From an uncultured Bacilli bacterium (GTDB lineage: Bacteria > Bacillota_I > Bacilli_A > RF39 > UBA660), in the NCBI GenBank assembly GCA_947586825.1, contig CANPXU010000001.1, forward strand, positions 11,815 to 75,814: a stretch of 64,000 bases of DNA. The letters are read 5' to 3'. Both the position numbers and the translations under genes were made by a program. This document shows, in pieces, positions 1-64,000 of this stretch (its first letter is position 1; every line of letters begins with the position of its first letter). Below the pieces are notes generated by a model that searched no databases, had not been told where the DNA came from, and saw only the letters and a program-made list of their open reading frames with translations.

Positions 1-1890
1 TAACGCTCCTGAAATTCCTTTCTTATATTTATTTTTTTGAACTTTAATCCTTGAATCTTTTTTAGCATATTTTTTCAATATATTATAAGTATCATCTGTT
101 GAACTATCATCAATACATATCAATTCAAAATTTCCGTAACTTTGAGATAAGACACTTTCAATAGTCTTAGAAACATAATCACTAGAATTATAGCAAGGCA
201 TTAATATACTTACTTTTGGTGGTTCAATATTTCTCAATTGCTCTATCTTATTGTTCAATAAAGTTAAAGTTTTATCAATTTTTTCTGGCAAAAATTGATT
301 ATATGCCTCATAATAAAAATCCAATAAATTAAAGCCTAATTTTTCTATTGTTTCAGGCTCTAAATTATTAAATACTTGGTACCATAAATCATCGTTTTCT
401 TGGTTATAAACTGGACTAACTCTTGTATCTTGTTTATCATGAATTCGATATTTAACAAGCTCATCTTCCATGAAATAACAAGGATATTTTGAAAAAAGTT
501 TAAACCACATTATATAATCATTTGATGTTTTCTTTTTTTCAGGAAATAAGCCTTCATTTAACAATAACTTTTTAGGTATTAGCATTGAACAGCCATTAAC
601 TGTCCCTTTCAGTACTGCAAATATACCATTTTCTAAATTTTTTTTCGTATATCTTTTTTGATAATTGGTATGAGCAAATATTTTAGAGTCAGAATCAAAA
701 AGGGCAAAATTGGAAAACAAAACTACATCTTTATTATCTATTTCATTTAATAAACGAACTTGCTTCTCAAGCTTATAGTCAAAGTATTCATCATCATGAC
801 TTAACCAAGATATATATTCACCTTTTGCTTTTTCTATTCCATAATTTAGAGCTGATGCAACTCCTCCATTACTCTTTTTGTAATACTTTATTTTTTCTCC
901 ATAATCACTAGCTATATTAGCTGTATCATCTGAACTTCCGTCATCTACAACAATTATTTCTATATTTTTATATGTTTGAGATAAAGCGCTTTCTATAGCT
1001 TGCGACAAATAATTTTCTCCATTATAGACTGGGATAATTATTGAAACTAAAGGCTTATATTTATTTAGATTATACTTTTTTTCTACAATATAAGATATCA
1101 TTTCATCATAAGGGGAATTTTTAAAAAATTTTAACATTTCGTCATAAAACAAATCTAAAGATCCATATATTTCTACAAGGCGCGATTCAGGAAAGGATTC
1201 TATAATCTTTTTCCATGTTTTAACTCCTTCTGGTAATACCTTATTAGAAATATTTGAAGTTTGTTCTGAATGAATACGAGTCTTTGTCAAATAATCACAA
1301 ATGTGATAAAAATTACATTTTTTTATTAATTCTAGCCATTTTGCATAATCTTGAGTACAAAATAAGGTTTCATCAAATTTACCATATTTTTTAAAGATAT
1401 TTTTATGAATTAGTAAAGTTATGCCATTAATGAATCCCTCTAAAAGCAATAATTCTGGATATTTTGTAACTTTGCTATGATTTATATCTTTATGAGCATA
1501 AACATTTCCATTTTCAGACATAAAATCATAATTAGAGCAGATTATTGTTTCCTTATCTTCTAAGAGCGCTAAAGTAGCAACTTCGCGCTCTATCTTATTG
1601 GGATAATATTCATCATCGTGACTAAGCCAAGAAAAATATTCTCCTGTCATTTTTTCTATTCCAAAGTTCAGCGCAGAAGAAACACCCCCATTTTCTTTAT
1701 GAAAATATTTTACTTTTTCTTTATATTCTTCTACAATTTTCCTGGTATTATCTGTACTACCATCGTCTACCACTACTATCTCTATATTTGTATACGATTG
1801 ATTTAAAGCACTTTCTATGGAATTTTTAATATACTTTTCCCCATTATATACAGGAATAATAATCGAAACTTTTGGAAAAAACTGATTCAT
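1..1890 (-). CDS. Multidomain family-2 glycosyltransferase with three tandem GT-A modules (partial; 3' end runs off the window)
   Basis: Absent from the ORF track because there is no in-window stop. Translating the minus strand from ATG 1890-1888 (GGAGG 8 nt upstream) gave 630 sense codons down to position 1. The GT2 signature occurs three times: VSIIIPVYNGEKYI..VVVDDGSTDNT (aa 8), VSIIIPVYNGENYL..VVDDGSSDDT (aa ~282) and VSILMPCYNSSDYV..CIDDSSTDDT (aa ~560). Modules 1 and 2 also share Y(F/I)SWLSHDDEY. Confidence 0.8.
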   Translation of the reverse strand, partial: MNQFFPKVSIIIPVYNGEKYIKNSIESALNQSYTNIEIVVVDDGSTDNTRKIVEEYKEKVKYFHKENGGVSSALNFGIEKMTGEYFSWLSHDDEYYPNKIEREVATLALLEDKETIICSNYDFMSENGNVYAHKDINHSKVTKYPELLLLEGFINGITLLIHKNIFKKYGKFDETLFCTQDYAKWLELIKKCNFYHICDYLTKTRIHSEQTSNISNKVLPEGVKTWKKIIESFPESRLVEIYGSLDLFYDEMLKFFKNSPYDEMISYIVEKKYNLNKYKPLVSIIIPVYNGENYLSQAIESALSQTYKNIEIIVVDDGSSDDTANIASDYGEKIKYYKKSNGGVASALNYGIEKAKGEYISWLSHDDEYFDYKLEKQVRLLNEIDNKDVVLFSNFALFDSDSKIFAHTNYQKRYTKKNLENGIFAVLKGTVNGCSMLIPKKLLLNEGLFPEKKKTSNDYIMWFKLFSKYPCYFMEDELVKYRIHDKQDTRVSPVYNQENDDLWYQVFNNLEPETIEKLGFNLLDFYYEAYNQFLPEKIDKTLTLLNNKIEQLRNIEPPKVSILMPCYNSSDYVSKTIESVLSQSYGNFELICIDDSSTDDTYNILKKYAKKDSRIKVQKNKYKKGISGAL

Positions 1891-1917
1891 AATCCATAAC
1901 CTCCATCATATAAAAAC

Positions 1918-3027
1918 TTAATATTTTCTCCATACTGTTCTATTGATATAGTCAGTATAGCTCATAATAATCCTTACAACTTTATAAGATAAATTATCAA
2001 CATCATAGTCACTAACAATATGCATTTTTTTATTTTGACTTGTAACTATTTTAATGGAATCTAGTATACTTTTAGACTCTACGCCACTCATTATCAAAGT
2101 TCCTTCATCCATTCCTTCTGGTCTTTCATGAGCTTGTCTTATTGTAATTGCAGGGAACCCCATTAAAGAGGACTCTTCAGTTATAGTGCCACTATCTGAA
2201 ATAACACAAAAAGCATTTTGTTGAAGTTTGTTATAATCATTAAAGCCAAGTGGTTTCATATAGTTAACATATTCATTAAATTTAAAATTCATTTCTTCTA
2301 TTTTTTTCCTTGTTCTAGGGTGAGCACTGAATATTATAGGCATTTTGTAAGTCTCACCAACATCGTTTATAGCATTAAGTAATGATAAAAAGTTTTTTGG
2401 ATTATCAACATTTTCTTCTCTATGAGCACTTAATACAAAGTAATTATTTCTTTCTAGATTCAACCTTTCAAGAATATCACTATTATCAATACTTTCTTTA
2501 TTACATTCAAAAACTTCTTTCATGCTTGAGCCCGTTTTAATAATAGTTTCTGGTTTTATCCCTTCAGCAATTAAATATCTTCTAGCATGCTCTGTAAGTG
2601 TCATGTTAATATCACTCAAATGATCAACTATTTTTCTATTAATTTCTTCTGGCACTCTTTCATCAAAACATCTATTGCCTGCTTCCATATGAAAAACAGG
2701 AATTTTATTTCTTTTTGCTGAAATTACTGACAAACAAGAATTAGTATCACCATATAGCAAAAGTGCATCAGGCTTATGCTTTTTAAATATTTCATCTGAT
2801 TTTTTTATAACATTTGCTATTGTCTCAGCAGCATTTTCTCCCGCAGCATTCATATAAATATCAGGTTCTCTTAAACCTAAATCTTTAAAGAAAACTTCAT
2901 TTAATTCGTAATCATAGTTTTGCCCAGTGTGAACCAGAATGTGATCTGTATATTTATCTAATTCTTTTATCACACAAGCTAGCTTGATAATTTCTGGCCT
3001 AGTGCCAACTATTGTCATTACTTTCAT
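1918..3027 (-). CDS. UDP-N-acetylglucosamine 2-epimerase family (non-hydrolysing; WecB/Cap5G/FnlC/WbvD-like)
   Basis: 369 aa. Motifs MTIVGTRPEIIKL, HTGQNYD and SDSGTITEES are typical of the epimerase_2 family. It is the last gene of a three-gene 6-deoxy-L-HexNAc module. Confidence 0.85.
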   Translation of the reverse strand: MKVMTIVGTRPEIIKLACVIKELDKYTDHILVHTGQNYDYELNEVFFKDLGLREPDIYMNAAGENAAETIANVIKKSDEIFKKHKPDALLLYGDTNSCLSVISAKRNKIPVFHMEAGNRCFDERVPEEINRKIVDHLSDINMTLTEHARRYLIAEGIKPETIIKTGSSMKEVFECNKESIDNSDILERLNLERNNYFVLSAHREENVDNPKNFLSLLNAINDVGETYKMPIIFSAHPRTRKKIEEMNFKFNEYVNYMKPLGFNDYNKLQQNAFCVISDSGTITEESSLMGFPAITIRQAHERPEGMDEGTLIMSGVESKSILDSIKIVTSQNKKMHIVSDYDVDNLSYKVVRIIMSYTDYINRTVWRKY

Positions 3028-3041
3028 ATTAACATCTCCTA

Positions 3042-3875
3042 CTATAAGTTAGGATATAAATCCTTATGTGAATCAACCCATTCTTTCATTTCCTTAATCA
3101 TCTCTTCATATGAAGGTATGTTATAATCAAATGATTTTTCAGTTCTAATAAGAGTTTTTTCACTTTTCAACTCATCGTTTATCTCTATATCAACTTTTTT
3201 ATTAAAGACATTTTTAAATAATTTTAGCAATTCATATTTTGGTATTGTACTATTATTTACAACATGTTGTAAGCCAGTGATATTATTTTTTATTGTAGAT
3301 TCTATTGCTTTAGCTAATTCAATAGTTGTAACACCCGTCCAAATAACCTTTGAATATCCATAAACTTTATCATTTTGACTCATAAACCATTGAAATAAAC
3401 CTATTCCTTTTGGGTTAGAATCAGGCCCAACAATAGAAGTCCTTAAAGTTACATTTCTTTCATTGTTAATTTCGCCTAAAGCTTTGCTTCTCCCATAAAA
3501 GCTAGTTGCATCAGGTAAACTATCTTCTGTATAATTTCCATCTAAACCACTAAATACACAATCCGTACTTATATGGATTAATTTAAAACCATACTTTTCA
3601 GATATGCTATCCAAATAGTGCGGTAGTAAACTATTCAATTTAACAGCCATGAATTTGTTATCCTCAGCAGCCTTATTTAATATACCAATACAATTAATTA
3701 CAACATTTGGCTTTATATCTTTAATTATTGACTCAATTGCTTCCATATCGCCAAAAGCATCATACTTTATATCTTCTTTTGTGGAAGTGCCATAAACCTC
3801 ATAATCTCGTTCTTTAAAATAATTAAATACAACATGGCCTAACATCCCTGTTTTTCCAAGTACAAGGATTCTCAT
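3042..3875 (-). CDS. RmlD-like NAD(P)-dependent sugar reductase (C4-reductase step; FnlB/Cap5F- or WbvR/QnlA-type)
   Basis: 277 aa. N-terminal Rossmann motif MRILVLGKTGMLG and the dTDP-4-dehydrorhamnose-reductase-like length and layout. Overlaps the upstream dehydratase gene by 4 nt. Confidence 0.7.
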   Translation of the reverse strand: MRILVLGKTGMLGHVVFNYFKERDYEVYGTSTKEDIKYDAFGDMEAIESIIKDIKPNVVINCIGILNKAAEDNKFMAVKLNSLLPHYLDSISEKYGFKLIHISTDCVFSGLDGNYTEDSLPDATSFYGRSKALGEINNERNVTLRTSIVGPDSNPKGIGLFQWFMSQNDKVYGYSKVIWTGVTTIELAKAIESTIKNNITGLQHVVNNSTIPKYELLKLFKNVFNKKVDIEINDELKSEKTLIRTEKSFDYNIPSYEEMIKEMKEWVDSHKDLYPNL

Positions 3876-4885
3876 TCAACATCTCCCATTTTTTTCAATA
3901 ACTCTATCATACCATTAATATCCAATCTTTCAGTATTATTGGAAGTATAAGACTCTACTTTTCTTACTTTGCCATCACCTTCTGGATAAAATTTGTCATA
4001 ATTCAAATCTCTATTATCCATTGGAATTTTAAAATAATCCCCCATGTCAATTGCTTTTGTCATTTCTTCTCTTGTTACAAGAACTTCATGATCCTTCTCA
4101 CCATGTCTTGTGCCAATAATTTTTATCTCTGCATCACTATTTTTAAATTTTTTTACTGCTTCCGCAAGAGTTTGGATTGTTGCTCCTGGAGCTTTTTGTA
4201 CAAATAAATCACCTTGATTACCATTCTTAAAAGCAAATAATACTAATTTAACTGCATCTTCCAATGTCATCATATAGCGTGTCATTTCTGGATCTGTAAC
4301 AGTTAAAGGTTTGCCTTCTTTTATTAATTTATAAAACAAAGGTATAACGCTTCCTCTAGAACCCATTACATTTCCATAGCGAGTTAAACAAATGGTAGTT
4401 TTAGCATCATCGCCTAACATTCTTGCTTTTGCAATTATAGTTTTTTCCATTAAAGCCTTACTCATTCCCATCGCATTAATCGGATAAGCAGCTTTATCAG
4501 TACTTAGACAGACAATCTTTTTTACTCCATGCTTTACTGCGCTTTCTAAAACATTATAAGAGCCAAAAACATTGGTTTTCGCAGCTTCAATTGGAAAGAA
4601 CTCACATGAAGGAACTTGCTTTAGTGCTGCAGCATGAAATACATAATCAACGCCTTCCATGGCAACATCAATAGTATTTATATCTCTTACATCACCAATA
4701 AAAAATTTTAATTTATGGTTATTATATTTTTTCCGCATATCATCTTGTTTTTTTTCATCTCTAGAGAAAATTCTTATCTCCTTCAATTCAGTATTATTTA
4801 AAAACATCTCTAATACCTTATTTCCAAAAGATCCGGTACCTCCAGTTATTAATAAAACTTTATCTTTAAAAATATCTTCTTTCAT
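3872..4885 (-). CDS. UDP-GlcNAc 4,6-dehydratase/5(3)-epimerase, CapE/FnlA/WbvB family
   Basis: 337 aa. Colinear with S. aureus CapE as I recall it: LLITGGTGSFGN, IRIFSRDEKKQDDMRKKYNN.KLKF.IGDVRD, HAAALKQVPSCEFFP, STDKAAYPINAMGMSKA. Confidence 0.85.
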   Translation of the reverse strand: MKEDIFKDKVLLITGGTGSFGNKVLEMFLNNTELKEIRIFSRDEKKQDDMRKKYNNHKLKFFIGDVRDINTIDVAMEGVDYVFHAAALKQVPSCEFFPIEAAKTNVFGSYNVLESAVKHGVKKIVCLSTDKAAYPINAMGMSKALMEKTIIAKARMLGDDAKTTICLTRYGNVMGSRGSVIPLFYKLIKEGKPLTVTDPEMTRYMMTLEDAVKLVLFAFKNGNQGDLFVQKAPGATIQTLAEAVKKFKNSDAEIKIIGTRHGEKDHEVLVTREEMTKAIDMGDYFKIPMDNRDLNYDKFYPEGDGKVRKVESYTSNNTERLDINGMIELLKKMGDVE

Positions 4886-4891
4886 TTTTAC

Positions 4892-5812
4892 CTACTTTCT
4901 ATATTTTAACAATGAAGGATTAATATTCTTCCATTTATTAACAAAATATTTTCCTTTTTCTTGTATTAATTTTTCATGTTTATCGCTACCACTTTTTGTT
5001 GTTTGATGAGCATCGTGCTCTATATTCAAAAACGGGCAATAATATAATTCTTTACCTACATTTCTTATTTTTAATGAAATGTCAGTATCTTCATAACAAG
5101 TTGGATCATAGTTAACATCAAAGCCGCCAATTTTATTAAAAATGCTTCTTTTCATAAACATACCGCCACTCCCAAGATAACCAATATCCTTTCTTGCCAT
5201 TCCTCCGGGAGGCATATACCTAAATTCAAAATTATCAACGGTATGGAAAGCATATCCTTTTTTATTAAACCAACCACCCGTCCATCCGATAGCGCCTATA
5301 TTTTGGTCAATATTAAATAATGTTAAATAATTATCTATCCAATCATTACCTTTTATAAATTGATCGCTATCCAAAAACATAATATACTCTTTTGAGCTTT
5401 TTTTTACACCAAGATTTCTTCCAGATGCACACCCATTTTTAGTGTTTCTATATATTTTTATATTATTATACTTTTTGGTAAGCATCTCATAAGAACCATC
5501 ACTGCTTAAATTATCAACCACAATAATTTCATACTTATATTTTCCCTTATACTTTATTAATGAGTCCAGGCACTTATCAATAATTCCTTTATTATTATAA
5601 TTTAAAATAATTATAGAAATATTATCATAATACTTTTTAAATTCAGTTTTGGCATTTTTAGGTTTCATTATAATATTTCTCTTTTCAAGTTTGCTAAAAA
5701 TATAAGACCCATCTTTACGAGTTTTTATCTTTATATTAGTATATCTAAATATTTTTTTGATTGTTTCTTTTAAACCAAAAACTTTATAATAATTAATAAT
5801 TTTTTCTTTCAT
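4892..5812 (-). CDS. Family-2 glycosyltransferase
   Basis: 306 aa. ISIIILNYNN, IIVVDNLSSDGS and FLDSDQ (DXD) motifs. The N-terminal ~45 aa may be an over-extension of the ORF. Confidence 0.75.
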   Translation of the reverse strand: MKEKIINYYKVFGLKETIKKIFRYTNIKIKTRKDGSYIFSKLEKRNIIMKPKNAKTEFKKYYDNISIIILNYNNKGIIDKCLDSLIKYKGKYKYEIIVVDNLSSDGSYEMLTKKYNNIKIYRNTKNGCASGRNLGVKKSSKEYIMFLDSDQFIKGNDWIDNYLTLFNIDQNIGAIGWTGGWFNKKGYAFHTVDNFEFRYMPPGGMARKDIGYLGSGGMFMKRSIFNKIGGFDVNYDPTCYEDTDISLKIRNVGKELYYCPFLNIEHDAHQTTKSGSDKHEKLIQEKGKYFVNKWKNINPSLLKYRK

Positions 5813-5824
5813 AATAACCCAAAA

Positions 5825-6598
5825 TCATTTATTTTCTATATATTTTAAGTAATCATCGCATACTTCTTTTCCCCCTACCTTTTGAACGATACCATGTTCA
5901 ATCCATATAACTTTATCACATATTTTCTTTACTTGAGTTAGTGAATGCGAGACATATAATACAGTTGTTCCTCCATTTATCATACTCATCATTTTAGCTT
6001 CACTTTTTGCTTGAAAAGCTATATCTCCAACCGCTAATATTTCATCCACGATTAAGATTTCTGGCTCGACTATAGTAGCAATGCTAAAAGCAAGTCTAGC
6101 AACCATGCCTGAGGAAAAGTTTTGAACTGGAACATCTAGAAATTCTCTTAACTCTGAAAACTCTACTATTTCATCAAATTTAGAATCAATTAGTTCTTTT
6201 GGATATCCCATAACGGCACCATTAAGATATATGTTTTCTCGGGCAGTTAGCTGAGGATCAAAACCGGCTCCAAGTTCAATCATTGGGCATATATTACCAT
6301 AGCAATCAACGTGACCTTTGGTAGGTTTCATTACTCCAGCTATCACTTTTAACAGGGTGGATTTGCCAGCTCCATTTGATCCAATAAAACCTATAACTTC
6401 TCCTCTTTTAACTTTGAAGCTTACATCTTTAAGAGCCCAAAATTCATTTTTCTTTTTATTCTTTTTTTTCTCTTTTCTCTTTTTAGGATCAAATAAATTA
6501 ATAAAGCCCTGTTTTAAAGAAAAGCCTTTTTCGATTCCGAGGTTAAATCTCATAGAAACGTTATCAACATCAATCATAATGTCATTATTTTTTTCCAT
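5825..6598 (-). CDS. Polysaccharide/teichoic-acid ABC exporter ATP-binding protein (TagH/Wzt type)
   Basis: Walker A GSNGAGKST, signature FSSGM, Walker B ILIVDE. The ORF-track start (6664) overlaps the permease gene. ATG 6598 preceded by GGAGG is the more likely start. Confidence 0.85.
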   Translation of the reverse strand: MEKNNDIMIDVDNVSMRFNLGIEKGFSLKQGFINLFDPKKRKEKKKNKKKNEFWALKDVSFKVKRGEVIGFIGSNGAGKSTLLKVIAGVMKPTKGHVDCYGNICPMIELGAGFDPQLTARENIYLNGAVMGYPKELIDSKFDEIVEFSELREFLDVPVQNFSSGMVARLAFSIATIVEPEILIVDEILAVGDIAFQAKSEAKMMSMINGGTTVLYVSHSLTQVKKICDKVIWIEHGIVQKVGGKEVCDDYLKYIENK

Positions 6599-6608
6599 AT
6601 TAACCTCC

Positions 6609-7394
6609 CTATACATAATAAATAAATTTGTCTTGCGTTTTCTTAAATATAACCATACCAACAATTAAGAAAACTAAGCCACAAATTCCACAATAAATCC
6701 ACACATTTGGTGTCGGAACAGCATGATATATAACTACATCTCTTACAAATTTTACAATCCAATATAATGGATTACATTTAAATATAAACAAAAACTTCTC
6801 TGGTATAATGGCTACATCATACATGATTGGTGTCATATATGTCCATAAAGTTATTACAACGCCATATATATAAAACATATCTCTTAAAAATACAGATACT
6901 GCAGATAATATAAACCCAATTCCTAAAGTAAACATTAGTAAGCATATAAATGCATAAGGAAGTAAAAGATGGTGCCAAGTTATGCCAGTTCCCGTTAAAA
7001 AGATGATTGCATATAGTGGAATAAGTGTTAATAGGAAATTGATACCCACAAACAAGCACTTAGAAATTGGGAATATATACTTAGGCATATAAACTTTATT
7101 TATTAAGCTAAAATTTCCTACTACACTGCTCATAGCCAAATTACTTGCTTCAGAAAAATAGTTAAATATTACTAATCCAGACATAAGATATACCAAATAA
7201 TTAACATTAGGCATACTCATCTTAAACATATTAGAAAAAACCAAAGCCATAACAGACATAGTTAAAACAGGATACAAAAGGCTCCATAAAACTCCCAAGA
7301 CACTTCTTTTATATTTTACTTTAAAATCTCTTGTGACAAGTTGTTGTAGTAAAAAAGAATATTTTTTAATTGCATAACTTATTTTTGATATCAT
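6609..7394 (-). CDS. ABC-2 type exporter permease (TagG/Wzm type)
   Basis: 261 aa and about six hydrophobic segments. Lies immediately upstream of the ATPase gene. Confidence 0.8.
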   Translation of the reverse strand: MISKISYAIKKYSFLLQQLVTRDFKVKYKRSVLGVLWSLLYPVLTMSVMALVFSNMFKMSMPNVNYLVYLMSGLVIFNYFSEASNLAMSSVVGNFSLINKVYMPKYIFPISKCLFVGINFLLTLIPLYAIIFLTGTGITWHHLLLPYAFICLLMFTLGIGFILSAVSVFLRDMFYIYGVVITLWTYMTPIMYDVAIIPEKFLFIFKCNPLYWIVKFVRDVVIYHAVPTPNVWIYCGICGLVFLIVGMVIFKKTQDKFIYYV

Positions 7395-7505
7395 TTACTA
7401 ACCTCTCTTTTCATTATACCAACTATTTATAAATATTACTAGAAAAACAATAATTATACGCCTAAATAAAGGCCTAAAAATAGCTAGAGATATTATCTCT
7501 AGCTA

Positions 7506-9650
7506 TCATTTATTTCTAAATATTACTAAGAACATAAATTTAAGTAAATTTAAATTGCTCTTCATTCTCTTTGGTTCTTTTATCATGCGATAAAGCCACT
7601 CTAATCTTAATTTTTGCCATACTTTCGGAGCTCTTTTAGTGTAACCGCTTATAACATCAAAAGATCCTCCTACTGGCATAATGAGTTTAACATTTTTAAG
7701 TTTATCTTCATTATTTATAATAAACTCTTCTTGCTTTGGACTTCCTGTAGCTACAAAAAGCATATCAGGTTTAGCTTTTTTAATATTAGCTAAAGCTTTA
7801 TCTTCACTTTCATAACCACTGGTGATTCCTACAATATTGATGTTTTTATAGTGCTTTTCAATGTTCTCTTTAGCTTTGGCTACAACTTCTTTTTTAGCTC
7901 CATATAAATATACTTTATATTTATCTTTGACAGCAATATCTAAAAGATCTTCAAATAGTTCTACTCCTGCAATTCTGGATGGCACACTTATATCTTTCAT
8001 TTTCAAAGCCATAACTGTTCCTATACCATCAGGAATGTTATATTTTTGTTTATTAAACTTATCTTTTAGTTCTTCATTCTTATAAAAGTTCATAACTATC
8101 AAAGGATTAATATTATAAATAATATTTCTCTTATTATTCTTTAAATCATTTTTAATATTTGTTAATAATTTGTTATATTCTTCTGTACAAACATTAAAGC
8201 CTAATACTTTAGCGTCTTTTTCTTTTTTACTTCTTACTTCATTTAGGCTAATGCCAATAATAGTTCCTAAAGGAATTATTATTGAAATACTATTAAGAAG
8301 GTTACCACTATAGTAAGAGGTTGTGAGTACAACGCCAATTCCTAATAAAAGCATTATATTTTTAAATACTAATTTATCTTCCATATTAATAAATATCTTA
8401 ATAAGCATATATAAATATAATAATATATAAACACCTAGAACTAGTATAGTTCCTATAATACCTATCGAATAATAATGCATAACAAAGTCTTGTTCTATAT
8501 TTTGCATGTCAATTATTCTTTTGTAACCTATTCCTAGTAAGTTATCTAATAAAGGTTTATTATTAAGTTCTTTAACTCTTTTAATAACGCTATTTTCAAT
8601 AAATCTTGTATCAGATAAAATATTGTCATCGTATTTCATTAAACCTTGCCAAAATTCAGGATCATTTTTATATGGATATATCTCATTTGGAAAAGACATA
8701 TTAATTACTCTATCTTTAAAGATATCTATTTCCTCATTATCTTCTTCCTCTTGGTCCTCATTAGAATTTTTATCATTTTCTTCTCCTGTATTTTTTTTAT
8801 CCGTAGTATTTAATAATGAATCATAAAAATCATATCTAGCCATTAAAGGAGAGCTAAATAAAATCGCACTATAGCCCATGATTAATAGTACCATTAAACC
8901 CATAAAGCTTGGTTTAAACGTCTCTTTTTTTATAATAAGTAAAAAATCGTATACCATCAAAGAAATAACAATAATCATAAGAGGCACTATAGTAGCTATT
9001 CTGGTTCCTAGCATTAGTAATGATAATAATAAAATAATTATAGTAATAACATCAAATACTTTTATTTTATTTTTAAGTTTGTTGATAAGAAGTGGTAAAT
9101 ATAAAAGGATTATGGCAGATGTTTGATTACCAAATTGAAAAAAGCCATTTGATGATATTTCGGCAAAATAATATTCTTTACCATTAAACCATTCAAATAT
9201 ATTATGTTTAATAGGAAAAAAGCCATAAGAAGAATACCCTATTTTAAAGATATTACATATTACTATTTGACCACTTATAAGTAAAATACAGATATTTAAT
9301 ATCTTATAAAAGGTATCTAATTTAATATCTAATTTACTAATAATATAGATAATTAAGAGGTTCATACTTATTTTATAGAAATATAATATCTCACTTGCTA
9401 TAGTGCTGTTTGGAATGTTGAATAAATGGGCAATTATATAAATTAAAAATAAGAAAAAATAAATATAAAGATATTTTCGATCTTGTTTTTTACCATACTT
9501 AAAAAAGACTATCATAAATAATATACTTATAAAGATAGCCCTAATAAGCGTACTAAAAGAATTATAAAAAATATGTAAATCTAAAAAAATAGATAATACA
9601 AAGAAAGTAAGAAAGATATTGATTAAAATATTTTTAGTTTTACTTTTCAT
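7506..9650 (-). CDS. Fusion protein: polytopic O-antigen ligase/polymerase-like membrane domain + C-terminal WecG/TagA/CpsF (GT26) glycosyltransferase domain
   Basis: The N-terminal ~480 aa have many TM segments with a Wzy_C-like stretch (LLMLGTRIATIVPL). An acidic linker follows (EENDKNSNEDQEEEDNEE). The C-terminal ~230 aa carry GT26 motifs (IPDGIGTVMALK, YLYGAKKEV, ATGSPKQEEFI, LRLEWLYR). The ORF-track start 9689 is a TTG inside the tagO remnant; ATG 9650 after GGGAGAA is preferred. Confidence 0.7.
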   Translation of the reverse strand: MKSKTKNILINIFLTFFVLSIFLDLHIFYNSFSTLIRAIFISILFMIVFFKYGKKQDRKYLYIYFFLFLIYIIAHLFNIPNSTIASEILYFYKISMNLLIIYIISKLDIKLDTFYKILNICILLISGQIVICNIFKIGYSSYGFFPIKHNIFEWFNGKEYYFAEISSNGFFQFGNQTSAIILLYLPLLINKLKNKIKVFDVITIIILLLSLLMLGTRIATIVPLMIIVISLMVYDFLLIIKKETFKPSFMGLMVLLIMGYSAILFSSPLMARYDFYDSLLNTTDKKNTGEENDKNSNEDQEEEDNEEIDIFKDRVINMSFPNEIYPYKNDPEFWQGLMKYDDNILSDTRFIENSVIKRVKELNNKPLLDNLLGIGYKRIIDMQNIEQDFVMHYYSIGIIGTILVLGVYILLYLYMLIKIFINMEDKLVFKNIMLLLGIGVVLTTSYYSGNLLNSISIIIPLGTIIGISLNEVRSKKEKDAKVLGFNVCTEEYNKLLTNIKNDLKNNKRNIIYNINPLIVMNFYKNEELKDKFNKQKYNIPDGIGTVMALKMKDISVPSRIAGVELFEDLLDIAVKDKYKVYLYGAKKEVVAKAKENIEKHYKNINIVGITSGYESEDKALANIKKAKPDMLFVATGSPKQEEFIINNEDKLKNVKLIMPVGGSFDVISGYTKRAPKVWQKLRLEWLYRMIKEPKRMKSNLNLLKFMFLVIFRNK

Positions 9651-9670
9651 ATATTCTCCCGTTTTATTTT

Positions 9671-10100
9671 TTCTTTTTCTTATGTTCAAGTCTTAGCTAC
9701 GATAATGATTAAGATAAACATTAATACAATATAGATAGCTATAGCTAGTTTACTATTATTACCTAAAGCATAGAATATGGATACTAAAGAGAAAAGAACA
9801 CTTATAAAATAGATTATAAATAAACTTTTTCTTGGTGAAAATTTCATTCTAAGAAGTTGATGATGGAGTAGCAAAATAAACACTACTTAGCCCAGCACAA
9901 AGTCCATCTAACCCACCAATTAAATTAATAGTATTTATAGCCGAAACAATAAATAAAACTGATATTATTTGTCCTAATAAATTAATGTTTTGAAAGAATG
10001 ATTGGCCATAAAAAACAACAATCAAAGCAACAACGAGATCAACTAAGAATTTATATTTAACTATATTATAATAAATGTTTTTGAAAAAATTCATTTGCAT
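9671..10100 (-). pseudogene. Decayed, internally deleted partial copy of the tagO/wecA-like gene at 11712-12767
   Basis: ORF fragments 9686-9883 and 9849-10100 align to the intact protein. HHQLLRMKFSP(R/K)KSLFIIYFIS..IIIVAKT is near-identical, and KFLV.L.VA.IVVFYG..GQIIS(V/I)LFIVSAIN.INLI.GLDGLCAG.SS.YFAT is more diverged. About 315 bp (intact 11928-12242) and the first ~95 codons are missing. Confidence 0.85.
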
Positions 10101-10209
10101 CTTCCTCTATTATATTTTTCTTATACAATCACAATATAAATATACCATATAATTAATATTTTAGAAATAATTTTAAATTATAACGACCAAAACATTAGCT
10201 TTAATGCTA

Positions 10210-11520
10210 TTATGGTTTAATAAGAAAAATAGCATATAAAGGAACTGATTTAATTTGTTTTTTAGGATCATAAGCAAAATCTTTAGTACTTAATCTTATT
10301 GCATACTTAGGATGATATATTTCCCTATAAATATTTAAACTTTTAGATTGCGTATTTTCACCTGCTTTAACTTCTAAAGGAATAATACCATCTCTAGTAT
10401 ATAAAAGAAAATCAATTTCCGCAGTTGCATCATTTTTCCAATAATATAAAGAAAAATTATTACAAACTAACTGATTAGCAACAAAATTTTCAGTTATAAT
10501 TCCTTTATATAAAGAAACATTATCTTTAATAATATCCATAGGAGATATTTTTAATAAAGTATTTAATATTCCAACATCACTTAAAAAAAGTTTAAAAGTA
10601 TCTACATCTATAAACCCTTCCAAAGGAATTTCGGCTCTTTTAACCATTTTAGCCCTTAAAACTAAATTACTAGCTTCAAGCCAATCTAAAGCTGTTGCAT
10701 ACTCTCTAGCTCGAGCATCTTTATCTACTAAAGAATATTGGAATTTACTAGATAAATTATTTAATTGAGATGGTAAAGAATTATAAATTCTTTGTACTTT
10801 TAAAGATTCGGCATCATTAGTAACATATCTTCTCATATCATCAAAATAAGAAGATAAAATATCATTTAAAATGCTATTATCATATTTAATATAATCTCCT
10901 TTAGTGGCAATAATTTTTTTAACACTTTCAGGCATTCCCCCGGACATTAAATACATATAATAATATTTTAAAGCTTTATTATGTAAGGCTTTACCTAAAG
11001 CTCTATTATTATCATAACCATCTTTAATAACGTCAATTAAAAGTTCTTCGTTATTTGCCCAAAGAAATTCTTCAAAATCCATAGGATATAAATAAGAAAA
11101 AGTGATTTTTCCAACAGGAAAAGAAGATTTAAATCTTTTTAGCCTAACACCGAGAAGCGAACCAGCACAAATAACACGTAATTTTGGATGATCCTCCCAA
11201 AAATACTTAAGTTCAGTAATTATTTTTTCTGATTCTTGAATTTCATCAATAAATAAAATAGTATTATCCTTTTCAATATCAAAGTCTAATAATACCTTTA
11301 ATCTATTAAATTTTTCATCCGAAGATAAAACAGAATCATATAAATCAATAATATCATTTCTTTTAATTAAATTAACATAAATATAATTTTGATATTCATT
11401 TTGACAAAACTCATTAATAATATGAGTTTTACCACATTGTCTTACACCAAGCATAATTAATGGTTTAGCATGAATTTCTTCTTTCCATTTTAATAAATCG
11501 TTATAAATTTTTCTTTTCAT
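10210..11520 (-). CDS. AAA-family ATP-binding protein of the AAA_14/DUF4143 type
   Basis: Walker A GVRQCGKTH and Walker B ILFIDEIQ, at the ~430-aa length typical of this family. ATG 11520 follows AAGGAGAA, so the ORF-track start 11550 is probably 10 codons too long. Confidence 0.75.
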   Translation of the reverse strand: MKRKIYNDLLKWKEEIHAKPLIMLGVRQCGKTHIINEFCQNEYQNYIYVNLIKRNDIIDLYDSVLSSDEKFNRLKVLLDFDIEKDNTILFIDEIQESEKIITELKYFWEDHPKLRVICAGSLLGVRLKRFKSSFPVGKITFSYLYPMDFEEFLWANNEELLIDVIKDGYDNNRALGKALHNKALKYYYMYLMSGGMPESVKKIIATKGDYIKYDNSILNDILSSYFDDMRRYVTNDAESLKVQRIYNSLPSQLNNLSSKFQYSLVDKDARAREYATALDWLEASNLVLRAKMVKRAEIPLEGFIDVDTFKLFLSDVGILNTLLKISPMDIIKDNVSLYKGIITENFVANQLVCNNFSLYYWKNDATAEIDFLLYTRDGIIPLEVKAGENTQSKSLNIYREIYHPKYAIRLSTKDFAYDPKKQIKSVPLYAIFLIKP

Positions 11521-11574
11521 AGGTATTCTCCTTATGAATAAGGATACCATTCTTTTAGTTTAAAATCAACAAAT

Positions 11575-11673
11575 CTCACGAAATTCAAAGAACTTTTTGA
11601 CGCTTTTCTCACGAAAATCAAAGGACTTTTTGACGCTTTTCTCACGAAATTCAAAGGACTTATTTACCATTTT
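11575..11673. repeat. Three tandem 33-bp direct repeats (CTCACGAAA(T/A)TCAAAG(A/G)ACTTTTTGACGCTTTT; third copy degenerate at its end)
   Basis: Read directly from the sequence: 11575-11607, 11608-11640 and 11641-11673. The repeats lie between the tagO stop (11712) and the ATPase start (11520). Confidence 0.9.
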
Positions 11674-11711
11674 TAAACACTATTAAAAACATAAACTTAA
11701 ATAAATTTAGA

Positions 11712-12767
11712 TTACTTTTTATTCTTTTTCTTATGTTCAAATAAAATATTAGTCTTAGCTACAATAATGATTAAGATAAACATTAATACAATATAGATAG
11801 CTATAGCTAGTTTACTATTATTGCCTAAAGCATAGAATATTGATACTAAAGAGAAAAGAATACTTATAAAATAGATTATAAATAAACTTTTTTTTGGTGA
11901 AAATTTCATTCTAAGAAGTTGATGATGTAAATGTTCTTTATCAGGTTCTCCGATACTTTGATGCTTAATAAGTCTTCTTATAATGGCAAATAAAGTATCA
12001 AAAATTGGAATAGCAAGGATTAACATTGGCACAACTAAAGATGTAATGGTAGCCACTTTAAATCCTAGTAAAGCTATAATCGATATCATAAAGCCTAAGA
12101 ATGTACTTCCGCAGTCGCCCATGAATACTTTGGCAGGTGGAAAATTATGCGTTAAAAAGCCTAAGGTTGAGCCAAGCATAATTAAACATAAAATAACATC
12201 AAGGCCAGAAGTATTACCCATCATAAAGGCAATAACCGATATGGTAGCAAAGTAAATACTACTTACGCCAGCACAAAGACCATCAAGGCCATCTATTAAG
12301 TTAATCGCATTGATAGCAGATACAATAAATAAAATAGATATAATTTGGCCTAACAATATAGGAAAATAAAAGTTAAAGCCTAATAAAGAAATATGTTGAA
12401 AAAATAATCTTCCATAAAAGACTACAATGGATGCCACTAAAAGATGCACCAAAAATTTATATTTAGCCCTAATAGGCTTAATATCATCTAAAATACCTAA
12501 TACTACTAAAATAAATGAAGCTATTAAAATAGATAGCATTTGCGTAGTAATTTCACCATAAGCTATATAGCCAAATAAAAATCCACCATAAATAGCTATA
12601 CCCCCTAGTCTAGGCATAGGATGCTTATGAATTTTTCTTTCATTAGGCATATCCATTGCTCCCACATGGACAGCAAGCTTTTTAGATAGAAATACTAAAA
12701 TAAAACTAACTAGATAAGTTACAATTAATATCTCTAATATATTGTGATTATTAATAACAAAATTCAT
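11712..12767 (-). CDS. tagO: Undecaprenyl-phosphate HexNAc-1-phosphate transferase (TagO/WecA, MraY-like family)
   Basis: 351 aa, ~10 TM segments. Motifs MDMPNERKIHK.PMPRLGGIAIY, NAINLIDGLDGL and FMGDCGS. Confidence 0.85.
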   Translation of the reverse strand: MNFVINNHNILEILIVTYLVSFILVFLSKKLAVHVGAMDMPNERKIHKHPMPRLGGIAIYGGFLFGYIAYGEITTQMLSILIASFILVVLGILDDIKPIRAKYKFLVHLLVASIVVFYGRLFFQHISLLGFNFYFPILLGQIISILFIVSAINAINLIDGLDGLCAGVSSIYFATISVIAFMMGNTSGLDVILCLIMLGSTLGFLTHNFPPAKVFMGDCGSTFLGFMISIIALLGFKVATITSLVVPMLILAIPIFDTLFAIIRRLIKHQSIGEPDKEHLHHQLLRMKFSPKKSLFIIYFISILFSLVSIFYALGNNSKLAIAIYIVLMFILIIIVAKTNILFEHKKKNKK

Positions 12768-12901
12768 TATAACTCCTATTAGTATTATAACCCATAATAA
12801 GAAGATTTAACAATAATAAGATATTTAGAATAATTTTAAAAAATGCAAAATAAAAAGGAAATTTGCCACCCACCCGGTATATATAAATATGGAGGTATAT
12901 A

Positions 12902-13612
12902 ATGAATGAACTATTTATTTATATGGACGATTCTGGCGTATTAAATAAAAATGAAGCTACCTTTGTATATGCTGGTTTATTTTTTTACTCGGCAGAAGAA
13001 TATAACAACTTTATAATTAGATATAAAAGTATTATAGATGATATTAAATGTAAGTATTGTAAAAATAAATATAATTGTAATAATGATTGCCCTGAGATTA
13101 AAGGCACATCAAAACTTACTAGTGCAAATCGCAGAAGAATTATTAACTTAATAAAGAAGCAAAAATCTTATGGGGTTCTTATTAATAATCAAAAGATATT
13201 TAATAGAATTTTAGATAATAAACTTGCTCGGGGAAGATTTTGTGAATATGCACAAAAAAGAGTTATCAAAGAAATTGTAAGTTATGCTATCCAAAATAAG
13301 GCTATTGATAATTTACTGCCTCTTACCATAAATATCAAAATAGATGAAAATAACGCTAAAAGTAATGGCTATTATAATTTACATGATAGCATCTTTAAAG
13401 AACTTAAACATGGTATGCGCAATGATGATTATGCTATTATGCATAAACCTTTACTTAAAGCTAAATTACTATTAAAGGTTAGAAAATATAATTCTAAACT
13501 TCATTATGGCATTCAAAGTGCTGATATGATAGCTAATTTTGTCCATCGTAAGTTTAAACAAAATAATATTGATGAATTAGAGTTTATGACCATCAAACTA
13601 TTTTTGCCATAG
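12902..13612 (+). CDS. DUF3800-like protein
   Basis: 236 aa. N-terminal FIYMDDSG motif characteristic of DUF3800, and a Cys-rich insert CKYCKNKYNCNNDCPE. It is the lone plus-strand gene between operons. A hairpin GGAAGC-CTAA-GCTTCC follows the stop. Confidence 0.55.
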   Translation: MNELFIYMDDSGVLNKNEATFVYAGLFFYSAEEYNNFIIRYKSIIDDIKCKYCKNKYNCNNDCPEIKGTSKLTSANRRRIINLIKKQKSYGVLINNQKIFNRILDNKLARGRFCEYAQKRVIKEIVSYAIQNKAIDNLLPLTINIKIDENNAKSNGYYNLHDSIFKELKHGMRNDDYAIMHKPLLKAKLLLKVRKYNSKLHYGIQSADMIANFVHRKFKQNNIDELEFMTIKLFLP

Positions 13613-13753
13613 AAAAAGGAAGCCTAAGCTTCCCTCTTATCTAACTGAGAAGATATAAAGCTATAAAGCTTTTACATGCATCAGTTATTGACCTGACAAA
13701 GTATCACTACTTCCGGTAAAGCAAATATAGCATAAAGCTATTTAAAATGTCAA

Positions 13754-15298
13754 TTATTCCTTATTTTTCTTTTTATCTTTTTTCTTCTTTTTGCGTTTAC
13801 GATCATCTTCAAAGATATCGTATACTTCATCTTCACTAGCATCCTCAGCTGTTTGTATACTTTCGTCTTTTACTGGGGTAAAATTATCTTTTATTTTTTG
13901 AGTATCAGATAATTTTTTATCATCTTCCTCTTCCACTTTAAAATCTTCTTTTGGTGCCTTTTCTTCCTTTGTTGTTTTTGGAACGGGTACTTGTTTTTCT
14001 TCTTTCTTTATTTCTTTATTTTTCTTAGGTTTTTTACCCTTTTTAGCTAATAAAGAAATAATTACAATTAAGCTTACAAATGTTGTGCCTGCGAAAGCAC
14101 ACGCTACATAAAGAAGTAGTTTAGTATGCTCCATCTCTTCATTTTTCTCTTCTTTATCAAATTTCATAATGGTATTATCTTTGGTATCAACAGTAAATAA
14201 ACCCTCTTCATTAGTTTCAACGTTAACACCATAAACATATTTATACCTATCTTCATTACTCTTTTGTAAGCACTCTACTTCGATATTATTAATTTTTAAA
14301 GTTGAGGCAGTATAATCTTTAAGATTTTCTTTCATCCCTAATGGTCTTACGGTTATATTGCCTAAATTAATTTCATAATACCTATCATATTTACCATCTT
14401 CATAGGTAAACATTACGACCTTACCCTTTTCATCTTTAAGACCTACTACGGTAAGATCCATGATATCGCTATGATAAGCCGGTATCTCAAATTCACCAAT
14501 ATTAATTTTAGATTCTTTAAATCCTTTCGGTGTAGTTAGATTTTCTCTCATCTTAACAACTGTATATTTTTTGCTATCATAGTTTACTTCAATAGGATTT
14601 TTATCTATTACTTCAACATTGATTTTATAAACCTTTTCGCTACCATTTTGAGCAACAACATATATTTCAAAAGTATTATTACCTGGTGATACACTTTGAG
14701 GCCCAATACCACTTACAGAGGCTGTATTATCTTCAGGTGTAGCAGATATATTTATTTCTTTTGTATCTTCACTTACTTTAACATTATACTCTAAAGTATC
14801 TTTATTAAACTCAGGCTCTAAATCAGCATCATCGACTTTTAAAGATGCCAAGTTATTGTTTTTAGATAAACTATCTTGATATTCATTATAAGTTATAGTA
14901 CTTACAGTAGCAGATCCAACATTTAAGGTCATTTCATTTACATCAAAATCTACAACTGATATTGAACCTAATGAGAAAGTACTTGACCCTTTAGCAACAG
15001 CAGTAAATGTATAAGAAAAAGTAACTGTTTTAGTAGCATTATTATCAACATATCCTACAGCATGAAGATCAGCAGTTGATGATACTAGTCTAAAAACAGA
15101 CGAATTATAATTTAAGCCATATTCCCAAGAACCTAAAGGAGTTGCCGAAGAAATAGTTACATAAACTGTTACACTATTGCCTATAATAACTTGTGAAGTC
15201 GAAGCTGAAACATTAACATTAGCAGTTGCCGCATTAACCGTTCCTGCGAACATAAAGGTACTTAATATGGTAAATAATAATATTTTTATTTTTCTCAT
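13754..15298 (-). CDS. Membrane-anchored surface protein with N-terminal cohesin-like module and cadherin-like beta-sandwich module
   Basis: Signal peptide ending VNA-AT. A ~125-aa cohesin-like module (VSASTSQVIIGNSVTVYVTISS..GSWEYGLNYNSSVFRLVS..FTAVAKGSSTFSLGSISV). A cadherin-like module (LASLKVDDADLEPEFNKDTLEYNVKV..YKINV). A C-terminal TM segment (LLLYVACAFAGTTFVSLIVIISLLA) followed by a K/E-rich tail. Confidence 0.55.
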   Translation of the reverse strand: MRKIKILLFTILSTFMFAGTVNAATANVNVSASTSQVIIGNSVTVYVTISSATPLGSWEYGLNYNSSVFRLVSSTADLHAVGYVDNNATKTVTFSYTFTAVAKGSSTFSLGSISVVDFDVNEMTLNVGSATVSTITYNEYQDSLSKNNNLASLKVDDADLEPEFNKDTLEYNVKVSEDTKEINISATPEDNTASVSGIGPQSVSPGNNTFEIYVVAQNGSEKVYKINVEVIDKNPIEVNYDSKKYTVVKMRENLTTPKGFKESKINIGEFEIPAYHSDIMDLTVVGLKDEKGKVVMFTYEDGKYDRYYEINLGNITVRPLGMKENLKDYTASTLKINNIEVECLQKSNEDRYKYVYGVNVETNEEGLFTVDTKDNTIMKFDKEEKNEEMEHTKLLLYVACAFAGTTFVSLIVIISLLAKKGKKPKKNKEIKKEEKQVPVPKTTKEEKAPKEDFKVEEEDDKKLSDTQKIKDNFTPVKDESIQTAEDASEDEVYDIFEDDRKRKKKKKDKKKNKE

Positions 15299-15314
15299 AT
15301 ATTTCCTATCCTCC

Positions 15315-17264
15315 TTAATTTATGGTTAAATAGCCTAAAATATGCTTTTGAATTCTTAATAAGTCTTTAATATTAACAATTCCATCTTGGTTATTATCTC
15401 CGCCTTTAAAATATACACCAGGTAAATCAGAATAACCTAAAATATACTTTTGAACTTTTAGAAGATCTTTAATATCAATATTACCATCACCACTTACATC
15501 GCCACGGACAGCAATATTCAATGTCTTTTTATCAGCCCCATTAGAAATGGTTACCGTGTCACCTGTAGAGAATGTTAAAGGATTTTGATTATTTATTACA
15601 ACACTAGCTGTAGCAGATATTTTATTAACTTCATTTCTAAATTGATCTATCGTAAGTCCTGGACCATAGATAAGCATTTCTCCTGTTATAGGGGCAGCCA
15701 TACTGTTTAAGATATCATCAACGCTCATTGCGGTACCATCGGTTCTAATAATATTAATTGTATAATTTTGAACTTTCTTATTTTGAGCAGTTACTTTAAG
15801 AGTTACAGTTGTCTTTTCACCTGTTAAATTAATATCACCAGTTCCTTCGAGTTTAGCATTTTTATTAATAACAGATCCTGCAATTTTAACAGAAGTAAGA
15901 CCTTCAGCTACATAATAATCATATGTAAAAGTATCATGTTTAAAGTTTTGAATTTCTTTGCCATTTACCGTAATACTCTTTAAATGATTATTAGGATTAC
16001 CCTCTGTAGGCATTGGGCTTGCCGTCTCAGGCATATTAGCATATACCGGAATAACAAAGCTAAATGCGGTTTCAAGTAAGTTATTAGAAACTAAAGCTTT
16101 ATAAGTTGATATAGCTTCTTGAGCAGGGCCTTGGACATTAGTTTGATATTGATTGGTATAAGCTGTTCTTTGACGATAAGAAGATACATTATACTTTTGG
16201 AAATATGTTGTATCTTGACCTATTCCGACATAGTGAGCAGCAATATACTGTGCACCACCATTAATTGCCGTATCAAGTGTTGTCCATGGCGTACCATAGC
16301 CAATGCTACCGGCAGCCCATTTGATGCCATCTGCAGCCCCAGTATAAGCACCGATATTGTAAGGGTTATAAATGTGAGGATAATTACCATAGGCTGTTCC
16401 TCTTATGGAATAATTAGTGTAATTACCTGTCGTCTCTAATTTAATTCTACTTGCTAGATAAACAGGACTAACATTATTACTTTTACCAGCATCATATATA
16501 ACACTGCTCTTTGCAGCTATATCCGTACCTTTTAAAACATCATTAACGGTATCTAGTTTTTGAGCAGTCTCATCAAAAGATAGTTTTTCAAAAATAAATA
16601 TTTCTTGTTCATCAAAGAAGTTACGAGGGTCAAGGAAATATGCTACCGTATCGTGACTAGCGTTATACCAGTTAGTACCCTCCTTAACAATAAACTCATC
16701 TTTTAAATAATCATAAGATATATATTCCGTATCAAGAAAGCCTTGTGTTTTTTCATTAAATGATTGAATTAGTGCTTTACGATCATACTCTTGTTGGAAA
16801 ACGGAATTTCCCCAGTCTAAATTATTAAAATCAGGAGTAAAGTTCCAAGTAGGATGGATTTTTTTAAGTTCACATAAGCCAGGGATATAACTTTCAGGGA
16901 AGCCTTTAACTTTTAAATCAGTTTCACAGTTATTTACCACATTTTCGTCATACTCTACTCTTGAATATTCGTCTGCAAAGTTAGCGCAAACATAACCAGT
17001 TTTATCACCTTCATAGTAAACATGATACCAACCCATTGTACATCCTAGGCTTGGATCAGTTCTTTCTTCTGTTACAAGTTCATATATTGTATTAACAGGA
17101 ATTTTTTCAACTAATGTCTTAGAACTTGAAGTTGGTTCTTCTCTAAGCCTTACACCTGATACAGGAACTATGATTCTTACTATCGTTTTAGCGTAAACTA
17201 CTTCATGCACAAAAAAAAGAAAGGCTGTAAATAATAGCAATAGAATAAATCTACTTTTTTTCAT
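15315..17264 (-). CDS. Secreted peptidoglycan hydrolase: SH3 + GH73-like N-acetylglucosaminidase + cadherin-like module + C-terminal dockerin
   Basis: Signal peptide. SH3-like region (GVRLREEPTSSSK..GWYHVYYEGDKTGYV). Glucosaminidase core (VSPVYLASRIKLETTG..YNPYNIGAY..GQDTTYFQKYNV). Cadherin-like module (LKSITVNGKEIQNFKHDTFTYDYYV). Two dockerin F-hand repeats (GDVSGDGNIDIKDLLKVQKYILGY and GDNNQDGIVNIKDLLRIQKHILGY). Confidence 0.7.
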   Translation of the reverse strand: MKKSRFILLLLFTAFLFFVHEVVYAKTIVRIIVPVSGVRLREEPTSSSKTLVEKIPVNTIYELVTEERTDPSLGCTMGWYHVYYEGDKTGYVCANFADEYSRVEYDENVVNNCETDLKVKGFPESYIPGLCELKKIHPTWNFTPDFNNLDWGNSVFQQEYDRKALIQSFNEKTQGFLDTEYISYDYLKDEFIVKEGTNWYNASHDTVAYFLDPRNFFDEQEIFIFEKLSFDETAQKLDTVNDVLKGTDIAAKSSVIYDAGKSNNVSPVYLASRIKLETTGNYTNYSIRGTAYGNYPHIYNPYNIGAYTGAADGIKWAAGSIGYGTPWTTLDTAINGGAQYIAAHYVGIGQDTTYFQKYNVSSYRQRTAYTNQYQTNVQGPAQEAISTYKALVSNNLLETAFSFVIPVYANMPETASPMPTEGNPNNHLKSITVNGKEIQNFKHDTFTYDYYVAEGLTSVKIAGSVINKNAKLEGTGDINLTGEKTTVTLKVTAQNKKVQNYTINIIRTDGTAMSVDDILNSMAAPITGEMLIYGPGLTIDQFRNEVNKISATASVVINNQNPLTFSTGDTVTISNGADKKTLNIAVRGDVSGDGNIDIKDLLKVQKYILGYSDLPGVYFKGGDNNQDGIVNIKDLLRIQKHILGYLTIN

Positions 17265-17352
17265 TTTACAGCCCTCCTTTCCTACTCTTTTATAATTATA
17301 ACATTATATTTAGGAATTTTATGGGAACTTTACAACTTTTTGTCGAAACATG

Positions 17353-18147
17353 TCAACTTAATGCAACGTCTAAAATCATCATTATAACAAACCCAATTAA
17401 AGCTAAAAATGTCATCAAATTCTTTTTGGCATTATTTTGACTTTCCGGAATAATCTCTCTTATAACAACAAAGATCATAGCACCGCCGGCAAAAGCTAGT
17501 AAATATGGCAGTAAGTTACGAACATTGAGAACAAGAATAGCACCAATTAAACTAGATATTGGCTCGACAAGGCCGCTTAAAGCACCAATCAAAAAGGATT
17601 TGGTTCGTGAGTATCCTGCTCCTCTTAAAGGAAGGCTAATAGCCGCTCCTTCAGGAAAGTTTTGGATACCAATACCTATAGCAAGCATTAAAGCTGAAGC
17701 CAAAGTAACGCCATCAAGGCCATATTTAATTGAGCCAAAAGCCACACCTATCGCTAGTCCCTCAGGGATATTATGAAGAACTATTGAGCTAACTAGTAAG
17801 ATAAGTCTTTTGCTGCTACTTTCGCCTTCGATATGTTTTGATACTAGTTTATCACTAACAATTAAGAAGATACCACCGAAAAGAAAGCCAATTGAAACAG
17901 CTAGCCATGGATTCAAGCCAAGATTTTCAGCCCCACTTAAAGCCGGATTAATAAGCGAAAAGAAACTAGCTGCGAGCATTATTCCTGCCGAAAGCGATAG
18001 CATCATTGCTAAAATATTTTTATTAACCTTTTTAAAGAAAACAACAATTCCTGATCCTAGTGCTGTTATAGCAAAGGTTAAAAGTCCTGCCAAAAAGGAT
18101 TGAATTGGATTAGCTAGGTTTGCATACCACATTATCATTTTATTCAC
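17353..18147 (-). CDS. zupT: ZIP-family metal (zinc) transporter
   Basis: 264 aa, polytopic. HNIPEGLAIGVAFG and QNFPEGAAIS motifs. Confidence 0.8.
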   Translation of the reverse strand: MNKMIMWYANLANPIQSFLAGLLTFAITALGSGIVVFFKKVNKNILAMMLSLSAGIMLAASFFSLINPALSGAENLGLNPWLAVSIGFLFGGIFLIVSDKLVSKHIEGESSSKRLILLVSSIVLHNIPEGLAIGVAFGSIKYGLDGVTLASALMLAIGIGIQNFPEGAAISLPLRGAGYSRTKSFLIGALSGLVEPISSLIGAILVLNVRNLLPYLLAFAGGAMIFVVIREIIPESQNNAKKNLMTFLALIGFVIMMILDVALS

Positions 18148-18171
18148 CCTATTAGTAATATATTAAAGTTC

Positions 18172-18990
18172 TTGATGAAGGCTTGGGCTTTAGTATATAA
18201 TAAAAGTATGAAAGAAAATAGCGTTGTAAAAATAGTTAATAAAGATGGGTATTCTTATTTAGAATTTAAGAAATTAACTGAATTAGGAGTAAAGAATTGT
18301 TTTACTTTAAAACCTCTTAATTTTTCTTTTAAACACCAAAGTGAAGTGGATAATCGCAATAACTTCAAAATAATCTGTAAACTTATGGATATAGATTATG
18401 ATAAATTATGTAGGCCTGAGCAAAAGCATACTAATGAAGTTAAGATTGTCAAGGATAAGTACGGTGTTAACATAAGTGAGTTTAGCTTTACAGATGGACT
18501 TATAACTAATCAAAAAGGCATACCTATTGCTACTACAGCCGCCGACTGTACGCCTATTATGATATATGATTCTCAAAATAAAGTAATTGCTAATGTTCAC
18601 TCGGGTTGGAAAGGCACTTTAAATAATATTGTAATTAATGCTACTAATAAAATGATAGAAGAGTTTAACTGTCAAAAAGAAAATCTACTTTACTTTTTTG
18701 GCCCATGCATCTGTAAAGACTGTTTTGAAGTTCAAAATGATGTATATGAACTTTTTTATAATAAATATAAATACTTAGATAATATAAATGATATTATTAG
18801 AAAGAAAAATGATAAATACTTAATTGACACTACCCTTTTAAATGAAACCTTACTTATAAATATGGGCATTAAAAAAGCAAATATCTATAAAGCTGATATT
18901 TGCACTTATGAAAATGATAATTATTTACATTCATATCGTAAAAGAACAAGCGATTCCTTTGGTTTGGGAGTAGCTATAGTTTGTCTATAA
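18172..18990 (+). CDS. pgeF: YfiH/PgeF family (polyphenol-oxidase-like, peptidoglycan editing factor)
   Basis: Motifs TADCTPIM, HSGWKGT and C.C..CFEV. The real start may be the internal MKENS. Confidence 0.75.
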   Translation: MMKAWALVYNKSMKENSVVKIVNKDGYSYLEFKKLTELGVKNCFTLKPLNFSFKHQSEVDNRNNFKIICKLMDIDYDKLCRPEQKHTNEVKIVKDKYGVNISEFSFTDGLITNQKGIPIATTAADCTPIMIYDSQNKVIANVHSGWKGTLNNIVINATNKMIEEFNCQKENLLYFFGPCICKDCFEVQNDVYELFYNKYKYLDNINDIIRKKNDKYLIDTTLLNETLLINMGIKKANIYKADICTYENDNYLHSYRKRTSDSFGLGVAIVCL

Positions 18991-19725
18991 CTACTTTTTT
19001 TTATTTCCTTTGAAAACCGCATATATAGCAGCAGCTCCTACAAAGACAAATATAAAAACCCTAGTTATAGTACTATCATTATCAACAAGATAATCATTTA
19101 TTTTATCGGTTATGTCATCAACTTTTTCGATGACATGTTCAGCTTCCTTTTCAAGGTCTTTTTCGTTTTCCTCTACCTGTCCTATTTTAGTAAAGTCAAT
19201 GTTATCCTCGACACCATCAGTGTCAATGGTTGAGCAATATCCTTCCTCTTTGCCATCTTGCCATAAACCTAAAGCGTTTTCACGTGCTGACTTTTGTATA
19301 AGGCATAAGCTTTCCGTGTAGCGATAAGTACCATAGATATAAGCAACTTCCGCATAGCCTACGGATACAAGTTCTTTTTGTAGTAAGCTATCATCTACCC
19401 AAATCCAAGCAAGACTTCGACCATATTTATCTGTTTTATTACTATTTTCATACTCAACAACTATTTTACTGGCATTACTAAGTTTATTGCATGTATACTC
19501 ACTAGCATTTTCGCCATAGGCTTCCACCTCTTTGGTTGGGTGTACAGTCTCGGGAGTATCAATAGCTAAAAATCTAAACTTAGTCTCTTCACCATCAACC
19601 AAAAAAACGGCTGTATCACCATCTACGCATCTTACAAAACTAACCTCTTGGGCAGTAGTATCCGCTTTAACACTCAAGGGGCAAAGAATTAAAATTAATA
19701 ACCAAAATATTATACTTCTTTTCAT
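18991..19725 (-). CDS. nuc: Membrane-anchored thermonuclease (SNase family)
   Basis: Signal peptide. SNase core (RCVDGDTAVF..FRFLAIDTPE..DKYGRSLAWIW..LVSVGYAEV). C-terminal TM segment (VFIFVFVGAAAIYAVF). Confidence 0.8.
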   Translation of the reverse strand: MKRSIIFWLLILILCPLSVKADTTAQEVSFVRCVDGDTAVFLVDGEETKFRFLAIDTPETVHPTKEVEAYGENASEYTCNKLSNASKIVVEYENSNKTDKYGRSLAWIWVDDSLLQKELVSVGYAEVAYIYGTYRYTESLCLIQKSARENALGLWQDGKEEGYCSTIDTDGVEDNIDFTKIGQVEENEKDLEKEAEHVIEKVDDITDKINDYLVDNDSTITRVFIFVFVGAAAIYAVFKGNKKK

Positions 19726-19733
19726 ACCAAGGC

Positions 19734-19991
19734 CTATTTACTATAGTAATCCATTTCATCCAGTTCTCTTGCTACCTCTTCTAGTTCATCATCTTCATCA
19801 ATATCCATTTCATTAATAGCAAACATTAACTCTTTAGTATTATTATATTTTTTATAATCAATATTATTTCTTGCTAATACCTTAACTTGATAATCGGATA
19901 AAGCCATGCCATTTTCTCTTGTTTTTAACCATGAATCATCTTTAGGTAAAGTATTTTCTAATTCTTCTTTTTCCATATCATTCATCTCCAT
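19734..19991 (-). CDS. Hypothetical small acidic protein
   Basis: 85-aa ORF with coding-like composition. No recognised motif. Confidence 0.4.
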   Translation of the reverse strand: MEMNDMEKEELENTLPKDDSWLKTRENGMALSDYQVKVLARNNIDYKKYNNTKELMFAINEMDIDEDDELEEVARELDEMDYYSK

Positions 19992-20065
19992 ATATTATGT
20001 TCAATTTCATATATAATTATATCTTAATCCATTTAAAAAGCCAACTTTTGATTGGCTTTTGTTTA

Positions 20066-20449
20066 CTAATTTATAGATATTGTTTTCTTAGTTTCAACTA
20101 CTTCTTCTTTAGGAACTGTAATGCTCAATATACCATCATTAAAACTAGCTTGAATTTTATCTTCATCAACATTTCCTAAATAGAATGATCTTTCGCATCT
20201 TTCGTATGATTTTCTTTCACGATGTAGGAACTTCTTACTTTCTTTATCCTCGCTATGTCTTTCAGCGATTATTTTTAGGTTTCCTTTATCACATTCAATT
20301 TTAATGTCTTCTTTTTTGAAACCAGGAGCATCTATATCAATATGATAGGTGTTATCCTTTTCATAAATATCGCATAGCATACCTTGAGGTTTTCTTACAT
20401 CGATATCATCATCGAATAAATCATCAAACAATATTCTTCCAGGTAACAT
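20066..20449 (-). CDS. Hsp20/alpha-crystallin small heat-shock protein
   Basis: 127 aa. Alpha-crystallin layout (DIYEKDNTYHIDIDAPGFKKEDIKIE..LKIIAER..ERSFYL..I.ASFNDGILSITVPK). Confidence 0.85.
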   Translation of the reverse strand: MLPGRILFDDLFDDDIDVRKPQGMLCDIYEKDNTYHIDIDAPGFKKEDIKIECDKGNLKIIAERHSEDKESKKFLHRERKSYERCERSFYLGNVDEDKIQASFNDGILSITVPKEEVVETKKTISIN

Positions 20450-20523
20450 ACCCTTTCACATCCTTTCCTAATTATTAATATAGTACTTCAATGTGAAGAA
20501 ATTGTGAATTTTAACAAATTATA

Positions 20524-20787
20524 CTAATTTTCTTCCTCTTCTTCGTCCATAGCGTCAACTTGATTTTCAAATTCTTCAATCAGTTTAGCTTTTAACGTTT
20601 CATCAGAAACAGGTTCTACTGCAAATTCATTATCTACTACTAACTCTTTAAATAAATCATATGAATCAGTAGGTTCATCATTAACATATTTAGAAGCTAG
20701 AAAATACTTAGAACCATCTTTTTCGGTAGATAATAAAAGTATATATTCGCTACCATCTTCTAAAGTTATTACTTCGTCAATCCCCAT
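20524..20787 (-). CDS. DUF1292-family small acidic protein
   Basis: 87 aa. Pattern ITLEDGSEYILLLSTEKDGSKYFL...; a second family member lies at 52825-53097. Confidence 0.55.
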   Translation of the reverse strand: MGIDEVITLEDGSEYILLLSTEKDGSKYFLASKYVNDEPTDSYDLFKELVVDNEFAVEPVSDETLKAKLIEEFENQVDAMDEEEEEN

Positions 20788-20796
20788 AATATCCTC

Positions 20797-21786
20797 CTAT
20801 CTTGCCATTTGGCTTACTCTTGCGTATCTTTCAATTCTCTTAGCGCCAGAGTTTAATCTTCTATATAATCTTCTTCTTTCTGGAACAGAAGTTTTACTTG
20901 CACCAATAGATTGGTCAAGAGTATCTAATGATATATTATCTTCTTCAGGAGTAAAATTACGATAATTAAGTAATAAATTGCCTATTTGAGTTGTTAAATT
21001 ACGATAATCTTCTGATCTATCAGTAAAATCCTCTCCTAAAGTTGTTACTCTTAATACACTATCACTTCTATCTTGATTACTTCTCCAAGAATGTAGACGA
21101 CGTCCTCTTACTCTAAGAAAGCTTTGATCTGTTGGAACCTCTGCTTTAGCTTCTGGAGTCTCAACAGGTTCTTCATATGTTGTAGTAGTATAAGTCTCTT
21201 CTGGTATAGAAGTATCTGTAGTAGCGGTAGCTTCTACATCACTGCTTTCTTTAGCGTAAGTTGCCCTTTGCCAATCATATTTAATATCATCAGGATCATA
21301 ATCAATATCAATTTCAGGTAAATTAAGGGTTGTTTCTTCAGGTTCTGCTAAAGTAACTGTGCTGGTTTCAACTGCTATATCATCAGCTTTTTTTTTATCA
21401 AATTCTTCAGTACTAGGCAATTCAACTGCCTCTACTGCTTCAGGTTCTACTGCTGTTTCTCTTTCTCTTAATTCACGATTTTTAGAAACCATTCTTTCAA
21501 TAATCGCATTAAGAGATACACCAGTTTTATCGCATAAAGCATTAACCCTTAGAAATAATTCTTCATTTTCCTTAACTAGTCCATCAAGTTGAAGCATCAT
21601 TTCATAAGTAGGTTTTTGGCTTTTAAGAACTCTTTTACCATCGGAAGCAAGTTCAGATAAGGAAGATAAAACTTCATCTTCTACTTCTTTCTTTCTTCTT
21701 TCAATTGTTTCATCAAGTTCTCTTCTTGCATCGCTTTGTACGTGCTCTAATTCTGGTCCTAATAGTCTAATTTCCATTTGACACAC
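20797..21786 (-). CDS. Hypothetical protein, coiled-coil N-terminus and long acidic T/E/P-rich disordered region
   Basis: 329-aa ORF (probable start MEIRLLGP). No recognised catalytic motif. Confidence 0.4.
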   Translation of the reverse strand: MCQMEIRLLGPELEHVQSDARRELDETIERRKKEVEDEVLSSLSELASDGKRVLKSQKPTYEMMLQLDGLVKENEELFLRVNALCDKTGVSLNAIIERMVSKNRELRERETAVEPEAVEAVELPSTEEFDKKKADDIAVETSTVTLAEPEETTLNLPEIDIDYDPDDIKYDWQRATYAKESSDVEATATTDTSIPEETYTTTTYEEPVETPEAKAEVPTDQSFLRVRGRRLHSWRSNQDRSDSVLRVTTLGEDFTDRSEDYRNLTTQIGNLLLNYRNFTPEEDNISLDTLDQSIGASKTSVPERRRLYRRLNSGAKRIERYARVSQMAR

Positions 21787-21851
21787 CCTCTTATCTTATA
21801 TTCTATACATAATAATATTACTATAAAACAAAGGTTAAGTCAAACAAAATA

Positions 21852-24278
21852 TCAGTTATTATCTTCGGTTTCTAGGTTAAGTTCAATATTATTAATTTTA
21901 TAGTCTTCTTCACCTTCATTAAGGGCTAAATTTTCAATAAATAATGTAGCTTTAAAGTCTTTAATAGCACTATTAATAGCATCTTTAACTTCGCTTTTAA
22001 CTGTAAGATCTAAATTCTTAATAGGTGTTTTCAAAGAGACATTATTATTAGTCTTTTCGCCACGAGCATCACTTATAATACTTACTAAGATATCACCAAG
22101 TTTAACTTCTTTACTAAAATCATATTCTAAAGGTTTAATAGTGGTTAAATGAATAGACTTTTCTTCATGGTAAAGTTCACTATATATTTCTTCGGTAATA
22201 AATGGGAAGTAGATACTAAAATCTTGTAATAGTTTATATAAAAGCATATAAACAGTCTTTTGACCTGAATATCTAGGCACTTCGCCAAACTCTTCAGGGC
22301 GATATAAACGATGTTTTACAATTTCAATATAGTTATCACAGAAGTTCCAAAAGAACTTTTCTAAAGTATTAAGAGCAAGTCCTACTTCATAATCATTTAA
22401 GTATTTAATAAAGCTTTTCTCCATTTCGGCAAACTTACCGATAATCCATCTGTCTACGAATTCAAAATCAGTAAATTCTTTATCTTTATAATCAGCCAAA
22501 TGCATTTCAATAAACTTAGCAACATTCCAAAGTTTATTAACTAGTTTCTTACCTCTTAAGAAAGTCTCATCACTATAGATAATATCCGTTCCAAGTCTTC
22601 CAGATCCAGCCCAATATCTTACAACATCGGCAGAATAGTTATTAATTAAATCAATAGGCTCTACTTTGCTATTAGATTTAGATTTACTAATCTTTTCACC
22701 TTTATTAGCCATAACAAAGCCCGAAATCATAACATTATCCCAAGGTCTTTGGCCAAATAAATAAAAACTTTTAACAATTGTATAGAAATCCCAAGTACGA
22801 ATAATATCATGAGCATTAGTTCTAATACTCATTGGTTTTAAGATATCTTCATAGTTATCTTTTTCCCCATAATGCATATTGATAAGTGGTGTACCTGATG
22901 AAGTAGCCCAAGTATCCATTACATCAGTTTCAGGATTAAACTTAGTACATCCACATTTAGGGCACTTATCAATAGGACATTTGTCCACTAAAGGATTAAC
23001 AGGTAAATCTTCCCTTTTAGCAAAGACAGCTTCTCCACATTTATCACAATACCAAACAGGGAATGGTACACCAAAGTATCTTTGTCTTGATATACACCAG
23101 TCCCATGCTACATTATTAACCCATTCATCATATCTTACATGCATATGTTCTGGATACCACTTAATAGTATTGCCCATCTTAATAAAATCATCTTTATGAT
23201 TCATGATATCAATAAACCATTGATTCATAACAGAGTACTCTACTTCTTTGCCACATCTTTCATGGGTTTGTACTTCGTGTTCTAGTTCTTCAATCTTAAC
23301 AACAACACCAGCTTCTTTTAAATCTTCAATTATTTTAGCTCGTGCTTCTTTAATTTTAAGACCACCATAGTTAGGTACTGAATCTATAATCTTACCATCT
23401 TTCGTAAAGATATATTTAAGTGGTAAGTTATATTTTTTCCACCACTCTATATCGGTTTGATCACCAAAAGTACAGCACATAACCACACCAGTACCTTTAG
23501 TAGCATCAACTTTACTATCAGCCATAATAGGTACGTCTATATCAATAACCGGGATATGAGCAGTTTTACCAATTAAATGATTATGCTCTTCATCTTCAGG
23601 ATTAACAAATACACAGACAATGGCGGGTAGTAACTCAGGTCTTGTTGTAGCAATTGTAAAGGTTTCATTATCCTCTACAGTTTTAAAATTAACATAATTA
23701 AATGTTGTTTTAATCGTCTTAGTTTCAAGTTCGGCTTGGGCAATAGAGGTTAAACATTCATTACACCATAAAGCTGGACTTTCTTTGTGATAACATACAC
23801 CTTTATCTACTAAATCAAGGAAAGAAAGTTGGCTTATCTTGATAGTTGAAGGACTAACGGTTTTATATCTTTTACTCCAGTCAGTACTAACACCAAGCTT
23901 TGAGAATAATTCTTTAAATTCAGCTTCATATTTATCCGTTGTTTCATAACAAAGTTTAGAAAAGGCCTCTCTTCCTATTTCATGAGCTTTTTTACCTTGT
24001 TCTTTTTCTACTAATCTTTCTGATGGAAGGCCATTATCATCAAAACCAAATGGATAGAAAATATTATAGCCACATAGTCTTTTGAATCTTGCTATCATCT
24101 CGGTTTGGGAATAAGAGAAAATATGACCAATATGAATCTTACCATTAACTGTTGGCGGAGGAGTATCTATCGAAAATACCTCTCTTTGATCGGGCTTAAA
24201 TTCATATATTTTATTTTCTTGCCAATAATTTAACCATTTACTTTCTTTTTCTAAAGCATTATATTTTTTATCTAACAT
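21852..24278 (-). CDS. valS: Valine--tRNA ligase (short form without C-terminal coiled coil)
   Basis: 808 aa. TPPPTVNGKIHIGH (HIGH), KISKSKSN (KMSKS), FDDNGLPSE and DWCISRQRYFGVPFPVW. The 5' end overlaps the HD gene by 7 nt. Confidence 0.85.
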   Translation of the reverse strand: MLDKKYNALEKESKWLNYWQENKIYEFKPDQREVFSIDTPPPTVNGKIHIGHIFSYSQTEMIARFKRLCGYNIFYPFGFDDNGLPSERLVEKEQGKKAHEIGREAFSKLCYETTDKYEAEFKELFSKLGVSTDWSKRYKTVSPSTIKISQLSFLDLVDKGVCYHKESPALWCNECLTSIAQAELETKTIKTTFNYVNFKTVEDNETFTIATTRPELLPAIVCVFVNPEDEEHNHLIGKTAHIPVIDIDVPIMADSKVDATKGTGVVMCCTFGDQTDIEWWKKYNLPLKYIFTKDGKIIDSVPNYGGLKIKEARAKIIEDLKEAGVVVKIEELEHEVQTHERCGKEVEYSVMNQWFIDIMNHKDDFIKMGNTIKWYPEHMHVRYDEWVNNVAWDWCISRQRYFGVPFPVWYCDKCGEAVFAKREDLPVNPLVDKCPIDKCPKCGCTKFNPETDVMDTWATSSGTPLINMHYGEKDNYEDILKPMSIRTNAHDIIRTWDFYTIVKSFYLFGQRPWDNVMISGFVMANKGEKISKSKSNSKVEPIDLINNYSADVVRYWAGSGRLGTDIIYSDETFLRGKKLVNKLWNVAKFIEMHLADYKDKEFTDFEFVDRWIIGKFAEMEKSFIKYLNDYEVGLALNTLEKFFWNFCDNYIEIVKHRLYRPEEFGEVPRYSGQKTVYMLLYKLLQDFSIYFPFITEEIYSELYHEEKSIHLTTIKPLEYDFSKEVKLGDILVSIISDARGEKTNNNVSLKTPIKNLDLTVKSEVKDAINSAIKDFKATLFIENLALNEGEEDYKINNIELNLETEDNN

Positions 24279-24985
24279 TTAAATCTCTCCTTTATGTAAT
24301 CATTTAATATTTTAAAATATACTTCATATTTTTGGGCTGATAACCTCTTTTGTAATTTTTCTAAAAATTTATTATCTTTTATTATCTTTAAAGACTCTTT
24401 ATATTTTAAATCAAATATAAAAGCCAAAATCAAAAGATTTTTATCTGTAGCATTTTGCACGATTCTATGATCTATAGGCTCATATTTTACAAATTGTTCA
24501 TGCACCTCTTTAGATACTTCATTATCATCTAAAGGCATTAAACCATTTATAGGAGCCATTTGATATAAGATATCAATCTTATCAGCATCTCTAGTAATCC
24601 ATACATATTCTTTTTGATTATCCGTTAATTTACTAGGAACCTTTAATTTATTATGATACATAATAGCTTTAGCTATTGTACTTTCATCTCTTGGTGAAAG
24701 GTCTTTTTTAATAGCTATCTCATTTAAGAATATCTTATATCCTAAATCACCATGATCAATTGTATTTAAATCATCAAATGAATGATACTTTTTAACTTGC
24801 ATAAATCTTCCTATATCATGATATAGTCCACATAGATACGCAAGATCTATAGCTTTATCATCCATCTTTAAGTTCTTAGCTATTAACTTGGTGAGTGAAG
24901 CTACTCTTAAAGAATGCTTATATTTTAGTAGTATCATCTCATCATTCATATCAAATTTACTTACGTACTTTTGAAATATTTCCAT
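24272..24985 (-). CDS. HD-domain phosphohydrolase
   Basis: H..LYHDIGR motif. ATG 24985 is preceded by GGAGAA. The ORF-track ATG 24997 abuts the terminator U-run and has no RBS. Confidence 0.7.
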   Translation of the reverse strand: MEIFQKYVSKFDMNDEMILLKYKHSLRVASLTKLIAKNLKMDDKAIDLAYLCGLYHDIGRFMQVKKYHSFDDLNTIDHGDLGYKIFLNEIAIKKDLSPRDESTIAKAIMYHNKLKVPSKLTDNQKEYVWITRDADKIDILYQMAPINGLMPLDDNEVSKEVHEQFVKYEPIDHRIVQNATDKNLLILAFIFDLKYKESLKIIKDNKFLEKLQKRLSAQKYEVYFKILNDYIKERFKC

Positions 24986-24998
24986 CTTATTCTCCATT

Positions 24999-25215
24999 AA
25001 AAAAAGGTAATACCAAAGGGCGAATTAATCGCGGTACCACCTTTATTTATAACTTAATGCCTTAATGCGGCTTATACATTTTTGCCTACTACTTTTTCAG
25101 CAAAACAACTCGCAAGCTACCTTCATTTAATCTTCTTTAGAAAAGCTTTCAGCTAATAACTTTTCCTCTCTAAAAAGGTAATTAAATTACTCCTCTTGGT
25201 CTTCGTTTTTCAGGT
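24999..25215 (-). promoter_or_regulatory. T-box riboswitch leader with intrinsic terminator, controlling the HD-valS operon
   Basis: Reading the minus strand: AGAGGAGUA (S-turn side), stem AUUUAAU..AUUAAAU, specifier region GAAGGUAG, and the T-box sequence AAAGGUGGUACCGCG (plus 25030-25044). The terminator pairs GGUGGUACC with GGUAUUACC (plus 25006-25014) and is followed by U7. Confidence 0.8.
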
Positions 25216-25217
25216 TA

Positions 25218-25246
25218 ATTATAGCAAAATGCTAATAATTTGGCAA
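25218..25246 (-). promoter_or_regulatory. Sigma-A-type promoter of the T-box/HD/valS transcript
   Basis: Minus strand reads TTGCCA - 17 nt - TATAAT (plus 25241-25246 and 25218-25223). Confidence 0.6.
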
Positions 25247-25249
25247 TCC

Positions 25250-25900
25250 CTATCTTGCAATATCGCCCGTATAGAAACGATAAGCCTTATCAAGCATTGT
25301 TGCTTCCATAAAACCTATTTCTTTTTCAAAATTTTCATTAGCATCATGGTTTCTTGATAAACAATCTATAATACTAGATAAAATAGTTAAATCATCTTCG
25401 AATCCGGGATAAGATACTTCAAGAGCAAATTCTTTTAAAAGAACACATTTATCATAGGAAGATAATTCATCACTAAAAGTGCTTTCAAGGCCAAATACTT
25501 CGTCCATTTTCATACCTTGTAAAAAGGTAATGAGCTCCTCTTTAGTAACAAAGTCTGGTAAATTCTTAGCGATATAATTGTCTACGCCATTCATACAATC
25601 ATCAGTTATTCTATCAGCTAATTTATTTCTTTTTTTAAAGTTAACAGCATATATGATAAAAGAAGCTAGGCTTCCTGCGAGAAATGTCATTGGATACCAA
25701 ACACTTTGATTTACAACATATGACGCTAATGCAGATATACTACAGCCTATACAAAAGACTTTGCCAGCATCAATATTAAAATTCATTTTTTCAATCTCTA
25801 GTTTATAACTCTCACATAATGCTATCGCAGCTCTTTTATATGTTTGAGTTAATTCTTTCTCAACATCTTCTCCTATTTTTTGCATATTTATTCCTTCCAT
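25250..25900 (-). CDS. Uncharacterised membrane protein, paralog 3 of a tandem triplet
   Basis: 216 aa. Two central hydrophobic segments. Conserved C-terminal module LL..FALEVSYPGFEDD...MLDKAYRFYTGDIAR shared with 25908-26483 and 26498-27121. Confidence 0.6.
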   Translation of the reverse strand: MEGINMQKIGEDVEKELTQTYKRAAIALCESYKLEIEKMNFNIDAGKVFCIGCSISALASYVVNQSVWYPMTFLAGSLASFIIYAVNFKKRNKLADRITDDCMNGVDNYIAKNLPDFVTKEELITFLQGMKMDEVFGLESTFSDELSSYDKCVLLKEFALEVSYPGFEDDLTILSSIIDCLSRNHDANENFEKEIGFMEATMLDKAYRFYTGDIAR

Positions 25901-25907
25901 TTAATAC

Positions 25908-26483
25908 TTATCTTGAAAAATCGCCGTTGTAAAACTTATAAGCTTTTTCAAGCATTGTTTGTTCAATTATCTTTAATGCTTCACCATAAGTTTGCATATC
26001 ATCTTCTTCATAACAACCTATACCTTCGATAATATCGCAAAGGATATGGGCATCATCCTCGAATCCTGGATAAGATACTTCTCTAGCATAGCCTATTAAA
26101 AGGTTACATTTATCTTCTAAAGAAAGATTATCATAAGCAGGAATTTCTGGCTCAACGCTCTTTTGAACAGCGATATTCTTTTCATCTTGCTCGGTGCAAT
26201 CTACAATCTTCATAGCTGCTTCTTGAGCATTTTTAACAATACTTTTCTTTTTTAAATATGAGGCAATTGTTATAATTAGACTAATACCTCCGATAAATAT
26301 AGGAGCTGCTAAATTAGCCTCAGGATATATACCTTTTATAATACCTGAAACTGCTAAAATAGCTACAGTGGTACAAGTACCAACATATGCTGCATCACCA
26401 AGTAATGTTATTTCTCGGCTTTTCATATCAACAAGAGTTTCTAATGTAACATCAAATAATGATTTTTTATCTTTATCATCCAT
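25908..26483 (-). CDS. Uncharacterised membrane protein, paralog 2 of a tandem triplet
   Basis: 191 aa. Same architecture as its neighbours; C-terminus LLIGYAREVSYPGFEDD...MLEKAYKFYNGDFSR. Confidence 0.6.
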   Translation of the reverse strand: MDDKDKKSLFDVTLETLVDMKSREITLLGDAAYVGTCTTVAILAVSGIIKGIYPEANLAAPIFIGGISLIITIASYLKKKSIVKNAQEAAMKIVDCTEQDEKNIAVQKSVEPEIPAYDNLSLEDKCNLLIGYAREVSYPGFEDDAHILCDIIEGIGCYEEDDMQTYGEALKIIEQTMLEKAYKFYNGDFSR

Positions 26484-26497
26484 AATTAATAATCCTT

Positions 26498-27121
26498 TTA
26501 TCTTGCCATGTCTTCTGTATAAAAATGGTAGGCTTTATCAAGCATAGCTTTTTCCATAGAGGTAATATTTTCATGAGCTCCTTCAATAGAAAGCATTCCA
26601 TTTTTATAACCCTCTATTACATCTTCAATAAAGGCTACATCTTGTTCATAGTCTGGATATGCTACTTCTTCGGCATATGATATTAAAAGATTTCCTGCTT
26701 CCTCTAAAGCAAATAAATCTTTATCTGGCTCATTTTCTTCATTTGGTGTAATAGCAACATCAAAGCCAAATGGGAAAGACATAAGCATATCATCTTCAAT
26801 GAATGGGAATATTTCTTTCATTAACTCCAAGGCTATTTGTTTTTCTGTATCAAACTCAGCTTTTTTAGCTACATCCTTAATTATAGCTTTCTTTCTTAGA
26901 TGAGCAATTATATTGGCAATAAGTGCGAGTGCACTGAAAACTGAAGAAGCTACAACACTATTATCAGGAACAGTAACCATTGTAAAAGCCGTTGCACAAA
27001 TTGAGCCTATAAAAGCCCCATTTGATATATTTATAACACTTTCCCAAAAATCAAGACGGTGCATATTTTCTTTTAAATATTTTCTTAAAGCTTCTTTATA
27101 TATTTCTTCTATATTATCCAT
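26498..27121 (-). CDS. Uncharacterised membrane protein, paralog 1 of a tandem triplet
   Basis: 207 aa. Same architecture as its neighbours; C-terminus LLISYAEEVAYPDYEQD...MLDKAYHFYTEDMAR. Confidence 0.6.
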   Translation of the reverse strand: MDNIEEIYKEALRKYLKENMHRLDFWESVINISNGAFIGSICATAFTMVTVPDNSVVASSVFSALALIANIIAHLRKKAIIKDVAKKAEFDTEKQIALELMKEIFPFIEDDMLMSFPFGFDVAITPNEENEPDKDLFALEEAGNLLISYAEEVAYPDYEQDVAFIEDVIEGYKNGMLSIEGAHENITSMEKAMLDKAYHFYTEDMAR

Positions 27122-27181
27122 AATTCCAATACCCCTTTGTGGTACGAGCTATTATAAATAAAAAAAGAGCTAAAGTCAAGT

Positions 27182-27616
27182 TTAGCTCTTTCCATTATCT
27201 TTTTTCGTTAAGGCTTCTCTAAGTCCTCTGTAGGGTAAAAAAGCACATGACTTACGAGAATTTTGCTTATAGATGTCGGAATACACAACGGCATTTCCTA
27301 AGACATCTTCCGAATATTCTTTTTCATTAATCATATTTTCAAAGTTATCTATGATATTTAAAGCTTCTTCTCTCGTCTTCCCTATCAGATTTTCAATCAT
27401 AATTGAAGTTGATGAAATGCTTATAGCACATGCTTCACCTTCGAAAGCGATATCTTTTATAACATCACCATCGTATTTAATGTAGATATTTAGATTATCA
27501 ATACATGAACTATTAGCCGTATTTACCATATCATAGCTTTTATCATCAACATGATGACGATGTAAAGGATTTTGATAATGTTCCATTATTATTTCTCTTT
27601 TAATTTCCGGATCCAT
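27182..27616 (-). CDS. sufU: SufU/IscU-like Fe-S cluster scaffold/sulfur acceptor
   Basis: 144 aa. Motifs NSSCIDNL, GEACAISISSTSIM and RKSCAFLP (three Cys ligands). Confidence 0.8.
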   Translation of the reverse strand: MDPEIKREIIMEHYQNPLHRHHVDDKSYDMVNTANSSCIDNLNIYIKYDGDVIKDIAFEGEACAISISSTSIMIENLIGKTREEALNIIDNFENMINEKEYSEDVLGNAVVYSDIYKQNSRKSCAFLPYRGLREALTKKDNGKS

Positions 27617-28824
27617 TATAACATCTCCTTAACTATCTTATCTTTATTTGAAAGTAGTTCTACTAAAGTATCTATCTCACTTTCCGTATTATAAAAAGCA
27701 AGACTTACTCTTAACGAATTAGTTACTTTCGTAGCATTTTTAAGTATCTTAGCACAGTGATTACCTGCTCTTACACATACTTTATACTTATTTAGATAAA
27801 AAGCTACATCTTGGGAGAAAATACCCTCGACATTAAAACTAACAATACCGCTGTCAGCCTCTAAATTAATGATATCGATATAGGGAATTTTAATTAATTT
27901 ATCTATTAAATACTTACGAAGATATAACTCTCTTTCATTTATTTTATCCATTCCTATTTTATTAAGATAATCTATGGCAGAACCAAAGGCTATAACACTC
28001 GCAATATTAGGGGTTCCCGCTTCTAGTCTTGTCGGAATATCTTTAAGAAGGATTTCACTAGGGCTATCAAAGCTTTCATTCATTCCTCCTCCTAGATTAA
28101 TAGGATTCAAATTTTCTAAAAGTTCTTTCTTACCATATAAGATACCAAGTCCCGTAGGGCCATACATTTTATGCGCTGAAAAAGCTAGGAAATCACAATC
28201 TAAATCTTTAACATCAACTTTTTTATGAGGAACACTTTGAGCACCATCAACGACAACAAATATGTTATTCTCATGAGCAAATTTACATATTTCTTTAATT
28301 GGTCTTACATCCCCGATTACATTAGTAATTTCTGCTATAGCAATTATTTTCGTATTTGGTGTAACCATCTTTTTAACATTATCTAAAGTTACATGATAAT
28401 TACTATCAAGAGGAATATACTTTACTATAGCTCCTTTTTCATTTTGAAGTCTAAACCAAGGTAACACATTGGAAGCATGTTCACTTGTTGTAATTAATAT
28501 CTCGTCACCAGCTTCAATTAGAGGAGCGAAAAAACCCGTAGCTATCATATTAAGAGAATCAGTAGCACCAGAAGTAAAAACGATTTCTTCACTATCCGCA
28601 TTAAGAAATTCAGCAACCTTTTCTCTAGTACCTTCATACTCTTGATCTACTTTATAAGAGATATCATAATCGCCCCGATGGGCATTAGCTGAGTATTTAG
28701 AATAATATTCTACCGTTTTATCAATGACACATTTAGGTTTTAAACTAGTAGCACCATTATCTAAATATATGATATCTTCCTCTAGCATTGGAAAATCTTC
28801 TCTATTCATCCTGTTCCTTTCCAT
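27616..28824 (-). CDS. sufS: Cysteine desulfurase SufS (class V aminotransferase)
   Basis: Motifs YLDNGATS, SAHKMYGPTGLGILYG (PLP Lys) and RAGNHCA (catalytic Cys). The start is probably MNREDFP at 28806. Confidence 0.85.
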   Translation of the reverse strand: MERNRMNREDFPMLEEDIIYLDNGATSLKPKCVIDKTVEYYSKYSANAHRGDYDISYKVDQEYEGTREKVAEFLNADSEEIVFTSGATDSLNMIATGFFAPLIEAGDEILITTSEHASNVLPWFRLQNEKGAIVKYIPLDSNYHVTLDNVKKMVTPNTKIIAIAEITNVIGDVRPIKEICKFAHENNIFVVVDGAQSVPHKKVDVKDLDCDFLAFSAHKMYGPTGLGILYGKKELLENLNPINLGGGMNESFDSPSEILLKDIPTRLEAGTPNIASVIAFGSAIDYLNKIGMDKINERELYLRKYLIDKLIKIPYIDIINLEADSGIVSFNVEGIFSQDVAFYLNKYKVCVRAGNHCAKILKNATKVTNSLRVSLAFYNTESEIDTLVELLSNKDKIVKEML

Positions 28825-29404
28825 AATTTATTTGTTTTAAAAATTCTTTATCAAATAAATTAAATAAAAAACTTTTCTTTAATATCTTTATTGCTTCTTC
28901 TTTACTTATACCTTTTGTTTGTAGATAAAAAAGTTCCTCTAAAGGATAATGACCGATGGTAGCGTAGTGCTCTGCTTTAACTTCACTCGTATCAATTTCT
29001 AAAATAGGCATAAAGTTTAAAGTACCATCTTCCAAAATACCTTTTAAATCTTCCACTACTTCATTATCTTTAGTATTTTCGTTAACAGATACTTTAGCAT
29101 TAACAGTGCCATGATTTTCTAAAGCAATAGCTCTAAAATTAAGAATATAATGATTATTATTGCCTAAAACATTACCATTAATATTAATAGTGGTATCACT
29201 TCTTGCAAATCCTGAGAAATTAATGACAACATAACTGTTATTATTTTGGGTAGTTTTAATATCTACACTTTTAAATGAGTTATTAAAGATATTTATAATA
29301 AGCATCTCATTATCATTTAAAACATACTCTAGGCTTTCATCATTATCAATTAGATTAACTACTTTTTTATCCATTAGTATTTTATTCACTTTTTCCATCT
29401 TCAT
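28802..29404 (-). CDS. Short SufD/SufB-family protein (about 200 aa; C-terminal beta-helix core only)
   Basis: C-terminus ..AEHYATIGHYPLEELFYLQTKGISKEEAIKILKKSF resembles the SufB/D C-terminal signature. Lies between sufC and sufS. Roughly half the usual SufD length. Confidence 0.6.
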   Translation of the reverse strand: MKMEKVNKILMDKKVVNLIDNDESLEYVLNDNEMLIINIFNNSFKSVDIKTTQNNNSYVVINFSGFARSDTTININGNVLGNNNHYILNFRAIALENHGTVNAKVSVNENTKDNEVVEDLKGILEDGTLNFMPILEIDTSEVKAEHYATIGHYPLEELFYLQTKGISKEEAIKILKKSFLFNLFDKEFLKQINYGKEQDE

Positions 29405-30134
29405 CTATAATATTAGACCTAAAACCGGAAGATTCTATCTCTTCTGCTAAATGATAATCTCCTGTTTTAACAATCTTTCCTCCTGATAAAATATGAACAT
29501 AATTAGGTTTGATATAATCAAGTAGTTGTTTATGGTGCGTAACGATTAATATTGAGCATCCTGTTTCTTTATGATAATCATTTATAAAGTTTGCTACCAC
29601 CTTTATAGCATCAACATCAAGGCCAGAATCTATCTCATCTAAAATAAGCATACTAGGCTTAAGGATTGCTGCATGTAAAAGTTCAACCTTTTTTCTTTCG
29701 CCACCTGATGCTCCTACATTTACCTCTTTATGAATAAACTTAGGATCAAGTTCTAGCTTCTTACAAGCATCTTCCATCTCTTTATTAAACTTAAAGATAT
29801 TAATGTTTTCACTACTTTTTTCTCTTAACGCCGTTCTTAATACTTCCATATTAGTAACGCCTTCGATAGATATTGGATTTTGCGAAATAAGCATGATACC
29901 CTCTTTAGCTATCTCATAAGTTGGTTTACCTAAGATATCTTTACCATTATAAAGAATAGAGCCTCTTTTAACTTCATAATGAGGATCATTTAAGATAATC
30001 TTACATAATGTCGATTTACCTATTCCATTTTTACCCATGATAGCATGAATTTCGCCATCATTTATATCTAAAGAAAACTCATCTAATATTTTTTTATTCT
30101 CGATATATGCTGTTAAATTATTTACTTTAAACAT
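29382..30134 (-). CDS. sufC: Fe-S cluster assembly ATPase SufC
   Basis: Walker A GKNGIGKST, signature GASGGERKK, Walker B LILDEIDSGLD, and H-loop THH. Confidence 0.85.
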   Translation of the reverse strand: MFKVNNLTAYIENKKILDEFSLDINDGEIHAIMGKNGIGKSTLCKIILNDPHYEVKRGSILYNGKDILGKPTYEIAKEGIMLISQNPISIEGVTNMEVLRTALREKSSENINIFKFNKEMEDACKKLELDPKFIHKEVNVGASGGERKKVELLHAAILKPSMLILDEIDSGLDVDAIKVVANFINDYHKETGCSILIVTHHKQLLDYIKPNYVHILSGGKIVKTGDYHLAEEIESSGFRSNIIDEDGKSE

Positions 30135-30262
30135 ACCGCGTCACCAACCATATTTTACCATGATTAACACTTTTGTTAAATACATATTTTCCTTTAAAAA
30201 ATCACTTGATAAAATATCATATCTTAAGTACAATAATAATATAAATATGAAGAGGGATGTAT

Positions 30263-30682
30263 ATGAATCGGGTTTTTGATCCAATAGATATTGTTTTTAT
30301 TGCGTTGATATCATTATACTTTGTGATACTATTTATAATCATTATTACATGGTATTACAGAAGACAAAAGCCAAACGATCAAAGACACAAGGTTATTAAA
30401 ATTGAAAGACCCGTTCGTCATAAAGTTGTTAAGATTACTAAAGCAAGTTCTAAAGCTCGAAAGAATCTTAAGAAGAAAAAGGCTAAAGCATTATCTACTC
30501 CGCAAAAGGTTACAGCAAGAAGAAATCCTGATAAAACAAATAGTGCTAAAAAGAAAAATACGCCGAAAAAGAAAAATGCCTCTACTGCTCCTAGCATAAG
30601 GGGAAAATCAGCTACTAAAAAGAGTCCTGCGCAAAGGAAAAAAGCACCAAAGAAAAACGGCGCTAATAAAAAGAAAAAATAA
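30263..30682 (+). CDS. Small single-pass membrane protein with extremely basic K/A/P-rich (histone-H1-like) tail
   Basis: TM segment IVFIALISLYFVILFIIIITWYY followed by ~100 aa rich in KK/KKK runs. ATG 30263 has better spacing from AGAGGGA than the ORF-track ATG 30257. Confidence 0.5.
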   Translation: MNRVFDPIDIVFIALISLYFVILFIIIITWYYRRQKPNDQRHKVIKIERPVRHKVVKITKASSKARKNLKKKKAKALSTPQKVTARRNPDKTNSAKKKNTPKKKNASTAPSIRGKSATKKSPAQRKKAPKKNGANKKKK

Positions 30683-30716
30683 ACCTATAAAGTATAAAAC
30701 TTTATAGGTTTTCTTT

Positions 30717-32585
30717 TTAATCAATAGCGCCGATTATATAGAAGTTTATTTCATCAACATCTGTAGCTATCGTACCAGCATGAGGGTCTTGATAAGCTAT
30801 CATATCTGAATCAAATGAGGCATCATAATACTTACTTGATTTATCAATATAAATATAATTACAATCATAGTTATTACTTTCACAGTAATCTTTAGTATCT
30901 TCTTTCATCTTACCAACAAAATCTTCGATGACATAACTATTTTTTTCGCCTCTTAGATTTTTACCAGCAATATTTTCTTGATATACTTCATTAATAGAAT
31001 AGTTAAAATTCTTAGTTAAAGTTGGTTTTTCTAAATCAAGATTAATACGCATAGCTTCAGTAATTTCCTCTAAACTATCTTTATAATAACCTAAAGCATA
31101 TGTGACCATTCCTGATGGTAAATAAACATTTAAATTATAGATTTCTAGATAAGATTTTCTAATGTTAATAAATTCTTCATCTTGCATGGCTCTTGAAACC
31201 ATATCTTTTAAAATGTCATATCCTGATAGAATTTGATCAGTACTCATATTCGTAGCAATATTATTACTTACGGCATCAAATACTTTCTTAAATTCATCAT
31301 AGTTTCTGATTTGAGCAGCTTTTTTAGCTATAGCAAGGATTATATCTTGTTGATGTCTATTACGGGCTAGGTCACTATCCGCATACATATGGCGGCATCT
31401 AGCATAAGCTAAAGCTTGTTCGCCATCAAGATGTTGATTTCCAAGGCCAATATAAACGGTTTTATCGCCCCACTGACGGTCTGAATTTTGTTCACAAACC
31501 ATGCCATTGCAATTATGACCTTGATTGTTAAAAGTATATGGTTCTTCGACAAAGACATCGACACCACCAAGAGCCTCGACTAAATCTACGACACCCTTAA
31601 AATCAATCTTAACATAGTAATCAATATCTACTTTAGTTAAATCTTCTACCGTATCAATTACACATGAAGTGCTATAGGCTGCTGAAGAATTAATTTTAGC
31701 TTCAACTCCCCCACGGCAAGCAATAGGAACATAAGTATCTCTTGGAATACTAAATAATGTAGCACTTAATGTTTTAGGATTAAATGTAGCAAGAATTAAA
31801 GTATCACCATTAAAGGCGGCATTAGCATTAAGGCCATCGCTTTCGGAATCAACACCCATGATAAGCACTGTTACAGGTTCAGTTAAAGATTTATTGGATG
31901 CTAAAGATAAATCTTTGTTCTTAAATTCACCACTTATTTCATATAATATCTTCGTTTCACTACCAATGGAGGCAAAATCTTCCTCCGAGCTATACAATAT
32001 TACATAGTTATTAGAAACAAAGGCTGCATCAACATCGCCATTATATAATGCATATAACATCTCCAAAGGATCATCATAATATTTAGTTTTATTTGTTAAT
32101 TTATTTTCTTTAATTAATCTTTTAGCTAAGATATTTCCTTCGATATTATCTTCATCTTTAATAAGACCTATAATGGAATCTTCATCAAATTCCGTTTTAT
32201 TAAGGGCAATTAAGTTGCTTGTATAAGTTATCTTATCACTATCAAGTAATCCTGAAAGCATATCTAAACCAATACCTATTATCTTAGAGCTAAAGAAAAA
32301 GATAACAATAAAGATAATAGATATTAAACTGTTTATATAAAAGCCAGCATATTTTTTATTACCAATCTTAACAAGCGAATAAAATAAATAAAAGATAAAA
32401 TATAATAGAAATAAGCCAATAGCAATATATCTTATTAAGGTTTCAACACTAGTTAGAGAAACAATATTTTTAGTAAAGAAGATAAATCCTACAAGATAGC
32501 AAATACCTATTAAGAAAAATAATAGTCTTGCAAATAATTTACCTTTTTTAAATCTTTTTAATAACTTATTCATCTTGAGCCTCAC
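30717..32585 (-). CDS. LytR-CpsA-Psr (LCP) family glycopolymer-to-peptidoglycan transferase with extended N-terminal membrane/extracellular region
   Basis: 622 aa. N-terminal TM segments. LCP core (VLIMGVDSE..GDTLILATFNPK..SIPRDTYVPI..INSSAAY..DYYVKIDFKGV.LV.ALGGV). Confidence 0.8.
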   Translation of the reverse strand: MRLKMNKLLKRFKKGKLFARLLFFLIGICYLVGFIFFTKNIVSLTSVETLIRYIAIGLFLLYFIFYLFYSLVKIGNKKYAGFYINSLISIIFIVIFFFSSKIIGIGLDMLSGLLDSDKITYTSNLIALNKTEFDEDSIIGLIKDEDNIEGNILAKRLIKENKLTNKTKYYDDPLEMLYALYNGDVDAAFVSNNYVILYSSEEDFASIGSETKILYEISGEFKNKDLSLASNKSLTEPVTVLIMGVDSESDGLNANAAFNGDTLILATFNPKTLSATLFSIPRDTYVPIACRGGVEAKINSSAAYSTSCVIDTVEDLTKVDIDYYVKIDFKGVVDLVEALGGVDVFVEEPYTFNNQGHNCNGMVCEQNSDRQWGDKTVYIGLGNQHLDGEQALAYARCRHMYADSDLARNRHQQDIILAIAKKAAQIRNYDEFKKVFDAVSNNIATNMSTDQILSGYDILKDMVSRAMQDEEFINIRKSYLEIYNLNVYLPSGMVTYALGYYKDSLEEITEAMRINLDLEKPTLTKNFNYSINEVYQENIAGKNLRGEKNSYVIEDFVGKMKEDTKDYCESNNYDCNYIYIDKSSKYYDASFDSDMIAYQDPHAGTIATDVDEINFYIIGAID

Positions 32586-33201
32586 TGGTTATAAACTCTC
32601 CTATATATAGTTTATTATCTACTTTAAAGACAGTTATTTCAGCTTGCTCGTCATAGCCTAAATCTTTAACATAATCCCATTTTATTTTTACATCATAAGC
32701 ATCATAAGTTTCATTGTTATAATCAAATGTGGTTTCACTACTTTGAATGCTTGTTATTTTTTTTACCTCAGGTAATTTAACATCACGATTATCAATATAA
32801 CCTATATAGTTATATAAAGTCCCCATTACATTATATTTATACTCATCTACATCATCAGGATATATATACTCTACTCCGCCGACATCATAAGTATCTATTT
32901 TATTTGCGATAGTATATAAATCAATAACAAATAATTTACTTAAACACTCAGCATATTTTTGATAATCTATATCATTTTTAGATAAGATAGTATCAAGTTC
33001 ATTAAAGGTATCAACCATTAATTTAGTATCACGTTTTTCTAGCTTGTATCCGTATTCACTTATTTCTTTTACAACAACCGTCTTTTTATTATTCTTCTTA
33101 AAAAAGCTATTATAGATTATAATTCCTATTATAATAGCTACAATCAAAAGAAATATGACACCTATTAAAGCTAGTTTTTTATTTTTCTTTTGCCTATTCA
33201 C
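32566..33201 (-). CDS. Hypothetical membrane-anchored protein
   Basis: 211 aa with an N-terminal TM segment. Overlaps both neighbours (ltaS end and LCP start), so it is probably co-translated in the same operon. Confidence 0.5.
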   Translation of the reverse strand: MNRQKKNKKLALIGVIFLLIVAIIIGIIIYNSFFKKNNKKTVVVKEISEYGYKLEKRDTKLMVDTFNELDTILSKNDIDYQKYAECLSKLFVIDLYTIANKIDTYDVGGVEYIYPDDVDEYKYNVMGTLYNYIGYIDNRDVKLPEVKKITSIQSSETTFDYNNETYDAYDVKIKWDYVKDLGYDEQAEITVFKVDNKLYIGEFITSEAQDE

Positions 33202-35209
33202 TTGTTGCCTCCTTTTTATCTAACAAATTATAAACAATTATTGAGTTTGAAACCTCAAGAAGATTATCAACATAAGCTTTTCTTGAAGAAATGTAATCAT
33301 CATCAATTACAATATCAGTATTAATAGGTTTAAACTCTTCTACAGAATTATTATAGTATAAAGCATTAGTTAAGAAACTACCATCAGGGAATGGAATAAT
33401 ATTATCATCTTTAATATTAAAGATATCATGACCTAAAGCATATTCATTTTTTAAGCCAAACATATTAAGAATCGTAGGTTGTAAATCTAACATACCCATG
33501 TAATAATTAACTGTACCCGTAAATACATTCTTAAGTTCAGGATTCTTAGTCCATATTATAAGAGGTGTATTCTTATTTAAACTATGATCATATGAATCAT
33601 ATGGTGTATATTCTTCATCATCTTCTTCATAAAGTTCACCATCAGTAATCTTGTGATTATATAGATAGTTTAATTCTTTACGAGTTAATTTAGCATCATG
33701 ATCACCATAGAAAACAAATATAGTATCATCAAAATAATCTGAGTTTTTAATATAAGAGATAAAATCTCCTAAGGCTTCATCAGCATAATGAGCACTATGA
33801 ATATAGTTCCCTACTGGTGTACCTTCTAGAAAATCGGTAGTTATTTGTTCATATTCACCAGTTTGTTCATTTAAAACCGTAGTAGTTTCTGATAAATCAA
33901 ATTCTCCATATTTATCCACAAAAGTAAATGGTGAATGATTAGACAAAGTAATTACTTCAGCCATATAATTAGGATAGTTCTCTTCAATATTTTCCATAAT
34001 AGGAATAGCCTGTTTAAAGAATAATTTATCATTAATTCCTAAGTTTATAACATCATCTTCCGTATAATCAAAGTTTTCTTCAAAATAAAGTCCTTGATAT
34101 CCAAGTGATGGATGAGCTTTATTACGGCCCCACATTGTCGCAGCATTACCATGCATACTATATGTGTAATATCCTTTTGCACCTAAAATCTTCATTGTTG
34201 TATTATAGTTGTTACGATAATAATTAATAAATACTGTACCTGAAACCGCAGGCATTAAACTTGATGACATCGTAAATTCGGTATCAGACGATGTACCTGT
34301 TGATATCTGAGGATAGAAATGTGGGAAGAACATTCCTTCATTTGCTAAAGCATTTAAATAAGGAGTTACTTCTCCACCATTAAATTTAAGGTTCATCAAG
34401 AATGTTTGCATACCTTCCATATGCACAAACACAATATTCTTACCTTCAAGAATACCTGTATACTTATTATCTTCTTTATATAAATTACGATCTTCAGAAT
34501 TATAGAAATTATTAAATAATTCTAAAGCATCTTCATAGCCAAATAGACTAGATATCTTTGGCTTTAAAGTTTGAACTAAATCATTACCATGGTATAAAAG
34601 AATACCAAATCTTTCAACAATAGATTGACGATACCATTGTTTCTTTAAACGCGAATAATCTGTACCAGTAGCGTTCAAAAAAGATATAGCAATTAAAGCA
34701 ATAGCCACGATACTAGTACCTAAAGCCATTATCTTGCCTCTTTCAATCTTATCTATAAAAGCATAGTAAGATGAATATGATAATTTTCGATGAATAACAT
34801 AAAATAATATAGGAATTAAGATAAAGACAATAAGCACAGGATTAAGTCTATCTAGTATTGAACCTGTTACTGTTTCAGCTTGTGAAAGCGTTGCTAAATC
34901 TCCCGCGGAAGCAAAGTTATTATAAAAAACATAATATATAGAATTAATTATTCCAAGTAAACAAAAAAAGCATAACCACAAAAAGTAATACCTAAATTGC
35001 TTTTTAGGTTTAATAAAGTAGCCTAAAGCTCCAATTAGTATAATAATGCCCAAATCAGTCATTGAAGCATATAGATTAGGAGAACTACCAATAGTAAGTC
35101 TTCTTACAATTATTGTAGCTATAAGTGAAAGCACAACATATGATAAGAATAATCTATTAGTAATTATATATTCAATCAATTTTTTATAAGCTTTTTTTAC
35201 CTTTTTCAA
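33194..35209 (-). CDS. ltaS: Lipoteichoic acid synthase (LtaS, sulfatase family)
   Basis: 671 aa. Five N-terminal TM segments plus an extracellular sulfatase domain (VFVHMEGMQTF, TGTSSDTEFT, GDHD). Confidence 0.8.
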   Translation of the reverse strand: MKKVKKAYKKLIEYIITNRLFLSYVVLSLIATIIVRRLTIGSSPNLYASMTDLGIIILIGALGYFIKPKKQFRYYFLWLCFFCLLGIINSIYYVFYNNFASAGDLATLSQAETVTGSILDRLNPVLIVFILIPILFYVIHRKLSYSSYYAFIDKIERGKIMALGTSIVAIALIAISFLNATGTDYSRLKKQWYRQSIVERFGILLYHGNDLVQTLKPKISSLFGYEDALELFNNFYNSEDRNLYKEDNKYTGILEGKNIVFVHMEGMQTFLMNLKFNGGEVTPYLNALANEGMFFPHFYPQISTGTSSDTEFTMSSSLMPAVSGTVFINYYRNNYNTTMKILGAKGYYTYSMHGNAATMWGRNKAHPSLGYQGLYFEENFDYTEDDVINLGINDKLFFKQAIPIMENIEENYPNYMAEVITLSNHSPFTFVDKYGEFDLSETTTVLNEQTGEYEQITTDFLEGTPVGNYIHSAHYADEALGDFISYIKNSDYFDDTIFVFYGDHDAKLTRKELNYLYNHKITDGELYEEDDEEYTPYDSYDHSLNKNTPLIIWTKNPELKNVFTGTVNYYMGMLDLQPTILNMFGLKNEYALGHDIFNIKDDNIIPFPDGSFLTNALYYNNSVEEFKPINTDIVIDDDYISSRKAYVDNLLEVSNSIIVYNLLDKKEATSE

Positions 35210-35273
35210 CTTATTTCCCTTCTTAATTTTCTAGAACAATTATACCAACATATAAAAAAATTAGCAAATAATC

Positions 35274-35303
35274 TTGCATTAATTTACTACTTCGTGTTAA
35301 AAT
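35274..35303 (+). promoter_or_regulatory. Probable promoter of tRNA-Gly
   Basis: TTGCAT (35274-35279) - 18 nt - TAAAAT (35298-35303), 10 nt before the tRNA 5' end. Confidence 0.45.
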
Positions 35304-35313
35304 AACTTCATGT

Positions 35314-35388
35314 GCAGGTGTAGTACAGCGGTTAGTATGTGGCCTTGCCAAGGCTAAGACGGCGGTTCGATTCCGCTCACTTGCTCCA
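35314..35388 (+). tRNA. tRNA-Gly (anticodon GCC), CCA encoded
   Basis: Manual cloverleaf. Acceptor GCAGGTG/CACTTGC, D stem GTAC/GTAT, anticodon stem TGGCC/GGCTA with loop TTGCCAA, 4-nt variable loop, T arm GGCGG-TTCGATT-CCGCT, discriminator U, then CCA. Confidence 0.9.
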
Positions 35389-35399
35389 ATAAAAACACT

Positions 35400-35429
35400 G
35401 AAATCCCTTAAAATAAGGGATTTCTTATT
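35400..35429 (+). terminator. Intrinsic terminator after tRNA-Gly
   Basis: Perfect 10-bp stem GAAATCCCTT / AAGGGATTTC (35400-35424) with a 5-nt loop, followed by TTATT. Confidence 0.6.
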
Positions 35430-35637
35430 ACTTTAAATTCAAAATTACCAACATTTTTACCACATTTTCATCTATTACATGGTAATTTTGTGGTAATTTT
35501 TTAATAAGAAAAGAAAAGTATAAAAATATTTGTAATTATCTAACAATACCTCCCTATAGATAATCTCTATCTAATATAAGTGCAACAAATTTATTTATAT
35601 TTTTCCATAAACGTAATTAGTAAAAAAAGATGACCTA

Positions 35638-36666
35638 TTATTTTAAGTCATCTTTTTTAGAAAAGTTTATATTAAATCTATTACCATCAAGGTAAAAAGC
35701 AAAAGGATATATGACCTTTTTTTCATTTACTAAATCTTCTTGTTTAATATCTATTATTCTTTCAATTGTAGGACTTGTATTAACAGTTACCATTTTAGCT
35801 TTGACTGTTTTTACAAATAAAGAAGCATTTTCAGAAGATGATGTAAAAATTGCGGAACTATATCCTGCTCCATTGTAGTTAATTTGAGCGATAGCCTCAA
35901 GAATATCATCAACAATAATAGCATTAGGATAATCTACATTAACATTTTTATTTATATAAACTTCTATATTTAACCCAGTATTTATTATCTTGTTTATAAA
36001 ATCTATATGATTGTTATCTTCGATATAAATTTCAAAGTTTTCATAGCCACTTACTATCGTTTTATTTTTAGTTTTATTTAATATCATATGTTGTAGACTA
36101 TGACTACCAATACAAACCACTAAATCAATATTAGCAAAATTAGCTAATAATTCATCAAAGTTTTCCGAAATATATATTTGCACTAAGTATTTTGATATAT
36201 TAAATTCTTCCAAAACACTTTGTACTATTTGAACTAATAATTGATTGGTACCATACATATATCCTGAATTAGAAAGAATTAATGTATTTCCTGAGATAAT
36301 ATTTCTAATTATCATCTCAATTACAACATAGGGATTACCATCATTAATAACAACTACATTACCAATATCCATTATCTGGGTGCCAAAAGTAAGTTTTTTT
36401 GTTTCATCTTTTTGTAAAACTTTAACATCACCATAAAAGGTATTTTCTTTTTCCAGATTAGAGAATATTTTTTTAACAATATTAAAATCCATTGTAAAGC
36501 CATTATTATTTCTTTTATCAATTGCATTGGCTTCTTTTATGATGGTTTCATTACTTTCTATAGCTTTTTTTATTTGAGGTACTATTAATTTAACATTTTT
36601 AATTAATAAATCTTTTTCTACTTGAAGAGCATTAGCTATTATTTTATTAATATCATTATCTTCCAT
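35638..36666 (-). CDS. ProA-like (gamma-glutamyl-phosphate reductase/ALDH fold) protein lacking the catalytic-Cys segment
   Basis: 342 aa. Colinear with ProA blocks as I recall E. coli ProA: IGNVVVINDGNPYVVIEMIIRNIISGNTLILSNSG ~ [31 protein letters not shown], and AIAQINYNGAGYSSAIFTSSSENASLFVKTVKAKMVTVNTSPT ~ AIAHIREHGTQHSDAILT..A.RF...VDSSAVYVNASTRF. The ..STCN..ETLLV block is absent. The start overlaps the upstream gene by 11 nt. Confidence 0.55.
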   Translation of the reverse strand: MEDNDINKIIANALQVEKDLLIKNVKLIVPQIKKAIESNETIIKEANAIDKRNNNGFTMDFNIVKKIFSNLEKENTFYGDVKVLQKDETKKLTFGTQIMDIGNVVVINDGNPYVVIEMIIRNIISGNTLILSNSGYMYGTNQLLVQIVQSVLEEFNISKYLVQIYISENFDELLANFANIDLVVCIGSHSLQHMILNKTKNKTIVSGYENFEIYIEDNNHIDFINKIINTGLNIEVYINKNVNVDYPNAIIVDDILEAIAQINYNGAGYSSAIFTSSSENASLFVKTVKAKMVTVNTSPTIERIIDIKQEDLVNEKKVIYPFAFYLDGNRFNINFSKKDDLK

Positions 36667-39600
36667 TATTAATACCCCTTTCTATATCCATTTCATCAGT
36701 TAGGCTAATAGCTTTAGCATACATTTCTTGAGCTTGGCTATCAAGTGATGATATATCAACATCTTTGTCTTTGGCTATTTGATCTAAAGCAAGTCTTATT
36801 TGCATTATGACCTGACTTGCAATATCCATTTGTTGCATACCATTATCAACTTTAATATTAAATAATAAATCCGCTATTTTAAGTTTATCCCCGTTTATAT
36901 CATATATAATGGCAAAGTTAGGATTCATAACAATTCGAGCTGTATTAGGATTTAAGCCATAATTTCTAGCAAGTTCTGTGACAATATGTTTAGTATCAGC
37001 ATATTCGCCAAGGTTGGTTTCTAAATAGTTTGGATTATTCTTAGTTACTAATTCTAATTTTTCTAAAGTAAGTAAAGATTTTTCCGTAAATGTTTCATCA
37101 GTATACTCAATAAAGGTATCACTATGAACTGATAAAGTTTCTCCACTGTAAGCTTTTCTATCATCACGCTCTTCTAAAATATATTGGGTTGAAGAATCAT
37201 TTGTATATAATCCTCGTGATAGTTTTACAGGTTCACTAAATGAAAGTGGTCTACTTACAATACTAGTATCAACTTTAGAATTAGCTTTTAATGACTCGGC
37301 AATATCATTATAACCTAAGCCAACGGTTATTTTACCTAGCCTTAGGCCTTCATATTGCTCTTCCGTTATCATGCCTGCTTCAAGAAGGCTTTTATAAACT
37401 TCTTCATCCGCAGCCATTAAATCTTGAGCAGCTTGTTTATATATTTGGAAAATTTCATCAGTAAAACCTTTTCTGCCTAATTCTGGATGTTCTCTATCGG
37501 CTCTAGTAAATGCCTTATCAGGAATTTCAATATTATCAAAACATAGTACATCTTTATTACGCCATACCCAGCTTTGAGCAACAATGTTTCCTTGGCTATC
37601 TCTAATTACAAATACCCTACCATTTTTATCAACCATACTATGTTCCATACAAACCTCAGCACAGTTATTTAACTCTTGGCAACAATCGGTTAATGTTCCT
37701 ATAGCCATAGCAAGAGGATCATCTAAACGTAATATTTCATATGTATAATCACCACTTACCTTTTTAGTATTTTGGCTAATACGAGGAATACTACTAAATA
37801 CTCTTTGCTTACCATAGTTATATATTTGTTGTAGAACATTAAAATCATATTGGCTATAACCCGCGATAGCTGATATTTCAGCAACTTTCTCATTACCCAC
37901 ATTAACGGAAGTATATTTATTAGATTGAATAAAGCTAATTGCTAAATCTAAAGTTAAGACTCTATTACTATTAATAGCTTTTATTTCTGAAAATTGTTTT
38001 TGAATATTAGCAATAAAGCTTATATATTCAGGATTATCTAATATTTCGTCTATATTTTGGAGTAAGAATTCTCTAAAGTCAGGATCATATTTTAATTCAA
38101 AACCACCAAATAATTGATGGGCTTTATTAGGACTTAAAACAGGAACATCAGGATATACTCCAAGCATGCTTCTTATAATATCAGTAGATTTAGGATAACT
38201 TTGGGTATTAATAGTTAAGACATATGTTCCATCGGGCTTTTTGTGATATATTTGACTAAATAATTCTTTATCATTATCAATAGAAAAGCCTTCGGCAATA
38301 AGTGCTTCTTTTAATTTAAGATATTGCTGACAATCTAAAGGCATTTCTGCTCCGGGAGCCAACCCCTTTATTTTCTCTTCGATATGACATAACTCATTGA
38401 TAACATGTTCACAATTAGGTTTTAGATTTCTTGGTAAACTTGTTAATAAATTTTGAAGTTTTTTAAAACCTTTTTGATCTTGATCAAAAGCCCCGAATGA
38501 ATAACCTAATTTAAGCATAGCTTCTCTAGCTTCTTTAGAACTTGCAAAGCTTTTGATTCGCATTAAGTTACTCCAGTTAGAGGCTGAATTCAAAAACTTG
38601 TCAGCATCTTCCAAAGGGAAATTTTGCATAACAACAAAATCAGGAATAAACTTTCTTCCCGTCTTGTCATACCATTTTTTCATAGTCGCTACATTATGGG
38701 CTTTCATCATTTCCATTACAGTTTCAGAGCGACTAATTCCTAACTTAAGAGCTTTTTCTTCTCCGAATAAATTAATAAAATCGATTAAATCTTGTTTTAA
38801 ATAATTACATCTAAGTAAAGAAGAAATTAAAGCTTTACCCTCTAAAAAAGGTAACCATTCCTTATGCTTTTGTAAAACATCAAAGGACAAAGGATAATTA
38901 TTTCCACAGTTATAAAAGAATAATTTTAATTCTTCAGGAGCATCATTACTTAAAAATAATTCTGGATGTCTACTAGAAAGGAAACCTGGAGCATCCTCAG
39001 GTTGATAATCAAGATTACCATTTATACTTTCTCTAATAATAAGATTTTCTATTCTTTTAGCTATAGCTTCAATAGTTAATTCGTTTTGGGTATTAGTATC
39101 AAAACATTTACCATCTTTTATGGTAATTTCTCCATTAAGTAGTTGGAAAATACTATCCATATATCTACCATATTCAGCACATAGTTTTAAAAAGCTGTCA
39201 TTATCAAAAGCATTTAATAAAATAAGATTCCCTGTTGAAAGATTATAAGTATTATTTGATGGATCATTTCTATTACCAAAGGCTACCCATAGATTCTTAT
39301 CTTTTAAAATAGTCATTAACTCAGGATGCTTTTTTATATCATCAAAAGTCATATTTCGATTATAAAAAGCATTAGTTAATCTCATTCTTTCATTCGAAGG
39401 AATATTTACTAAAGAAGAAAGATTAATAAATAGTTCTGGATAAGCATAAACAAACTCAGGAACTTGTGTTAGATAAGCATACTCAACTTTACCACTTACA
39501 ATTTTATTATAAACACTCTTTTTAATGGCACTTTCAATTTTATTTTCATCATCTAATTCATTTTTAGCAATCGTAATAGTTAAATCAGAAAGAACATCAC

Positions 39601-41485
39601 CATATTTAACACATAAACTCAAAAATTTTTCATTGCCATATCTTTTTGTATATTCTTCGATAAAATTCAAAGTTTCTTCTTTTTCAGAATCAGTTATGAC
39701 TAACTTCATATCAGCTTTAATAGTCTGAGCTAAATTTCGATTCACAAGAAAAGGTATATAATCATAATGATTATATAAAAGCTTAGGACTAAGATTATTA
39801 GAGTAAAAAGCTTTTCTTAACTCTTCAGGAGCATTTAAATCCATAAACATATCTGGATGTTTATCTCTAAAACTACCTCGTATCCAATCATAATTAACAG
39901 GCTTAATATTAGAGCCTTCATTTCTTATATAGCCTATGAATTTAGCAAACATATTGGCAAATTCTTCATAAGAAAGATGACCTCGTTGAAAGTTTATACC
40001 ATATTTTTTAAATGCTGTTAAATGGCCATTTGAATAGTGATAGCCAAGAGGACTAAGTGCCTCTAACTCTTGAGACCATTCATAGTCTTTATGAGTAAAG
40101 AATCCTGTTTCTGCCTCGAAAAGGCGGATATTTTCTATACCGAAATTATCCACAATCATTCTTTGTTCTTTATCAATAATACATGTATGGTCATTATATT
40201 GTAATAATTCTTCCCATGTATCTATTTTATTAACAAAAGTAAAATTCATAGATTTAAGCCAGTCCATACTATTAAGTGTATCTAAAGATGGCGTGGAAGA
40301 AACAAATAGATATTCTTTAACGGCTTTAACAAACGATGTTTCTAAATCTTTATCTTTCATTAAAAATTGACTTAAAGAATAAAAATCATTAGCATCAGCT
40401 ATATGTGTAAATACATCAGCATGTCTTTGAACAAGCTTTTGAAATTCGCCTAGGCCATAGTTATCCCTTGCAAAAGTTGCCACATAAGAGGAATTATAGT
40501 TTAGAAAATAATCAATAGGAATCGAAGCAAAAGCATCAGCATAGGTAATTATATCTTGAATAGTTAAATCATGTGCAAAATATCTTTGTTTTACATCATC
40601 TGGTATATTAACATTCAATAAAAATATATCAGCATTTTCTTTAATAAATATATCAGGATATAAATCCACATTAATTTTTCGACTAGAATTAATTATTTTT
40701 TGCCGAGCAAAAGCAAAACATCTACTTTTTATTTCTGTTACAGGGCATACTTTAATTTGCTCTTTTAACTCGTCATAAGAAATACTTGAACTATTAAAAC
40801 GGTAGTCAATACCACCCTCCATATAGATAATTGTATTAATAGCCTCATATTCTTCTTTAGATAATAAGTATAGTTCTACAGCTTTTTTAAGACCTAGTAT
40901 TCCAATTAACTGTACTTCATTATTATGATAATTAATATGAGAATTTAAGTCTTTTGCAGCAACTTCACTTAACTGTTCTGAAGTTAAAGAAGCAAAGTCA
41001 CTAATAGTTAACATTCCTTGATAATATTTAGCTTTAAATTCTTCACTAAAGCTATCTGATAGAAATAAGGAAGCATTTGCTTCAATGGTTTCTTCATCAA
41101 AGTCTTTAACATTGAGTTTTCTTCCTAGTTTGCTAAGATTTCTTACATTACAGCCATGAAAATTACCATGGCCGGTATACTCTACTAAAGCAAAATCAAT
41201 ATTAGCTTTAGTATTAGAAAAATCTATAGGACGGGATTCATCAGCGACAATCGACATTCCTTCCCAAGCTTCAAAAGGAATATCGCTTAAATCATAACGT
41301 AATAAAGTGTTTTGTAAAGCTATATAGTCATTAATAGTTTGTTCTTCCAAAGCGCTATCATCAAAACCAGGATCATCTTTATGAGCATCATAAAAATCGT
41401 CATAGTCTTTAACTAACTTACTTAATTGGCTTTTTATTTGATTGAATTGTTCTAAAGTCATCTTTGGAAACATTTTATACACCAT
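36656..41485 (-). CDS. Giant (1609 aa) cytoplasmic repeat-containing protein of unknown function
   Basis: Long uninterrupted ORF. No signal peptide, TM segment or Walker motif seen. At least five copies of a motif ..F(L/M)..(N/S)..(P/S)(E/D)E(L/F/V)(K/R)..(F/Y)Y...(L/M)(T/S)..D.. . A Cys-rich module TDCCQELNNCAEVCMEHSM starts at aa 1266. Confidence 0.6.
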   Translation of the reverse strand: MVYKMFPKMTLEQFNQIKSQLSKLVKDYDDFYDAHKDDPGFDDSALEEQTINDYIALQNTLLRYDLSDIPFEAWEGMSIVADESRPIDFSNTKANIDFALVEYTGHGNFHGCNVRNLSKLGRKLNVKDFDEETIEANASLFLSDSFSEEFKAKYYQGMLTISDFASLTSEQLSEVAAKDLNSHINYHNNEVQLIGILGLKKAVELYLLSKEEYEAINTIIYMEGGIDYRFNSSSISYDELKEQIKVCPVTEIKSRCFAFARQKIINSSRKINVDLYPDIFIKENADIFLLNVNIPDDVKQRYFAHDLTIQDIITYADAFASIPIDYFLNYNSSYVATFARDNYGLGEFQKLVQRHADVFTHIADANDFYSLSQFLMKDKDLETSFVKAVKEYLFVSSTPSLDTLNSMDWLKSMNFTFVNKIDTWEELLQYNDHTCIIDKEQRMIVDNFGIENIRLFEAETGFFTHKDYEWSQELEALSPLGYHYSNGHLTAFKKYGINFQRGHLSYEEFANMFAKFIGYIRNEGSNIKPVNYDWIRGSFRDKHPDMFMDLNAPEELRKAFYSNNLSPKLLYNHYDYIPFLVNRNLAQTIKADMKLVITDSEKEETLNFIEEYTKRYGNEKFLSLCVKYGDVLSDLTITIAKNELDDENKIESAIKKSVYNKIVSGKVEYAYLTQVPEFVYAYPELFINLSSLVNIPSNERMRLTNAFYNRNMTFDDIKKHPELMTILKDKNLWVAFGNRNDPSNNTYNLSTGNLILLNAFDNDSFLKLCAEYGRYMDSIFQLLNGEITIKDGKCFDTNTQNELTIEAIAKRIENLIIRESINGNLDYQPEDAPGFLSSRHPELFLSNDAPEELKLFFYNCGNNYPLSFDVLQKHKEWLPFLEGKALISSLLRCNYLKQDLIDFINLFGEEKALKLGISRSETVMEMMKAHNVATMKKWYDKTGRKFIPDFVVMQNFPLEDADKFLNSASNWSNLMRIKSFASSKEAREAMLKLGYSFGAFDQDQKGFKKLQNLLTSLPRNLKPNCEHVINELCHIEEKIKGLAPGAEMPLDCQQYLKLKEALIAEGFSIDNDKELFSQIYHKKPDGTYVLTINTQSYPKSTDIIRSMLGVYPDVPVLSPNKAHQLFGGFELKYDPDFREFLLQNIDEILDNPEYISFIANIQKQFSEIKAINSNRVLTLDLAISFIQSNKYTSVNVGNEKVAEISAIAGYSQYDFNVLQQIYNYGKQRVFSSIPRISQNTKKVSGDYTYEILRLDDPLAMAIGTLTDCCQELNNCAEVCMEHSMVDKNGRVFVIRDSQGNIVAQSWVWRNKDVLCFDNIEIPDKAFTRADREHPELGRKGFTDEIFQIYKQAAQDLMAADEEVYKSLLEAGMITEEQYEGLRLGKITVGLGYNDIAESLKANSKVDTSIVSRPLSFSEPVKLSRGLYTNDSSTQYILEERDDRKAYSGETLSVHSDTFIEYTDETFTEKSLLTLEKLELVTKNNPNYLETNLGEYADTKHIVTELARNYGLNPNTARIVMNPNFAIIYDINGDKLKIADLLFNIKVDNGMQQMDIASQVIMQIRLALDQIAKDKDVDISSLDSQAQEMYAKAISLTDEMDIERGINNGR

Positions 41486-41581
41486 CCTAAATGTATATAC
41501 TCTCTTATATTAGAGTAGCATTTATTTAACTAGTTTTAGTATTTATAATTAAAATTTTACAATATATTTTACGCATATAAA

Positions 41582-43693
41582 TTAAAGTTTTTGGCCTCCA
41601 GGAGCATCATTTTTTAAACCCTCTTTTATTTTACTTAGTCTATCCCTTTCTTGTTGGAGTTTTTCAGTATCAGCACATACCCATCCAGGATTATTACGTG
41701 TTAAATTATAAAGGATAGCACTAATATCGCCACAATATTTTTCTTGACCTTCCCATAATAAAACTTCTTCGATAAATTGCCTAACCGGAATACTGATGCC
41801 ATTTGCTAAAATTACTTTTCCATCCATAGGAATGTAGGGAGCATAAATTTCTTCGATATATTTTTTAGCACTTACTTGCGTTCCATCAGGAAGATTTATC
41901 ATTTTATCTAGAAGATCAGGATTAATATATTTAGTGATATCTAAAGGGTTTATCTCAAGAGTTTGGCCTTGAATTTGCAAAGTAATAACTCCCATGTTGT
42001 TTTGCGTTTTATCCATTAAGTATCTAGGTAAATCACCATTATATTTTTCTTGGCATTCAAATAAGATACCCTCTTCTATAAATTGTTTAATAGGAAGCAG
42101 TTCTCCATCATTTAAGATAACAATTCCATTTGCTGGTAAACGAGGAAAAACCATTTGCTTTATATACTCTGCCGCGGACATAACTGAGCCATCAGGCATT
42201 GTTATTTGTCTTTGTAAAAGAGCGCTATTTATTATGCTTAGGAAGTTTTCATCATCAAGATGCGTCTTATCAAGTTCTTTATTAGCTATATTTTTAACTT
42301 GTTTTTCATTTTCTTCGAAAGCATTAATTTTTTCTGTAGCCTTTATATCAAAACAAAATTTATTATCATCTATACCAAATGATTTAGCATTTGTTTTGAT
42401 ACTATTTTGAACTTTGGCTATAAAATCAGGGCTATTTTTAGAAATAAAGCCTGCCATTTGTTTAATAACTTGCTCTAAAGTAGAACCATTAAATACTATT
42501 TCTTTGCCACTTTTAACGGGAATATGGACGTCATCATTATTTGTATAAGTTTTATTAGCTAATTTTTCAAGAAGTGAAGGAATATGTCCTTTAATACTTT
42601 GATATATCATTTCTCTAAAAGATGAAGAATGTACATCTTGTAAGGAATAACCAAAATGCTCATCTATATTTTGGTAATCAACTTCTCCACCTTTTAAATG
42701 TCTTTTATCAGATTCAACCCTAGACAAATACTTTCTCTCTAAACTATTTAAAAACATTTCAACTGCTTTTAAAGTTACAAATTCAGTAAAAGTCATATTT
42801 CTTCCCTGATATTTTATTTGTAAACCAGTATTTTGAATAAAATCGATAGTTTCTCTTCTTATTGCATTTTCTAAAAGCTCAGCTCTTACGCCATTAAAGG
42901 ATCTTGACTTACCATCAGGTGTTGGTTCTGGCTCAGAGCCATAGCCAATCCAACCATCAATTTTACCAGTGAGAATCGGAGGCTCTTTGATTCTAGCTAC
43001 AACATCAGGATGTTCTTTTTTGATTGCTTCTAAAATTTTTAAATATTCATCAAATTCTTCAGTTGGTAAATATATGACAATAGTATCATCACGGTTAGCA
43101 TAAAGATCGAACTTAAAATAATAAGGTAAGTGATGTTCATCAAATTTCTCTACTAGAAATGTAATCATTTTATACGTATCTAAAGATTCAGTATTTATAT
43201 ATAATCTATGGTCAGCTTTAGGATATTTATCCTTTTTAGCAGTTAGATATCTTGAGCATACATGAACCCAGCCACTGCCTTCGCCAAAAGAACGCCAACT
43301 ATAATGCTCTAAAGCTTTTTCTAATTCTTTATCACCCTTTGGGCCATAGAAAACTTCATTAGCTTCTTTCATAGTAGTTACATCAGGAACACCTTTTAAA
43401 TATTTTCGCATTTTAATAAAGTCTTGGCCATAACTTCCTTGACGATATAACTCAATAAATTCTTCTCTAGTCATGGCTAAAATGCTATTTTTCCACTTAT
43501 TAAAAAGCATAGCGTGGAATCTATCACCATCTTGAGCATAATATTCCCCCTTAGTATGTTCTTTTGTTACCATATTAGTTAACTTAGAATAATATGCTCC
43601 TTCGCTAGTAACATAGGCATGTATTAGCTTTTCTATTACTTTAGGATCATCTATTGGATTTGCCACTTGATTATATAATTCGTTTAGTTTCAT
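41582..43693 (-). CDS. Uncharacterised 703-aa protein with internal C-terminal tandem duplication
   Basis: aa 160-210 (HRLYINTES..YYFKFDLYANRDDTIVIYLP) are reminiscent of the R.Y.N...K(F/V)...R.D..V.Y pattern of HopA1/LanKC-lyase-like domains. This is my recollection only. aa ~485-567 and ~588-670 are clear repeats of each other. Confidence 0.5.
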   Translation of the reverse strand: MKLNELYNQVANPIDDPKVIEKLIHAYVTSEGAYYSKLTNMVTKEHTKGEYYAQDGDRFHAMLFNKWKNSILAMTREEFIELYRQGSYGQDFIKMRKYLKGVPDVTTMKEANEVFYGPKGDKELEKALEHYSWRSFGEGSGWVHVCSRYLTAKKDKYPKADHRLYINTESLDTYKMITFLVEKFDEHHLPYYFKFDLYANRDDTIVIYLPTEEFDEYLKILEAIKKEHPDVVARIKEPPILTGKIDGWIGYGSEPEPTPDGKSRSFNGVRAELLENAIRRETIDFIQNTGLQIKYQGRNMTFTEFVTLKAVEMFLNSLERKYLSRVESDKRHLKGGEVDYQNIDEHFGYSLQDVHSSSFREMIYQSIKGHIPSLLEKLANKTYTNNDDVHIPVKSGKEIVFNGSTLEQVIKQMAGFISKNSPDFIAKVQNSIKTNAKSFGIDDNKFCFDIKATEKINAFEENEKQVKNIANKELDKTHLDDENFLSIINSALLQRQITMPDGSVMSAAEYIKQMVFPRLPANGIVILNDGELLPIKQFIEEGILFECQEKYNGDLPRYLMDKTQNNMGVITLQIQGQTLEINPLDITKYINPDLLDKMINLPDGTQVSAKKYIEEIYAPYIPMDGKVILANGISIPVRQFIEEVLLWEGQEKYCGDISAILYNLTRNNPGWVCADTEKLQQERDRLSKIKEGLKNDAPGGQKL

Positions 43694-43702
43694 TTAGACC
43701 TC

Positions 43703-44218
43703 TTATTCATGATTTGTTACTTTTTTGCTTTCTTCATCGATTATATTTTTAAAATCTAAAAGTTCACTTATTATGTCAAATTCTTTTATACACTCATCAT
43801 AAGTTCCTACGATTTTAAAATGATTATTATAAGTTAATTCCCAGTAAGTATAACATTCAGGCTCTGCTTCATTAAAATAATTATTTTTTAAATCTCTTAA
43901 ATCATACTCCTCAATCTTTTTTATAAGATCATCGGCATTATCTAAAGTTTCTGAATGCTTATTAGTAAGATAAGTTTTACCATCTTCCAAACTTATATAA
44001 GTACGGCTAATAGTCTTTTGCCAATGGCATATATTTTGTATATGGTCATAGGCAGAAGTAAGTTCAATACTAGTACTTACGGGTTTACCAGGATAGATTT
44101 CTCCTGAAAACCAATGAAAATGCTCTAATTTTAACTGATTAATCTTAAAGGCATCTCTTTTTGTTTTAATTTCTATATTATCAATGGCATTTTGAAAATC
44201 ATCAAACTCACTATTCAT
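43703..44218 (-). CDS. Hypothetical protein (first gene of the orphan operon)
   Basis: 171-aa ORF with RBS GGAGAAG. 9-nt gap to the next gene. No recognised motif. Confidence 0.45.
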   Translation of the reverse strand: MNSEFDDFQNAIDNIEIKTKRDAFKINQLKLEHFHWFSGEIYPGKPVSTSIELTSAYDHIQNICHWQKTISRTYISLEDGKTYLTNKHSETLDNADDLIKKIEEYDLRDLKNNYFNEAEPECYTYWELTYNNHFKIVGTYDECIKEFDIISELLDFKNIIDEESKKVTNHE

Positions 44219-44280
44219 ATAACTTCTCCACTATTATAATTATAACATTATTTTAAGTAAGTTTTATTAATTAGTAAATA

Positions 44281-44309
44281 TTGACTTGTTAACCCCTTTT
44301 TGCTAGAAT
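44281..44309 (+). promoter_or_regulatory. Sigma-A-type promoter for 44339-45587
   Basis: TTGACT (44281-44286) - 17 nt ending in TGC - TAGAAT (44304-44309). RBS AGAAAGG lies before ATG 44339. Confidence 0.55.
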
Positions 44310-44338
44310 ATTTCCAACAATTTAGAAAGGCATAAATA

Positions 44339-45409
44339 ATGACAAAAGTTACGTTAGATACTTCAATTTCTGCAATTGAGGAAATAGATGAGAAATCAAA
44401 AGCATATTTGGCAAGTGAACATATAAACACTTTAGGAGAACTACTTATGTATAATCCTTTTGCTTTATATAGACGCTTAAGTGGTGCATTTGAAAAAGCT
44501 ACTATAACAGATAGTATTCATAAGATGGGATTTGTTTTTGTAAGTGAGGATGGTTTCCTAGAACAATTAAGAGCTCACCTTCTTAAGAAATATAACATAA
44601 CTAATTTTAATTTAAGTACTTTTTCAACTACTGAAAAAAGTGCATTACTTGATTATAAATTATATGAATTACTAGCTTTCTTACCTGACAATAATGGTCG
44701 TAATTTTGCTAGTTTCTGTGTTGAGGCTAAATACTCTTCCCTTACGTTACAAGAAGCTTTAGCTCATGGTCATGTTAATAAGAAAAATACCTTCCTTTAT
44801 AATGAGCAATTAACTTCTTGGTATGGTTATATCAGAAGTCTAGGTTTTGAATTTAGTGAAAATGAAGATTATGAAGCCCAAATGAGTGAACTAACTAAAG
44901 CTAAAGAAAGTGCTAAAAAAGATGGTAGCTATGATTTAGATACTAAAATTCAAACATTAAATACTTTTGTTAGAATTTTCCGTAAAGGTGAAGAATTAAG
45001 TTCTAAAGATATATCAGAACTTATTGACATTAAAGGTTTATTGACCTTAAGAGATATTATATGTATTGATGATGAATATTATAGTAAATTACCTGAAGAT
45101 CTATTAGCAAGAATAAAAAGATTCTTAAACACGGTAGATATTCCCTTTATAGGAGATGAGAACTTTGCCGAATTTAAGAAGCAAGCCCAAGCAGGAGCTG
45201 AAATTCTAAATAGAGCTGAAGCTGTTAGTACGAGAACAAAAATCAAGCAAAGATTTAATTATTTAAGCGAAAAAGCTACTGACCTAATGGAGAAAGTAGC
45301 CATTTTAGAGTATGATAACTATTCACTTGATAAGATTAATATTCTTTTAACTGACCTAATTGAGGAACTTGAAGATATTAAAAGCCAAGCTCAATTTAGA
45401 GGACAATAA
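44339..45409 (+). CDS. Hypothetical protein, helical; C-terminal coiled coil
   Basis: 356-aa ORF divergent from the orphan operon. No recognised catalytic motif. Confidence 0.45.
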   Translation: MTKVTLDTSISAIEEIDEKSKAYLASEHINTLGELLMYNPFALYRRLSGAFEKATITDSIHKMGFVFVSEDGFLEQLRAHLLKKYNITNFNLSTFSTTEKSALLDYKLYELLAFLPDNNGRNFASFCVEAKYSSLTLQEALAHGHVNKKNTFLYNEQLTSWYGYIRSLGFEFSENEDYEAQMSELTKAKESAKKDGSYDLDTKIQTLNTFVRIFRKGEELSSKDISELIDIKGLLTLRDIICIDDEYYSKLPEDLLARIKRFLNTVDIPFIGDENFAEFKKQAQAGAEILNRAEAVSTRTKIKQRFNYLSEKATDLMEKVAILEYDNYSLDKINILLTDLIEELEDIKSQAQFRGQ

Positions 45410-45410
45410 G

Positions 45411-45587
45411 ATGGATTCAGAAGAATTAAATTATACCGACATAGAAAAAGAACTTGATGCTTTAGAAGATACCATTTCACATCTTGAAGAAAAAATAAAG
45501 GCCTTAGAAGAAGCCAAGAAAGCTAAAGCTAAGCAAGCCGAAGAATTACTTGCAGAATATAATGAATTAAAAAAAGAAGCTAATTGA
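45411..45587 (+). CDS. Small coiled-coil protein
   Basis: ATG at 45411 lies 1 nt after the upstream TAA stop (MDSEELNY..). 58 aa, E/K/A-rich. The ORF-track start 45360 overlaps the previous gene and is less likely. Confidence 0.4.
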   Translation: MDSEELNYTDIEKELDALEDTISHLEEKIKALEEAKKAKAKQAEELLAEYNELKKEAN

Positions 45588-45617
45588 AGAAGATTCAGAA
45601 GATTAGCTTCTTTTTTA
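45575..45617 (+). terminator. Intrinsic terminator (10-bp perfect stem)
   Basis: AGAAGCTAAT (45575-45584) and ATTAGCTTCT (45602-45611) followed by TTTTTT. Sits between convergent genes. Confidence 0.55.
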
Positions 45618-46235
45618 TTTAAAAAATAAAGGTCTATCTTTTAATAAAACTCTTGATTTTATTTCATTTATCTCATTTTCAAATTTTCTTTCCTCGCTAG
45701 AACTAAAAAGAAGAGGTCTTTCATCAACTTCAAAAGTTTTACTACTATCTCTATAAACTAAAGGTGAAGAATCATAAATATGCCAATCCATTAAGTAGTA
45801 ATTAAAGAATCTTACGTGTGGATTAGGACACGTAGTAGTGATAGCCTCTCGCATTACAACTTCGACTTTGTCAAAACCTAGAACTGATACCATGAAATCA
45901 GCATATAAGTTATAGCGAGAAAATTCATACTTTTCCAACCATATTTTAAATAATGCTAATTGTTCTGGAGTAAGCATTGAAGTGCAATATTCATCAATGT
46001 CCTGCCTTTCCCCGGTGAAATTATAATCTCTTTTAAATTCCTCAAAAAATTCAACATAATGAGAAAAGCCATTCCCATACTTGATGTCATTTAATAAAGA
46101 ATAGTTTTCTCCTACGCAGTAATTATAAGCAAAGTTTTCGTGTGTTCCAAAAGTAAAAAGCATTTGTCCATCAGGTTTTATAAATGCTCCGCCATTTTCA
46201 CATATTTTTTCATTAAAAGGAAGAATTAAACTCAT
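45615..46235 (-). CDS. Hypothetical cytoplasmic protein
   Basis: 206-aa ORF. No recognised motif. Confidence 0.45.
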   Translation of the reverse strand: MSLILPFNEKICENGGAFIKPDGQMLFTFGTHENFAYNYCVGENYSLLNDIKYGNGFSHYVEFFEEFKRDYNFTGERQDIDEYCTSMLTPEQLALFKIWLEKYEFSRYNLYADFMVSVLGFDKVEVVMREAITTTCPNPHVRFFNYYLMDWHIYDSSPLVYRDSSKTFEVDERPLLFSSSEERKFENEINEIKSRVLLKDRPLFFK

Positions 46236-46249
46236 AACTCACTCCCCTT

Positions 46250-47281
46250 TTAAGAACCTAATAATTGATCCCAATAAGCATAAAATGATGAGCCTGATAA
46301 TTTAATCATTCCTATTCCAATTTTGGTATAGCTAGAATCTATCATATTTGAATAATGACCAGGAGATGTACGCCATCCTTCAGCAGCTGCTTGAGCAGTT
46401 AGATATCCAGCGGCAGCATTTTCACCATAGTTATTAGGTCGTTGTAATCCAAGTTCTTCAAATATCGTAAAACAAGATGTTCCATTAGGTCTAGTATGGC
46501 TCATATTATCAGTATAGGCCATCTCCATTGCTCTTATTGTTGCGGCTAAAGTCAAATCAGGATCAAGAGTTAAAGGAGCTGCTCCTACTTCAGCACGATA
46601 CGTATTAACATAACTTAAAACATCATTATATACACCCATATTTTCAGCAACTAAAGTTTTAGCTTCGGCAAGCATTGATGAAGCTGTACCATTAAAGCCA
46701 CTGGCATCAATAATAGGTCTAACAGAACTTACCTCTAACTTTTCTGTAGTTCCATCACTATAGGTTTTAATAACATAATTAATTTTCTTATTAAATTTAG
46801 TACCATATTTTTCGTATAAAAATTCATATTCAGTAGTATTTTCTTCTTTTACAACCGTCTTTTTTGGTGTAGTTGGAGCTGGCTCTTCTTTAGGTTCTTC
46901 ATAAGCAGGAGGCATTTCATTTTGTGGTTCTACTGTTTGCGTATTAGACTCTTGAATTTCTTGATTTACCTCAGGACTTGTAGTTTCAACTTTTTCTTGA
47001 ACCGGAGTATTATTTTCGGTATTATCCTCCTTTTGTTCAGACTTTTCTTCATCTTGTACATCATCTTCTTTAGAGCCTTCCGTTTCATTAGAAACATCTT
47101 TTTTATCATCTTGAAACTTTTTATTTATAGACTCACTGGTTTTATTATTAATGCTTTCTTTTTCTTTAGTATTTTTAAGTAGATGACTTTTGCAAAACAA
47201 AAAAGTAATACCAAAAGTACAAAGTATTAAAACTAAAACTATTGCTATATATTTTCCCAATTGTTTTTTCATATCAATCAC
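46250..47281 (-). CDS. Membrane-anchored CAP/SCP (PR-1-like, YkwD-type) domain protein
   Basis: N-terminal TM segment, an acidic E/Q/T-rich linker, and a C-terminal CAP domain (YVNTYRAEVGAAPL.LD..L...A..RA.EM......H.RP.G...GENAA.G...A.AA.EGW..SPGHY.NM). Confidence 0.75.
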   Translation of the reverse strand: MIDMKKQLGKYIAIVLVLILCTFGITFLFCKSHLLKNTKEKESINNKTSESINKKFQDDKKDVSNETEGSKEDDVQDEEKSEQKEDNTENNTPVQEKVETTSPEVNQEIQESNTQTVEPQNEMPPAYEEPKEEPAPTTPKKTVVKEENTTEYEFLYEKYGTKFNKKINYVIKTYSDGTTEKLEVSSVRPIIDASGFNGTASSMLAEAKTLVAENMGVYNDVLSYVNTYRAEVGAAPLTLDPDLTLAATIRAMEMAYTDNMSHTRPNGTSCFTIFEELGLQRPNNYGENAAAGYLTAQAAAEGWRTSPGHYSNMIDSSYTKIGIGMIKLSGSSFYAYWDQLLGS

Positions 47282-47325
47282 CCTTAGAAAAGATTATACA
47301 CCAAATCATAAAAAAAACGAAGGGG

Positions 47326-49635
47326 CTACCAAGAGCCTCCTCCGCCTCCACCGGAACCTCCGCCAGAGAAACCGCCACCAGAAGATCCAGACGAACCAGA
47401 ACTACTAGGGCTTGATGACATTGCCGCTTGGGCAGATGTCATAGTCGAATTCAAAAAGCTATTAAATCTTATTAAATCAAATGTATCAGGACCATCATAC
47501 CATGTAGGAGCCTGCATAGATATTGACTCAAAATTCTTTATCCATTTATCAGAAACTCCTAAGACATAAGTATATGGTAAGATATCATAAAAATATGTAG
47601 GTTGTTCATTTACTAAAGCTTCTAACTTTTCTTTTTCGGCAGTTTCAAGGAAGTTTTTAAAACCTCTTAATTTACCAAGAACTTCGTTTCCATAAGGGGT
47701 TCTTTTTGGTAAATAATTTAATAAAACTAACATTAAAACTATGCATATTACTCCTATTACATAGGCTGATATATAAAGTAAGTCATTACTAATCGCCGGA
47801 TAAACAATATTTACCCAAGGAATGACAATGAATGATCCACCCCAGATAAAAAAGAATATTTTAAGAAAAATATTAGCTCCATCAAAGGTACTAGATAAAC
47901 CATAGCAAAGAATAAAAACGGCAACTACAAACACAAGGGCAAAAGGACTAATTATTGCCATCAATGTTGGAAAAAAGCCATTATAAGCTGCCTGTGGAGG
48001 AATTGTTATAGCTAAAAATGCTATAATAACAAGAAGTATAACATACTTGATTTTACCCGTGGCTTTTTTATCAAATATTTTTTGCTTATTTTCTTTAGAA
48101 TTTTCGTTCTTCTTAATTTCATTCATCGTTTTATAAAAACTATCATATAAGTCTGATGATGTTACTTCCAAAGGCATTGTTTCATCTTTCTTATTTTTGG
48201 CATTTTTAAATAAGCCTTCTAAGAATAGTTTTTCATTTTCATCAGTTCCATCATAGTCTTTTATCTTTGTGATTTTAAATTCTTTACTCTTTGATAAAAT
48301 ACCTTTTTCTTCCGTTTCCGTAATTTTTATATAACCTTTATTAGCTAGATAGATAAGTAGTGATGTTACATCTTCAGAATCTGCTCTACCCTTATATAAA
48401 AAGCCCACATCCAAGCTATTGCAATTTTCCGGAGGTCGGAATTCTACCGTTTCTATAGCTTCATCATCACGGCCAAATTTATACCAAAAAACAAAGGAAA
48501 TAATAAGACCTAAAACAGGAACGACAAACATTGAATAATCAAGAATGTTATATTCAAGACCAGCATTTTGAAAATAGCCATCCTCAAGTTCACATCTTAC
48601 AGTTAAAGCTTCCTGTGGATTTAATACATCATAATAGCTACCTGTTATTAGATTATCATCTACAAAATAATATACTTGAACATTACTTGTAGAGCCTCTT
48701 TTTCCTGAAGAAAATCCTAACTTAGATTCATCAAAATCTTTAGGCATTTTAATCTTAAATGTTACATTTTTAATAATGGTATCTTCCCATTCTGTACCTA
48801 TTAAGTTAAAATATAATTCATCGGCATCTTTTATAGGATCCTTACCAATATTATAAGTATACTCTATAACATAGGTTTGTTTTCCTGTTACAGTAGTCCC
48901 TGATGAACCCATTTTTATCTCATAATAACCTTCCGTTTTATAAGCTGAATATTTGCCATCTACTTTTAGATTAGTTACTTGAGCTCTATTTTTAGAACTA
49001 GTTCCATCAAGTCTTTCAACAGTATTTTTAAGCGGTATCTTACGATATATACCATGTTTAGGAACATTAAAATAAACTGTTATAGTTTCTTTAATATCAA
49101 AAGTATTATTCTCATTAACAGTCATTTCAATATCATAATTATCTATGACATATTCATATTTTTTATCTTGCTCATCTTCAGGAACATATTCATCATCAAT
49201 ACCTGAAAGATCAGTTTTCATAACTGAAGTAATCTCAATATTGAAATAAGTAATATCTTCCAAGGTATAACCATCCTCTAAAGAATCTTCACTTAGTAAA
49301 AAATCAGCAAAATCATAATCATTTGCATATATATTTTTAACATCAAGATAAGAAGTTATTTCCTTATAATTTTCATCATAGTAACTAATCCTAAATAAAA
49401 TCGATACATCATAGTCATTATAGTTACCCACAAAGCCTCTTAAGCCAAAAGAAGAAGGTTCTTCATAATCTAAAGAGTCAAAATAAACATTAGTAATATC
49501 AATATTATCTTGCTCTATCTTAGATACTGAATCGTATACTGAAGTATATTCTTCTTTTGCCAAAGGGGTTTCTAAAGCCAAAGAAAAAGAAAAAACTAGT
49601 AAAAAAACATAAATTAATCTTTTAATTATTTTCAT
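47326..49635 (-). CDS. DUF2207-family membrane protein with Gly/Ser-rich C-terminal tail
   Basis: 769 aa. Signal peptide, a large extracellular domain, several TM segments, and tail SSGSSGSSGGGFSGGGSGGGGGGSW typical of the family. Adjacent to lemA. Confidence 0.7.
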   Translation of the reverse strand: MKIIKRLIYVFLLVFSFSLALETPLAKEEYTSVYDSVSKIEQDNIDITNVYFDSLDYEEPSSFGLRGFVGNYNDYDVSILFRISYYDENYKEITSYLDVKNIYANDYDFADFLLSEDSLEDGYTLEDITYFNIEITSVMKTDLSGIDDEYVPEDEQDKKYEYVIDNYDIEMTVNENNTFDIKETITVYFNVPKHGIYRKIPLKNTVERLDGTSSKNRAQVTNLKVDGKYSAYKTEGYYEIKMGSSGTTVTGKQTYVIEYTYNIGKDPIKDADELYFNLIGTEWEDTIIKNVTFKIKMPKDFDESKLGFSSGKRGSTSNVQVYYFVDDNLITGSYYDVLNPQEALTVRCELEDGYFQNAGLEYNILDYSMFVVPVLGLIISFVFWYKFGRDDEAIETVEFRPPENCNSLDVGFLYKGRADSEDVTSLLIYLANKGYIKITETEEKGILSKSKEFKITKIKDYDGTDENEKLFLEGLFKNAKNKKDETMPLEVTSSDLYDSFYKTMNEIKKNENSKENKQKIFDKKATGKIKYVILLVIIAFLAITIPPQAAYNGFFPTLMAIISPFALVFVVAVFILCYGLSSTFDGANIFLKIFFFIWGGSFIVIPWVNIVYPAISNDLLYISAYVIGVICIVLMLVLLNYLPKRTPYGNEVLGKLRGFKNFLETAEKEKLEALVNEQPTYFYDILPYTYVLGVSDKWIKNFESISMQAPTWYDGPDTFDLIRFNSFLNSTMTSAQAAMSSSPSSSGSSGSSGGGFSGGGSGGGGGGSW

Positions 49636-49652
49636 AATAGTTTATTCCTTTA

Positions 49653-50201
49653 TTAAAATTCAACTTTAACGTTTTGTCTTTCAGCTTCTTCAGCTTGGAA
49701 CATAGCTTTTGGTTTAAAGCCAAATAGTTTAGCTACGATATTGCTAGGTATTACTTGAACTTTATTGTTATAACTTCTAACAACACCATTATAGTATTTT
49801 CTAGAGTTAGCTATATCTTCTTCAACTTTAGAAAGTTCATTTGTTAAATCACTAAAGTTTTGACTAGCTTTTAAATCTGGATAAGCTTCTGCTAAAGCCA
49901 TAATCTTATTAATACCATTAGAGATTTTTTCGTTAGCACTAATCTTTTCATCGCTAGACATATTATCATAAGCACTATTTCTAAGCTCTACGATTTCTTT
50001 AAATGTTTCTGATTCATGTTTAGTATAACCTTTAACAGTTTCAATTAAGTTAGGAATTAAATCCCATCTTTTCTTAAGATATACATCCATAGTAGAGAAA
50101 GCTTCTCCAACTTTATTTCTTAATTTTACTAAACTATTATAGCAAACAAGAACATAAAGAATAATTAAAACAATTATGGCGATTAAAATATAAACCCACA
50201 T
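49653..50201 (-). CDS. lemA: LemA family protein
   Basis: 182 aa. N-terminal TM segment followed by YNSLV.LRN.V.EAFS..DV.LKRR.DLIPNL. Confidence 0.8.
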   Translation of the reverse strand: MWVYILIAIIVLIILYVLVCYNSLVKLRNKVGEAFSTMDVYLKKRWDLIPNLIETVKGYTKHESETFKEIVELRNSAYDNMSSDEKISANEKISNGINKIMALAEAYPDLKASQNFSDLTNELSKVEEDIANSRKYYNGVVRSYNNKVQVIPSNIVAKLFGFKPKAMFQAEEAERQNVKVEF

Positions 50202-50330
50202 AATTTCACCTCCTATTATGATTTAATTCTATCATATATTTATGCTTTTTAACAACTTCCATTGATATAAATTTTAAAAACTGATAAAATAATTTTAGTA
50301 GTATCTAAATAAGAAGGAAGGGCTATCGAA

Positions 50331-52769
50331 GTGACTTTAGTTAAATGTGATAAGTGTGGAAAAATGGTTAGTAATAATGCTTCGAAATGCATTTATTGTG
50401 GTAAGCCATTGAAACATAAAACCACCGAGAAAAGCAAAAATACTATTAAGTGTAAAAATTGTGGCAAAAGATATAATGCTTCGTATAAGTCGTGTCCATA
50501 TTGTACTAATGAGCAAGTAGAAGTTAAAGAAGAAAAAGCATATTATAAATATTTAGATTTCTTAAGAGTTATCTTCTGTATTGCTATTTTACTTTATCAT
50601 ATCGGCTTTTTAAAAGGCGGCTATTTAGCAGTTTGTTCATTCTTTGTTTTAAGTAGTTATCTTGCTGTATTATCAGCTTTCAAAAGTGAGAAATTTGATC
50701 TTGGTAAATATTATAAAAGCAGGCTTTTAAAGCTATATTTACCCGTAATTATAGTAGTCTTTATGACGATACCATTAGTTAATTCTATCAAAGGATTAAT
50801 ATGGCTTAACTTAAGACCCGAAACGACCTCCGTGCTATTTGGCTATAATAACTTTTGGCAAATCGGAGCTAATTTAGATTACTTTGCAAGACACACAAGC
50901 TCACCATTTATGCACCTATGGTACATATCAATATTAATGCAATTTGAACTTGTTTTCCCATTTATCTTTATGCTTTTAAGAAAAATGGGCGATAAAATAA
51001 ATAAGGAACTACCTAGCATCGGAGCATTTGCCCTTGCTCTTGCTAGTAGCATTTATTTCTTTATTTGTTTAAATGGCAAAAATATTATGATTCCATACTA
51101 TAATACTTTTGCCAGAAGCTTTTCTTTACTTTTTGGTCTAGGCTGTGGCTTTATGCATGTATATTATAGTGACCGAGTTCCTAAAAAAATTAAAGACCAA
51201 CCTATATGGAGTAAAGTAATATTTTATCTATATCTTTTAATTACTATCCTATTATTTATCTTTATTAAATCTGATTCTCCTTTCTTAGGAGCAAGCATGA
51301 TGATAGTAACCTTTACTTCATGTCGTTTAATAGAATATGGTATATCATTTAATAAGTGTCATATTCCTATTAATGATTATGTAATGAAGACTTTATCAGG
51401 TATGACCCTTTGGGTATACTTATTCCAATATCCACTTATCTATGTTTTCCAATATGTACAATTAAATATGGGGTTAAAAATGACATTAATGATACTTATC
51501 TTAATTAGTATATCTTTCATACTATATTATATCTTTAGAAAAGAAAGAAAATATAAATGGCTTCAAGAATTACTTGTAGCTATAATATGTGCTTTGACAA
51601 TCTTTGGAGCTTGGCAATTTTGCACCTCTAAAGATAACACATATGAACTTAAAGCTTTAGAAGATCAACTTGCTGAAAATGAAGAAAAAGCTAAAGAAAG
51701 CCAAAAAGAATATGAAAAGAAATTAGCAGAAGCTCAAAAGAAACTTGATAGTACTTTATCCGATATTGATGCTACTTTAGAAAATCTTAGTACAACCATT
51801 TTAGAGCTTCCTATCTTAGGAATTGGTGATTCGATTATGCTAGGAGCTTCACCAACACTGGAAGAAAAATTTGTTAATAGCCACTTTGATGGCGCTGTAT
51901 CTCGTCAAATATGGGGAAGCTATGATGTTATTGATGAATATAAAAAGTCTAATACCCTTGGTAATCCTATCGTTATAAATTTAGGAGCCAATGGTAACTG
52001 TGGCGAAGAATATAAACGAAAATTAGTTGAAAGCTTTGGTGATCGAGAAATATTCTGGGCTACCGTAACTAATGATAGTACAGTACAAATCAATGATAGT
52101 ATTAAGGCTTTAGCGGAAGAATATCCGAACTTACACGTCTTTGACTGGGCGGCCATCTCTAAAGGCCATGCAGAATACTTTGCTGTTGATGGTATCCATT
52201 TAACGGGCTCAGGTAGCCAGGCTTATGCGGATGGCCTATATGACGCTATTTATAAAGTATATGAAGAAAAATATACTAAACTTAAAGATGAAGCCATTAA
52301 CAACTTTGAAACCGAAGAAAAAAACAAATTTAGTTTCTATGGCAATGATCTTTTATTAAATGCTTTCTCATTATTAAAGGATACTTATAAAGATGATGCC
52401 TTTAATATGGATAGCTCTTTAGATTATAAAAAGCTTAAAGAAAAGATTCAAAAAGATATTGATGATAAGAAAATAAATAATAAAGTTGTTATAGCTCTTG
52501 ATAATAGTGTTGAGCTTTCTAAAGAAAATTATGAAGAATTAATAAATCTTTTAAAGGACCAAAAAGTATATATTATTCTTACTACAAGTGATAGTGTTAA
52601 AATCTTTAAAGATTATGAAAAAGATAATGTAATTACCATTAATTTCTATGATGAAATGAATAAGAATAAAGATAAATATCTTTTAAAAGATGAAACTCAT
52701 TTAACAGAAGATGGCAATAAAGCTCTTATTAAACTATTAGATAAATCACTAAAAGATTCTAGTAACTAA
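50331..52769 (+). CDS. OatA-like O-acetyltransferase: double zinc-ribbon + acyltransferase-3 membrane domain + SGNH hydrolase-like domain + extra C-terminal domain
   Basis: GTG start. Zinc ribbons CDKCGK..CIYCG and CKNCGK..CPYC. About 10 TM segments (acyltransferase-3 domain). SGNH-like block (ILGIGDSIMLGA ... DGIHLT). Confidence 0.7.
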   Translation: MTLVKCDKCGKMVSNNASKCIYCGKPLKHKTTEKSKNTIKCKNCGKRYNASYKSCPYCTNEQVEVKEEKAYYKYLDFLRVIFCIAILLYHIGFLKGGYLAVCSFFVLSSYLAVLSAFKSEKFDLGKYYKSRLLKLYLPVIIVVFMTIPLVNSIKGLIWLNLRPETTSVLFGYNNFWQIGANLDYFARHTSSPFMHLWYISILMQFELVFPFIFMLLRKMGDKINKELPSIGAFALALASSIYFFICLNGKNIMIPYYNTFARSFSLLFGLGCGFMHVYYSDRVPKKIKDQPIWSKVIFYLYLLITILLFIFIKSDSPFLGASMMIVTFTSCRLIEYGISFNKCHIPINDYVMKTLSGMTLWVYLFQYPLIYVFQYVQLNMGLKMTLMILILISISFILYYIFRKERKYKWLQELLVAIICALTIFGAWQFCTSKDNTYELKALEDQLAENEEKAKESQKEYEKKLAEAQKKLDSTLSDIDATLENLSTTILELPILGIGDSIMLGASPTLEEKFVNSHFDGAVSRQIWGSYDVIDEYKKSNTLGNPIVINLGANGNCGEEYKRKLVESFGDREIFWATVTNDSTVQINDSIKALAEEYPNLHVFDWAAISKGHAEYFAVDGIHLTGSGSQAYADGLYDAIYKVYEEKYTKLKDEAINNFETEEKNKFSFYGNDLLLNAFSLLKDTYKDDAFNMDSSLDYKKLKEKIQKDIDDKKINNKVVIALDNSVELSKENYEELINLLKDQKVYIILTTSDSVKIFKDYEKDNVITINFYDEMNKNKDKYLLKDETHLTEDGNKALIKLLDKSLKDSSN

Positions 52770-52824
52770 CCTAGAATCTTTTTTTGATGGCAAAAAAATA
52801 GTAATAAAGTAAATAATTTTATTA

Positions 52825-53097
52825 CTATCTAATATCATTTATTAATTGTTTAATTAATTCAAGACCAATCTTTTTATCGTTGATATCTGTAATATCAATT
52901 AATTTAATATTATTACCCTCTTTTTTATAAAGAGAATAATATAATTTTAATTTATTATTTTCATCTAAAGTTTTATCCGTATAAACGATAAAATCTTTGT
53001 TGGTGTTATCATCATGGTAAGTGGCAATGACATCACATATTACTCTATTGCCATTTTTATCTTGAGTTTCAAATTTTAGTTCATTCATAAATATCAC
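52825..53097 (-). CDS. DUF1292-family small protein
   Basis: About 88 aa. Pattern DKNGNRVICDVIATYHDDNTNKDFIVYTD. The start is probably MNELKF. Confidence 0.5.
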   Translation of the reverse strand: MIFMNELKFETQDKNGNRVICDVIATYHDDNTNKDFIVYTDKTLDENNKLKLYYSLYKKEGNNIKLIDITDINDKKIGLELIKQLINDIR

Positions 53098-53145
53098 CTT
53101 ACTTACAACAATATAACAAAAAAATAGAAGTATTTCTACTTCTAT

Positions 53146-53670
53146 CTATTTAACTTTTAAAACTTCTTGATTTTCATAAGTAACATCGCTAGTTTCAGGA
53201 TCAATTGAAGCTTCACCCCAAGTGGCTTTTAACCCATAACCAAGACTTTTTTCATAAGTGCTTGTTCTAACACATACTGGATTTCCGTTTTCATCAGTAG
53301 TTAAAACATAACCCGCCGGTGCACAATAAAAATTACCAGTACTATCTTTAATAGGTGAAGTAATTTCTGTTTTTACATCTTGGGCAGTAATCTTACCATA
53401 TGAGATAGTTACATCTTCTATACCTTTTTCCGCATATTCTTTTTCCATTTCCGGCCATTGATGTGCTGCAACTCCTAAAGTAAATCCTGGTGTATATTCT
53501 CCTTCAATAGCTAATGGTATAAAGCCAAGTTGTGTAATAGGACAAATTTCTTTAGTATGATCTACATGAGTATCATATACTTCAAGCCCTACTCCTAAAC
53601 CTATTGCAGCGGTTAATAATCCTGCACCAACGTACTTCATTATTTTCTCTTTGTTAATTTTACTTTCCAT
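53146..53670 (-). CDS. Hypothetical membrane-anchored protein
   Basis: 174 aa with an N-terminal TM segment (YVGAGLLTAAIGLGVGL). No recognised domain. Confidence 0.45.
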   Translation of the reverse strand: MESKINKEKIMKYVGAGLLTAAIGLGVGLEVYDTHVDHTKEICPITQLGFIPLAIEGEYTPGFTLGVAAHQWPEMEKEYAEKGIEDVTISYGKITAQDVKTEITSPIKDSTGNFYCAPAGYVLTTDENGNPVCVRTSTYEKSLGYGLKATWGEASIDPETSDVTYENQEVLKVK

Positions 53671-53792
53671 TTTAATTCCCCCTTTTTTTAAATTGAAAAC
53701 ATTTTCATTTCGCTTAACAATAGGTACATTATACCACTGATGTAAACTTTTTTCAAACTTCTATTAATTTTATATGATAAATAGGCAAATAA

Positions 53793-54827
53793 CTACTCTT
53801 GTACTAAACAAGTTCCTAAAGTAGCATTAGTTTCACTTAAAAGCATATTAACAAGGTCTAGTGAAGCATCAATAAAATAAGTATTGCCTTGACCTGTTAA
53901 AATATAGTTAACAGTATAATCTTCAGGATTATTTAAACTTAAATTAATTAAATCCTCAATATTAACAGAGTATACTCCGTTGATAGGTGTTGGCTTTTTA
54001 TCCGCTGTCGTAAAAGTATAATAATATTCATATGTATTGTCAGGATATAAATAAAGTACTGGTGTTAAACAATTAAGACCTGAATATTTTAAAGTATAAA
54101 CGTCATCTCTATTTTTAAGATAATCTTCATCATTATTTATAATACTATTAATAAATCTTTCTTCATCGCTAGTTACACTATCTTTATAAAGACGGTTTAC
54201 TTCCCTATTATCATTAAATAATGACTTAATATAATCTACTATTTCAGCATTAGAATCTTTACTAAAATCAAGATTATAAGCTTCTTCAATATCTATTATA
54301 TTTAATTTATCATCTGATAAACTAACCTTTTTAACATGAACTAAATTATTATCTTTTAAATAAATAATATAGTTATTATCTTCATAACTAAGATAAATAC
54401 TATAAATATAGTCCTCTACCGAAGTTATGAATTCTTCTTCATTTTTCTTATTTAAAATATCATCGATAACAAGTGTTTGATAATCATCTAAAGCATTATA
54501 ATCTATATTTATTCTCTTAGATTTATCATCAAAGTTATTATCAATAAACTTAATAAACTTTTGCACAGAATCATATGAATAATTTAAATTATCATCATTT
54601 ACAATAATCTTATCTTGATACACTTTTATAATATCGTCATTAACTTTTATATCATAGACTCCCGAATCTTTATGGGTATTATCTTTTAGAAAATAAATAA
54701 AACCACAGGTTAAAAAGGCTATTAAAAATAACCCTATTATGATAATAATAGCAATCTTTTTCTTAATATCACCTTTCATCTTAACCTCTATTTTATTTTC
54801 TATTAATAGTATACATCTTAATATCAA
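53793..54827 (-). CDS. Hypothetical membrane-anchored N/D/Y-rich protein
   Basis: The ORF gives 344 aa. TM segment IAIIIIIGLFLIAFLTCGFIYFL. The start is probably the internal MKGDIKKK. Confidence 0.45.
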   Translation of the reverse strand: MILRCILLIENKIEVKMKGDIKKKIAIIIIIGLFLIAFLTCGFIYFLKDNTHKDSGVYDIKVNDDIIKVYQDKIIVNDDNLNYSYDSVQKFIKFIDNNFDDKSKRINIDYNALDDYQTLVIDDILNKKNEEEFITSVEDYIYSIYLSYEDNNYIIYLKDNNLVHVKKVSLSDDKLNIIDIEEAYNLDFSKDSNAEIVDYIKSLFNDNREVNRLYKDSVTSDEERFINSIINNDEDYLKNRDDVYTLKYSGLNCLTPVLYLYPDNTYEYYYTFTTADKKPTPINGVYSVNIEDLINLSLNNPEDYTVNYILTGQGNTYFIDASLDLVNMLLSETNATLGTCLVQE

Positions 54828-55196
54828 GAAGTCAAAATTTATTATTTTGTTTCAATTTTTTGTAATTCTTCTTTTTCTATTTGAGCAATTGATTTTGCGG
54901 GAGTAGGTAAATCTTCAGGCATATCTATCGTTTTGCCGATATCGGCAAAATGATAAGCAACCCTATTTAGCTTAATTTGATTATGTGTATTAATTATACC
55001 CTTTTTTTAAATATAGGAAAAGGTTAAAAGATCATCGTTTCTTAAAAAATTCAAAAGTTCATTACATTTTTATATCTTACTTGCGTATGCTTTACACATT
55101 AAAAATACAGAATTATATTATTTAAAATTTATTGATGTTATAATGAATTTATAAATAGTTCCACAGACTATTTTTACTGATAAAAAGGAGGTTAAA

Positions 55197-55718
55197 ATGT
55201 TATCAGGTGATGAAATATTAAAACAAATAAAAAAGGGCAACATTAAAATTGATCCCTTTTGTGAAGAGGATATTGAACCAAATAGTTATGTTGTTCATCT
55301 TGCTAATGAACTTTTGGTATATGATAATGATGTCCTAGAGTGCAAAAAGGAAAACACTACGCGTAAAATAACGATTCCTGAAGAGGGCTATATCTTAAGG
55401 CCTGGCGAGTTATACCTAGGTAGAACAGAAGAATATACCGAAACTAATGGTTTTGTTCCTATGCTAAATGGCCGTCTTTCAACAGCAGCTTTAGGTATTA
55501 CGATTCATATTACCGCGGGTTTTGGCGATAATGGCTTCAAAGGTACATGGACTTTAGAAATAATGGTTGTTAAACCAGTAAAGATTTATCCTGGTATGAA
55601 GATTGGTGAATTAAGTTATTTCCCTTTAGTGGGTGATTCTTCTCGCAAATATAAGGGTAAATACTTAGGTCAAAAAGATACTACACCAAGTAGAATCTAT
55701 ACTGACAGAAGTATATAG
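55197..55718 (+). CDS. dcd: dCTP deaminase-family protein, paralog A (catalytic D...E motif retained, GRSS..R motif degenerate)
   Basis: 173 aa. MLSGDEILK.. N-terminus. GRLSTAALGITIHITAGFGDNGFKGTWTLEI, compared with the family pattern GRSS..R.G...H.TA..ID.G..G...LE. Confidence 0.75.
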   Translation: MLSGDEILKQIKKGNIKIDPFCEEDIEPNSYVVHLANELLVYDNDVLECKKENTTRKITIPEEGYILRPGELYLGRTEEYTETNGFVPMLNGRLSTAALGITIHITAGFGDNGFKGTWTLEIMVVKPVKIYPGMKIGELSYFPLVGDSSRKYKGKYLGQKDTTPSRIYTDRSI

Positions 55719-55726
55719 GTATTAAT

Positions 55727-56260
55727 ATGTTATCAGGTGATGAAATAATTAAAGAAGTTGAAAATGGTAATATTATAATTAAACCCTTTGATAAAAAACT
55801 AGTTAATCCTAATAGTTATAATATGACCCTTTCTGACGAGCTTTTAATGTACACAGACGATATTTTAGACTGTGCTAAGGAGAATAGTACTAAAGTAATA
55901 AAAATTCCTGAGGATGGCTTAATTTTAGCTCCAGGGACACTTTATATTGCTAAGACAAATGAAATAACTAAAACAGATAAATATGTTCCATCCATAAGTG
56001 GTCGAAGCTCTATTGGTAGAATAGGTCTTACAGTTCACACTTGTGCAGGTCTTGGAACCGTAGGCTATGAAGGATCTTGGTCTTTAGGCATAACATGTGT
56101 AAGACCTACCAAGATCTATCCTAATATGGAACTTTGTCAAATATATTTCTTTCCTATCGAAGGCAAGATTAATAAAAAGTACATGGGTAGATATCAAAAC
56201 AAAGAAGATATAACACCAAGTAAAAGTTATGAAGATTTTAAAAACTTAAAAAGAGCCTAA
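55727..56260 (+). CDS. dCTP deaminase-family protein, paralog B (GRSS..R motif retained, catalytic D and E replaced)
   Basis: 177 aa. MLSGDEIIK.. N-terminus. GRSSIGRIGLTVHTCAGLGTVGYEGSWSLGI (T for D, G for E). 8-nt gap after paralog A. Confidence 0.7.
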   Translation: MLSGDEIIKEVENGNIIIKPFDKKLVNPNSYNMTLSDELLMYTDDILDCAKENSTKVIKIPEDGLILAPGTLYIAKTNEITKTDKYVPSISGRSSIGRIGLTVHTCAGLGTVGYEGSWSLGITCVRPTKIYPNMELCQIYFFPIEGKINKKYMGRYQNKEDITPSKSYEDFKNLKRA

Positions 56261-56284
56261 ATTTGGCTCTTTTGCTTTTTAAGA

Positions 56285-56575
56285 TTAATTATCTAGTATT
56301 GCTTTCAGCATTTCATTAACATTATTATATCCTTTTCTTTTTCCTTCTTTTATTTCTTGGATAATTCTTTCCCCTTCTTCTAATGATTTTAATAATTCTT
56401 TATTAGGTTTAGGATTAGATACTTTAAATGGTAATCCATCAGCCTTTATTAGTTGCTTTATTGCCATATTAACAAATGTGTTCATATCTAGACCTAACTC
56501 ATTTAAAATATTAGTAGCTTCTTCTTTATCTTTAGTAGCAACTTTTACTTTTATAACACTTGTTAAATTTTTCAT
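56285..56575 (-). CDS. RelB/DinJ-family antitoxin-like protein (no cognate toxin recognised)
   Basis: 96 aa. IKVKVATKDKEEATNILNELGLDMNTFVNMAIKQLIKADGLPFKV matches the DinJ/RelB RHH pattern. Confidence 0.65.
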   Translation of the reverse strand: MKNLTSVIKVKVATKDKEEATNILNELGLDMNTFVNMAIKQLIKADGLPFKVSNPKPNKELLKSLEEGERIIQEIKEGKRKGYNNVNEMLKAILDN

Positions 56576-56589
56576 CTAAAACTCCTTTA

Positions 56590-57048
56590 CTATTTTAATA
56601 TATCTTCCATTTTAATATTTTTTTCTTTTAACCCTAGCTTTTGATAAAATGCTATAGCATCTTTATTAAATGCCCATACATTTAACTCAATACTATCTAA
56701 ATTATCTTTAATAGCTTTATCTTTGGCTTTTAAATATAACTTAGTACCTATTTTATTATTACGATAATCTTTACTTACAGCAATATCATCAATATATAAA
56801 ACTCTTCTTTTTTTAAATAAAGGAATATTAGCACTTTCTATTACTTCACCAAGTATAATACCCATAATATTACCATTTTCTTCATAAGCAAAGTTATATC
56901 CGCTTTGAAGCATATCTAGAAAGCGATTATAAGGTAGTGAACAAGCATCATTATAAATATCAGGTCTATTTGCTAAATGAATTTGATGAACTTCATGTGC
57001 AAGTTCTAAAACTTTATCATAATCTTCTTTTACTATTTCTCTAATCAT
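56590..57048 (-). CDS. GNAT-family N-acetyltransferase
   Basis: 152 aa. YIDDIAVSKDYRNNKIGTKLY (motif A) and AIAFYQKLG. Confidence 0.75.
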   Translation of the reverse strand: MIREIVKEDYDKVLELAHEVHQIHLANRPDIYNDACSLPYNRFLDMLQSGYNFAYEENGNIMGIILGEVIESANIPLFKKRRVLYIDDIAVSKDYRNNKIGTKLYLKAKDKAIKDNLDSIELNVWAFNKDAIAFYQKLGLKEKNIKMEDILK

Positions 57049-57626
57049 ATATTATCCTTTATAACTTTTACTAGTTTATCTTTTAATATTGCAAATCTTG
57101 GCATATTAATAACTTCTTCATAATCTAGCCATTTATAATCTCTAGATTCCGAAGTATCTATTTTAATATCTTGCTCCTTTTCGATTAAGAAAAGATAACG
57201 AAAATCATAATGATAATGGCTAGGTAAGTTAAGTCTTTCATTATAGCTTATGTGTTGAGTATCTATATCAAGAGGAATTAAATTATTTTCATTGCAAGAA
57301 AGAACCTTAAAATCATATAGACCGGTTTCTTCAGAGCACTCTCTTAAAGCAGTATCCAAAGGTGTTTTATCTTCCTTATCAACATGACCACCGGGATAAA
57401 GATACATCTTTAAATCCTTATGGTATAAGAACAAAAAACGTTTAGTTTTACGGACATAAATAAAAGCTCCTGCGACAAGATGACCCGTAAAATTATTCCA
57501 ATCTGCTATTTCAAGAGAAGAATGCTTTTGTAAATAATCATAAAACTGTTTTTGTCTTTCTTTTTCTTCAGGATATAGTTTTAAATACTCATTTAATATT
57601 TCTAATACTATCTCTTTCATATTCAT
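57045..57626 (-). CDS. NUDIX hydrolase
   Basis: Nudix box GGHVDKEDKTPLDTALRECSEETGL. 4-nt overlap with the GNAT gene. Confidence 0.8.
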   Translation of the reverse strand: MNMKEIVLEILNEYLKLYPEEKERQKQFYDYLQKHSSLEIADWNNFTGHLVAGAFIYVRKTKRFLFLYHKDLKMYLYPGGHVDKEDKTPLDTALRECSEETGLYDFKVLSCNENNLIPLDIDTQHISYNERLNLPSHYHYDFRYLFLIEKEQDIKIDTSESRDYKWLDYEEVINMPRFAILKDKLVKVIKDNI

Positions 57627-57696
57627 TTATTATTTTATCAAAATATATTATATTCTAACAATACATTTTTATTGTATAATATATACGGTGATATAA

Positions 57697-58245
57697 ATGA
57701 AGGAAGAATTACAACAATTTCTAAACAAAATGAAAACCATTGAATATGGTTGGATAGATAAAGATGGTAATAAATATATTAACCATATTGTTAAAAATAA
57801 ATTTTTAACTGATTACTATTTACAAAAGCCAAGTGAAGTATGGAAGAATCGAATAGGCATATGTTGGGATCAAGTTGAAGTAGAAAGAGAATTTCTTACT
57901 AAAAAAGATATACCTTTCAAAAGCTTTTTAATCCTTTATGATGATGGCCTTAAGTTTCCTAATCATACCTTTGTTATTTTCAAATTAGGTAAAGAATATG
58001 GCTGGATAGAAAATACTTATAAAAATGTTAAAGATGAAATAAGATACTACAAGACTTTAAAAGAGGCTTTAGAGAATGTCAAAAAAGAATTTATATCAGA
58101 AAATGATCTACAAATTATTGGTAATAAATTATACTACTTTGCTTATGATAAACCTAAATATGGTATTGGCTATGAAGAGTTTGCTAAACACTGCCAAATG
58201 GGCATTAAAGCAAATGAAGACTTTAAAAACGTTGATACATTTTAA
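57697..58245 (+). CDS. Hypothetical protein, possibly transglutaminase/papain-like fold
   Basis: 182 aa. GICWDQVEVEREFL ... HTFVIF ... WIEN suggests a Cys-His-(Glu/Asp) arrangement. Weak call. Confidence 0.3.
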   Translation: MKEELQQFLNKMKTIEYGWIDKDGNKYINHIVKNKFLTDYYLQKPSEVWKNRIGICWDQVEVEREFLTKKDIPFKSFLILYDDGLKFPNHTFVIFKLGKEYGWIENTYKNVKDEIRYYKTLKEALENVKKEFISENDLQIIGNKLYYFAYDKPKYGIGYEEFAKHCQMGIKANEDFKNVDTF

Positions 58246-58246
58246 G

Positions 58247-58268
58247 AAGGACGAAAGTCCTTTTTTTA
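58247..58268 (+). terminator. Intrinsic terminator
   Basis: AAGGAC-GAAA-GTCCTT followed by a T-run, immediately after the stop at 58245. Confidence 0.6.
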
Positions 58269-58343
58269 TTTGGCAAATAAAAAACCTATCTTTCATTTAA
58301 GAAAAATAGGTTAAATAAAAGGAAAAGGATTTCTCCAAAAAAA

Positions 58344-60137
58344 TTAAATTTCGAATTTCTTTTTAATTGAATATCCTAAGCCTGCAACACCTAATACAGC
58401 GACAGCTCCACCAACTAAGTAAAGAGGTAGACTATCTAATGTATTTGGATTTCCTTCAGGGTTTTCTTCTGTTTCAGACCCACTTCCTGGAGTTGATTCT
58501 GCAGGTTTATCATCAGGTTTAGTAGGCTGATTTTCTGGAGTATCAGGAACAACTGGAACGTCATTACCCTCATAGAATACTAATATTGTTGTATCAGCAT
58601 TAAATTTAGTATCTTCTTCAGATATTGCTTTTCCATTTACAGCAAAATACATAAATTTTCTATCTGAAGCTGTTTTAATAGCTTCAAGTTTTTCTAGGTC
58701 TTCTCCGGTTAAATCGCTTAATGATGTACCAGGATTAACCCAGATTTCATAATTACCAATACTTAATATTACATAATATGTAGCATGTATTTTTGTATTT
58801 TCAGCAAATGCAGAAGAATCAACTAGTTTTACTTCCTTTGTATCATAATAGTTATTAATATGTTGACCTTCTACATCTAACATTGCATCTAATTTAGCTT
58901 TACCAGTTTCAGATAATTCTCCAAAAGTTTGACCTTTAAATAGGCTTACTTTATCGTCTTTACCATCAACAGTTAAAGTGACAAACCAAATTGCCTCATC
59001 AGATTTACTAGCCACTTTTACAACGTGAGTAGAATCAGGAGTAGTAACACCTATTTCATTTTCTGTATAGTTGTAAACTCTAATGACACCATCACCAGTA
59101 TTAGTACCAACTTCTACAGTTTTATCATCATCTAAAGTATATACATAATACTTATTATCAACATGAACAACGCCTGTTAATCCAGATGCAGGAGCATCAA
59201 ATGATCCATTAGCAAATTGTCCTACATTTAGCTTAACATTATTTCCACTACCAGTAGCAACTGTTAATTTAGCAGCGGTATAAGGAACAGTAACAGTTCC
59301 AGCATTTAAAGTAGCATTTCCTGTAAGAGCTAGGCCTGAACCGGTAACACCGATATCCCCATCTGACCCATTATTATTACTAGTAACAACAGCATTATCA
59401 CTTATAGTACCACTAGTAAAAATTCCTGAATATTTGTTATTTACTACAGTTATTTTAGCATTATCTTCAGCAGTTAAGCCATTAGCTGTAGTTAAACCAC
59501 GATCGTTATCATGAGAATAATATTCACTATTTTCAGATACAATCATATTTCCAATATTTGCAGCACCAGCACAATTAGAAACTTCTACATTTCCGCCATT
59601 TTTAATGACAACAGCATTAGTACGTAAAGCGGTGTGTCCATACCCAGAAATAGAAACCTTTCCACCATCTACTTCAAGAGTACCTTCGTTAGTATTCCAT
59701 CCTTTTTCGCTTCTCTTACTAATAGCAATAGTATTTCCGCCAGAAGTCCTAGCATCTAACTCACCTGTAACAACTAATTTAGCATTAGTATCCAGCAAAA
59801 CATTAATAAGTTTGTTATTTTGAATATCACCAGAACCTGTAACGTATGCATCAGCATCTTCTCTAACCGCAAAGTTAGTTAAAGTTAATTTTCCAGATAC
59901 TGTTAGCGTTTGACTACTATCAACAACAATTCTTCTATTGTCTACAGTAATATTTTCATCAAGATCAAAATTACCAGTAACTTTAATAACACGTGCAAAG
60001 CTATCAGTTAAACAGTCTTTGAAATCACTTTTATTAGCTGCGGTACAAACGCCACCATTTACGTTTGCAGCATTAACACCAGCTACTGCTACACATGAAG
60101 CAAGCATGCCCGTCAAAAATAATTTTAAATTTTTCAT
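58344..60137 (-). CDS. Variable surface protein 1 (beta-helix-like G/N/T/V-rich passenger; signal peptide; conserved C-terminal anchor)
   Basis: 597 aa. MKNLKLFLTGMLASCVAVAGVNA-A signal peptide. P/E/T-rich stalk. C-terminus NPNTLDSLPLYLVGGAVAVLGVAGLGYSIKKKFEI. Confidence 0.7.
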   Translation of the reverse strand: MKNLKLFLTGMLASCVAVAGVNAANVNGGVCTAANKSDFKDCLTDSFARVIKVTGNFDLDENITVDNRRIVVDSSQTLTVSGKLTLTNFAVREDADAYVTGSGDIQNNKLINVLLDTNAKLVVTGELDARTSGGNTIAISKRSEKGWNTNEGTLEVDGGKVSISGYGHTALRTNAVVIKNGGNVEVSNCAGAANIGNMIVSENSEYYSHDNDRGLTTANGLTAEDNAKITVVNNKYSGIFTSGTISDNAVVTSNNNGSDGDIGVTGSGLALTGNATLNAGTVTVPYTAAKLTVATGSGNNVKLNVGQFANGSFDAPASGLTGVVHVDNKYYVYTLDDDKTVEVGTNTGDGVIRVYNYTENEIGVTTPDSTHVVKVASKSDEAIWFVTLTVDGKDDKVSLFKGQTFGELSETGKAKLDAMLDVEGQHINNYYDTKEVKLVDSSAFAENTKIHATYYVILSIGNYEIWVNPGTSLSDLTGEDLEKLEAIKTASDRKFMYFAVNGKAISEEDTKFNADTTILVFYEGNDVPVVPDTPENQPTKPDDKPAESTPGSGSETEENPEGNPNTLDSLPLYLVGGAVAVLGVAGLGYSIKKKFEI

Positions 60138-60203
60138 TTTATCATTCTTCCTTTCTTAAAATATTTTTTGGAACGTATCCTCCTTCCTTTATTTTATAAG
60201 TCC

Positions 60204-60234
60204 ATTATATATATATATATATATATATTGTCAA
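60204..60234 (-). promoter_or_regulatory. Promoter of surface gene 1: TTGACA - 19-nt (AT)n spacer - TATAAT
   Basis: Plus strand has ATTATA at 60204-60209 and TGTCAA at 60229-60234. The spacer 60210-60228 is entirely alternating A/T. Confidence 0.65.
60206..60228. repeat. (TA)n microsatellite, 23-nt uninterrupted alternating run
   Basis: Counted directly from the sequence. Confidence 0.9.
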
Positions 60235-60293
60235 GGGTTTTGGAAGCTTATTGGAGTAAATAAAATCATCTATAACATTTATATTCTTTAACA

Positions 60294-60325
60294 CAAAAAA
60301 ATCCCATTTTCTATTAGAAAATGGG
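60294..60325 (-). terminator. Intrinsic terminator of surface gene 2
   Basis: CCCATTTTC-TATTA-GAAAATGGG (60303-60325), followed on the minus strand by ATTTTTTT. Confidence 0.7.
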
Positions 60326-60358
60326 TTTAATAAAAGGAAAAGGATTACCTATAAAATA

Positions 60359-61795
60359 TTAATTTTCAAATTTCTTTTTAATTGAATAACCTAAAGCTAC
60401 TAATCCAGTACAAGCAATAGCACTTAATATTAAATAACTACCAATACTATCTACTGTATCAGGGTTAGATGTAGTTCCAGCATTTGCTTGATCTTCATAT
60501 GCAAGTGCATAGGTAGAGAACTTGTCAGTAGCAAAGCTTAATTCTGTTCCATCTTCAGATAATACTGTTTTAAGAACTTCAACTTTACCATCATGTTCTC
60601 TTAAAATATAATATACTCTTGTATAGCCTTCTTTTACTTCAGGTAAATCTTCAGGCACTTTAACTGTAAGAGTAATTTCTTCATCTAATTCATGTAAATT
60701 GCGAATTGTCGTACCAGCTTTTACCAAAACACTAATATCTAAATATTTAGATATTGTTGCGTCAGGTAAAGCATCAGCAAATTCTTTCTTCTTATCATCA
60801 TCTACTGTCGTCTCTTTAGCTTCAAGTACAACAGTTACATCATTGTTTTCTATTAACTCTTTTAATTCTTCATCAGTAGTATTAAGTAATGATTCTTTTA
60901 ATACATCACTTGTTTCAGAATCAGTTGTTACAACGTCATCAGCGCCAGGGATTTCAGGAGTTATTTCTACAGGCTTAACCATAACTTTACCATAGCTATC
61001 AACAATATAACCATCAGGTATAAATGCTGACATATCTTGTGGTTCAGATACAAAAGTCTCTGGATCTTGACGGTCGAATTGACCACCTGTAATAATAGTT
61101 TCAGAGCCAGTGACAGGGGCTACAGTTTGAATTTTTTTGCCAGTCATATCTCTAAATATTCCACCTGTAATATTCATTTTTGCATTTTGGCTATTTACAA
61201 CAGCAGGCATATCAGCTTGATAACTTTGATCAAATTGACCACCACTTATATTAGCTGTACCTGCATTCCATAAGCCATAGTTTTTTTCATATAATGTTGA
61301 AACTCTTCCACCAGAAACGTTAATAGTAGCTCCTGCTAAGTTTCTAATACCATAAACAGACGCAATTTGTGGTGAAATAAATCCGCCTTCTAAATTTAAT
61401 TCGCCATAATTATCAATTATTGCTTGTTGAAGTTGGCTTTCAGGATATGCTTTTGTTCTCGTAATGCTTCCACTTGTACCACTATCTTTAATAGTTAAAG
61501 TACCATTTTTTTCAACTTTAATTGTGGGACAATCTACTTGTAATTTTCCTTCTTCAATAGTGTTATTTAAAGTGTGCCCATTTAAATCAAGAACAACTTT
61601 TTCGCCATCTTTTACCTCTAAGTTAAATTCTGCAGTTTTAAGTAGTTTAATAGTTGTAACTTCGTCATCTTCAGTTACTTCAACAGAATCTTTATAAGGA
61701 TCTTCTTTTAAATCTGTTATAGTAGCAGCATTAACAGTAACAACCATTGCAAACATTGCAATCATAGCCATTGTGAATAATTTTAATTTCTTCAT
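60359..61795 (-). CDS. Variable surface protein 2
   Basis: 478 aa. MKKLKLFTMAMIAMFAMVVTVNA-A signal peptide. C-terminus NPDTVDSIGSYLILSAIACTGLVALGYSIKKKFEN. Confidence 0.7.
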   Translation of the reverse strand: MKKLKLFTMAMIAMFAMVVTVNAATITDLKEDPYKDSVEVTEDDEVTTIKLLKTAEFNLEVKDGEKVVLDLNGHTLNNTIEEGKLQVDCPTIKVEKNGTLTIKDSGTSGSITRTKAYPESQLQQAIIDNYGELNLEGGFISPQIASVYGIRNLAGATINVSGGRVSTLYEKNYGLWNAGTANISGGQFDQSYQADMPAVVNSQNAKMNITGGIFRDMTGKKIQTVAPVTGSETIITGGQFDRQDPETFVSEPQDMSAFIPDGYIVDSYGKVMVKPVEITPEIPGADDVVTTDSETSDVLKESLLNTTDEELKELIENNDVTVVLEAKETTVDDDKKKEFADALPDATISKYLDISVLVKAGTTIRNLHELDEEITLTVKVPEDLPEVKEGYTRVYYILREHDGKVEVLKTVLSEDGTELSFATDKFSTYALAYEDQANAGTTSNPDTVDSIGSYLILSAIACTGLVALGYSIKKKFEN

Positions 61796-61860
61796 ATTTC
61801 TTTCTTCCTTTCTTAAAATAATATTTGGAATGCATCCTCCTTCCTTTATTTTATAAGTCC

Positions 61861-61889
61861 ATTATATATATATATATATATATTGTCAA
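61861..61889 (-). promoter_or_regulatory. Promoter of surface gene 2: TTGACA - 17-nt (AT)n spacer - TATAAT
   Basis: Plus strand has ATTATA at 61861-61866 and TGTCAA at 61884-61889. The spacer is 61867-61883. Confidence 0.7.
61863..61883. repeat. (TA)n microsatellite, 21-nt uninterrupted alternating run
   Basis: Counted directly from the sequence. Confidence 0.9.
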
Positions 61890-61937
61890 GGTTTTTTGGC
61901 TATGTGAGGGACTTATAAAATGTAAACTTTTTGTCAT

Positions 61938-61967
61938 TAAAAATCCCATTTCCAATTAGGAAATGGG
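61938..61967 (-). terminator. Intrinsic terminator of surface gene 3
   Basis: CCCATTTCC-AATTA-GGAAATGGG (61945-61967), followed on the minus strand by ATTTTTAA. Confidence 0.7.
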
Positions 61968-61999
61968 TTTAATAAAAGGAAAAGGATTCAAATCAATCT

Positions 62000-63619
62000 C
62001 TAGTCTTCAAGTTTCTTTTTAATTGAGTAACCTAGTGCTATTAGACTAGCTATTGCTATAGCACCACCTGCTAAATAAACAGGAATGCTATCTAAAGTAT
62101 TAGGTATTTCAGTTTCAGGTTTATTTGACTCAGCAGTAACTTCTTTTAGTCCTGCAATTGCAGTATTAAGTTCCTCGGTTACAGTGTCAATTTCATCTTG
62201 ATGAGCTTTAGATAATTCAGGATCTAATTCATATGCTTTTTCAATAGCAGCAGCTAATGCAGCATATGATTCTTCAGTATAATCAGTTGGATCAATTTCT
62301 ATAGCTTTAGCTAAAGCTTCATCTAATGCAGTATAATCAGCCTTTTCTTCAAAAGCAACTGTTACAGTTACTTCGTTAGCAGGCATTACGAATGTAAGTA
62401 CATTATTAATTCTACTATATTCTACTGCCTTACCATCTTTATCAACTATTGTAATTTCGCCTAGTACATAACCTTCATCAGGTTCTAATGTTACTGTAAC
62501 TGTTTGACCAGTTATAGCATTTTCTTTATCAGCAGTAACCGTACCATTTGTAGGAGCAGTAACTTTTACAAGTGATTCTAATCCAACATAAGTAACTCCA
62601 TTTTCAACATAAGTTTTATAACCTTCTGCTAAATATTCTGAATTAAATGCATATTGATCTATAAATTCTCCACCATAGATGATATTATACAAGTCATCAG
62701 AATGAACTGCCTTATGCATATTGCTCTTTGTTTCAAAGATTCCATCATTAACCTTTACTGATAATGCTTCATAATTTTTAGTACCATCCTTTTTTGTAGG
62801 TATTGCATTTATATGTAAAGCGTCATTATTATTAGCAATAAATGTTCCGCCGTTAAATATCCAATTTCCTTTAGTAATAGGAATTGTTATTCCTGAATTT
62901 GCAGTATAACTTCCGCCTTCAAAAGTTACATAAGTGGTTTTAGTTGGAGCAGTATCCGAATCATCCGCGATAACTGATAATCCTGTATTCCAAGTTCCAT
63001 TTAAGGTTATTTGAACTTGACTAGATACTAATAAACCATGTCCATATGGAACACTTATAACAGTATCATCACTTGTAACTAGTTTTGCAACATTATCTTT
63101 ATCAAGTCCACTAACAGTAATAGCGCTTGAATCTTCTTCTATCTCGTCAGAGTATCCTGCAGTGACATTAATAGTTAATTTAGATGTTTTTAAGGATGCC
63201 CCTTGAAAAACATAAATTGCTGAAAGTCCAGTAGATTCTGATACTATAGTACCATTCTTTAATTCAACGTTAGCTACATCTTCAATAGAAAAGCTATTAT
63301 CATTAGTAAATGTTATTGTGTGACCATTTAAATCTAAAACAATGTCTCCTTCTTTAGCCTCAAGGTCTCCATCGCCATTAAACACAAGGTCTCTATCTAG
63401 AGTAATATTCGATCCGGATTTAAGAATTATATCTTGGCAAGATTTTTTATTATTATTCCATTTGGCAGAAATAGCGGCTTCTAAATCATTTACATTATCA
63501 ACGATGCATTCTTGATCTGCGTTTGCATATGCAGGTCTATCAACAGCTGCTGCACTAACTGCACCAATTGATAATCCCATTGCAAGCATGCTTACAACAA
63601 ATAATTTTAATTTCTTCAT
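62000..63619 (-). CDS. Variable surface protein 3
   Basis: 539 aa. MKKLKLFVVSMLAMGLSIGAVSA-A signal peptide. C-terminus IPNTLDSIPVYLAGGAIAIASLIALGYSIKKKLED. Shares VLDLNGHT with protein 2. Confidence 0.7.
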   Translation of the reverse strand: MKKLKLFVVSMLAMGLSIGAVSAAAVDRPAYANADQECIVDNVNDLEAAISAKWNNNKKSCQDIILKSGSNITLDRDLVFNGDGDLEAKEGDIVLDLNGHTITFTNDNSFSIEDVANVELKNGTIVSESTGLSAIYVFQGASLKTSKLTINVTAGYSDEIEEDSSAITVSGLDKDNVAKLVTSDDTVISVPYGHGLLVSSQVQITLNGTWNTGLSVIADDSDTAPTKTTYVTFEGGSYTANSGITIPITKGNWIFNGGTFIANNNDALHINAIPTKKDGTKNYEALSVKVNDGIFETKSNMHKAVHSDDLYNIIYGGEFIDQYAFNSEYLAEGYKTYVENGVTYVGLESLVKVTAPTNGTVTADKENAITGQTVTVTLEPDEGYVLGEITIVDKDGKAVEYSRINNVLTFVMPANEVTVTVAFEEKADYTALDEALAKAIEIDPTDYTEESYAALAAAIEKAYELDPELSKAHQDEIDTVTEELNTAIAGLKEVTAESNKPETEIPNTLDSIPVYLAGGAIAIASLIALGYSIKKKLED

Positions 63620-63686
63620 ATTATCAATCTCCCTTTCTTAAAATATTTGTTTGGAAAATATCCTCCTTCCTTTATTTTATAAGTCC

Positions 63687-63717
63687 ATTATATATATATA
63701 TATATATATAAAGTCAA
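63687..63717 (-). promoter_or_regulatory. Promoter of surface gene 3: TTGACT - 19-nt (AT)n-containing spacer - TATAAT
   Basis: Plus strand has ATTATA at 63687-63692 and AGTCAA at 63712-63717. The spacer is 63693-63711. Confidence 0.6.
63689..63710. repeat. (TA)n microsatellite, 22-nt uninterrupted alternating run
   Basis: Counted directly from the sequence. Confidence 0.9.
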
Positions 63718-63797
63718 GGGTTTCAAAAGCATTTTCCTATATAAAATTAGACATAAAAAAGCCACTTTTTGGCATAAAAATGGCTTTAAATAAATTT

Positions 63798-64000
63798 CTA
63801 AATTTTTTCACAATTCACTTCGTTCTTATAAATTATATTAACATAGCCACTATAAGTCCTAGCCCATACCTCATCATTCATAATAAATATCTCTAAAGCA
63901 TCAAATAAAGTACCTGTTCTATAAAAGGCTGGAGCTAAAGGATTAGTACTTGTCGCATTCTTTTGTCCATCTTTAGTTAAACATTCTACCCTTTTTTGAG
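63798..64000 (-). CDS. 3' end of an unidentified gene entering from the right edge (partial)
   Basis: Not in the ORF track because the start is off-window. The minus-strand frame from 63998 reads QKRVECLTKDGQKNATSTNPLAPAFYRTGTLFDALEIFIMNDEVWARTYSGYVNIIYKNEVNCEKI* with stop TAG at 63800-63798. A hairpin AAAGCCATTTTT..AAAAAGTGGCTTT follows. Confidence 0.5.
   Translation of the reverse strand, partial: QKRVECLTKDGQKNATSTNPLAPAFYRTGTLFDALEIFIMNDEVWARTYSGYVNIIYKNEVNCEKI

Follow-up and report, generated by a model that had tools for sequence, protein, structure and literature searches.

Promoter TA tracts point to phase variation of a tandem surface-protein array in an uncultured gut bacterium of the class Bacilli

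RESULTS

A tandem array of three genes likely consists of phase-variable surface-protein units, in which a TA-tract promoter serves as the switch and recombination between cassettes acts more slowly. What varied at short range was the (TA)n tract in the conserved promoter of each unit, not the cores of the encoded proteins.

Three tandem genes encode divergent surface proteins

The window, meaning the whole 64,000-nucleotide stretch analyzed, comes from the tiny genome (1.196-Mb assembly) of an uncultured commensal of the rabbit gut. Open reading frames (ORFs) in the window defined an array of three complete tandem genes, all on the minus strand and here called g1, g2, and g3.

58344-60137, minus strand: g1, ORF for a surface protein of 597 aa; signal peptide, a nearly orphan head rich in G/N/T/V, a repeat domain at ~360-525, NPNTLDS, transmembrane (TM) segment, and KKKFEI.
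60359-61795, minus strand: g2, ORF for a surface protein of 478 aa; signal peptide, a head predicted to be a beta-solenoid (~30-290), stalk (~295-440), NPDTVDS, TM segment, and KKKFEN.
62000-63619, minus strand: g3, ORF for a surface protein of 539 aa; signal peptide, a head predicted to be a beta-solenoid, Flg_new_2 domain (InlB B-repeat), helical FIVAR-like stalk, IPNTLDS, TM segment, and KKKLED.

Pairwise identity of the protein cores was 21 to 24%. Profile comparison indicated that the first ~110 residues of g2 and g3 are homologous, and the VLDLNGHT motif that the first-pass annotation had reported in both is real (repeat D6). For g1, a set of 5.8 billion proteins contained only 2 relatives; a set of 1.84 billion cluster representatives contained 23, and only 3 to 4 of these matched its head. 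g2 had 205 homologues, none of them named, and its stalk module was common to many paralogues. g3 matched Pfam PF18998 at 1.5e-11 and matched FIVAR below threshold. AF2 models of g2 (pLDDT 83.1) and g3 (pLDDT 82.9) gave, respectively, weak Foldseek matches to tailspike/IFTase folds and top PDB fold matches to tailspike beta-helices at E values of at least 4.6e-3. The proteins are predicted to be variable beta-solenoid heads on stalks.

Each protein carries a type-I signal peptide and a tripartite C-terminal signal made up of an NPxT(L/V)D motif, a hydrophobic/TM segment, and KKK, and the P, T, and D of the motif were conserved in at least 90% of 41 homologues. Class B sortase substrates are of the NPQTN/NPKTG type, IsdC being an example, and there too an NPxTx motif precedes a hydrophobic segment that leads into a basic tail. 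The motif differs here in being NPxT(L/V)D, which is not, to our knowledge, a described sorting-motif variant and which matched none of the NCBIfam LPXTG-anchor models; cleavage and wall linkage are putative. The genome contains five sortase-domain genes, three of which are class-B-like (TIGR03064-like; one above the curated cutoff and two just below), and encodes a MurA-type homologue (PF00275); in a sister lineage, an SrtB gene lies inside the cassette array. We infer that the three proteins are anchored by sortase, but the C terminus could simply be a membrane anchor.

Conserved modules flank each variable core

BLASTN was run between the three terminator-to-terminator units, and the DNA common to them was of two kinds only: a 5′ block (124 to 142 bp, 88.7 to 90.3% identity) and a 3′ block (77 to 166 bp, 71 to 86% identity).

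63620-63686, minus strand: g3 5′ UTR, with SD-like GGAAGGAGGA upstream (63670-63661); the SD in use is AAGGGAG.
61796-61860, minus strand: g2 5′ UTR, with SD-like GGAAGGAGGA (61844-61835).
60138-60203, minus strand: g1 5′ UTR, with SD-like GGAAGGAGGA (60187-60178).
61945-61988, minus strand: g3 3′ end, with AATCCTTTTCCTTTTATT (61971-61988) and terminator hairpin CCCATTTCC-N5-GGAAATGGG plus T-run (61967-61945).
60303-60346, minus strand: g2 3′ end, with 3′ block (60329-60346) and terminator hairpin (60325-60303).
58283-58331, minus strand: g1 3′ end, with 3′ block (58314-58331) and diverged terminator hairpin (58312-58283).

The first-pass annotation had described conserved flanks around divergent cores, and both BLASTN and the low protein identity bear this out. 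The near identity that it noted in the promoter and 5′ UTR includes the 31-nt TAATGGACTTATAAAATAAAGGAAGGAGGAT, exact in all three 5′ blocks and absent elsewhere in the assembly, and its 3′ UTR block, the 18-nt AATCCTTTTCCTTTTATT, was likewise exact in all three units and unique in the genome. Other elements were less uniform than proposed. The signal peptide pattern MK(K/N)LKLF..A-A holds for the proteins, but the underlying DNA is only 72 to 75% identical over the first 75 nt; near identity of the last ~30 codons was overstated, as the final 36 codons share 69 to 71% DNA identity within the genome and only about the last 11, GYSIKKK(F/L)E, are nearly identical. The proposed terminator pattern fits g3 and g2 but not g1, in which the hairpin is AACCTATTTTTC-N6-GAAAGATAGGTT, positioned as in the other two and with its stem kept through compensatory changes. 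The g3 5′ UTR matched nothing in Rfam and formed a weak hairpin that was not significant; the strong upstream SD-like element within the conserved 5′ UTR is possibly a 5′ mRNA stabilizer.

Every unit is equipped with a promoter, an SD, a start codon, a signal peptide, an anchor, and a terminator of its own, and no extra or silent copy of either flank was found in the assembly beyond the three. Moreover, flank identity within the genome (79 to 86%) did not exceed that between species (78 to 86%), and there is thus no sign of concerted evolution. The suggestion that the flanks are gene-conversion adaptors between expressed and silent cassettes was not upheld, as every copy is a complete unit, concerted evolution was not apparent, and cores were unchanged in clones (below). 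Rather, the main reason for the conservation of the flanks appears to be that they serve as functional modules for switching, export, and anchoring. We conclude that the cell-surface proteins are encoded by an array of transcription units, each complete and independent, with shared service modules around a variable passenger.

A (TA)n tract forms the spacer of each promoter

All three promoters have the form TTGAC(A/T)-(TA)n-TATAAT with a spacer of 2n-3 bp, and in the window genome n is 11, 10, and 11 for g1, g2, and g3, giving spacers of 19, 17, and 19 bp.

63687-63717, minus strand: g3 promoter; −35 TTGACT (63717-63712), 19-bp spacer T(TA)9 within a (TA)11 tract (63689-63710), −10 TATAAT (63692-63687).
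61861-61889, minus strand: g2 promoter; −35 TTGACA (61889-61884), 17-bp spacer, (TA)10 tract (61863-61882), −10 TATAAT (61866-61861).
60204-60234, minus strand: g1 promoter; −35 TTGACA (60234-60229), 19-bp spacer, (TA)11 tract (60206-60227), −10 TATAAT (60209-60204).

A promoter scan with 16- to 18-bp spacers found the g2 promoter to be the sole 12/12 consensus promoter in 58000-64000 and did not report that of g3. From its sequence, the g2 promoter is predicted to be ON and those of g1 and g3 to be OFF or weak. Only four (TA)n tracts with n of at least 6 occur in the genome, and three of the four are these promoters. The tract also occupied the same position in cassettes of two other species representatives, the cores of which were only 50 to 73% identical, and in all copies across the three species it remained an uninterrupted repeat, set exactly between perfect −35 and −10 hexamers. 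The related cassette G018_437 lacks the tract and has an ordinary nonrepetitive 17-bp spacer, indicating that the repeat is not needed for promoter function.

Tract length differs between near-identical assemblies

Tracts were unstable in natural populations. Among assemblies otherwise identical (0 to 1 substitutions over 3.4 to 14.8 kb), n ranged from 8 to 11 and two promoters were deleted. The window differed from ENA contigs by 0 to 1 mismatches over 3.4 to 4.8 kb, yet the g2 tract, with n=10 in the window and in one ENA assembly, had n=9 in two others. The g3 tract had n=11 in the window versus n=9 in ERZ27249236 (0 mismatches over 4.8 kb), in which g1 had lost its −35 box to a deletion, together with most of its tract. 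Relative to genome G021, with 0 substitutions over 4346 bp, n changed from 10 to 11 for g2 and from 11 to 8 for g1. In a sister clone represented by three ENA assemblies (0 substitutions over 11.5 to 14.8 kb), the g2 orthologue had n=10, n=9, or a ~34-bp deletion taking the −35 box and tract. Several contigs ended exactly at TA tracts.

Apart from one n=5 copy and the two promoter deletions, observed n was 8 to 11 and thus within two units of n=10. Never was more than one gene at n=10 in any assembly, and G021 and ERZ27249158 had no cassette at n=10. Some assemblies had only ~2.6-6x coverage, and single-unit differences may include PCR stutter or assembly error, but 2- to 3-unit changes and deletions are unlikely to be artifacts. 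Three clonal comparisons (~30 kb in total) revealed no core exchange, as only TA tracts and small deletions differed.

Heads, stalks, and flanks are mosaic between lineages

The same chromosomal slot holds three cassettes here, a sister lineage has seven in it, and the modules (head, stalk, and flank) are shuffled. The seven-cassette array is contiguous on one 29.8-kb contig, and the three-gene order was recovered independently in at least five assemblies from different samples. Divergence from the sister genome G018 was not uniform: flanking housekeeping proteins were 82 to 89% identical, the g2 core 73%, the g3 head 50%, and the 5′ DNA block 78 to 86%, supporting the earlier view of a variable surface family with conserved ends and fast-diverging cores. 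Further members and chimeras, also anticipated, were present in relatives: in G018_635, a head of the g3 type (50% identity) sits on a stalk of the g2 type (77%), and the g2 stalk and anchor were 82% and 85% identical to those of G018_509 versus 73% and 67% for the head orthologue G018_477. The 3′ blocks of G021_402, G021_533, and g1 were 86 to 95% identical despite unrelated cores. One long block was identical between the window and G021.

59401-63746, no strand assigned: identical block of 4346 bp, zero substitutions versus G021; flanks differ by 3.8% and 7.7%.

Within the block, only the lengths of two TA tracts and one g3 deletion of 26 bp set the two sequences apart, and the probability of zero mismatches under the flank substitution rate was ~1e-85. 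All of the genomes are metagenome bins, and the block could therefore reflect an assembly strain-switch rather than a transfer event. We conclude that cassette number differs and modules are shuffled between lineages, that recombination thus acts on an evolutionary time scale as a slower, secondary process, and that programmed gene conversion is not supported.

DISCUSSION

By analogy with mycoplasmas, the unstable TA repeat in each promoter probably turns its gene on and off. Slipped-strand mispairing would alter n one unit (2 bp) at a time. With a spacer of 2n-3 bp, only n=10 yields the 17-bp spacing that a sigma-A-type polymerase would need; n of 8, 9, or 11 would give 13, 15, or 19 bp and leave the gene silent or weak. 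Tract length would thereby set transcription, and the effect may be graded rather than binary, since TATATA within a longer tract could serve as a shifted, weak −10 element. As each promoter has its own length-dependent spacer, every gene would switch independently and a clone would become a mixture of cells with different protein combinations. Over longer times, the repeated flanks and shared stalk modules would permit homologous recombination, changing cassette number and shuffling heads, stalks, and ends between genes and lineages.

The genes could instead be ordinary tandem paralogues with ends under purifying selection and a TA tract that is a neutral or misassembled AT-rich spacer of no regulatory role. 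Flank identity that is equal within and between species is what plain purifying selection would give, and dinucleotide repeats are error prone in low-coverage (2.6-6x) Illumina assemblies. We nonetheless regard that account as unlikely: a pure tract persists between perfect hexamers in every copy in three species while cores fall to 50 to 73% identity, the tract-less G018_437 promoter has an ordinary 17-bp spacer, and stutter does not account for multiunit changes (11 to 8, 11 to 9) or for the recurrent loss of promoters by deletion. By established promoter biology, spacer lengths of 13 to 19 bp cannot all be neutral for a sigma-70-type promoter. It is more improbable, and very unlikely, that binning or assembly artifacts, such as strain mixing or repeat collapse, produced the apparent cassette repeats together with the identical block and the differences in tract length. 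Every sequence is from a metagenome-assembled genome or metagenome contig, the right border of the identical block (63747) adjoins the repeated g3 promoter, and contigs break at tracts; yet the same gene order recurs in at least five independent assemblies from different samples, the seven-cassette array is unbroken on its 29.8-kb contig, and De Bruijn assemblers cannot make TA unit changes or microhomology deletions without supporting reads.

Programmed antigenic variation, in which frequent gene conversion or cassette exchange uses the flanks as recombination adaptors as in pilE/pilS or vlsE, would account for interspecies mosaicism, for 3′ blocks shared at 86 to 95% by neighboring cassettes with unrelated cores, for arrays of three versus seven cassettes, and for a 4.3-kb identical block in a diverged background. 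We consider it quite unlikely, as the assembly has three copies of either flank and no promoter-less donor, all copies are full genes with terminators, the locus has no recombinase gene, and no core segment was exchanged in the ~30 kb of clonal comparisons. Moreover, the shared identity is short (31 nt exact, ~130 bp at ~90%), which fits occasional recombination and not a dedicated system.

Switching by promoter TA repeats has precedents. Vmm of Mycoplasma mycoides is controlled by (TA)n in the promoter spacer (PMC2628566, PMC10502178), TA tracts lie 5′ of surface-protein genes in Mycoplasma capricolum (PMC2996958), and TA repeats in the overlapping hifA/hifB promoters control expression of Haemophilus influenzae pili (PMC13192263). 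Judged by analogy, the promoter anatomy here is that of the phase-variable Vmm/Vmc systems of Mycoplasma or of hif in H. influenzae. As in Vmm/Vmc, a (TA)n microsatellite is the −35/−10 spacer of each gene's own promoter; the genes are clustered, with a conserved 5′ flank and signal peptide and divergent mature surface proteins; independent switching of each gene gives combinatorial expression, here a prediction from sequence; and the hosts have small, low-GC genomes in the GTDB class Bacilli. Unlike Vmm/Vmc, the proteins are not lipoproteins, having type-I signal peptides without a lipobox Cys; they bear a sortase-type sorting signal in an organism with sortases and a MurA-type homologue; their heads are large predicted beta-solenoids rather than short repeat-rich peptides; and the 3′ end (anchor, 18-nt block, and terminator) is also a conserved module. 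The host here is moreover an uncultured gut commensal, and its ON/OFF switching is a prediction.

In hifA/hifB too, TA repeats between −35 and −10 change the spacing and hence the transcription level (PMC13192263), but there a single bidirectional promoter pair in a Gram-negative organism, with no cassette family, gives three expression levels of chaperone-usher pili. The Vlp system of Mycoplasma hyorhinis resembles the array as a multigene, combinatorial surface family with conserved 5′ regions and a hypermutable promoter tract per gene (PMC10502178), but its tract is a poly(A) homopolymer and its lipoprotein products vary in size through coding repeats. Another exported family in the present genome has an upstream poly(T)16-33 element, which may be the closer Vlp analogue.

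We infer that an array of this kind would benefit the organism by letting it evade host IgA or phages for which these proteins are receptors.

RESULTS

A (TA)n tract forms the promoter spacer of three tandem surface-protein genes

Three genes encoding surface proteins lie in tandem in the window:

58344-60137, minus strand: g1, 597 aa
60359-61795, minus strand: g2, 478 aa
62000-63619, minus strand: g3, 539 aa

Each copy, or cassette, contains a complete set of promoter, Shine-Dalgarno (SD) sequence, ATG, signal peptide, stop codon, and its own terminator, and the units measure 2015, 1645, and 1846 bp from terminator to terminator for g1, g2, and g3, respectively. BLASTN of unit against unit indicated a common 5′ block of 124-142 bp (88.7-90.3% identity) and a common 3′ block of 77-166 bp (71-86% identity), with no shared DNA outside the two blocks, and the encoded proteins aligned at 21-24% identity. 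A 31-nt part of the 5′ block, TAATGGACTTATAAAATAAAGGAAGGAGGAT, and an 18-nt 3′ block, AATCCTTTTCCTTTTATT, were exact in all three genes, and neither had any other copy in the 1.196-Mb assembly. The first-pass annotation had listed five shared elements as almost identical; the conserved ends, with their two exact segments, bear this out, but the last ~30 codons do not, as DNA identity across the last 36 codons was 69-71% and near-invariance was limited to GYSIKKK(F/L)E. The terminator hairpin pattern quoted there fits g3 and g2, but the g1 hairpin has diverged, with compensatory changes that preserve the stem.

On the coding strand, the 5′ block reads TTGAC(A/T)-(TA)n-TATAAT-GGACTTATAAAATAAAGGAAGGAGGAT...AAGAAAGGAAGA...ATG, where n is the number of TA units. 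The TA tract is the spacer from the consensus −35 box to the consensus −10 box; its length is 2n−3, which gives 17 bp at n = 10 only. In the window, n was 10 for g2 (17 bp) and 11 for both g3 and g1 (19 bp each). A mechanical promoter scan of 58000-64000 that admitted spacers of 16-18 bp found one promoter matching the consensus at 12 of 12 positions, that of g2, and missed those of g1 and g3 because their spacers fell outside the range. The repeat lies between the −35 and −10 boxes in all three genes, the layout was the same in the sister genome G018, in the further genome G021, and in ENA contigs, and a pattern search found the promoter block in 3 of 22 species representatives of the genus. 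The whole genome contains four (TA)n tracts of at least six units, three of which are the g1-g3 promoters; the fourth, a (TA)8 at G000:C1:4371-4387 in the host genome (G000), is upstream of the window start and has no flanking TTGACA or TATAAT. The anatomy of g1-g3, as read from sequence, matches (TA)n promoter-spacer phase variation. We conclude that the three genes are probably controlled by a (TA)n promoter-spacer phase switch, and we infer only from spacer arithmetic (17 bp at n = 10) that one repeat number would turn transcription ON and the others would turn it OFF.

Tract length varies among otherwise identical clones

The exact g1-g3 proteins were located on other public assemblies, and tract lengths were compared there. 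ENA contigs of the window's own clone, which had 0-1 mismatches across 3.4-4.8 kb, carried g2 tracts of n = 9 (ERZ27060014), n = 9 (ERZ27249433), and n = 10 (ERZ27249236), and the g3 tract in ERZ27249236 was n = 9. In a sister clone, three ENA assemblies had 0 substitutions across 11.5-14.8 kb, and the g2 orthologue had n = 10 in one assembly, n = 9 in the second, and in the third (contig L049 of ERZ27249158) a ~34-bp deletion spanning the −35 box and the greater part of the tract. A similar deletion in contig L032 of ERZ27249236 affected the same parts of the g1 promoter. The two deletions are independent, span ~34-47 bp with short microhomology, and do not reach the −10 box or the gene, and by sequence they look like locked-OFF alleles. 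Moreover, G021 (MAG Lapin-022 bin33) is 3.8% and 7.7% different from the window on either side of the locus, and zero substitutions were found across 59401-63746 (4346 bp). The sole differences in that block, from the window to G021, were a change from 10 to 11 in g2, a change from 11 to 8 in g1, and a 26-bp deletion at window position ~63086 (G021:C17) that frameshifts g3 and truncates it at 174 aa. In total, at least seven length changes and two promoter deletions were counted across clonal comparisons that covered about 30 kb and contained at most one substitution. All measured promoters had n = 8, 9, 10, or 11, apart from one decayed n = 5 copy, and never more than one gene per assembly had n = 10, which was always g2 or its orthologue.

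The compared sequences are consensus assemblies, and single-unit tract differences could include stutter because some of them have only 2.6-6x coverage; the multi-unit changes and the deletions are not explicable in this way. Two ENA contigs start or stop exactly within a TA tract, which is only suggestive of mixed repeat lengths within a population and of reversible switching. An invertible promoter of the fimS or Bacteroides type was also considered. The g2 promoter alone is bracketed by an inverted repeat at window positions 61848-61921, TTTTATAAGTCC ... GGACTTATAAAA, with 21-nt arms that are 86% complementary (12 nt exact) and 32 nt apart. The inverted repeat was absent at the G018 orthologue, one orientation was found throughout the assemblies compared, and the locus has no recombinase gene, and thus inversion was rejected. 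We conclude that, in clones with no other differences, variation is confined to the sequence of the predicted (TA)n switch.

The long 5′ leader contains a second SD-like element

An SD-like element that the first-pass annotation had called unused, GGAAGGAGGA, lies ~15 nt past the predicted transcription start and ~45 nt ahead of the ATG, and no conserved start codon follows it in g1-g3. An upstream open reading frame was rejected, as an ATG was present in g2 alone, where it abuts the SD and lies in a different reading frame. In relatives without the longer leader, this element (GGAAGGAG) serves as the functional SD and sits 7-8 nt ahead of the start codon; such relatives are a 384-aa cassette at L049:5357-6511, G018_437 (G018:C29), and a host-genome member at G000:C17:6139-7410. 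The long leader therefore appears to have arisen by insertion of ~40 nt, which left the original SD stranded upstream. The 384-aa cassette has the promoter TTGACA-(TA)5-TATAAT with a 7-bp spacer and is presumably a dead switch.

A structured leader or riboswitch was dropped because the 5′ untranslated region folded no better than shuffled sequence (z of +0.5 to −1.3); moreover, an Rfam scan of 58000-64000 at E ≤ 1 found no family. A scan of JGI metagenomes with the 22-nt core of the untranslated region returned one unrelated chance match, an ordinary SD. Firmicutes degrade RNA 5′-exonucleolytically, and the STAB-SD element of cryIIIA is a known precedent, by analogy with which a ribosome-binding site near the 5′ end could stabilize the mRNA.

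g1-g3 encode predicted sortase-anchored proteins with divergent heads

All three proteins have type I signal peptides (..VNA|A or VSA|A) without a lipobox. The C terminus consists of NP(N/D)T(L/V)D(S/N), ~22 hydrophobic residues, and KKK, and the individual motifs are NPNTLDS, NPDTVDS, and IPNTLDS, of which P, T, and D are at least 90% conserved in 41 homologues. This arrangement is laid out like a sortase sorting signal, and anchoring is predicted. Class B sortases are associated with NPxTx motifs, which the g1-g3 motif resembles. Curated LPXTG-anchor models of NCBIfam and Pfam gave no match to g1-g3 at E ≤ 1. The genome encodes five sortase-domain proteins (PF04203), three of which resemble class B in their matches to the model TIGR03064, one (169 bits) above the cutoff and two (152 and 150) just under its value of 153.75. 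A SrtB gene adjoins cassettes in G018 and in the ENA array and is at the array end in the sister lineage. The genome also encodes an EPSP-synthase/MurA family homologue (PF00275).

AlphaFold2 models built on alignments were confident for g2 (pLDDT 83.1) and g3 (pLDDT 82.9), and both contain a regular all-beta, solenoid-like N-terminal head followed by a separate stalk. The g2 stalk is modeled as a helix/beta-sandwich module (~295-440), and that of g3 contains an InlB B-repeat (Pfam PF18998, Flg_new_2, 1.5e-11) and a helical FIVAR-like region. Apart from Flg_new_2 in g3, Pfam and NCBIfam searches of g1-g3 returned no family name, and no Pfam beta-helix model matched. Foldseek of the g2 and g3 models against the PDB gave nothing significant; the best matches were all right-handed parallel beta-helices (phage tailspikes, lyases, and the Hap adhesin) at E values of 1e-3 to 1e-2 with low TM scores. 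Two sister cassettes had weak Pfam matches to Beta_helix (PF13229) and Pectate_lyase_5 (PF20585). It is plausible but not proven that the modeled g2 and g3 heads are beta-helix-like. Profiles of g2 and g3 were homologous across the first ~110 residues, DLNGHT motif included, with nothing detectable past that point. A search of 5.8 billion proteins found 2 relatives of g1, and one of 1.84 billion cluster representatives found 23; most matched only its repeat domain (360-525), such that the g1 head appears almost an orphan.

Heads and stalks are shuffled between species

Uniform divergence of flanks and cores had been set beforehand as the outcome that would speak against a cassette architecture, and comparison with G018 indicated that divergence is far from uniform: identity was 82-89% for adjoining housekeeping proteins, 78-86% for the 5′ DNA block, 73% for the g2 core, and 50% for the g3 head. 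The array occupies a constant slot, between a 276-aa gene adjoining an AMP-ligase on one side and a 182-aa gene adjoining NUDIX and GNAT genes on the other, which holds three cassettes here and seven plus SrtB in the sister lineage (one 29.8-kb contig). In G018, a g2-type stalk is joined to a g3-type head in G018_635 (stalk, 77% identity; head, 50%), to a different head in G018_509 (82%), and to yet another in G018_437 (51%), which has an ordinary nonrepetitive 17-bp promoter spacer. The g2 head is orthologous to that of G018_477 (76%), but G018_509 is nearer to g2 than G018_477 is in both the stalk (82% versus 73%) and the anchor (85% versus 67%). G021_402 lacks the 5′ block and has a g1-type 3′ block (95% identity).

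A fourth family member, of 423 aa, was found in the host genome at G000:C17:6139-7410, with a g2-type stalk (46% identity) and the anchor TPNTVDH followed by a transmembrane segment and KRKD. It is convergent with a class-B-like sortase gene, the two lying at G000:C17:6139-8400, and because the same pair sits inside the sister-lineage array, part of the array appears to have been relocated in the host genome. Another gene adjoining the array, at window positions 53793-54827 (minus strand), encodes a 344-aa predicted membrane-anchored protein that is 38% identical to its G018 positional orthologue, with adjoining genes at 82-89%, and is by sequence another fast-evolving surface gene.

The first-pass annotation proposed that the conserved flanks are substrates for recombination and that further, silent cassettes and chimeras might be found. 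Chimeras do occur between species, G018_635 among them, but within clones no core segment differed: three clonal comparisons contained zero core differences and hence no segmental exchange between copies. Silent or promoterless donors were likewise missing, as neither flank had an extra copy in the 1.196-Mb, 82%-complete assembly, and flank identity within the genome was about equal to that between genomes, such that concerted evolution of the flanks was not seen. Cassette gene conversion of the pilE/pilS or vlsE type was therefore not supported, and the proposal is upheld only in part, as module shuffling between species. The 4346-bp block shared with G021 points to recent transfer between lineages because it has zero substitutions within a background diverged by 4-8%; a strain switch during assembly is a possible alternative source of the identity. 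As the cassettes are full genes, flank identity is not raised within the genome, and cores do not differ within clones, we conclude that recombination acts on evolutionary time and that nothing points to programmed conversion.

Other features of the genome

A second repeat-containing element was observed in the host genome outside the window, as ~19 copies of a ~170-nt intergenic sequence with a very long homopolymer. Read along the coding strand, the element consists of ACGTAAATTGACA, a hairpin (CAAGATTTT..AAAATCTTG), T(16-33), a conserved stretch of ~50 nt, and TGTCAATTTACAC-GGAGG-N4-ATG. Example sites are G000:C2:12033, C4:21118, C6:49996, C8:32201, C15:4334, C15:26231, C26:16294, C27:14775, C33:8808, and C37:5483. 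It immediately precedes at least 12 genes whose products share similar N termini and are exported or N-terminally anchored; eight contigs end inside the T(16-33) tract, and the element may represent a second, Vlp-like homopolymer contingency family. Near the array, the window contains the following:

55197-56260, plus strand: two tandem dCTP-deaminase-like paralogues, 173 and 177 aa
56285-56575, minus strand: RelB-family antitoxin-like gene after that pair, with no obvious toxin partner

DISCUSSION

Promoter-microsatellite phase variation is textbook for mycoplasmas and a few Gram-negative pathogens. To our knowledge, it has hardly been described in walled commensal gut Firmicutes/Bacilli, and we know of no description in uncultured small-genome lineages known only from metagenomes. 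The kind of switch reported here is already known, and the protein family attached to it is undescribed. Two reports describe dinucleotide insertions and deletions in the promoter spacer of Vmm of M. mycoides (PMC2628566, PMC10502178), and a third describes TA tracts 5′ of surface-protein genes among the contingency genes of M. capricolum (PMC2996958, citing Wise 2006). Phase variation of hifA/hifB in H. influenzae is of the same (TA)n promoter-spacer type (PMC13192263). The locus differs from the known systems in that the proteins are sortase-type anchored predicted beta-solenoids rather than lipoproteins, in that an extra conserved 3′ module is present, and in that the host, a member of the Bacilli from the rabbit gut, is walled and uncultured and has a genome of ~1.2 Mb.

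We tentatively raise a further possibility, which we regard as rather unlikely, that the array is an integrase-free "plug-in" system. The 5′ module (TA switch, untranslated region, and signal peptide) and the 3′ module (stalk, sorting signal, 18-nt block, and terminator) would serve as portable homology arms, through which ordinary homologous recombination could acquire heads, exchange them, and carry them across diverged lineages, and each newcomer would immediately come under its own stochastic switch. Consistent with such a system are the 4.3-kb block with zero substitutions in lineages 4-8% different on either side, the three versus seven cassettes in one slot, and the discordant genealogies of heads, stalks, and flanks.

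The locus offers a gut-commensal example of contingency loci that is ready for testing, and its unannotated predicted beta-solenoid surface proteins are likely targets of host IgA or phage. As a practical warning, a single consensus metagenome-assembled genome conceals the ON or OFF state of the surface genes, and TA tracts interrupt assemblies. If both the plug-in system and the poly(T)-tract family prove true, uncultured, walled, small-genome gut Bacilli would run a mycoplasma-style contingency-gene strategy genome-wide.

Follow-up and report, generated by a model that had tools for sequence, protein, structure and literature searches.

Putative phase-variation switches formed by (TA)n promoter spacers upstream of three probable surface-protein genes in an uncultured rabbit-gut Bacilli bacterium

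The window analysed in this work, a 64-kb stretch of DNA, stems from the metagenome-assembled genome (MAG) of an "uncultured Bacilli" organism from rabbit gut, a walled bacterium with a GC content of 29% whose genes for wall synthesis include LCP, TagA and LtaS-like genes. Three genes, termed A, B and C in the following, are located on the minus strand at positions 58344-60137, 60359-61795 and 62000-63619 and encode proteins of 597, 478 and 539 amino acids, respectively. Megablast searches of plasmid and phage collections yielded no match to the region 58000-64000.

All three proteins carry a signal peptide, which in B and C ends in the SPase I-like sequences VNA/A and VSA/A with no cysteine. 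The ectodomains of A and B are beta-rich, with a beta-helix-like N-terminal half in B, and gene C encodes an InlB B-repeat (Flg_new_2) and a weak FIVAR match, the only hits obtained for the three proteins in Pfam and NCBIfam scans. When the AF2 model of the gene B product (pLDDT 83.6) was compared with the PDB by Foldseek, only weak matches to beta-helix tailspikes were returned (best E 6e-4, TM ~0.13), and no specific function can therefore be assigned to it by fold. The C-termini have the tripartite build of a sorting signal, that is a motif (NPNTLDS in A, NPDTVDS in B and IPNTLDS in C), about 20 hydrophobic residues, which in A form a transmembrane stretch and in B a transmembrane helix (predicted at residues 449-477 in the model), and a basic KKKFE end. 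For substrates of class B sortases a motif of the NPxTx or (S/P)PxTG type is expected. Most homologues have xPKTGD or xPQTGD at this site, in which L or V replaces G in the proteins from the window. Class B sortase genes, of which tblastn detected none in the 64 kb, adjoin members of the same family in two related contigs, L010 and L026 (TIGR03064, 169 and 175 bits, cut-off 153.75). The products of A, B and C are probably secreted, sortase-B-anchored surface proteins.

Each of the three genes is a separate transcription unit with its own sigma-A-type promoter and its own intrinsic terminator on the minus strand (58283-58312 for A, 60303-60325 for B and 61945-61967 for C). The 5' leaders, also on the minus strand, extend over 60138-60203 (A), 61796-61860 (B) and 63620-63686 (C). 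The sequence that follows the -10 hexamer, GGACTTATAAAATAAAGGAAGGAGGA, is the same in all three genes and forms the conserved 5' block of the gene C leader, whose conserved 3' block, ATTTTAAGAAAGGGAG, contains the ribosome-binding site. As to conserved RNA structure, the leader offers only a 4-bp stem that lacks covariation, and Rfam returned no match at the locus.

The promoters themselves are built around alternating A/T tracts. On the minus strand, gene A is preceded by TTGACA (60234-60229), a 19-nt spacer of the composition A(TA)9 and TATAAT (60209-60204), the promoter thus covering 60204-60234. The gene B promoter (61861-61889) consists of TTGACA (61889-61884), the 17-nt spacer A(TA)8 and TATAAT (61866-61861), and that of gene C (63687-63717) of TTGACT (63717-63712), the 19-nt spacer T(TA)9 and TATAAT (63692-63687). 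The uninterrupted alternating runs measure 23 nt in A (60206-60228), 21 nt in B (61863-61883) and 22 nt in C (63689-63710). Spacers and runs of exactly these lengths had been counted in an earlier note on this DNA, which had also reported a CCC triplet ahead of each -35 hexamer; at gene B this triplet is ACC. At all three genes a repeat tract is placed between the -35 and -10 hexamers, the arrangement that characterises a promoter-spacer contingency locus. No other alternating A/T runs of at least 10 nt occur in the window, each of the three fills a TTGAC(A/T)-TATAAT spacer, and not a single (TA)8 arose in 100 dinucleotide-preserving shuffles.

Gene B carries the only 12/12 match to the promoter consensus within 57600-64000, in which no other promoter-like sites were found upstream of A or C. 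In agreement with the earlier reading that the middle gene alone has optimal spacing, it is the sole promoter of the three at consensus spacing in the sequenced state. The 17-nt spacers previously noted at two unrelated promoters in the window, here taken as an indication of the working distance, were likewise borne out (TTGCCA-17-TATAAT and TTGACT-17-TAGAAT). The first of these immediately precedes a T-box leader. In homologous promoters of the A/B/C gene family that contain no repeat, the spacer is 17 nt (L028), 16 nt (L026) or 18 nt (gene 7 of L010) long.

Comparison of tract lengths among related genomes, which the earlier note had named as its own test, gave a positive result, with spacers at the same promoter differing in 2-nt steps. 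Across assemblies they measure 19, 19 and 15 nt at gene C (15 nt in L009), 17, 19, 15, 15 and 17 nt at gene B, and 19, 13 and 19 nt at gene A (13 nt in L001, 19 nt in L002). When all 25 complete homologous promoters on 17 public contigs are considered, the spacers are 19 nt (seven cases), 17 nt (six), 15 nt (seven), 13 nt (three), 7 nt and 5 nt (one each) long, all of them odd-numbered. A spacer of 17 nt was seen only at gene B and its orthologue, the other genes always having other lengths. In ~44 kb of pairwise alignments between near-identical contigs, three substitutions stand beside eight indels, seven of which are whole TA units inside the tracts, and contigs separated by no more than one substitution over 2-12 kb differ in little besides the TA tract. 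One TA unit is all that distinguishes L003 from the window over 3461 nt, and L012 differs from L011 over 11.9 kb by no substitution, one TA unit and one unrelated 14-nt indel. The length of the tracts (spacers of 5-19 nt) changes by whole units between close relatives with unchanged flanks, as is required of a contingency locus. Judged from these alignments, the tracts are hypermutable in TA-unit steps.

It could be argued that the length differences are artefacts, produced by PCR or sequencing stutter or by mis-assembly at the paralogue repeat. The coverage of the MAGs and metagenome contigs is only ~2.6-8.6x, which means that any single tract-allele call could be a stutter error, and the ends of several contigs fall within or beside a tract (both ends in the case of L003, also L007, L011 and L018), a sign of difficulty for the assembler. 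These breaks were also considered as a sign of heterogeneity within the sample, a reading that we rejected: a block of ~60 nt comprising the -35 hexamer, the tract and the leader is repeated between the paralogues, de Bruijn assemblies would break there anyway, and the breaks are accordingly neutral evidence on either account. Independent assemblies agree for a given promoter (17 nt in L013, L014 and L015, 15 nt in L002 and L003, 17 nt in the window and L009), the differences reach 6-14 nt and are well past stutter, a k-mer across both hexamers connects the length of a tract with unique sequence upstream of it, and gene order is constant across assemblies. We therefore regard an artefact as very improbable.

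A second objection accepts the instability of the tracts and denies them any regulatory role, such that A/T-rich spacers would simply be prone to slippage and dispensable genes would be drifting towards inactivation. This is compatible with the fact that the majority of alleles are off 17 nt, with the 5- and 7-nt spacers, and with two independent deletions that removed the -35 hexamer and most of the tract, one of them at gene A in L008. Gene C, moreover, carries a frameshifting 26-nt deletion in one MAG (L001), and in other metagenome contigs (TA)n spacers also occur upstream of a gene for a cytoplasmic CoA-transferase. The very short tracts and the two deletions indeed resemble irreversible decay more than switching. 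On the other hand, almost all assemblies have undisrupted reading frames, and 20 of the 27 alleles (74%) have the 17-nt spacer or deviate from it by a single step. Perfect, uninterrupted tracts have been kept by no fewer than 10 paralogues and orthologues across species that share only 75-93% identity in coding DNA, and this persistence counts against the objection since neutral tracts would gather interruptions. In other lineages of the gene family this position is taken by a different kind of repeat, either G8, of equal length in all seven cases seen, or T17/T18, related MAGs with such promoters being GCA_947588765.1 and those of the P0026 lineage; we count this as support for a presumed selection for a repeat in the spacer. 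Taken together, drift of tracts lacking any regulatory role appears unlikely to us. A metagenome scan suggests a scattered occurrence of TA-spacer promoters among gut Firmicutes; no matches were found when the 25-nt leader served as the query in such a scan.

A third explanation would have the tract act by another route, as part of an invertible promoter, as a cruciform or supercoiling sensor or as a regulator site, with the change in length being incidental. Upstream of the gene B promoter, part of the -10/leader sequence recurs in inverted orientation (61901-61921, pairing with 61848-61868) and gives rise to an inverted repeat of 21 nt with 86% complementarity that flanks the promoter, and (TA)n is self-complementary and able to extrude cruciforms, albeit as a matter of general DNA chemistry. 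Yet, the repeat is present at gene B only, with its arms 32 nt apart, one and the same orientation was found in every contig, and none of the genes called in the vicinity of the locus or of its relatives was noted to be a recombinase. Inversion of the fimS or CwpV type was rejected on these grounds and the inverted repeat is judged to be a relic rather than a switch. The leader is devoid of conserved RNA structure, and a structural role would leave it unexplained that the hexamers coincide precisely with the ends of the tract and that all lengths are in register with 17 nt. We give this group of explanations hardly any weight.

The reading that we consider likely is that the three (TA)n-spacer promoters are independent, slippage-driven ON/OFF switches on surface-protein genes. 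Slipped-strand mispairing during replication would add or remove whole TA units and shift the spacer in steps of 2 nt (13, 15, 17, 19) with both hexamers left intact. From promoter geometry, the 17-nt spacer would create a perfect consensus and allow transcription of the gene, whereas with 15 nt, or with 19 nt and beyond, RNA polymerase would contact the hexamers poorly and the gene would be off or very weakly expressed. In the sequenced state B alone would be on. A TATATA hexamer is found 17 nt from the -35 hexamer in the 19-nt alleles, and the OFF state may for this reason be leaky. As the three tracts would mutate independently, a population should be a mixture of cells that differ in which of the three proteins they make, and host immunity or phage would be the presumed selective agent. 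We infer both that the switching is reversible within a clone and that spacer length affects transcription. In a wider sense, we see about even chances that in uncultured Bacilli of the rabbit gut hypermutable promoter spacers control, each for its own gene, a whole family of sortase-B-anchored, beta-rich surface proteins, and that the repeat occupying this spacer differs between lineages, being (TA)n, G8 or T17-18. If true, the switch would have evolved repeatedly inside one gene family.

Most studies of phase variation in gut commensals have dealt with DNA inversion, e.g. at CwpV of C. difficile and the capsule promoters of Bacteroides, while promoter repeat-length switches are best known from pathogens and mycoplasmas. 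The locus described here suggests that switches of the latter kind also operate in uncultured walled Firmicutes, where they would vary the set of wall-anchored proteins independently. It points to the A, B and C proteins as targets of antibody pressure from the host or of phage pressure, and the TA count at defined promoters would be a ready marker of population heterogeneity in metagenomes. With three repeat types at one promoter position within one gene family, it also provides a natural case of such variation.

Clostridioides difficile CwpV and the Bacteroides capsule promoters are switched by site-specific inversion catalyzed by recombinases (PMC2784873, PMC10403206). Like the products discussed here these are surface molecules of gut bacteria, in their case phase-variable with combinatorial diversity, but a recombinase-driven inversion switch was not detected at the A/B/C locus. 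Sortase-dependent pilus clusters of Bifidobacterium breve are subject to an ON/OFF switch by replication slippage (PMC9187656) and, as far as the accessible portion of that source goes, share with our case the Gram-positive gut commensal as host and the sortase-dependent surface structure, which for A, B and C is probable, whereas the genes and the phylum are different. Repeats in the promoter spacer control the vlp genes of Mycoplasma hyorhinis via poly(A), with one switch per gene in a multigene family, and porA of Neisseria meningitidis via poly(G) (PMC10502178, PMC3899988). The T17/18 and G8 variants in relatives directly resemble these homopolymers, which change in steps of 1 nt; the genes in the window, in contrast, use a dinucleotide with steps of 2 nt, and the protein families differ. 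In Haemophilus influenzae, a TA repeat sets the -35/-10 spacing of the fimbrial hifA/hifB promoters and changes in unit number switch transcription (PMC3899988). The spacer principle is the same, but there a single tract serves a divergent pair of promoters that overlap, in a Gram-negative organism, whereas here at least three unidirectional promoters, one per gene, are present.

The closest precedent, which the earlier note did not contain, is provided by the (TA)n spacers of Vmm and Vmc in the Mycoplasma mycoides cluster. For Vmm, (TA)n between -35 and -10 leads to ON/OFF switching (PMC2628566, PMC10502178), and for JCVISYN3A_0481 the (TA)13 tract is off while shortened tracts are on (PMC10448532). 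Just as in our case, the -35/-10 spacer upstream of a gene for a surface protein consists of (TA)n, and gain or loss of TA units switches transcription there (PMC2628566, PMC3053259, PMC10448532, PMC10502178). In the parts of these sources available to us, Vmc is further described as a set of several paralogues, each with its own tract and leading to combinatorial expression, and the 5' regions as conserved with divergent mature proteins, both of which parallel the locus studied here, for which combinatorial expression is predicted. Vmm and Vmc, however, are small lipoproteins of wall-less Mollicutes, while A, B and C encode beta-rich proteins of 478-597 amino acids, whose signal peptides are of the SPase I type and whose C-terminal signals are of the sortase B type, in an organism with genes for wall synthesis. 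Membership in the Vmm/Vmc family was rejected since the signal peptides of B and C lack the lipobox cysteine, the proteins are large and beta-rich and the host is walled; the Pfam and NCBIfam scans revealed no lipoprotein or Vmm/Vmc family match in A, B and C. Given this precedent the mechanism is already known and not new. What would be new is its occurrence in a walled gut Firmicute and, if our wider interpretation is true, this would be the first TA-spacer contingency system of the Vmm/Vmc type to be described in a walled member of this group.

The three surface-protein genes C (539 aa, 62000-63619), B (478 aa, 60359-61795) and A (597 aa, 58344-60137) lie in tandem on the minus strand, and on that strand each is preceded by TTGAC(A/T), an alternating A/T run, TATAAT and GGACTTATAAAATAAAGGAAGGAGGA, in this order. 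A recount of the spacers between the -35 and -10 hexamers (19 nt for A, 17 nt for B and 19 nt for C) and of the alternating runs (23, 21 and 22 nt) gave figures identical to those of the earlier note, which had proposed the tracts as independent phase-variation switches; the CCC that it placed before the -35 hexamer does not apply to gene B, where the preceding triplet is ACC. No further alternating A/T run of at least 10 nt is present in the whole 64-kb window (29.3% GC), and (TA)8 was absent from all of 100 dinucleotide-preserving shuffles. In a consensus scan of 57600-64000 the gene B promoter was the sole 12/12 promoter, and additional promoter-like sites were not found upstream of A or C. 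A terminator was found 3' of each of the three genes in the same region.

By what is established for sigma-70/sigma-A promoters, spacers of 15 and 19 nt would be poor and those of 13 nt or less inactive. The two promoters of the window that had been put forward for comparison do have 17-nt spacers, and a T-box leader lies directly downstream of one of them. Homologous promoters of repeat-free family members have spacers of 17 nt (locus L028), 16 nt (L026) and 18 nt (gene 7 of L010), the last followed by the leader GAACTTATAAAAA as in the TA-gated genes. No assembly has more than one TA-gated gene with a 17-nt spacer, and where there is one it is invariably B or its orthologue. The 19-nt alleles contain a TATATA hexamer positioned 17 nt from the -35 hexamer, so that the OFF state may leak.

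Homologous promoters were gathered from 17 contigs of independent assemblies. Within the species of the window, spacers measure 19, 19 and 15 nt for gene C, 17, 19, 15, 15 and 17 nt for gene B, and 19, 13 and 19 nt for gene A, for which one more contig lacks the -35 hexamer together with the greater part of the tract. Sister lineages with a seven-gene cluster have spacers of 19, 13 and 5 nt at gene 1, 19, 13, 15 and 15 nt at gene 2, 7 nt at gene 3, 15 nt at gene 4, and 17, 15, 17, 17 and 17 nt at gene 6, the B orthologue, of which one more copy has a similar deletion. All 25 complete promoters have a spacer of odd length, each therefore in register with 17, and 20 of 27 alleles have either 17 nt or a length one TA unit removed from it. 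The flanks of the tracts are essentially invariant between assemblies: over 3461 nt, contig L003 differs from the window solely by one TA unit, and contigs L012 and L011 (11.9 kb) have no substitution between them, their differences being one TA unit plus an unrelated indel of 14 nt. Near-identical pairs, summing to about 44 kb, show three substitutions and eight indels, seven of which are TA units in the tracts. Stutter or mis-assembly is insufficient as an explanation, since lengths differ by up to 14 nt; matching lengths also often recur across independent assemblies (L013, L014 and L015; L002 and L003; the window and L009). Contig ends at the tracts are neutral evidence because a promoter block of about 60 nt is repeated among the paralogues. 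Hypermutability of the tracts is demonstrated. The original observation is confirmed, and the comparison among related genomes proposed in the earlier note, with lengths differing by TA units between near-constant flanks, supports its interpretation as a switch.

Deletions that arose independently in two different genes and lineages (L008, 380-395; L010, 9915-9935) have each taken out the -35 hexamer with the greater part of the TA tract, so that A/T-rich sequence from upstream directly abuts ...ATATAATGG. It seems that the TA tract is a deletion hotspot able to lock a gene off. In the MAG GCA_947631885.1 (L001, 7714-9307), gene C carries a 26-nt deletion that leaves reading frames of 174 aa and 239 aa in a copy otherwise equal to that of the window. 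These two promoter deletions, the frameshifted gene copy and the very short tracts speak for the main rival reading, namely that of unstable tracts in front of decaying genes. We regard decay as unlikely and consider a switch at the TA-tract promoters of A, B and C quite probable; that the tracts switch transcription, and do so reversibly, we infer on good grounds.

Other repeats occupy the same promoter position in the family. Three paralogues of another rabbit-gut lineage have TTGACT-TTAAAAGTTC-G8-TATACT with an 18-nt spacer (L019, 5908-5937, 7851-7880 and 9479-9508; also L020 and L021); tract-length variation was not observed, all seven instances being G8. In the MAG GCA_947588765.1, three paralogues (L054, 5502-5531, 7940-7969 and 11830-11859) have TTGAC-T17-GATAGTAT twice (18-nt spacer) and T18 once (19-nt spacer), and a further family member (L055, 7947) has a G7 run inside a 21-nt spacer. 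The G and T runs are the sole long homopolymers at their loci. That a single family has three repeat types at one and the same promoter position argues for selection of a mutable spacer, hypermutability being demonstrated for the TA tracts. When metagenomes were scanned for TTGACAA(TA)n...TATAATGGA, 21 loci were obtained on varied contigs of 18-57% GC, about half of them upstream of secreted or membrane proteins. Small secreted proteins of an unrelated family (L035, L039, L047, L053, L052) stand behind TTGACA-(TA)n-TATAAT with spacers of 13 or 15 nt, differing by sample; they end in LPKTSAAK or LPKTHAVK. NCBIfam names LPKTxAVK-specific class B sortases, and this ending is their signal. The promoter motif extends beyond surface proteins, as a CoA-transferase gene lies behind the same promoter type (15 nt in L037, 13 nt in L048 and L049).

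The A, B and C proteins are just 21-28% identical overall. Common to their DNA are the promoter, leader and signal-peptide start, the C-terminal anchor and the terminator; this is the layout of a cassette, in which the ends are constant and the middle varies. All three have an N-terminal signal peptide, ending VNA/A in B and VSA/A in C, both without a lipobox cysteine. At the C-terminus, NPNTLDS, NPDTVDS or IPNTLDS stands ahead of a hydrophobic stretch of about 20 residues and KKK; the same position mostly reads xPKTGD, xPQTGD or xPQTFD among 126 family members retrieved, which is a sortase-type sorting signal. In the window proteins, which are candidate sortase substrates, L or V replaces the G of the PxTG found in most homologues. 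A sortase gene adjoins the family genes in relatives (L010, 12992-13888, and L026, 4289-5122, both on the minus strand), scoring above the curated class B cut-off (TIGR03064, 169 and 175 bits vs 153.75); none was found in the 64-kb window, the syntenic spot included. The AlphaFold model of the gene B protein (pLDDT 83.6) is rich in beta structure and has a helix at the C-terminus, and Foldseek gave weak matches only, to beta-helix tailspikes; relatives' proteins have weak Beta_helix and Pectate_lyase_5 matches, and the gene C protein contains an InlB B-repeat domain. The family is mosaic: compared with window 60067-60966 and 63227-63723, gene 2 of a sister species (L005, 576-3372) resembles gene C at its 5' end (75% DNA identity) and gene B in its 3' half (85%), and the 3' half of the preceding gene is also gene-B-like, which suggests recombination between paralogues.

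In all three leaders (60178-60203, 61835-61860 and 63661-63686), a strong Shine-Dalgarno-like motif, AAGGAGG, stands some 15-20 nt from the predicted 5' end. The real ribosome-binding site is about 40 nt farther downstream, and the AAGGAGG lacks a following start codon; we take this motif to resemble the 5' mRNA stabilisers of Bacillus (STAB-SD). Gene B alone has an inverted partial copy of the -10/leader sequence (ATTTTATAAGTCC...), immediately upstream of its promoter at 61901-61921 (partner 61848-61868). Since (TA)n is self-complementary, adjacent tracts are direct and inverted repeats at once, and the inverted copy may be the scar of an earlier rearrangement. Elsewhere in the window, tandem paralogous dCTP-deaminase-like genes (55197-55718 and 55727-56260; Pfam DCD in the related locus L007) adjoin RelB-like antitoxin, acetyltransferase and NUDIX genes; a 1609-aa ORF without Pfam match (36656-41485) lies beside a 703-aa protein with a HopA1-effector-like domain (41582-43693), and a 649-aa protein encoded farther away (15315-17264) combines cadherin-like with type I dockerin domains.

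Rabbit-gut assemblies that bear the label "uncultured Bacilli bacterium" are the only ones with exact or near-exact copies. Among the products encoded in the window are an LCP-family protein, a TagA/WecG transferase and an LtaS-like sulfatase-family protein, and in relatives the PBP and MraY genes of the dcw cluster have family genes between them; the host is therefore a walled low-GC Gram-positive and not a mycoplasma.

The mechanism is known in kind, as (TA)n spacer switches have been described. The analogies drawn in the earlier note are correct and belong to the classic spacer switches hifA/hifB, porA and vlp (PMC3899988, PMC10502178); the poly(A) promoters of Mycoplasma hyorhinis vlp have the same layout as the poly(T) spacers of GCA_947588765.1. 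The closest precedent, the (TA)n of Vmm/Vmc, had been overlooked. Vmm of M. mycoides SC is switched by (TA)n between -35 and -10 (PMC2628566, PMC10502178), several lipoprotein genes of the mycoides cluster lie behind TA tracts with differing repeat numbers (PMC3053259), in JCVI-syn3A (TA)13 gives the off state and shortened tracts the on state (PMC10448532), and combinatorial expression of the Vmc contingency genes was described by Wise et al. (2006). In Pfam and NCBIfam scans the A, B and C proteins matched no lipoprotein or Vmm/Vmc family, and membership in that family was rejected. A published TA-spacer switch in walled Firmicutes was not found in a literature coverage that is incomplete. 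The system of A, B and C would thus work like Vmm/Vmc without a claim of family membership and, whereas those are mycoplasma lipoproteins, what is new here is the setting: large sortase-signal proteins in a walled uncultured gut Firmicute.
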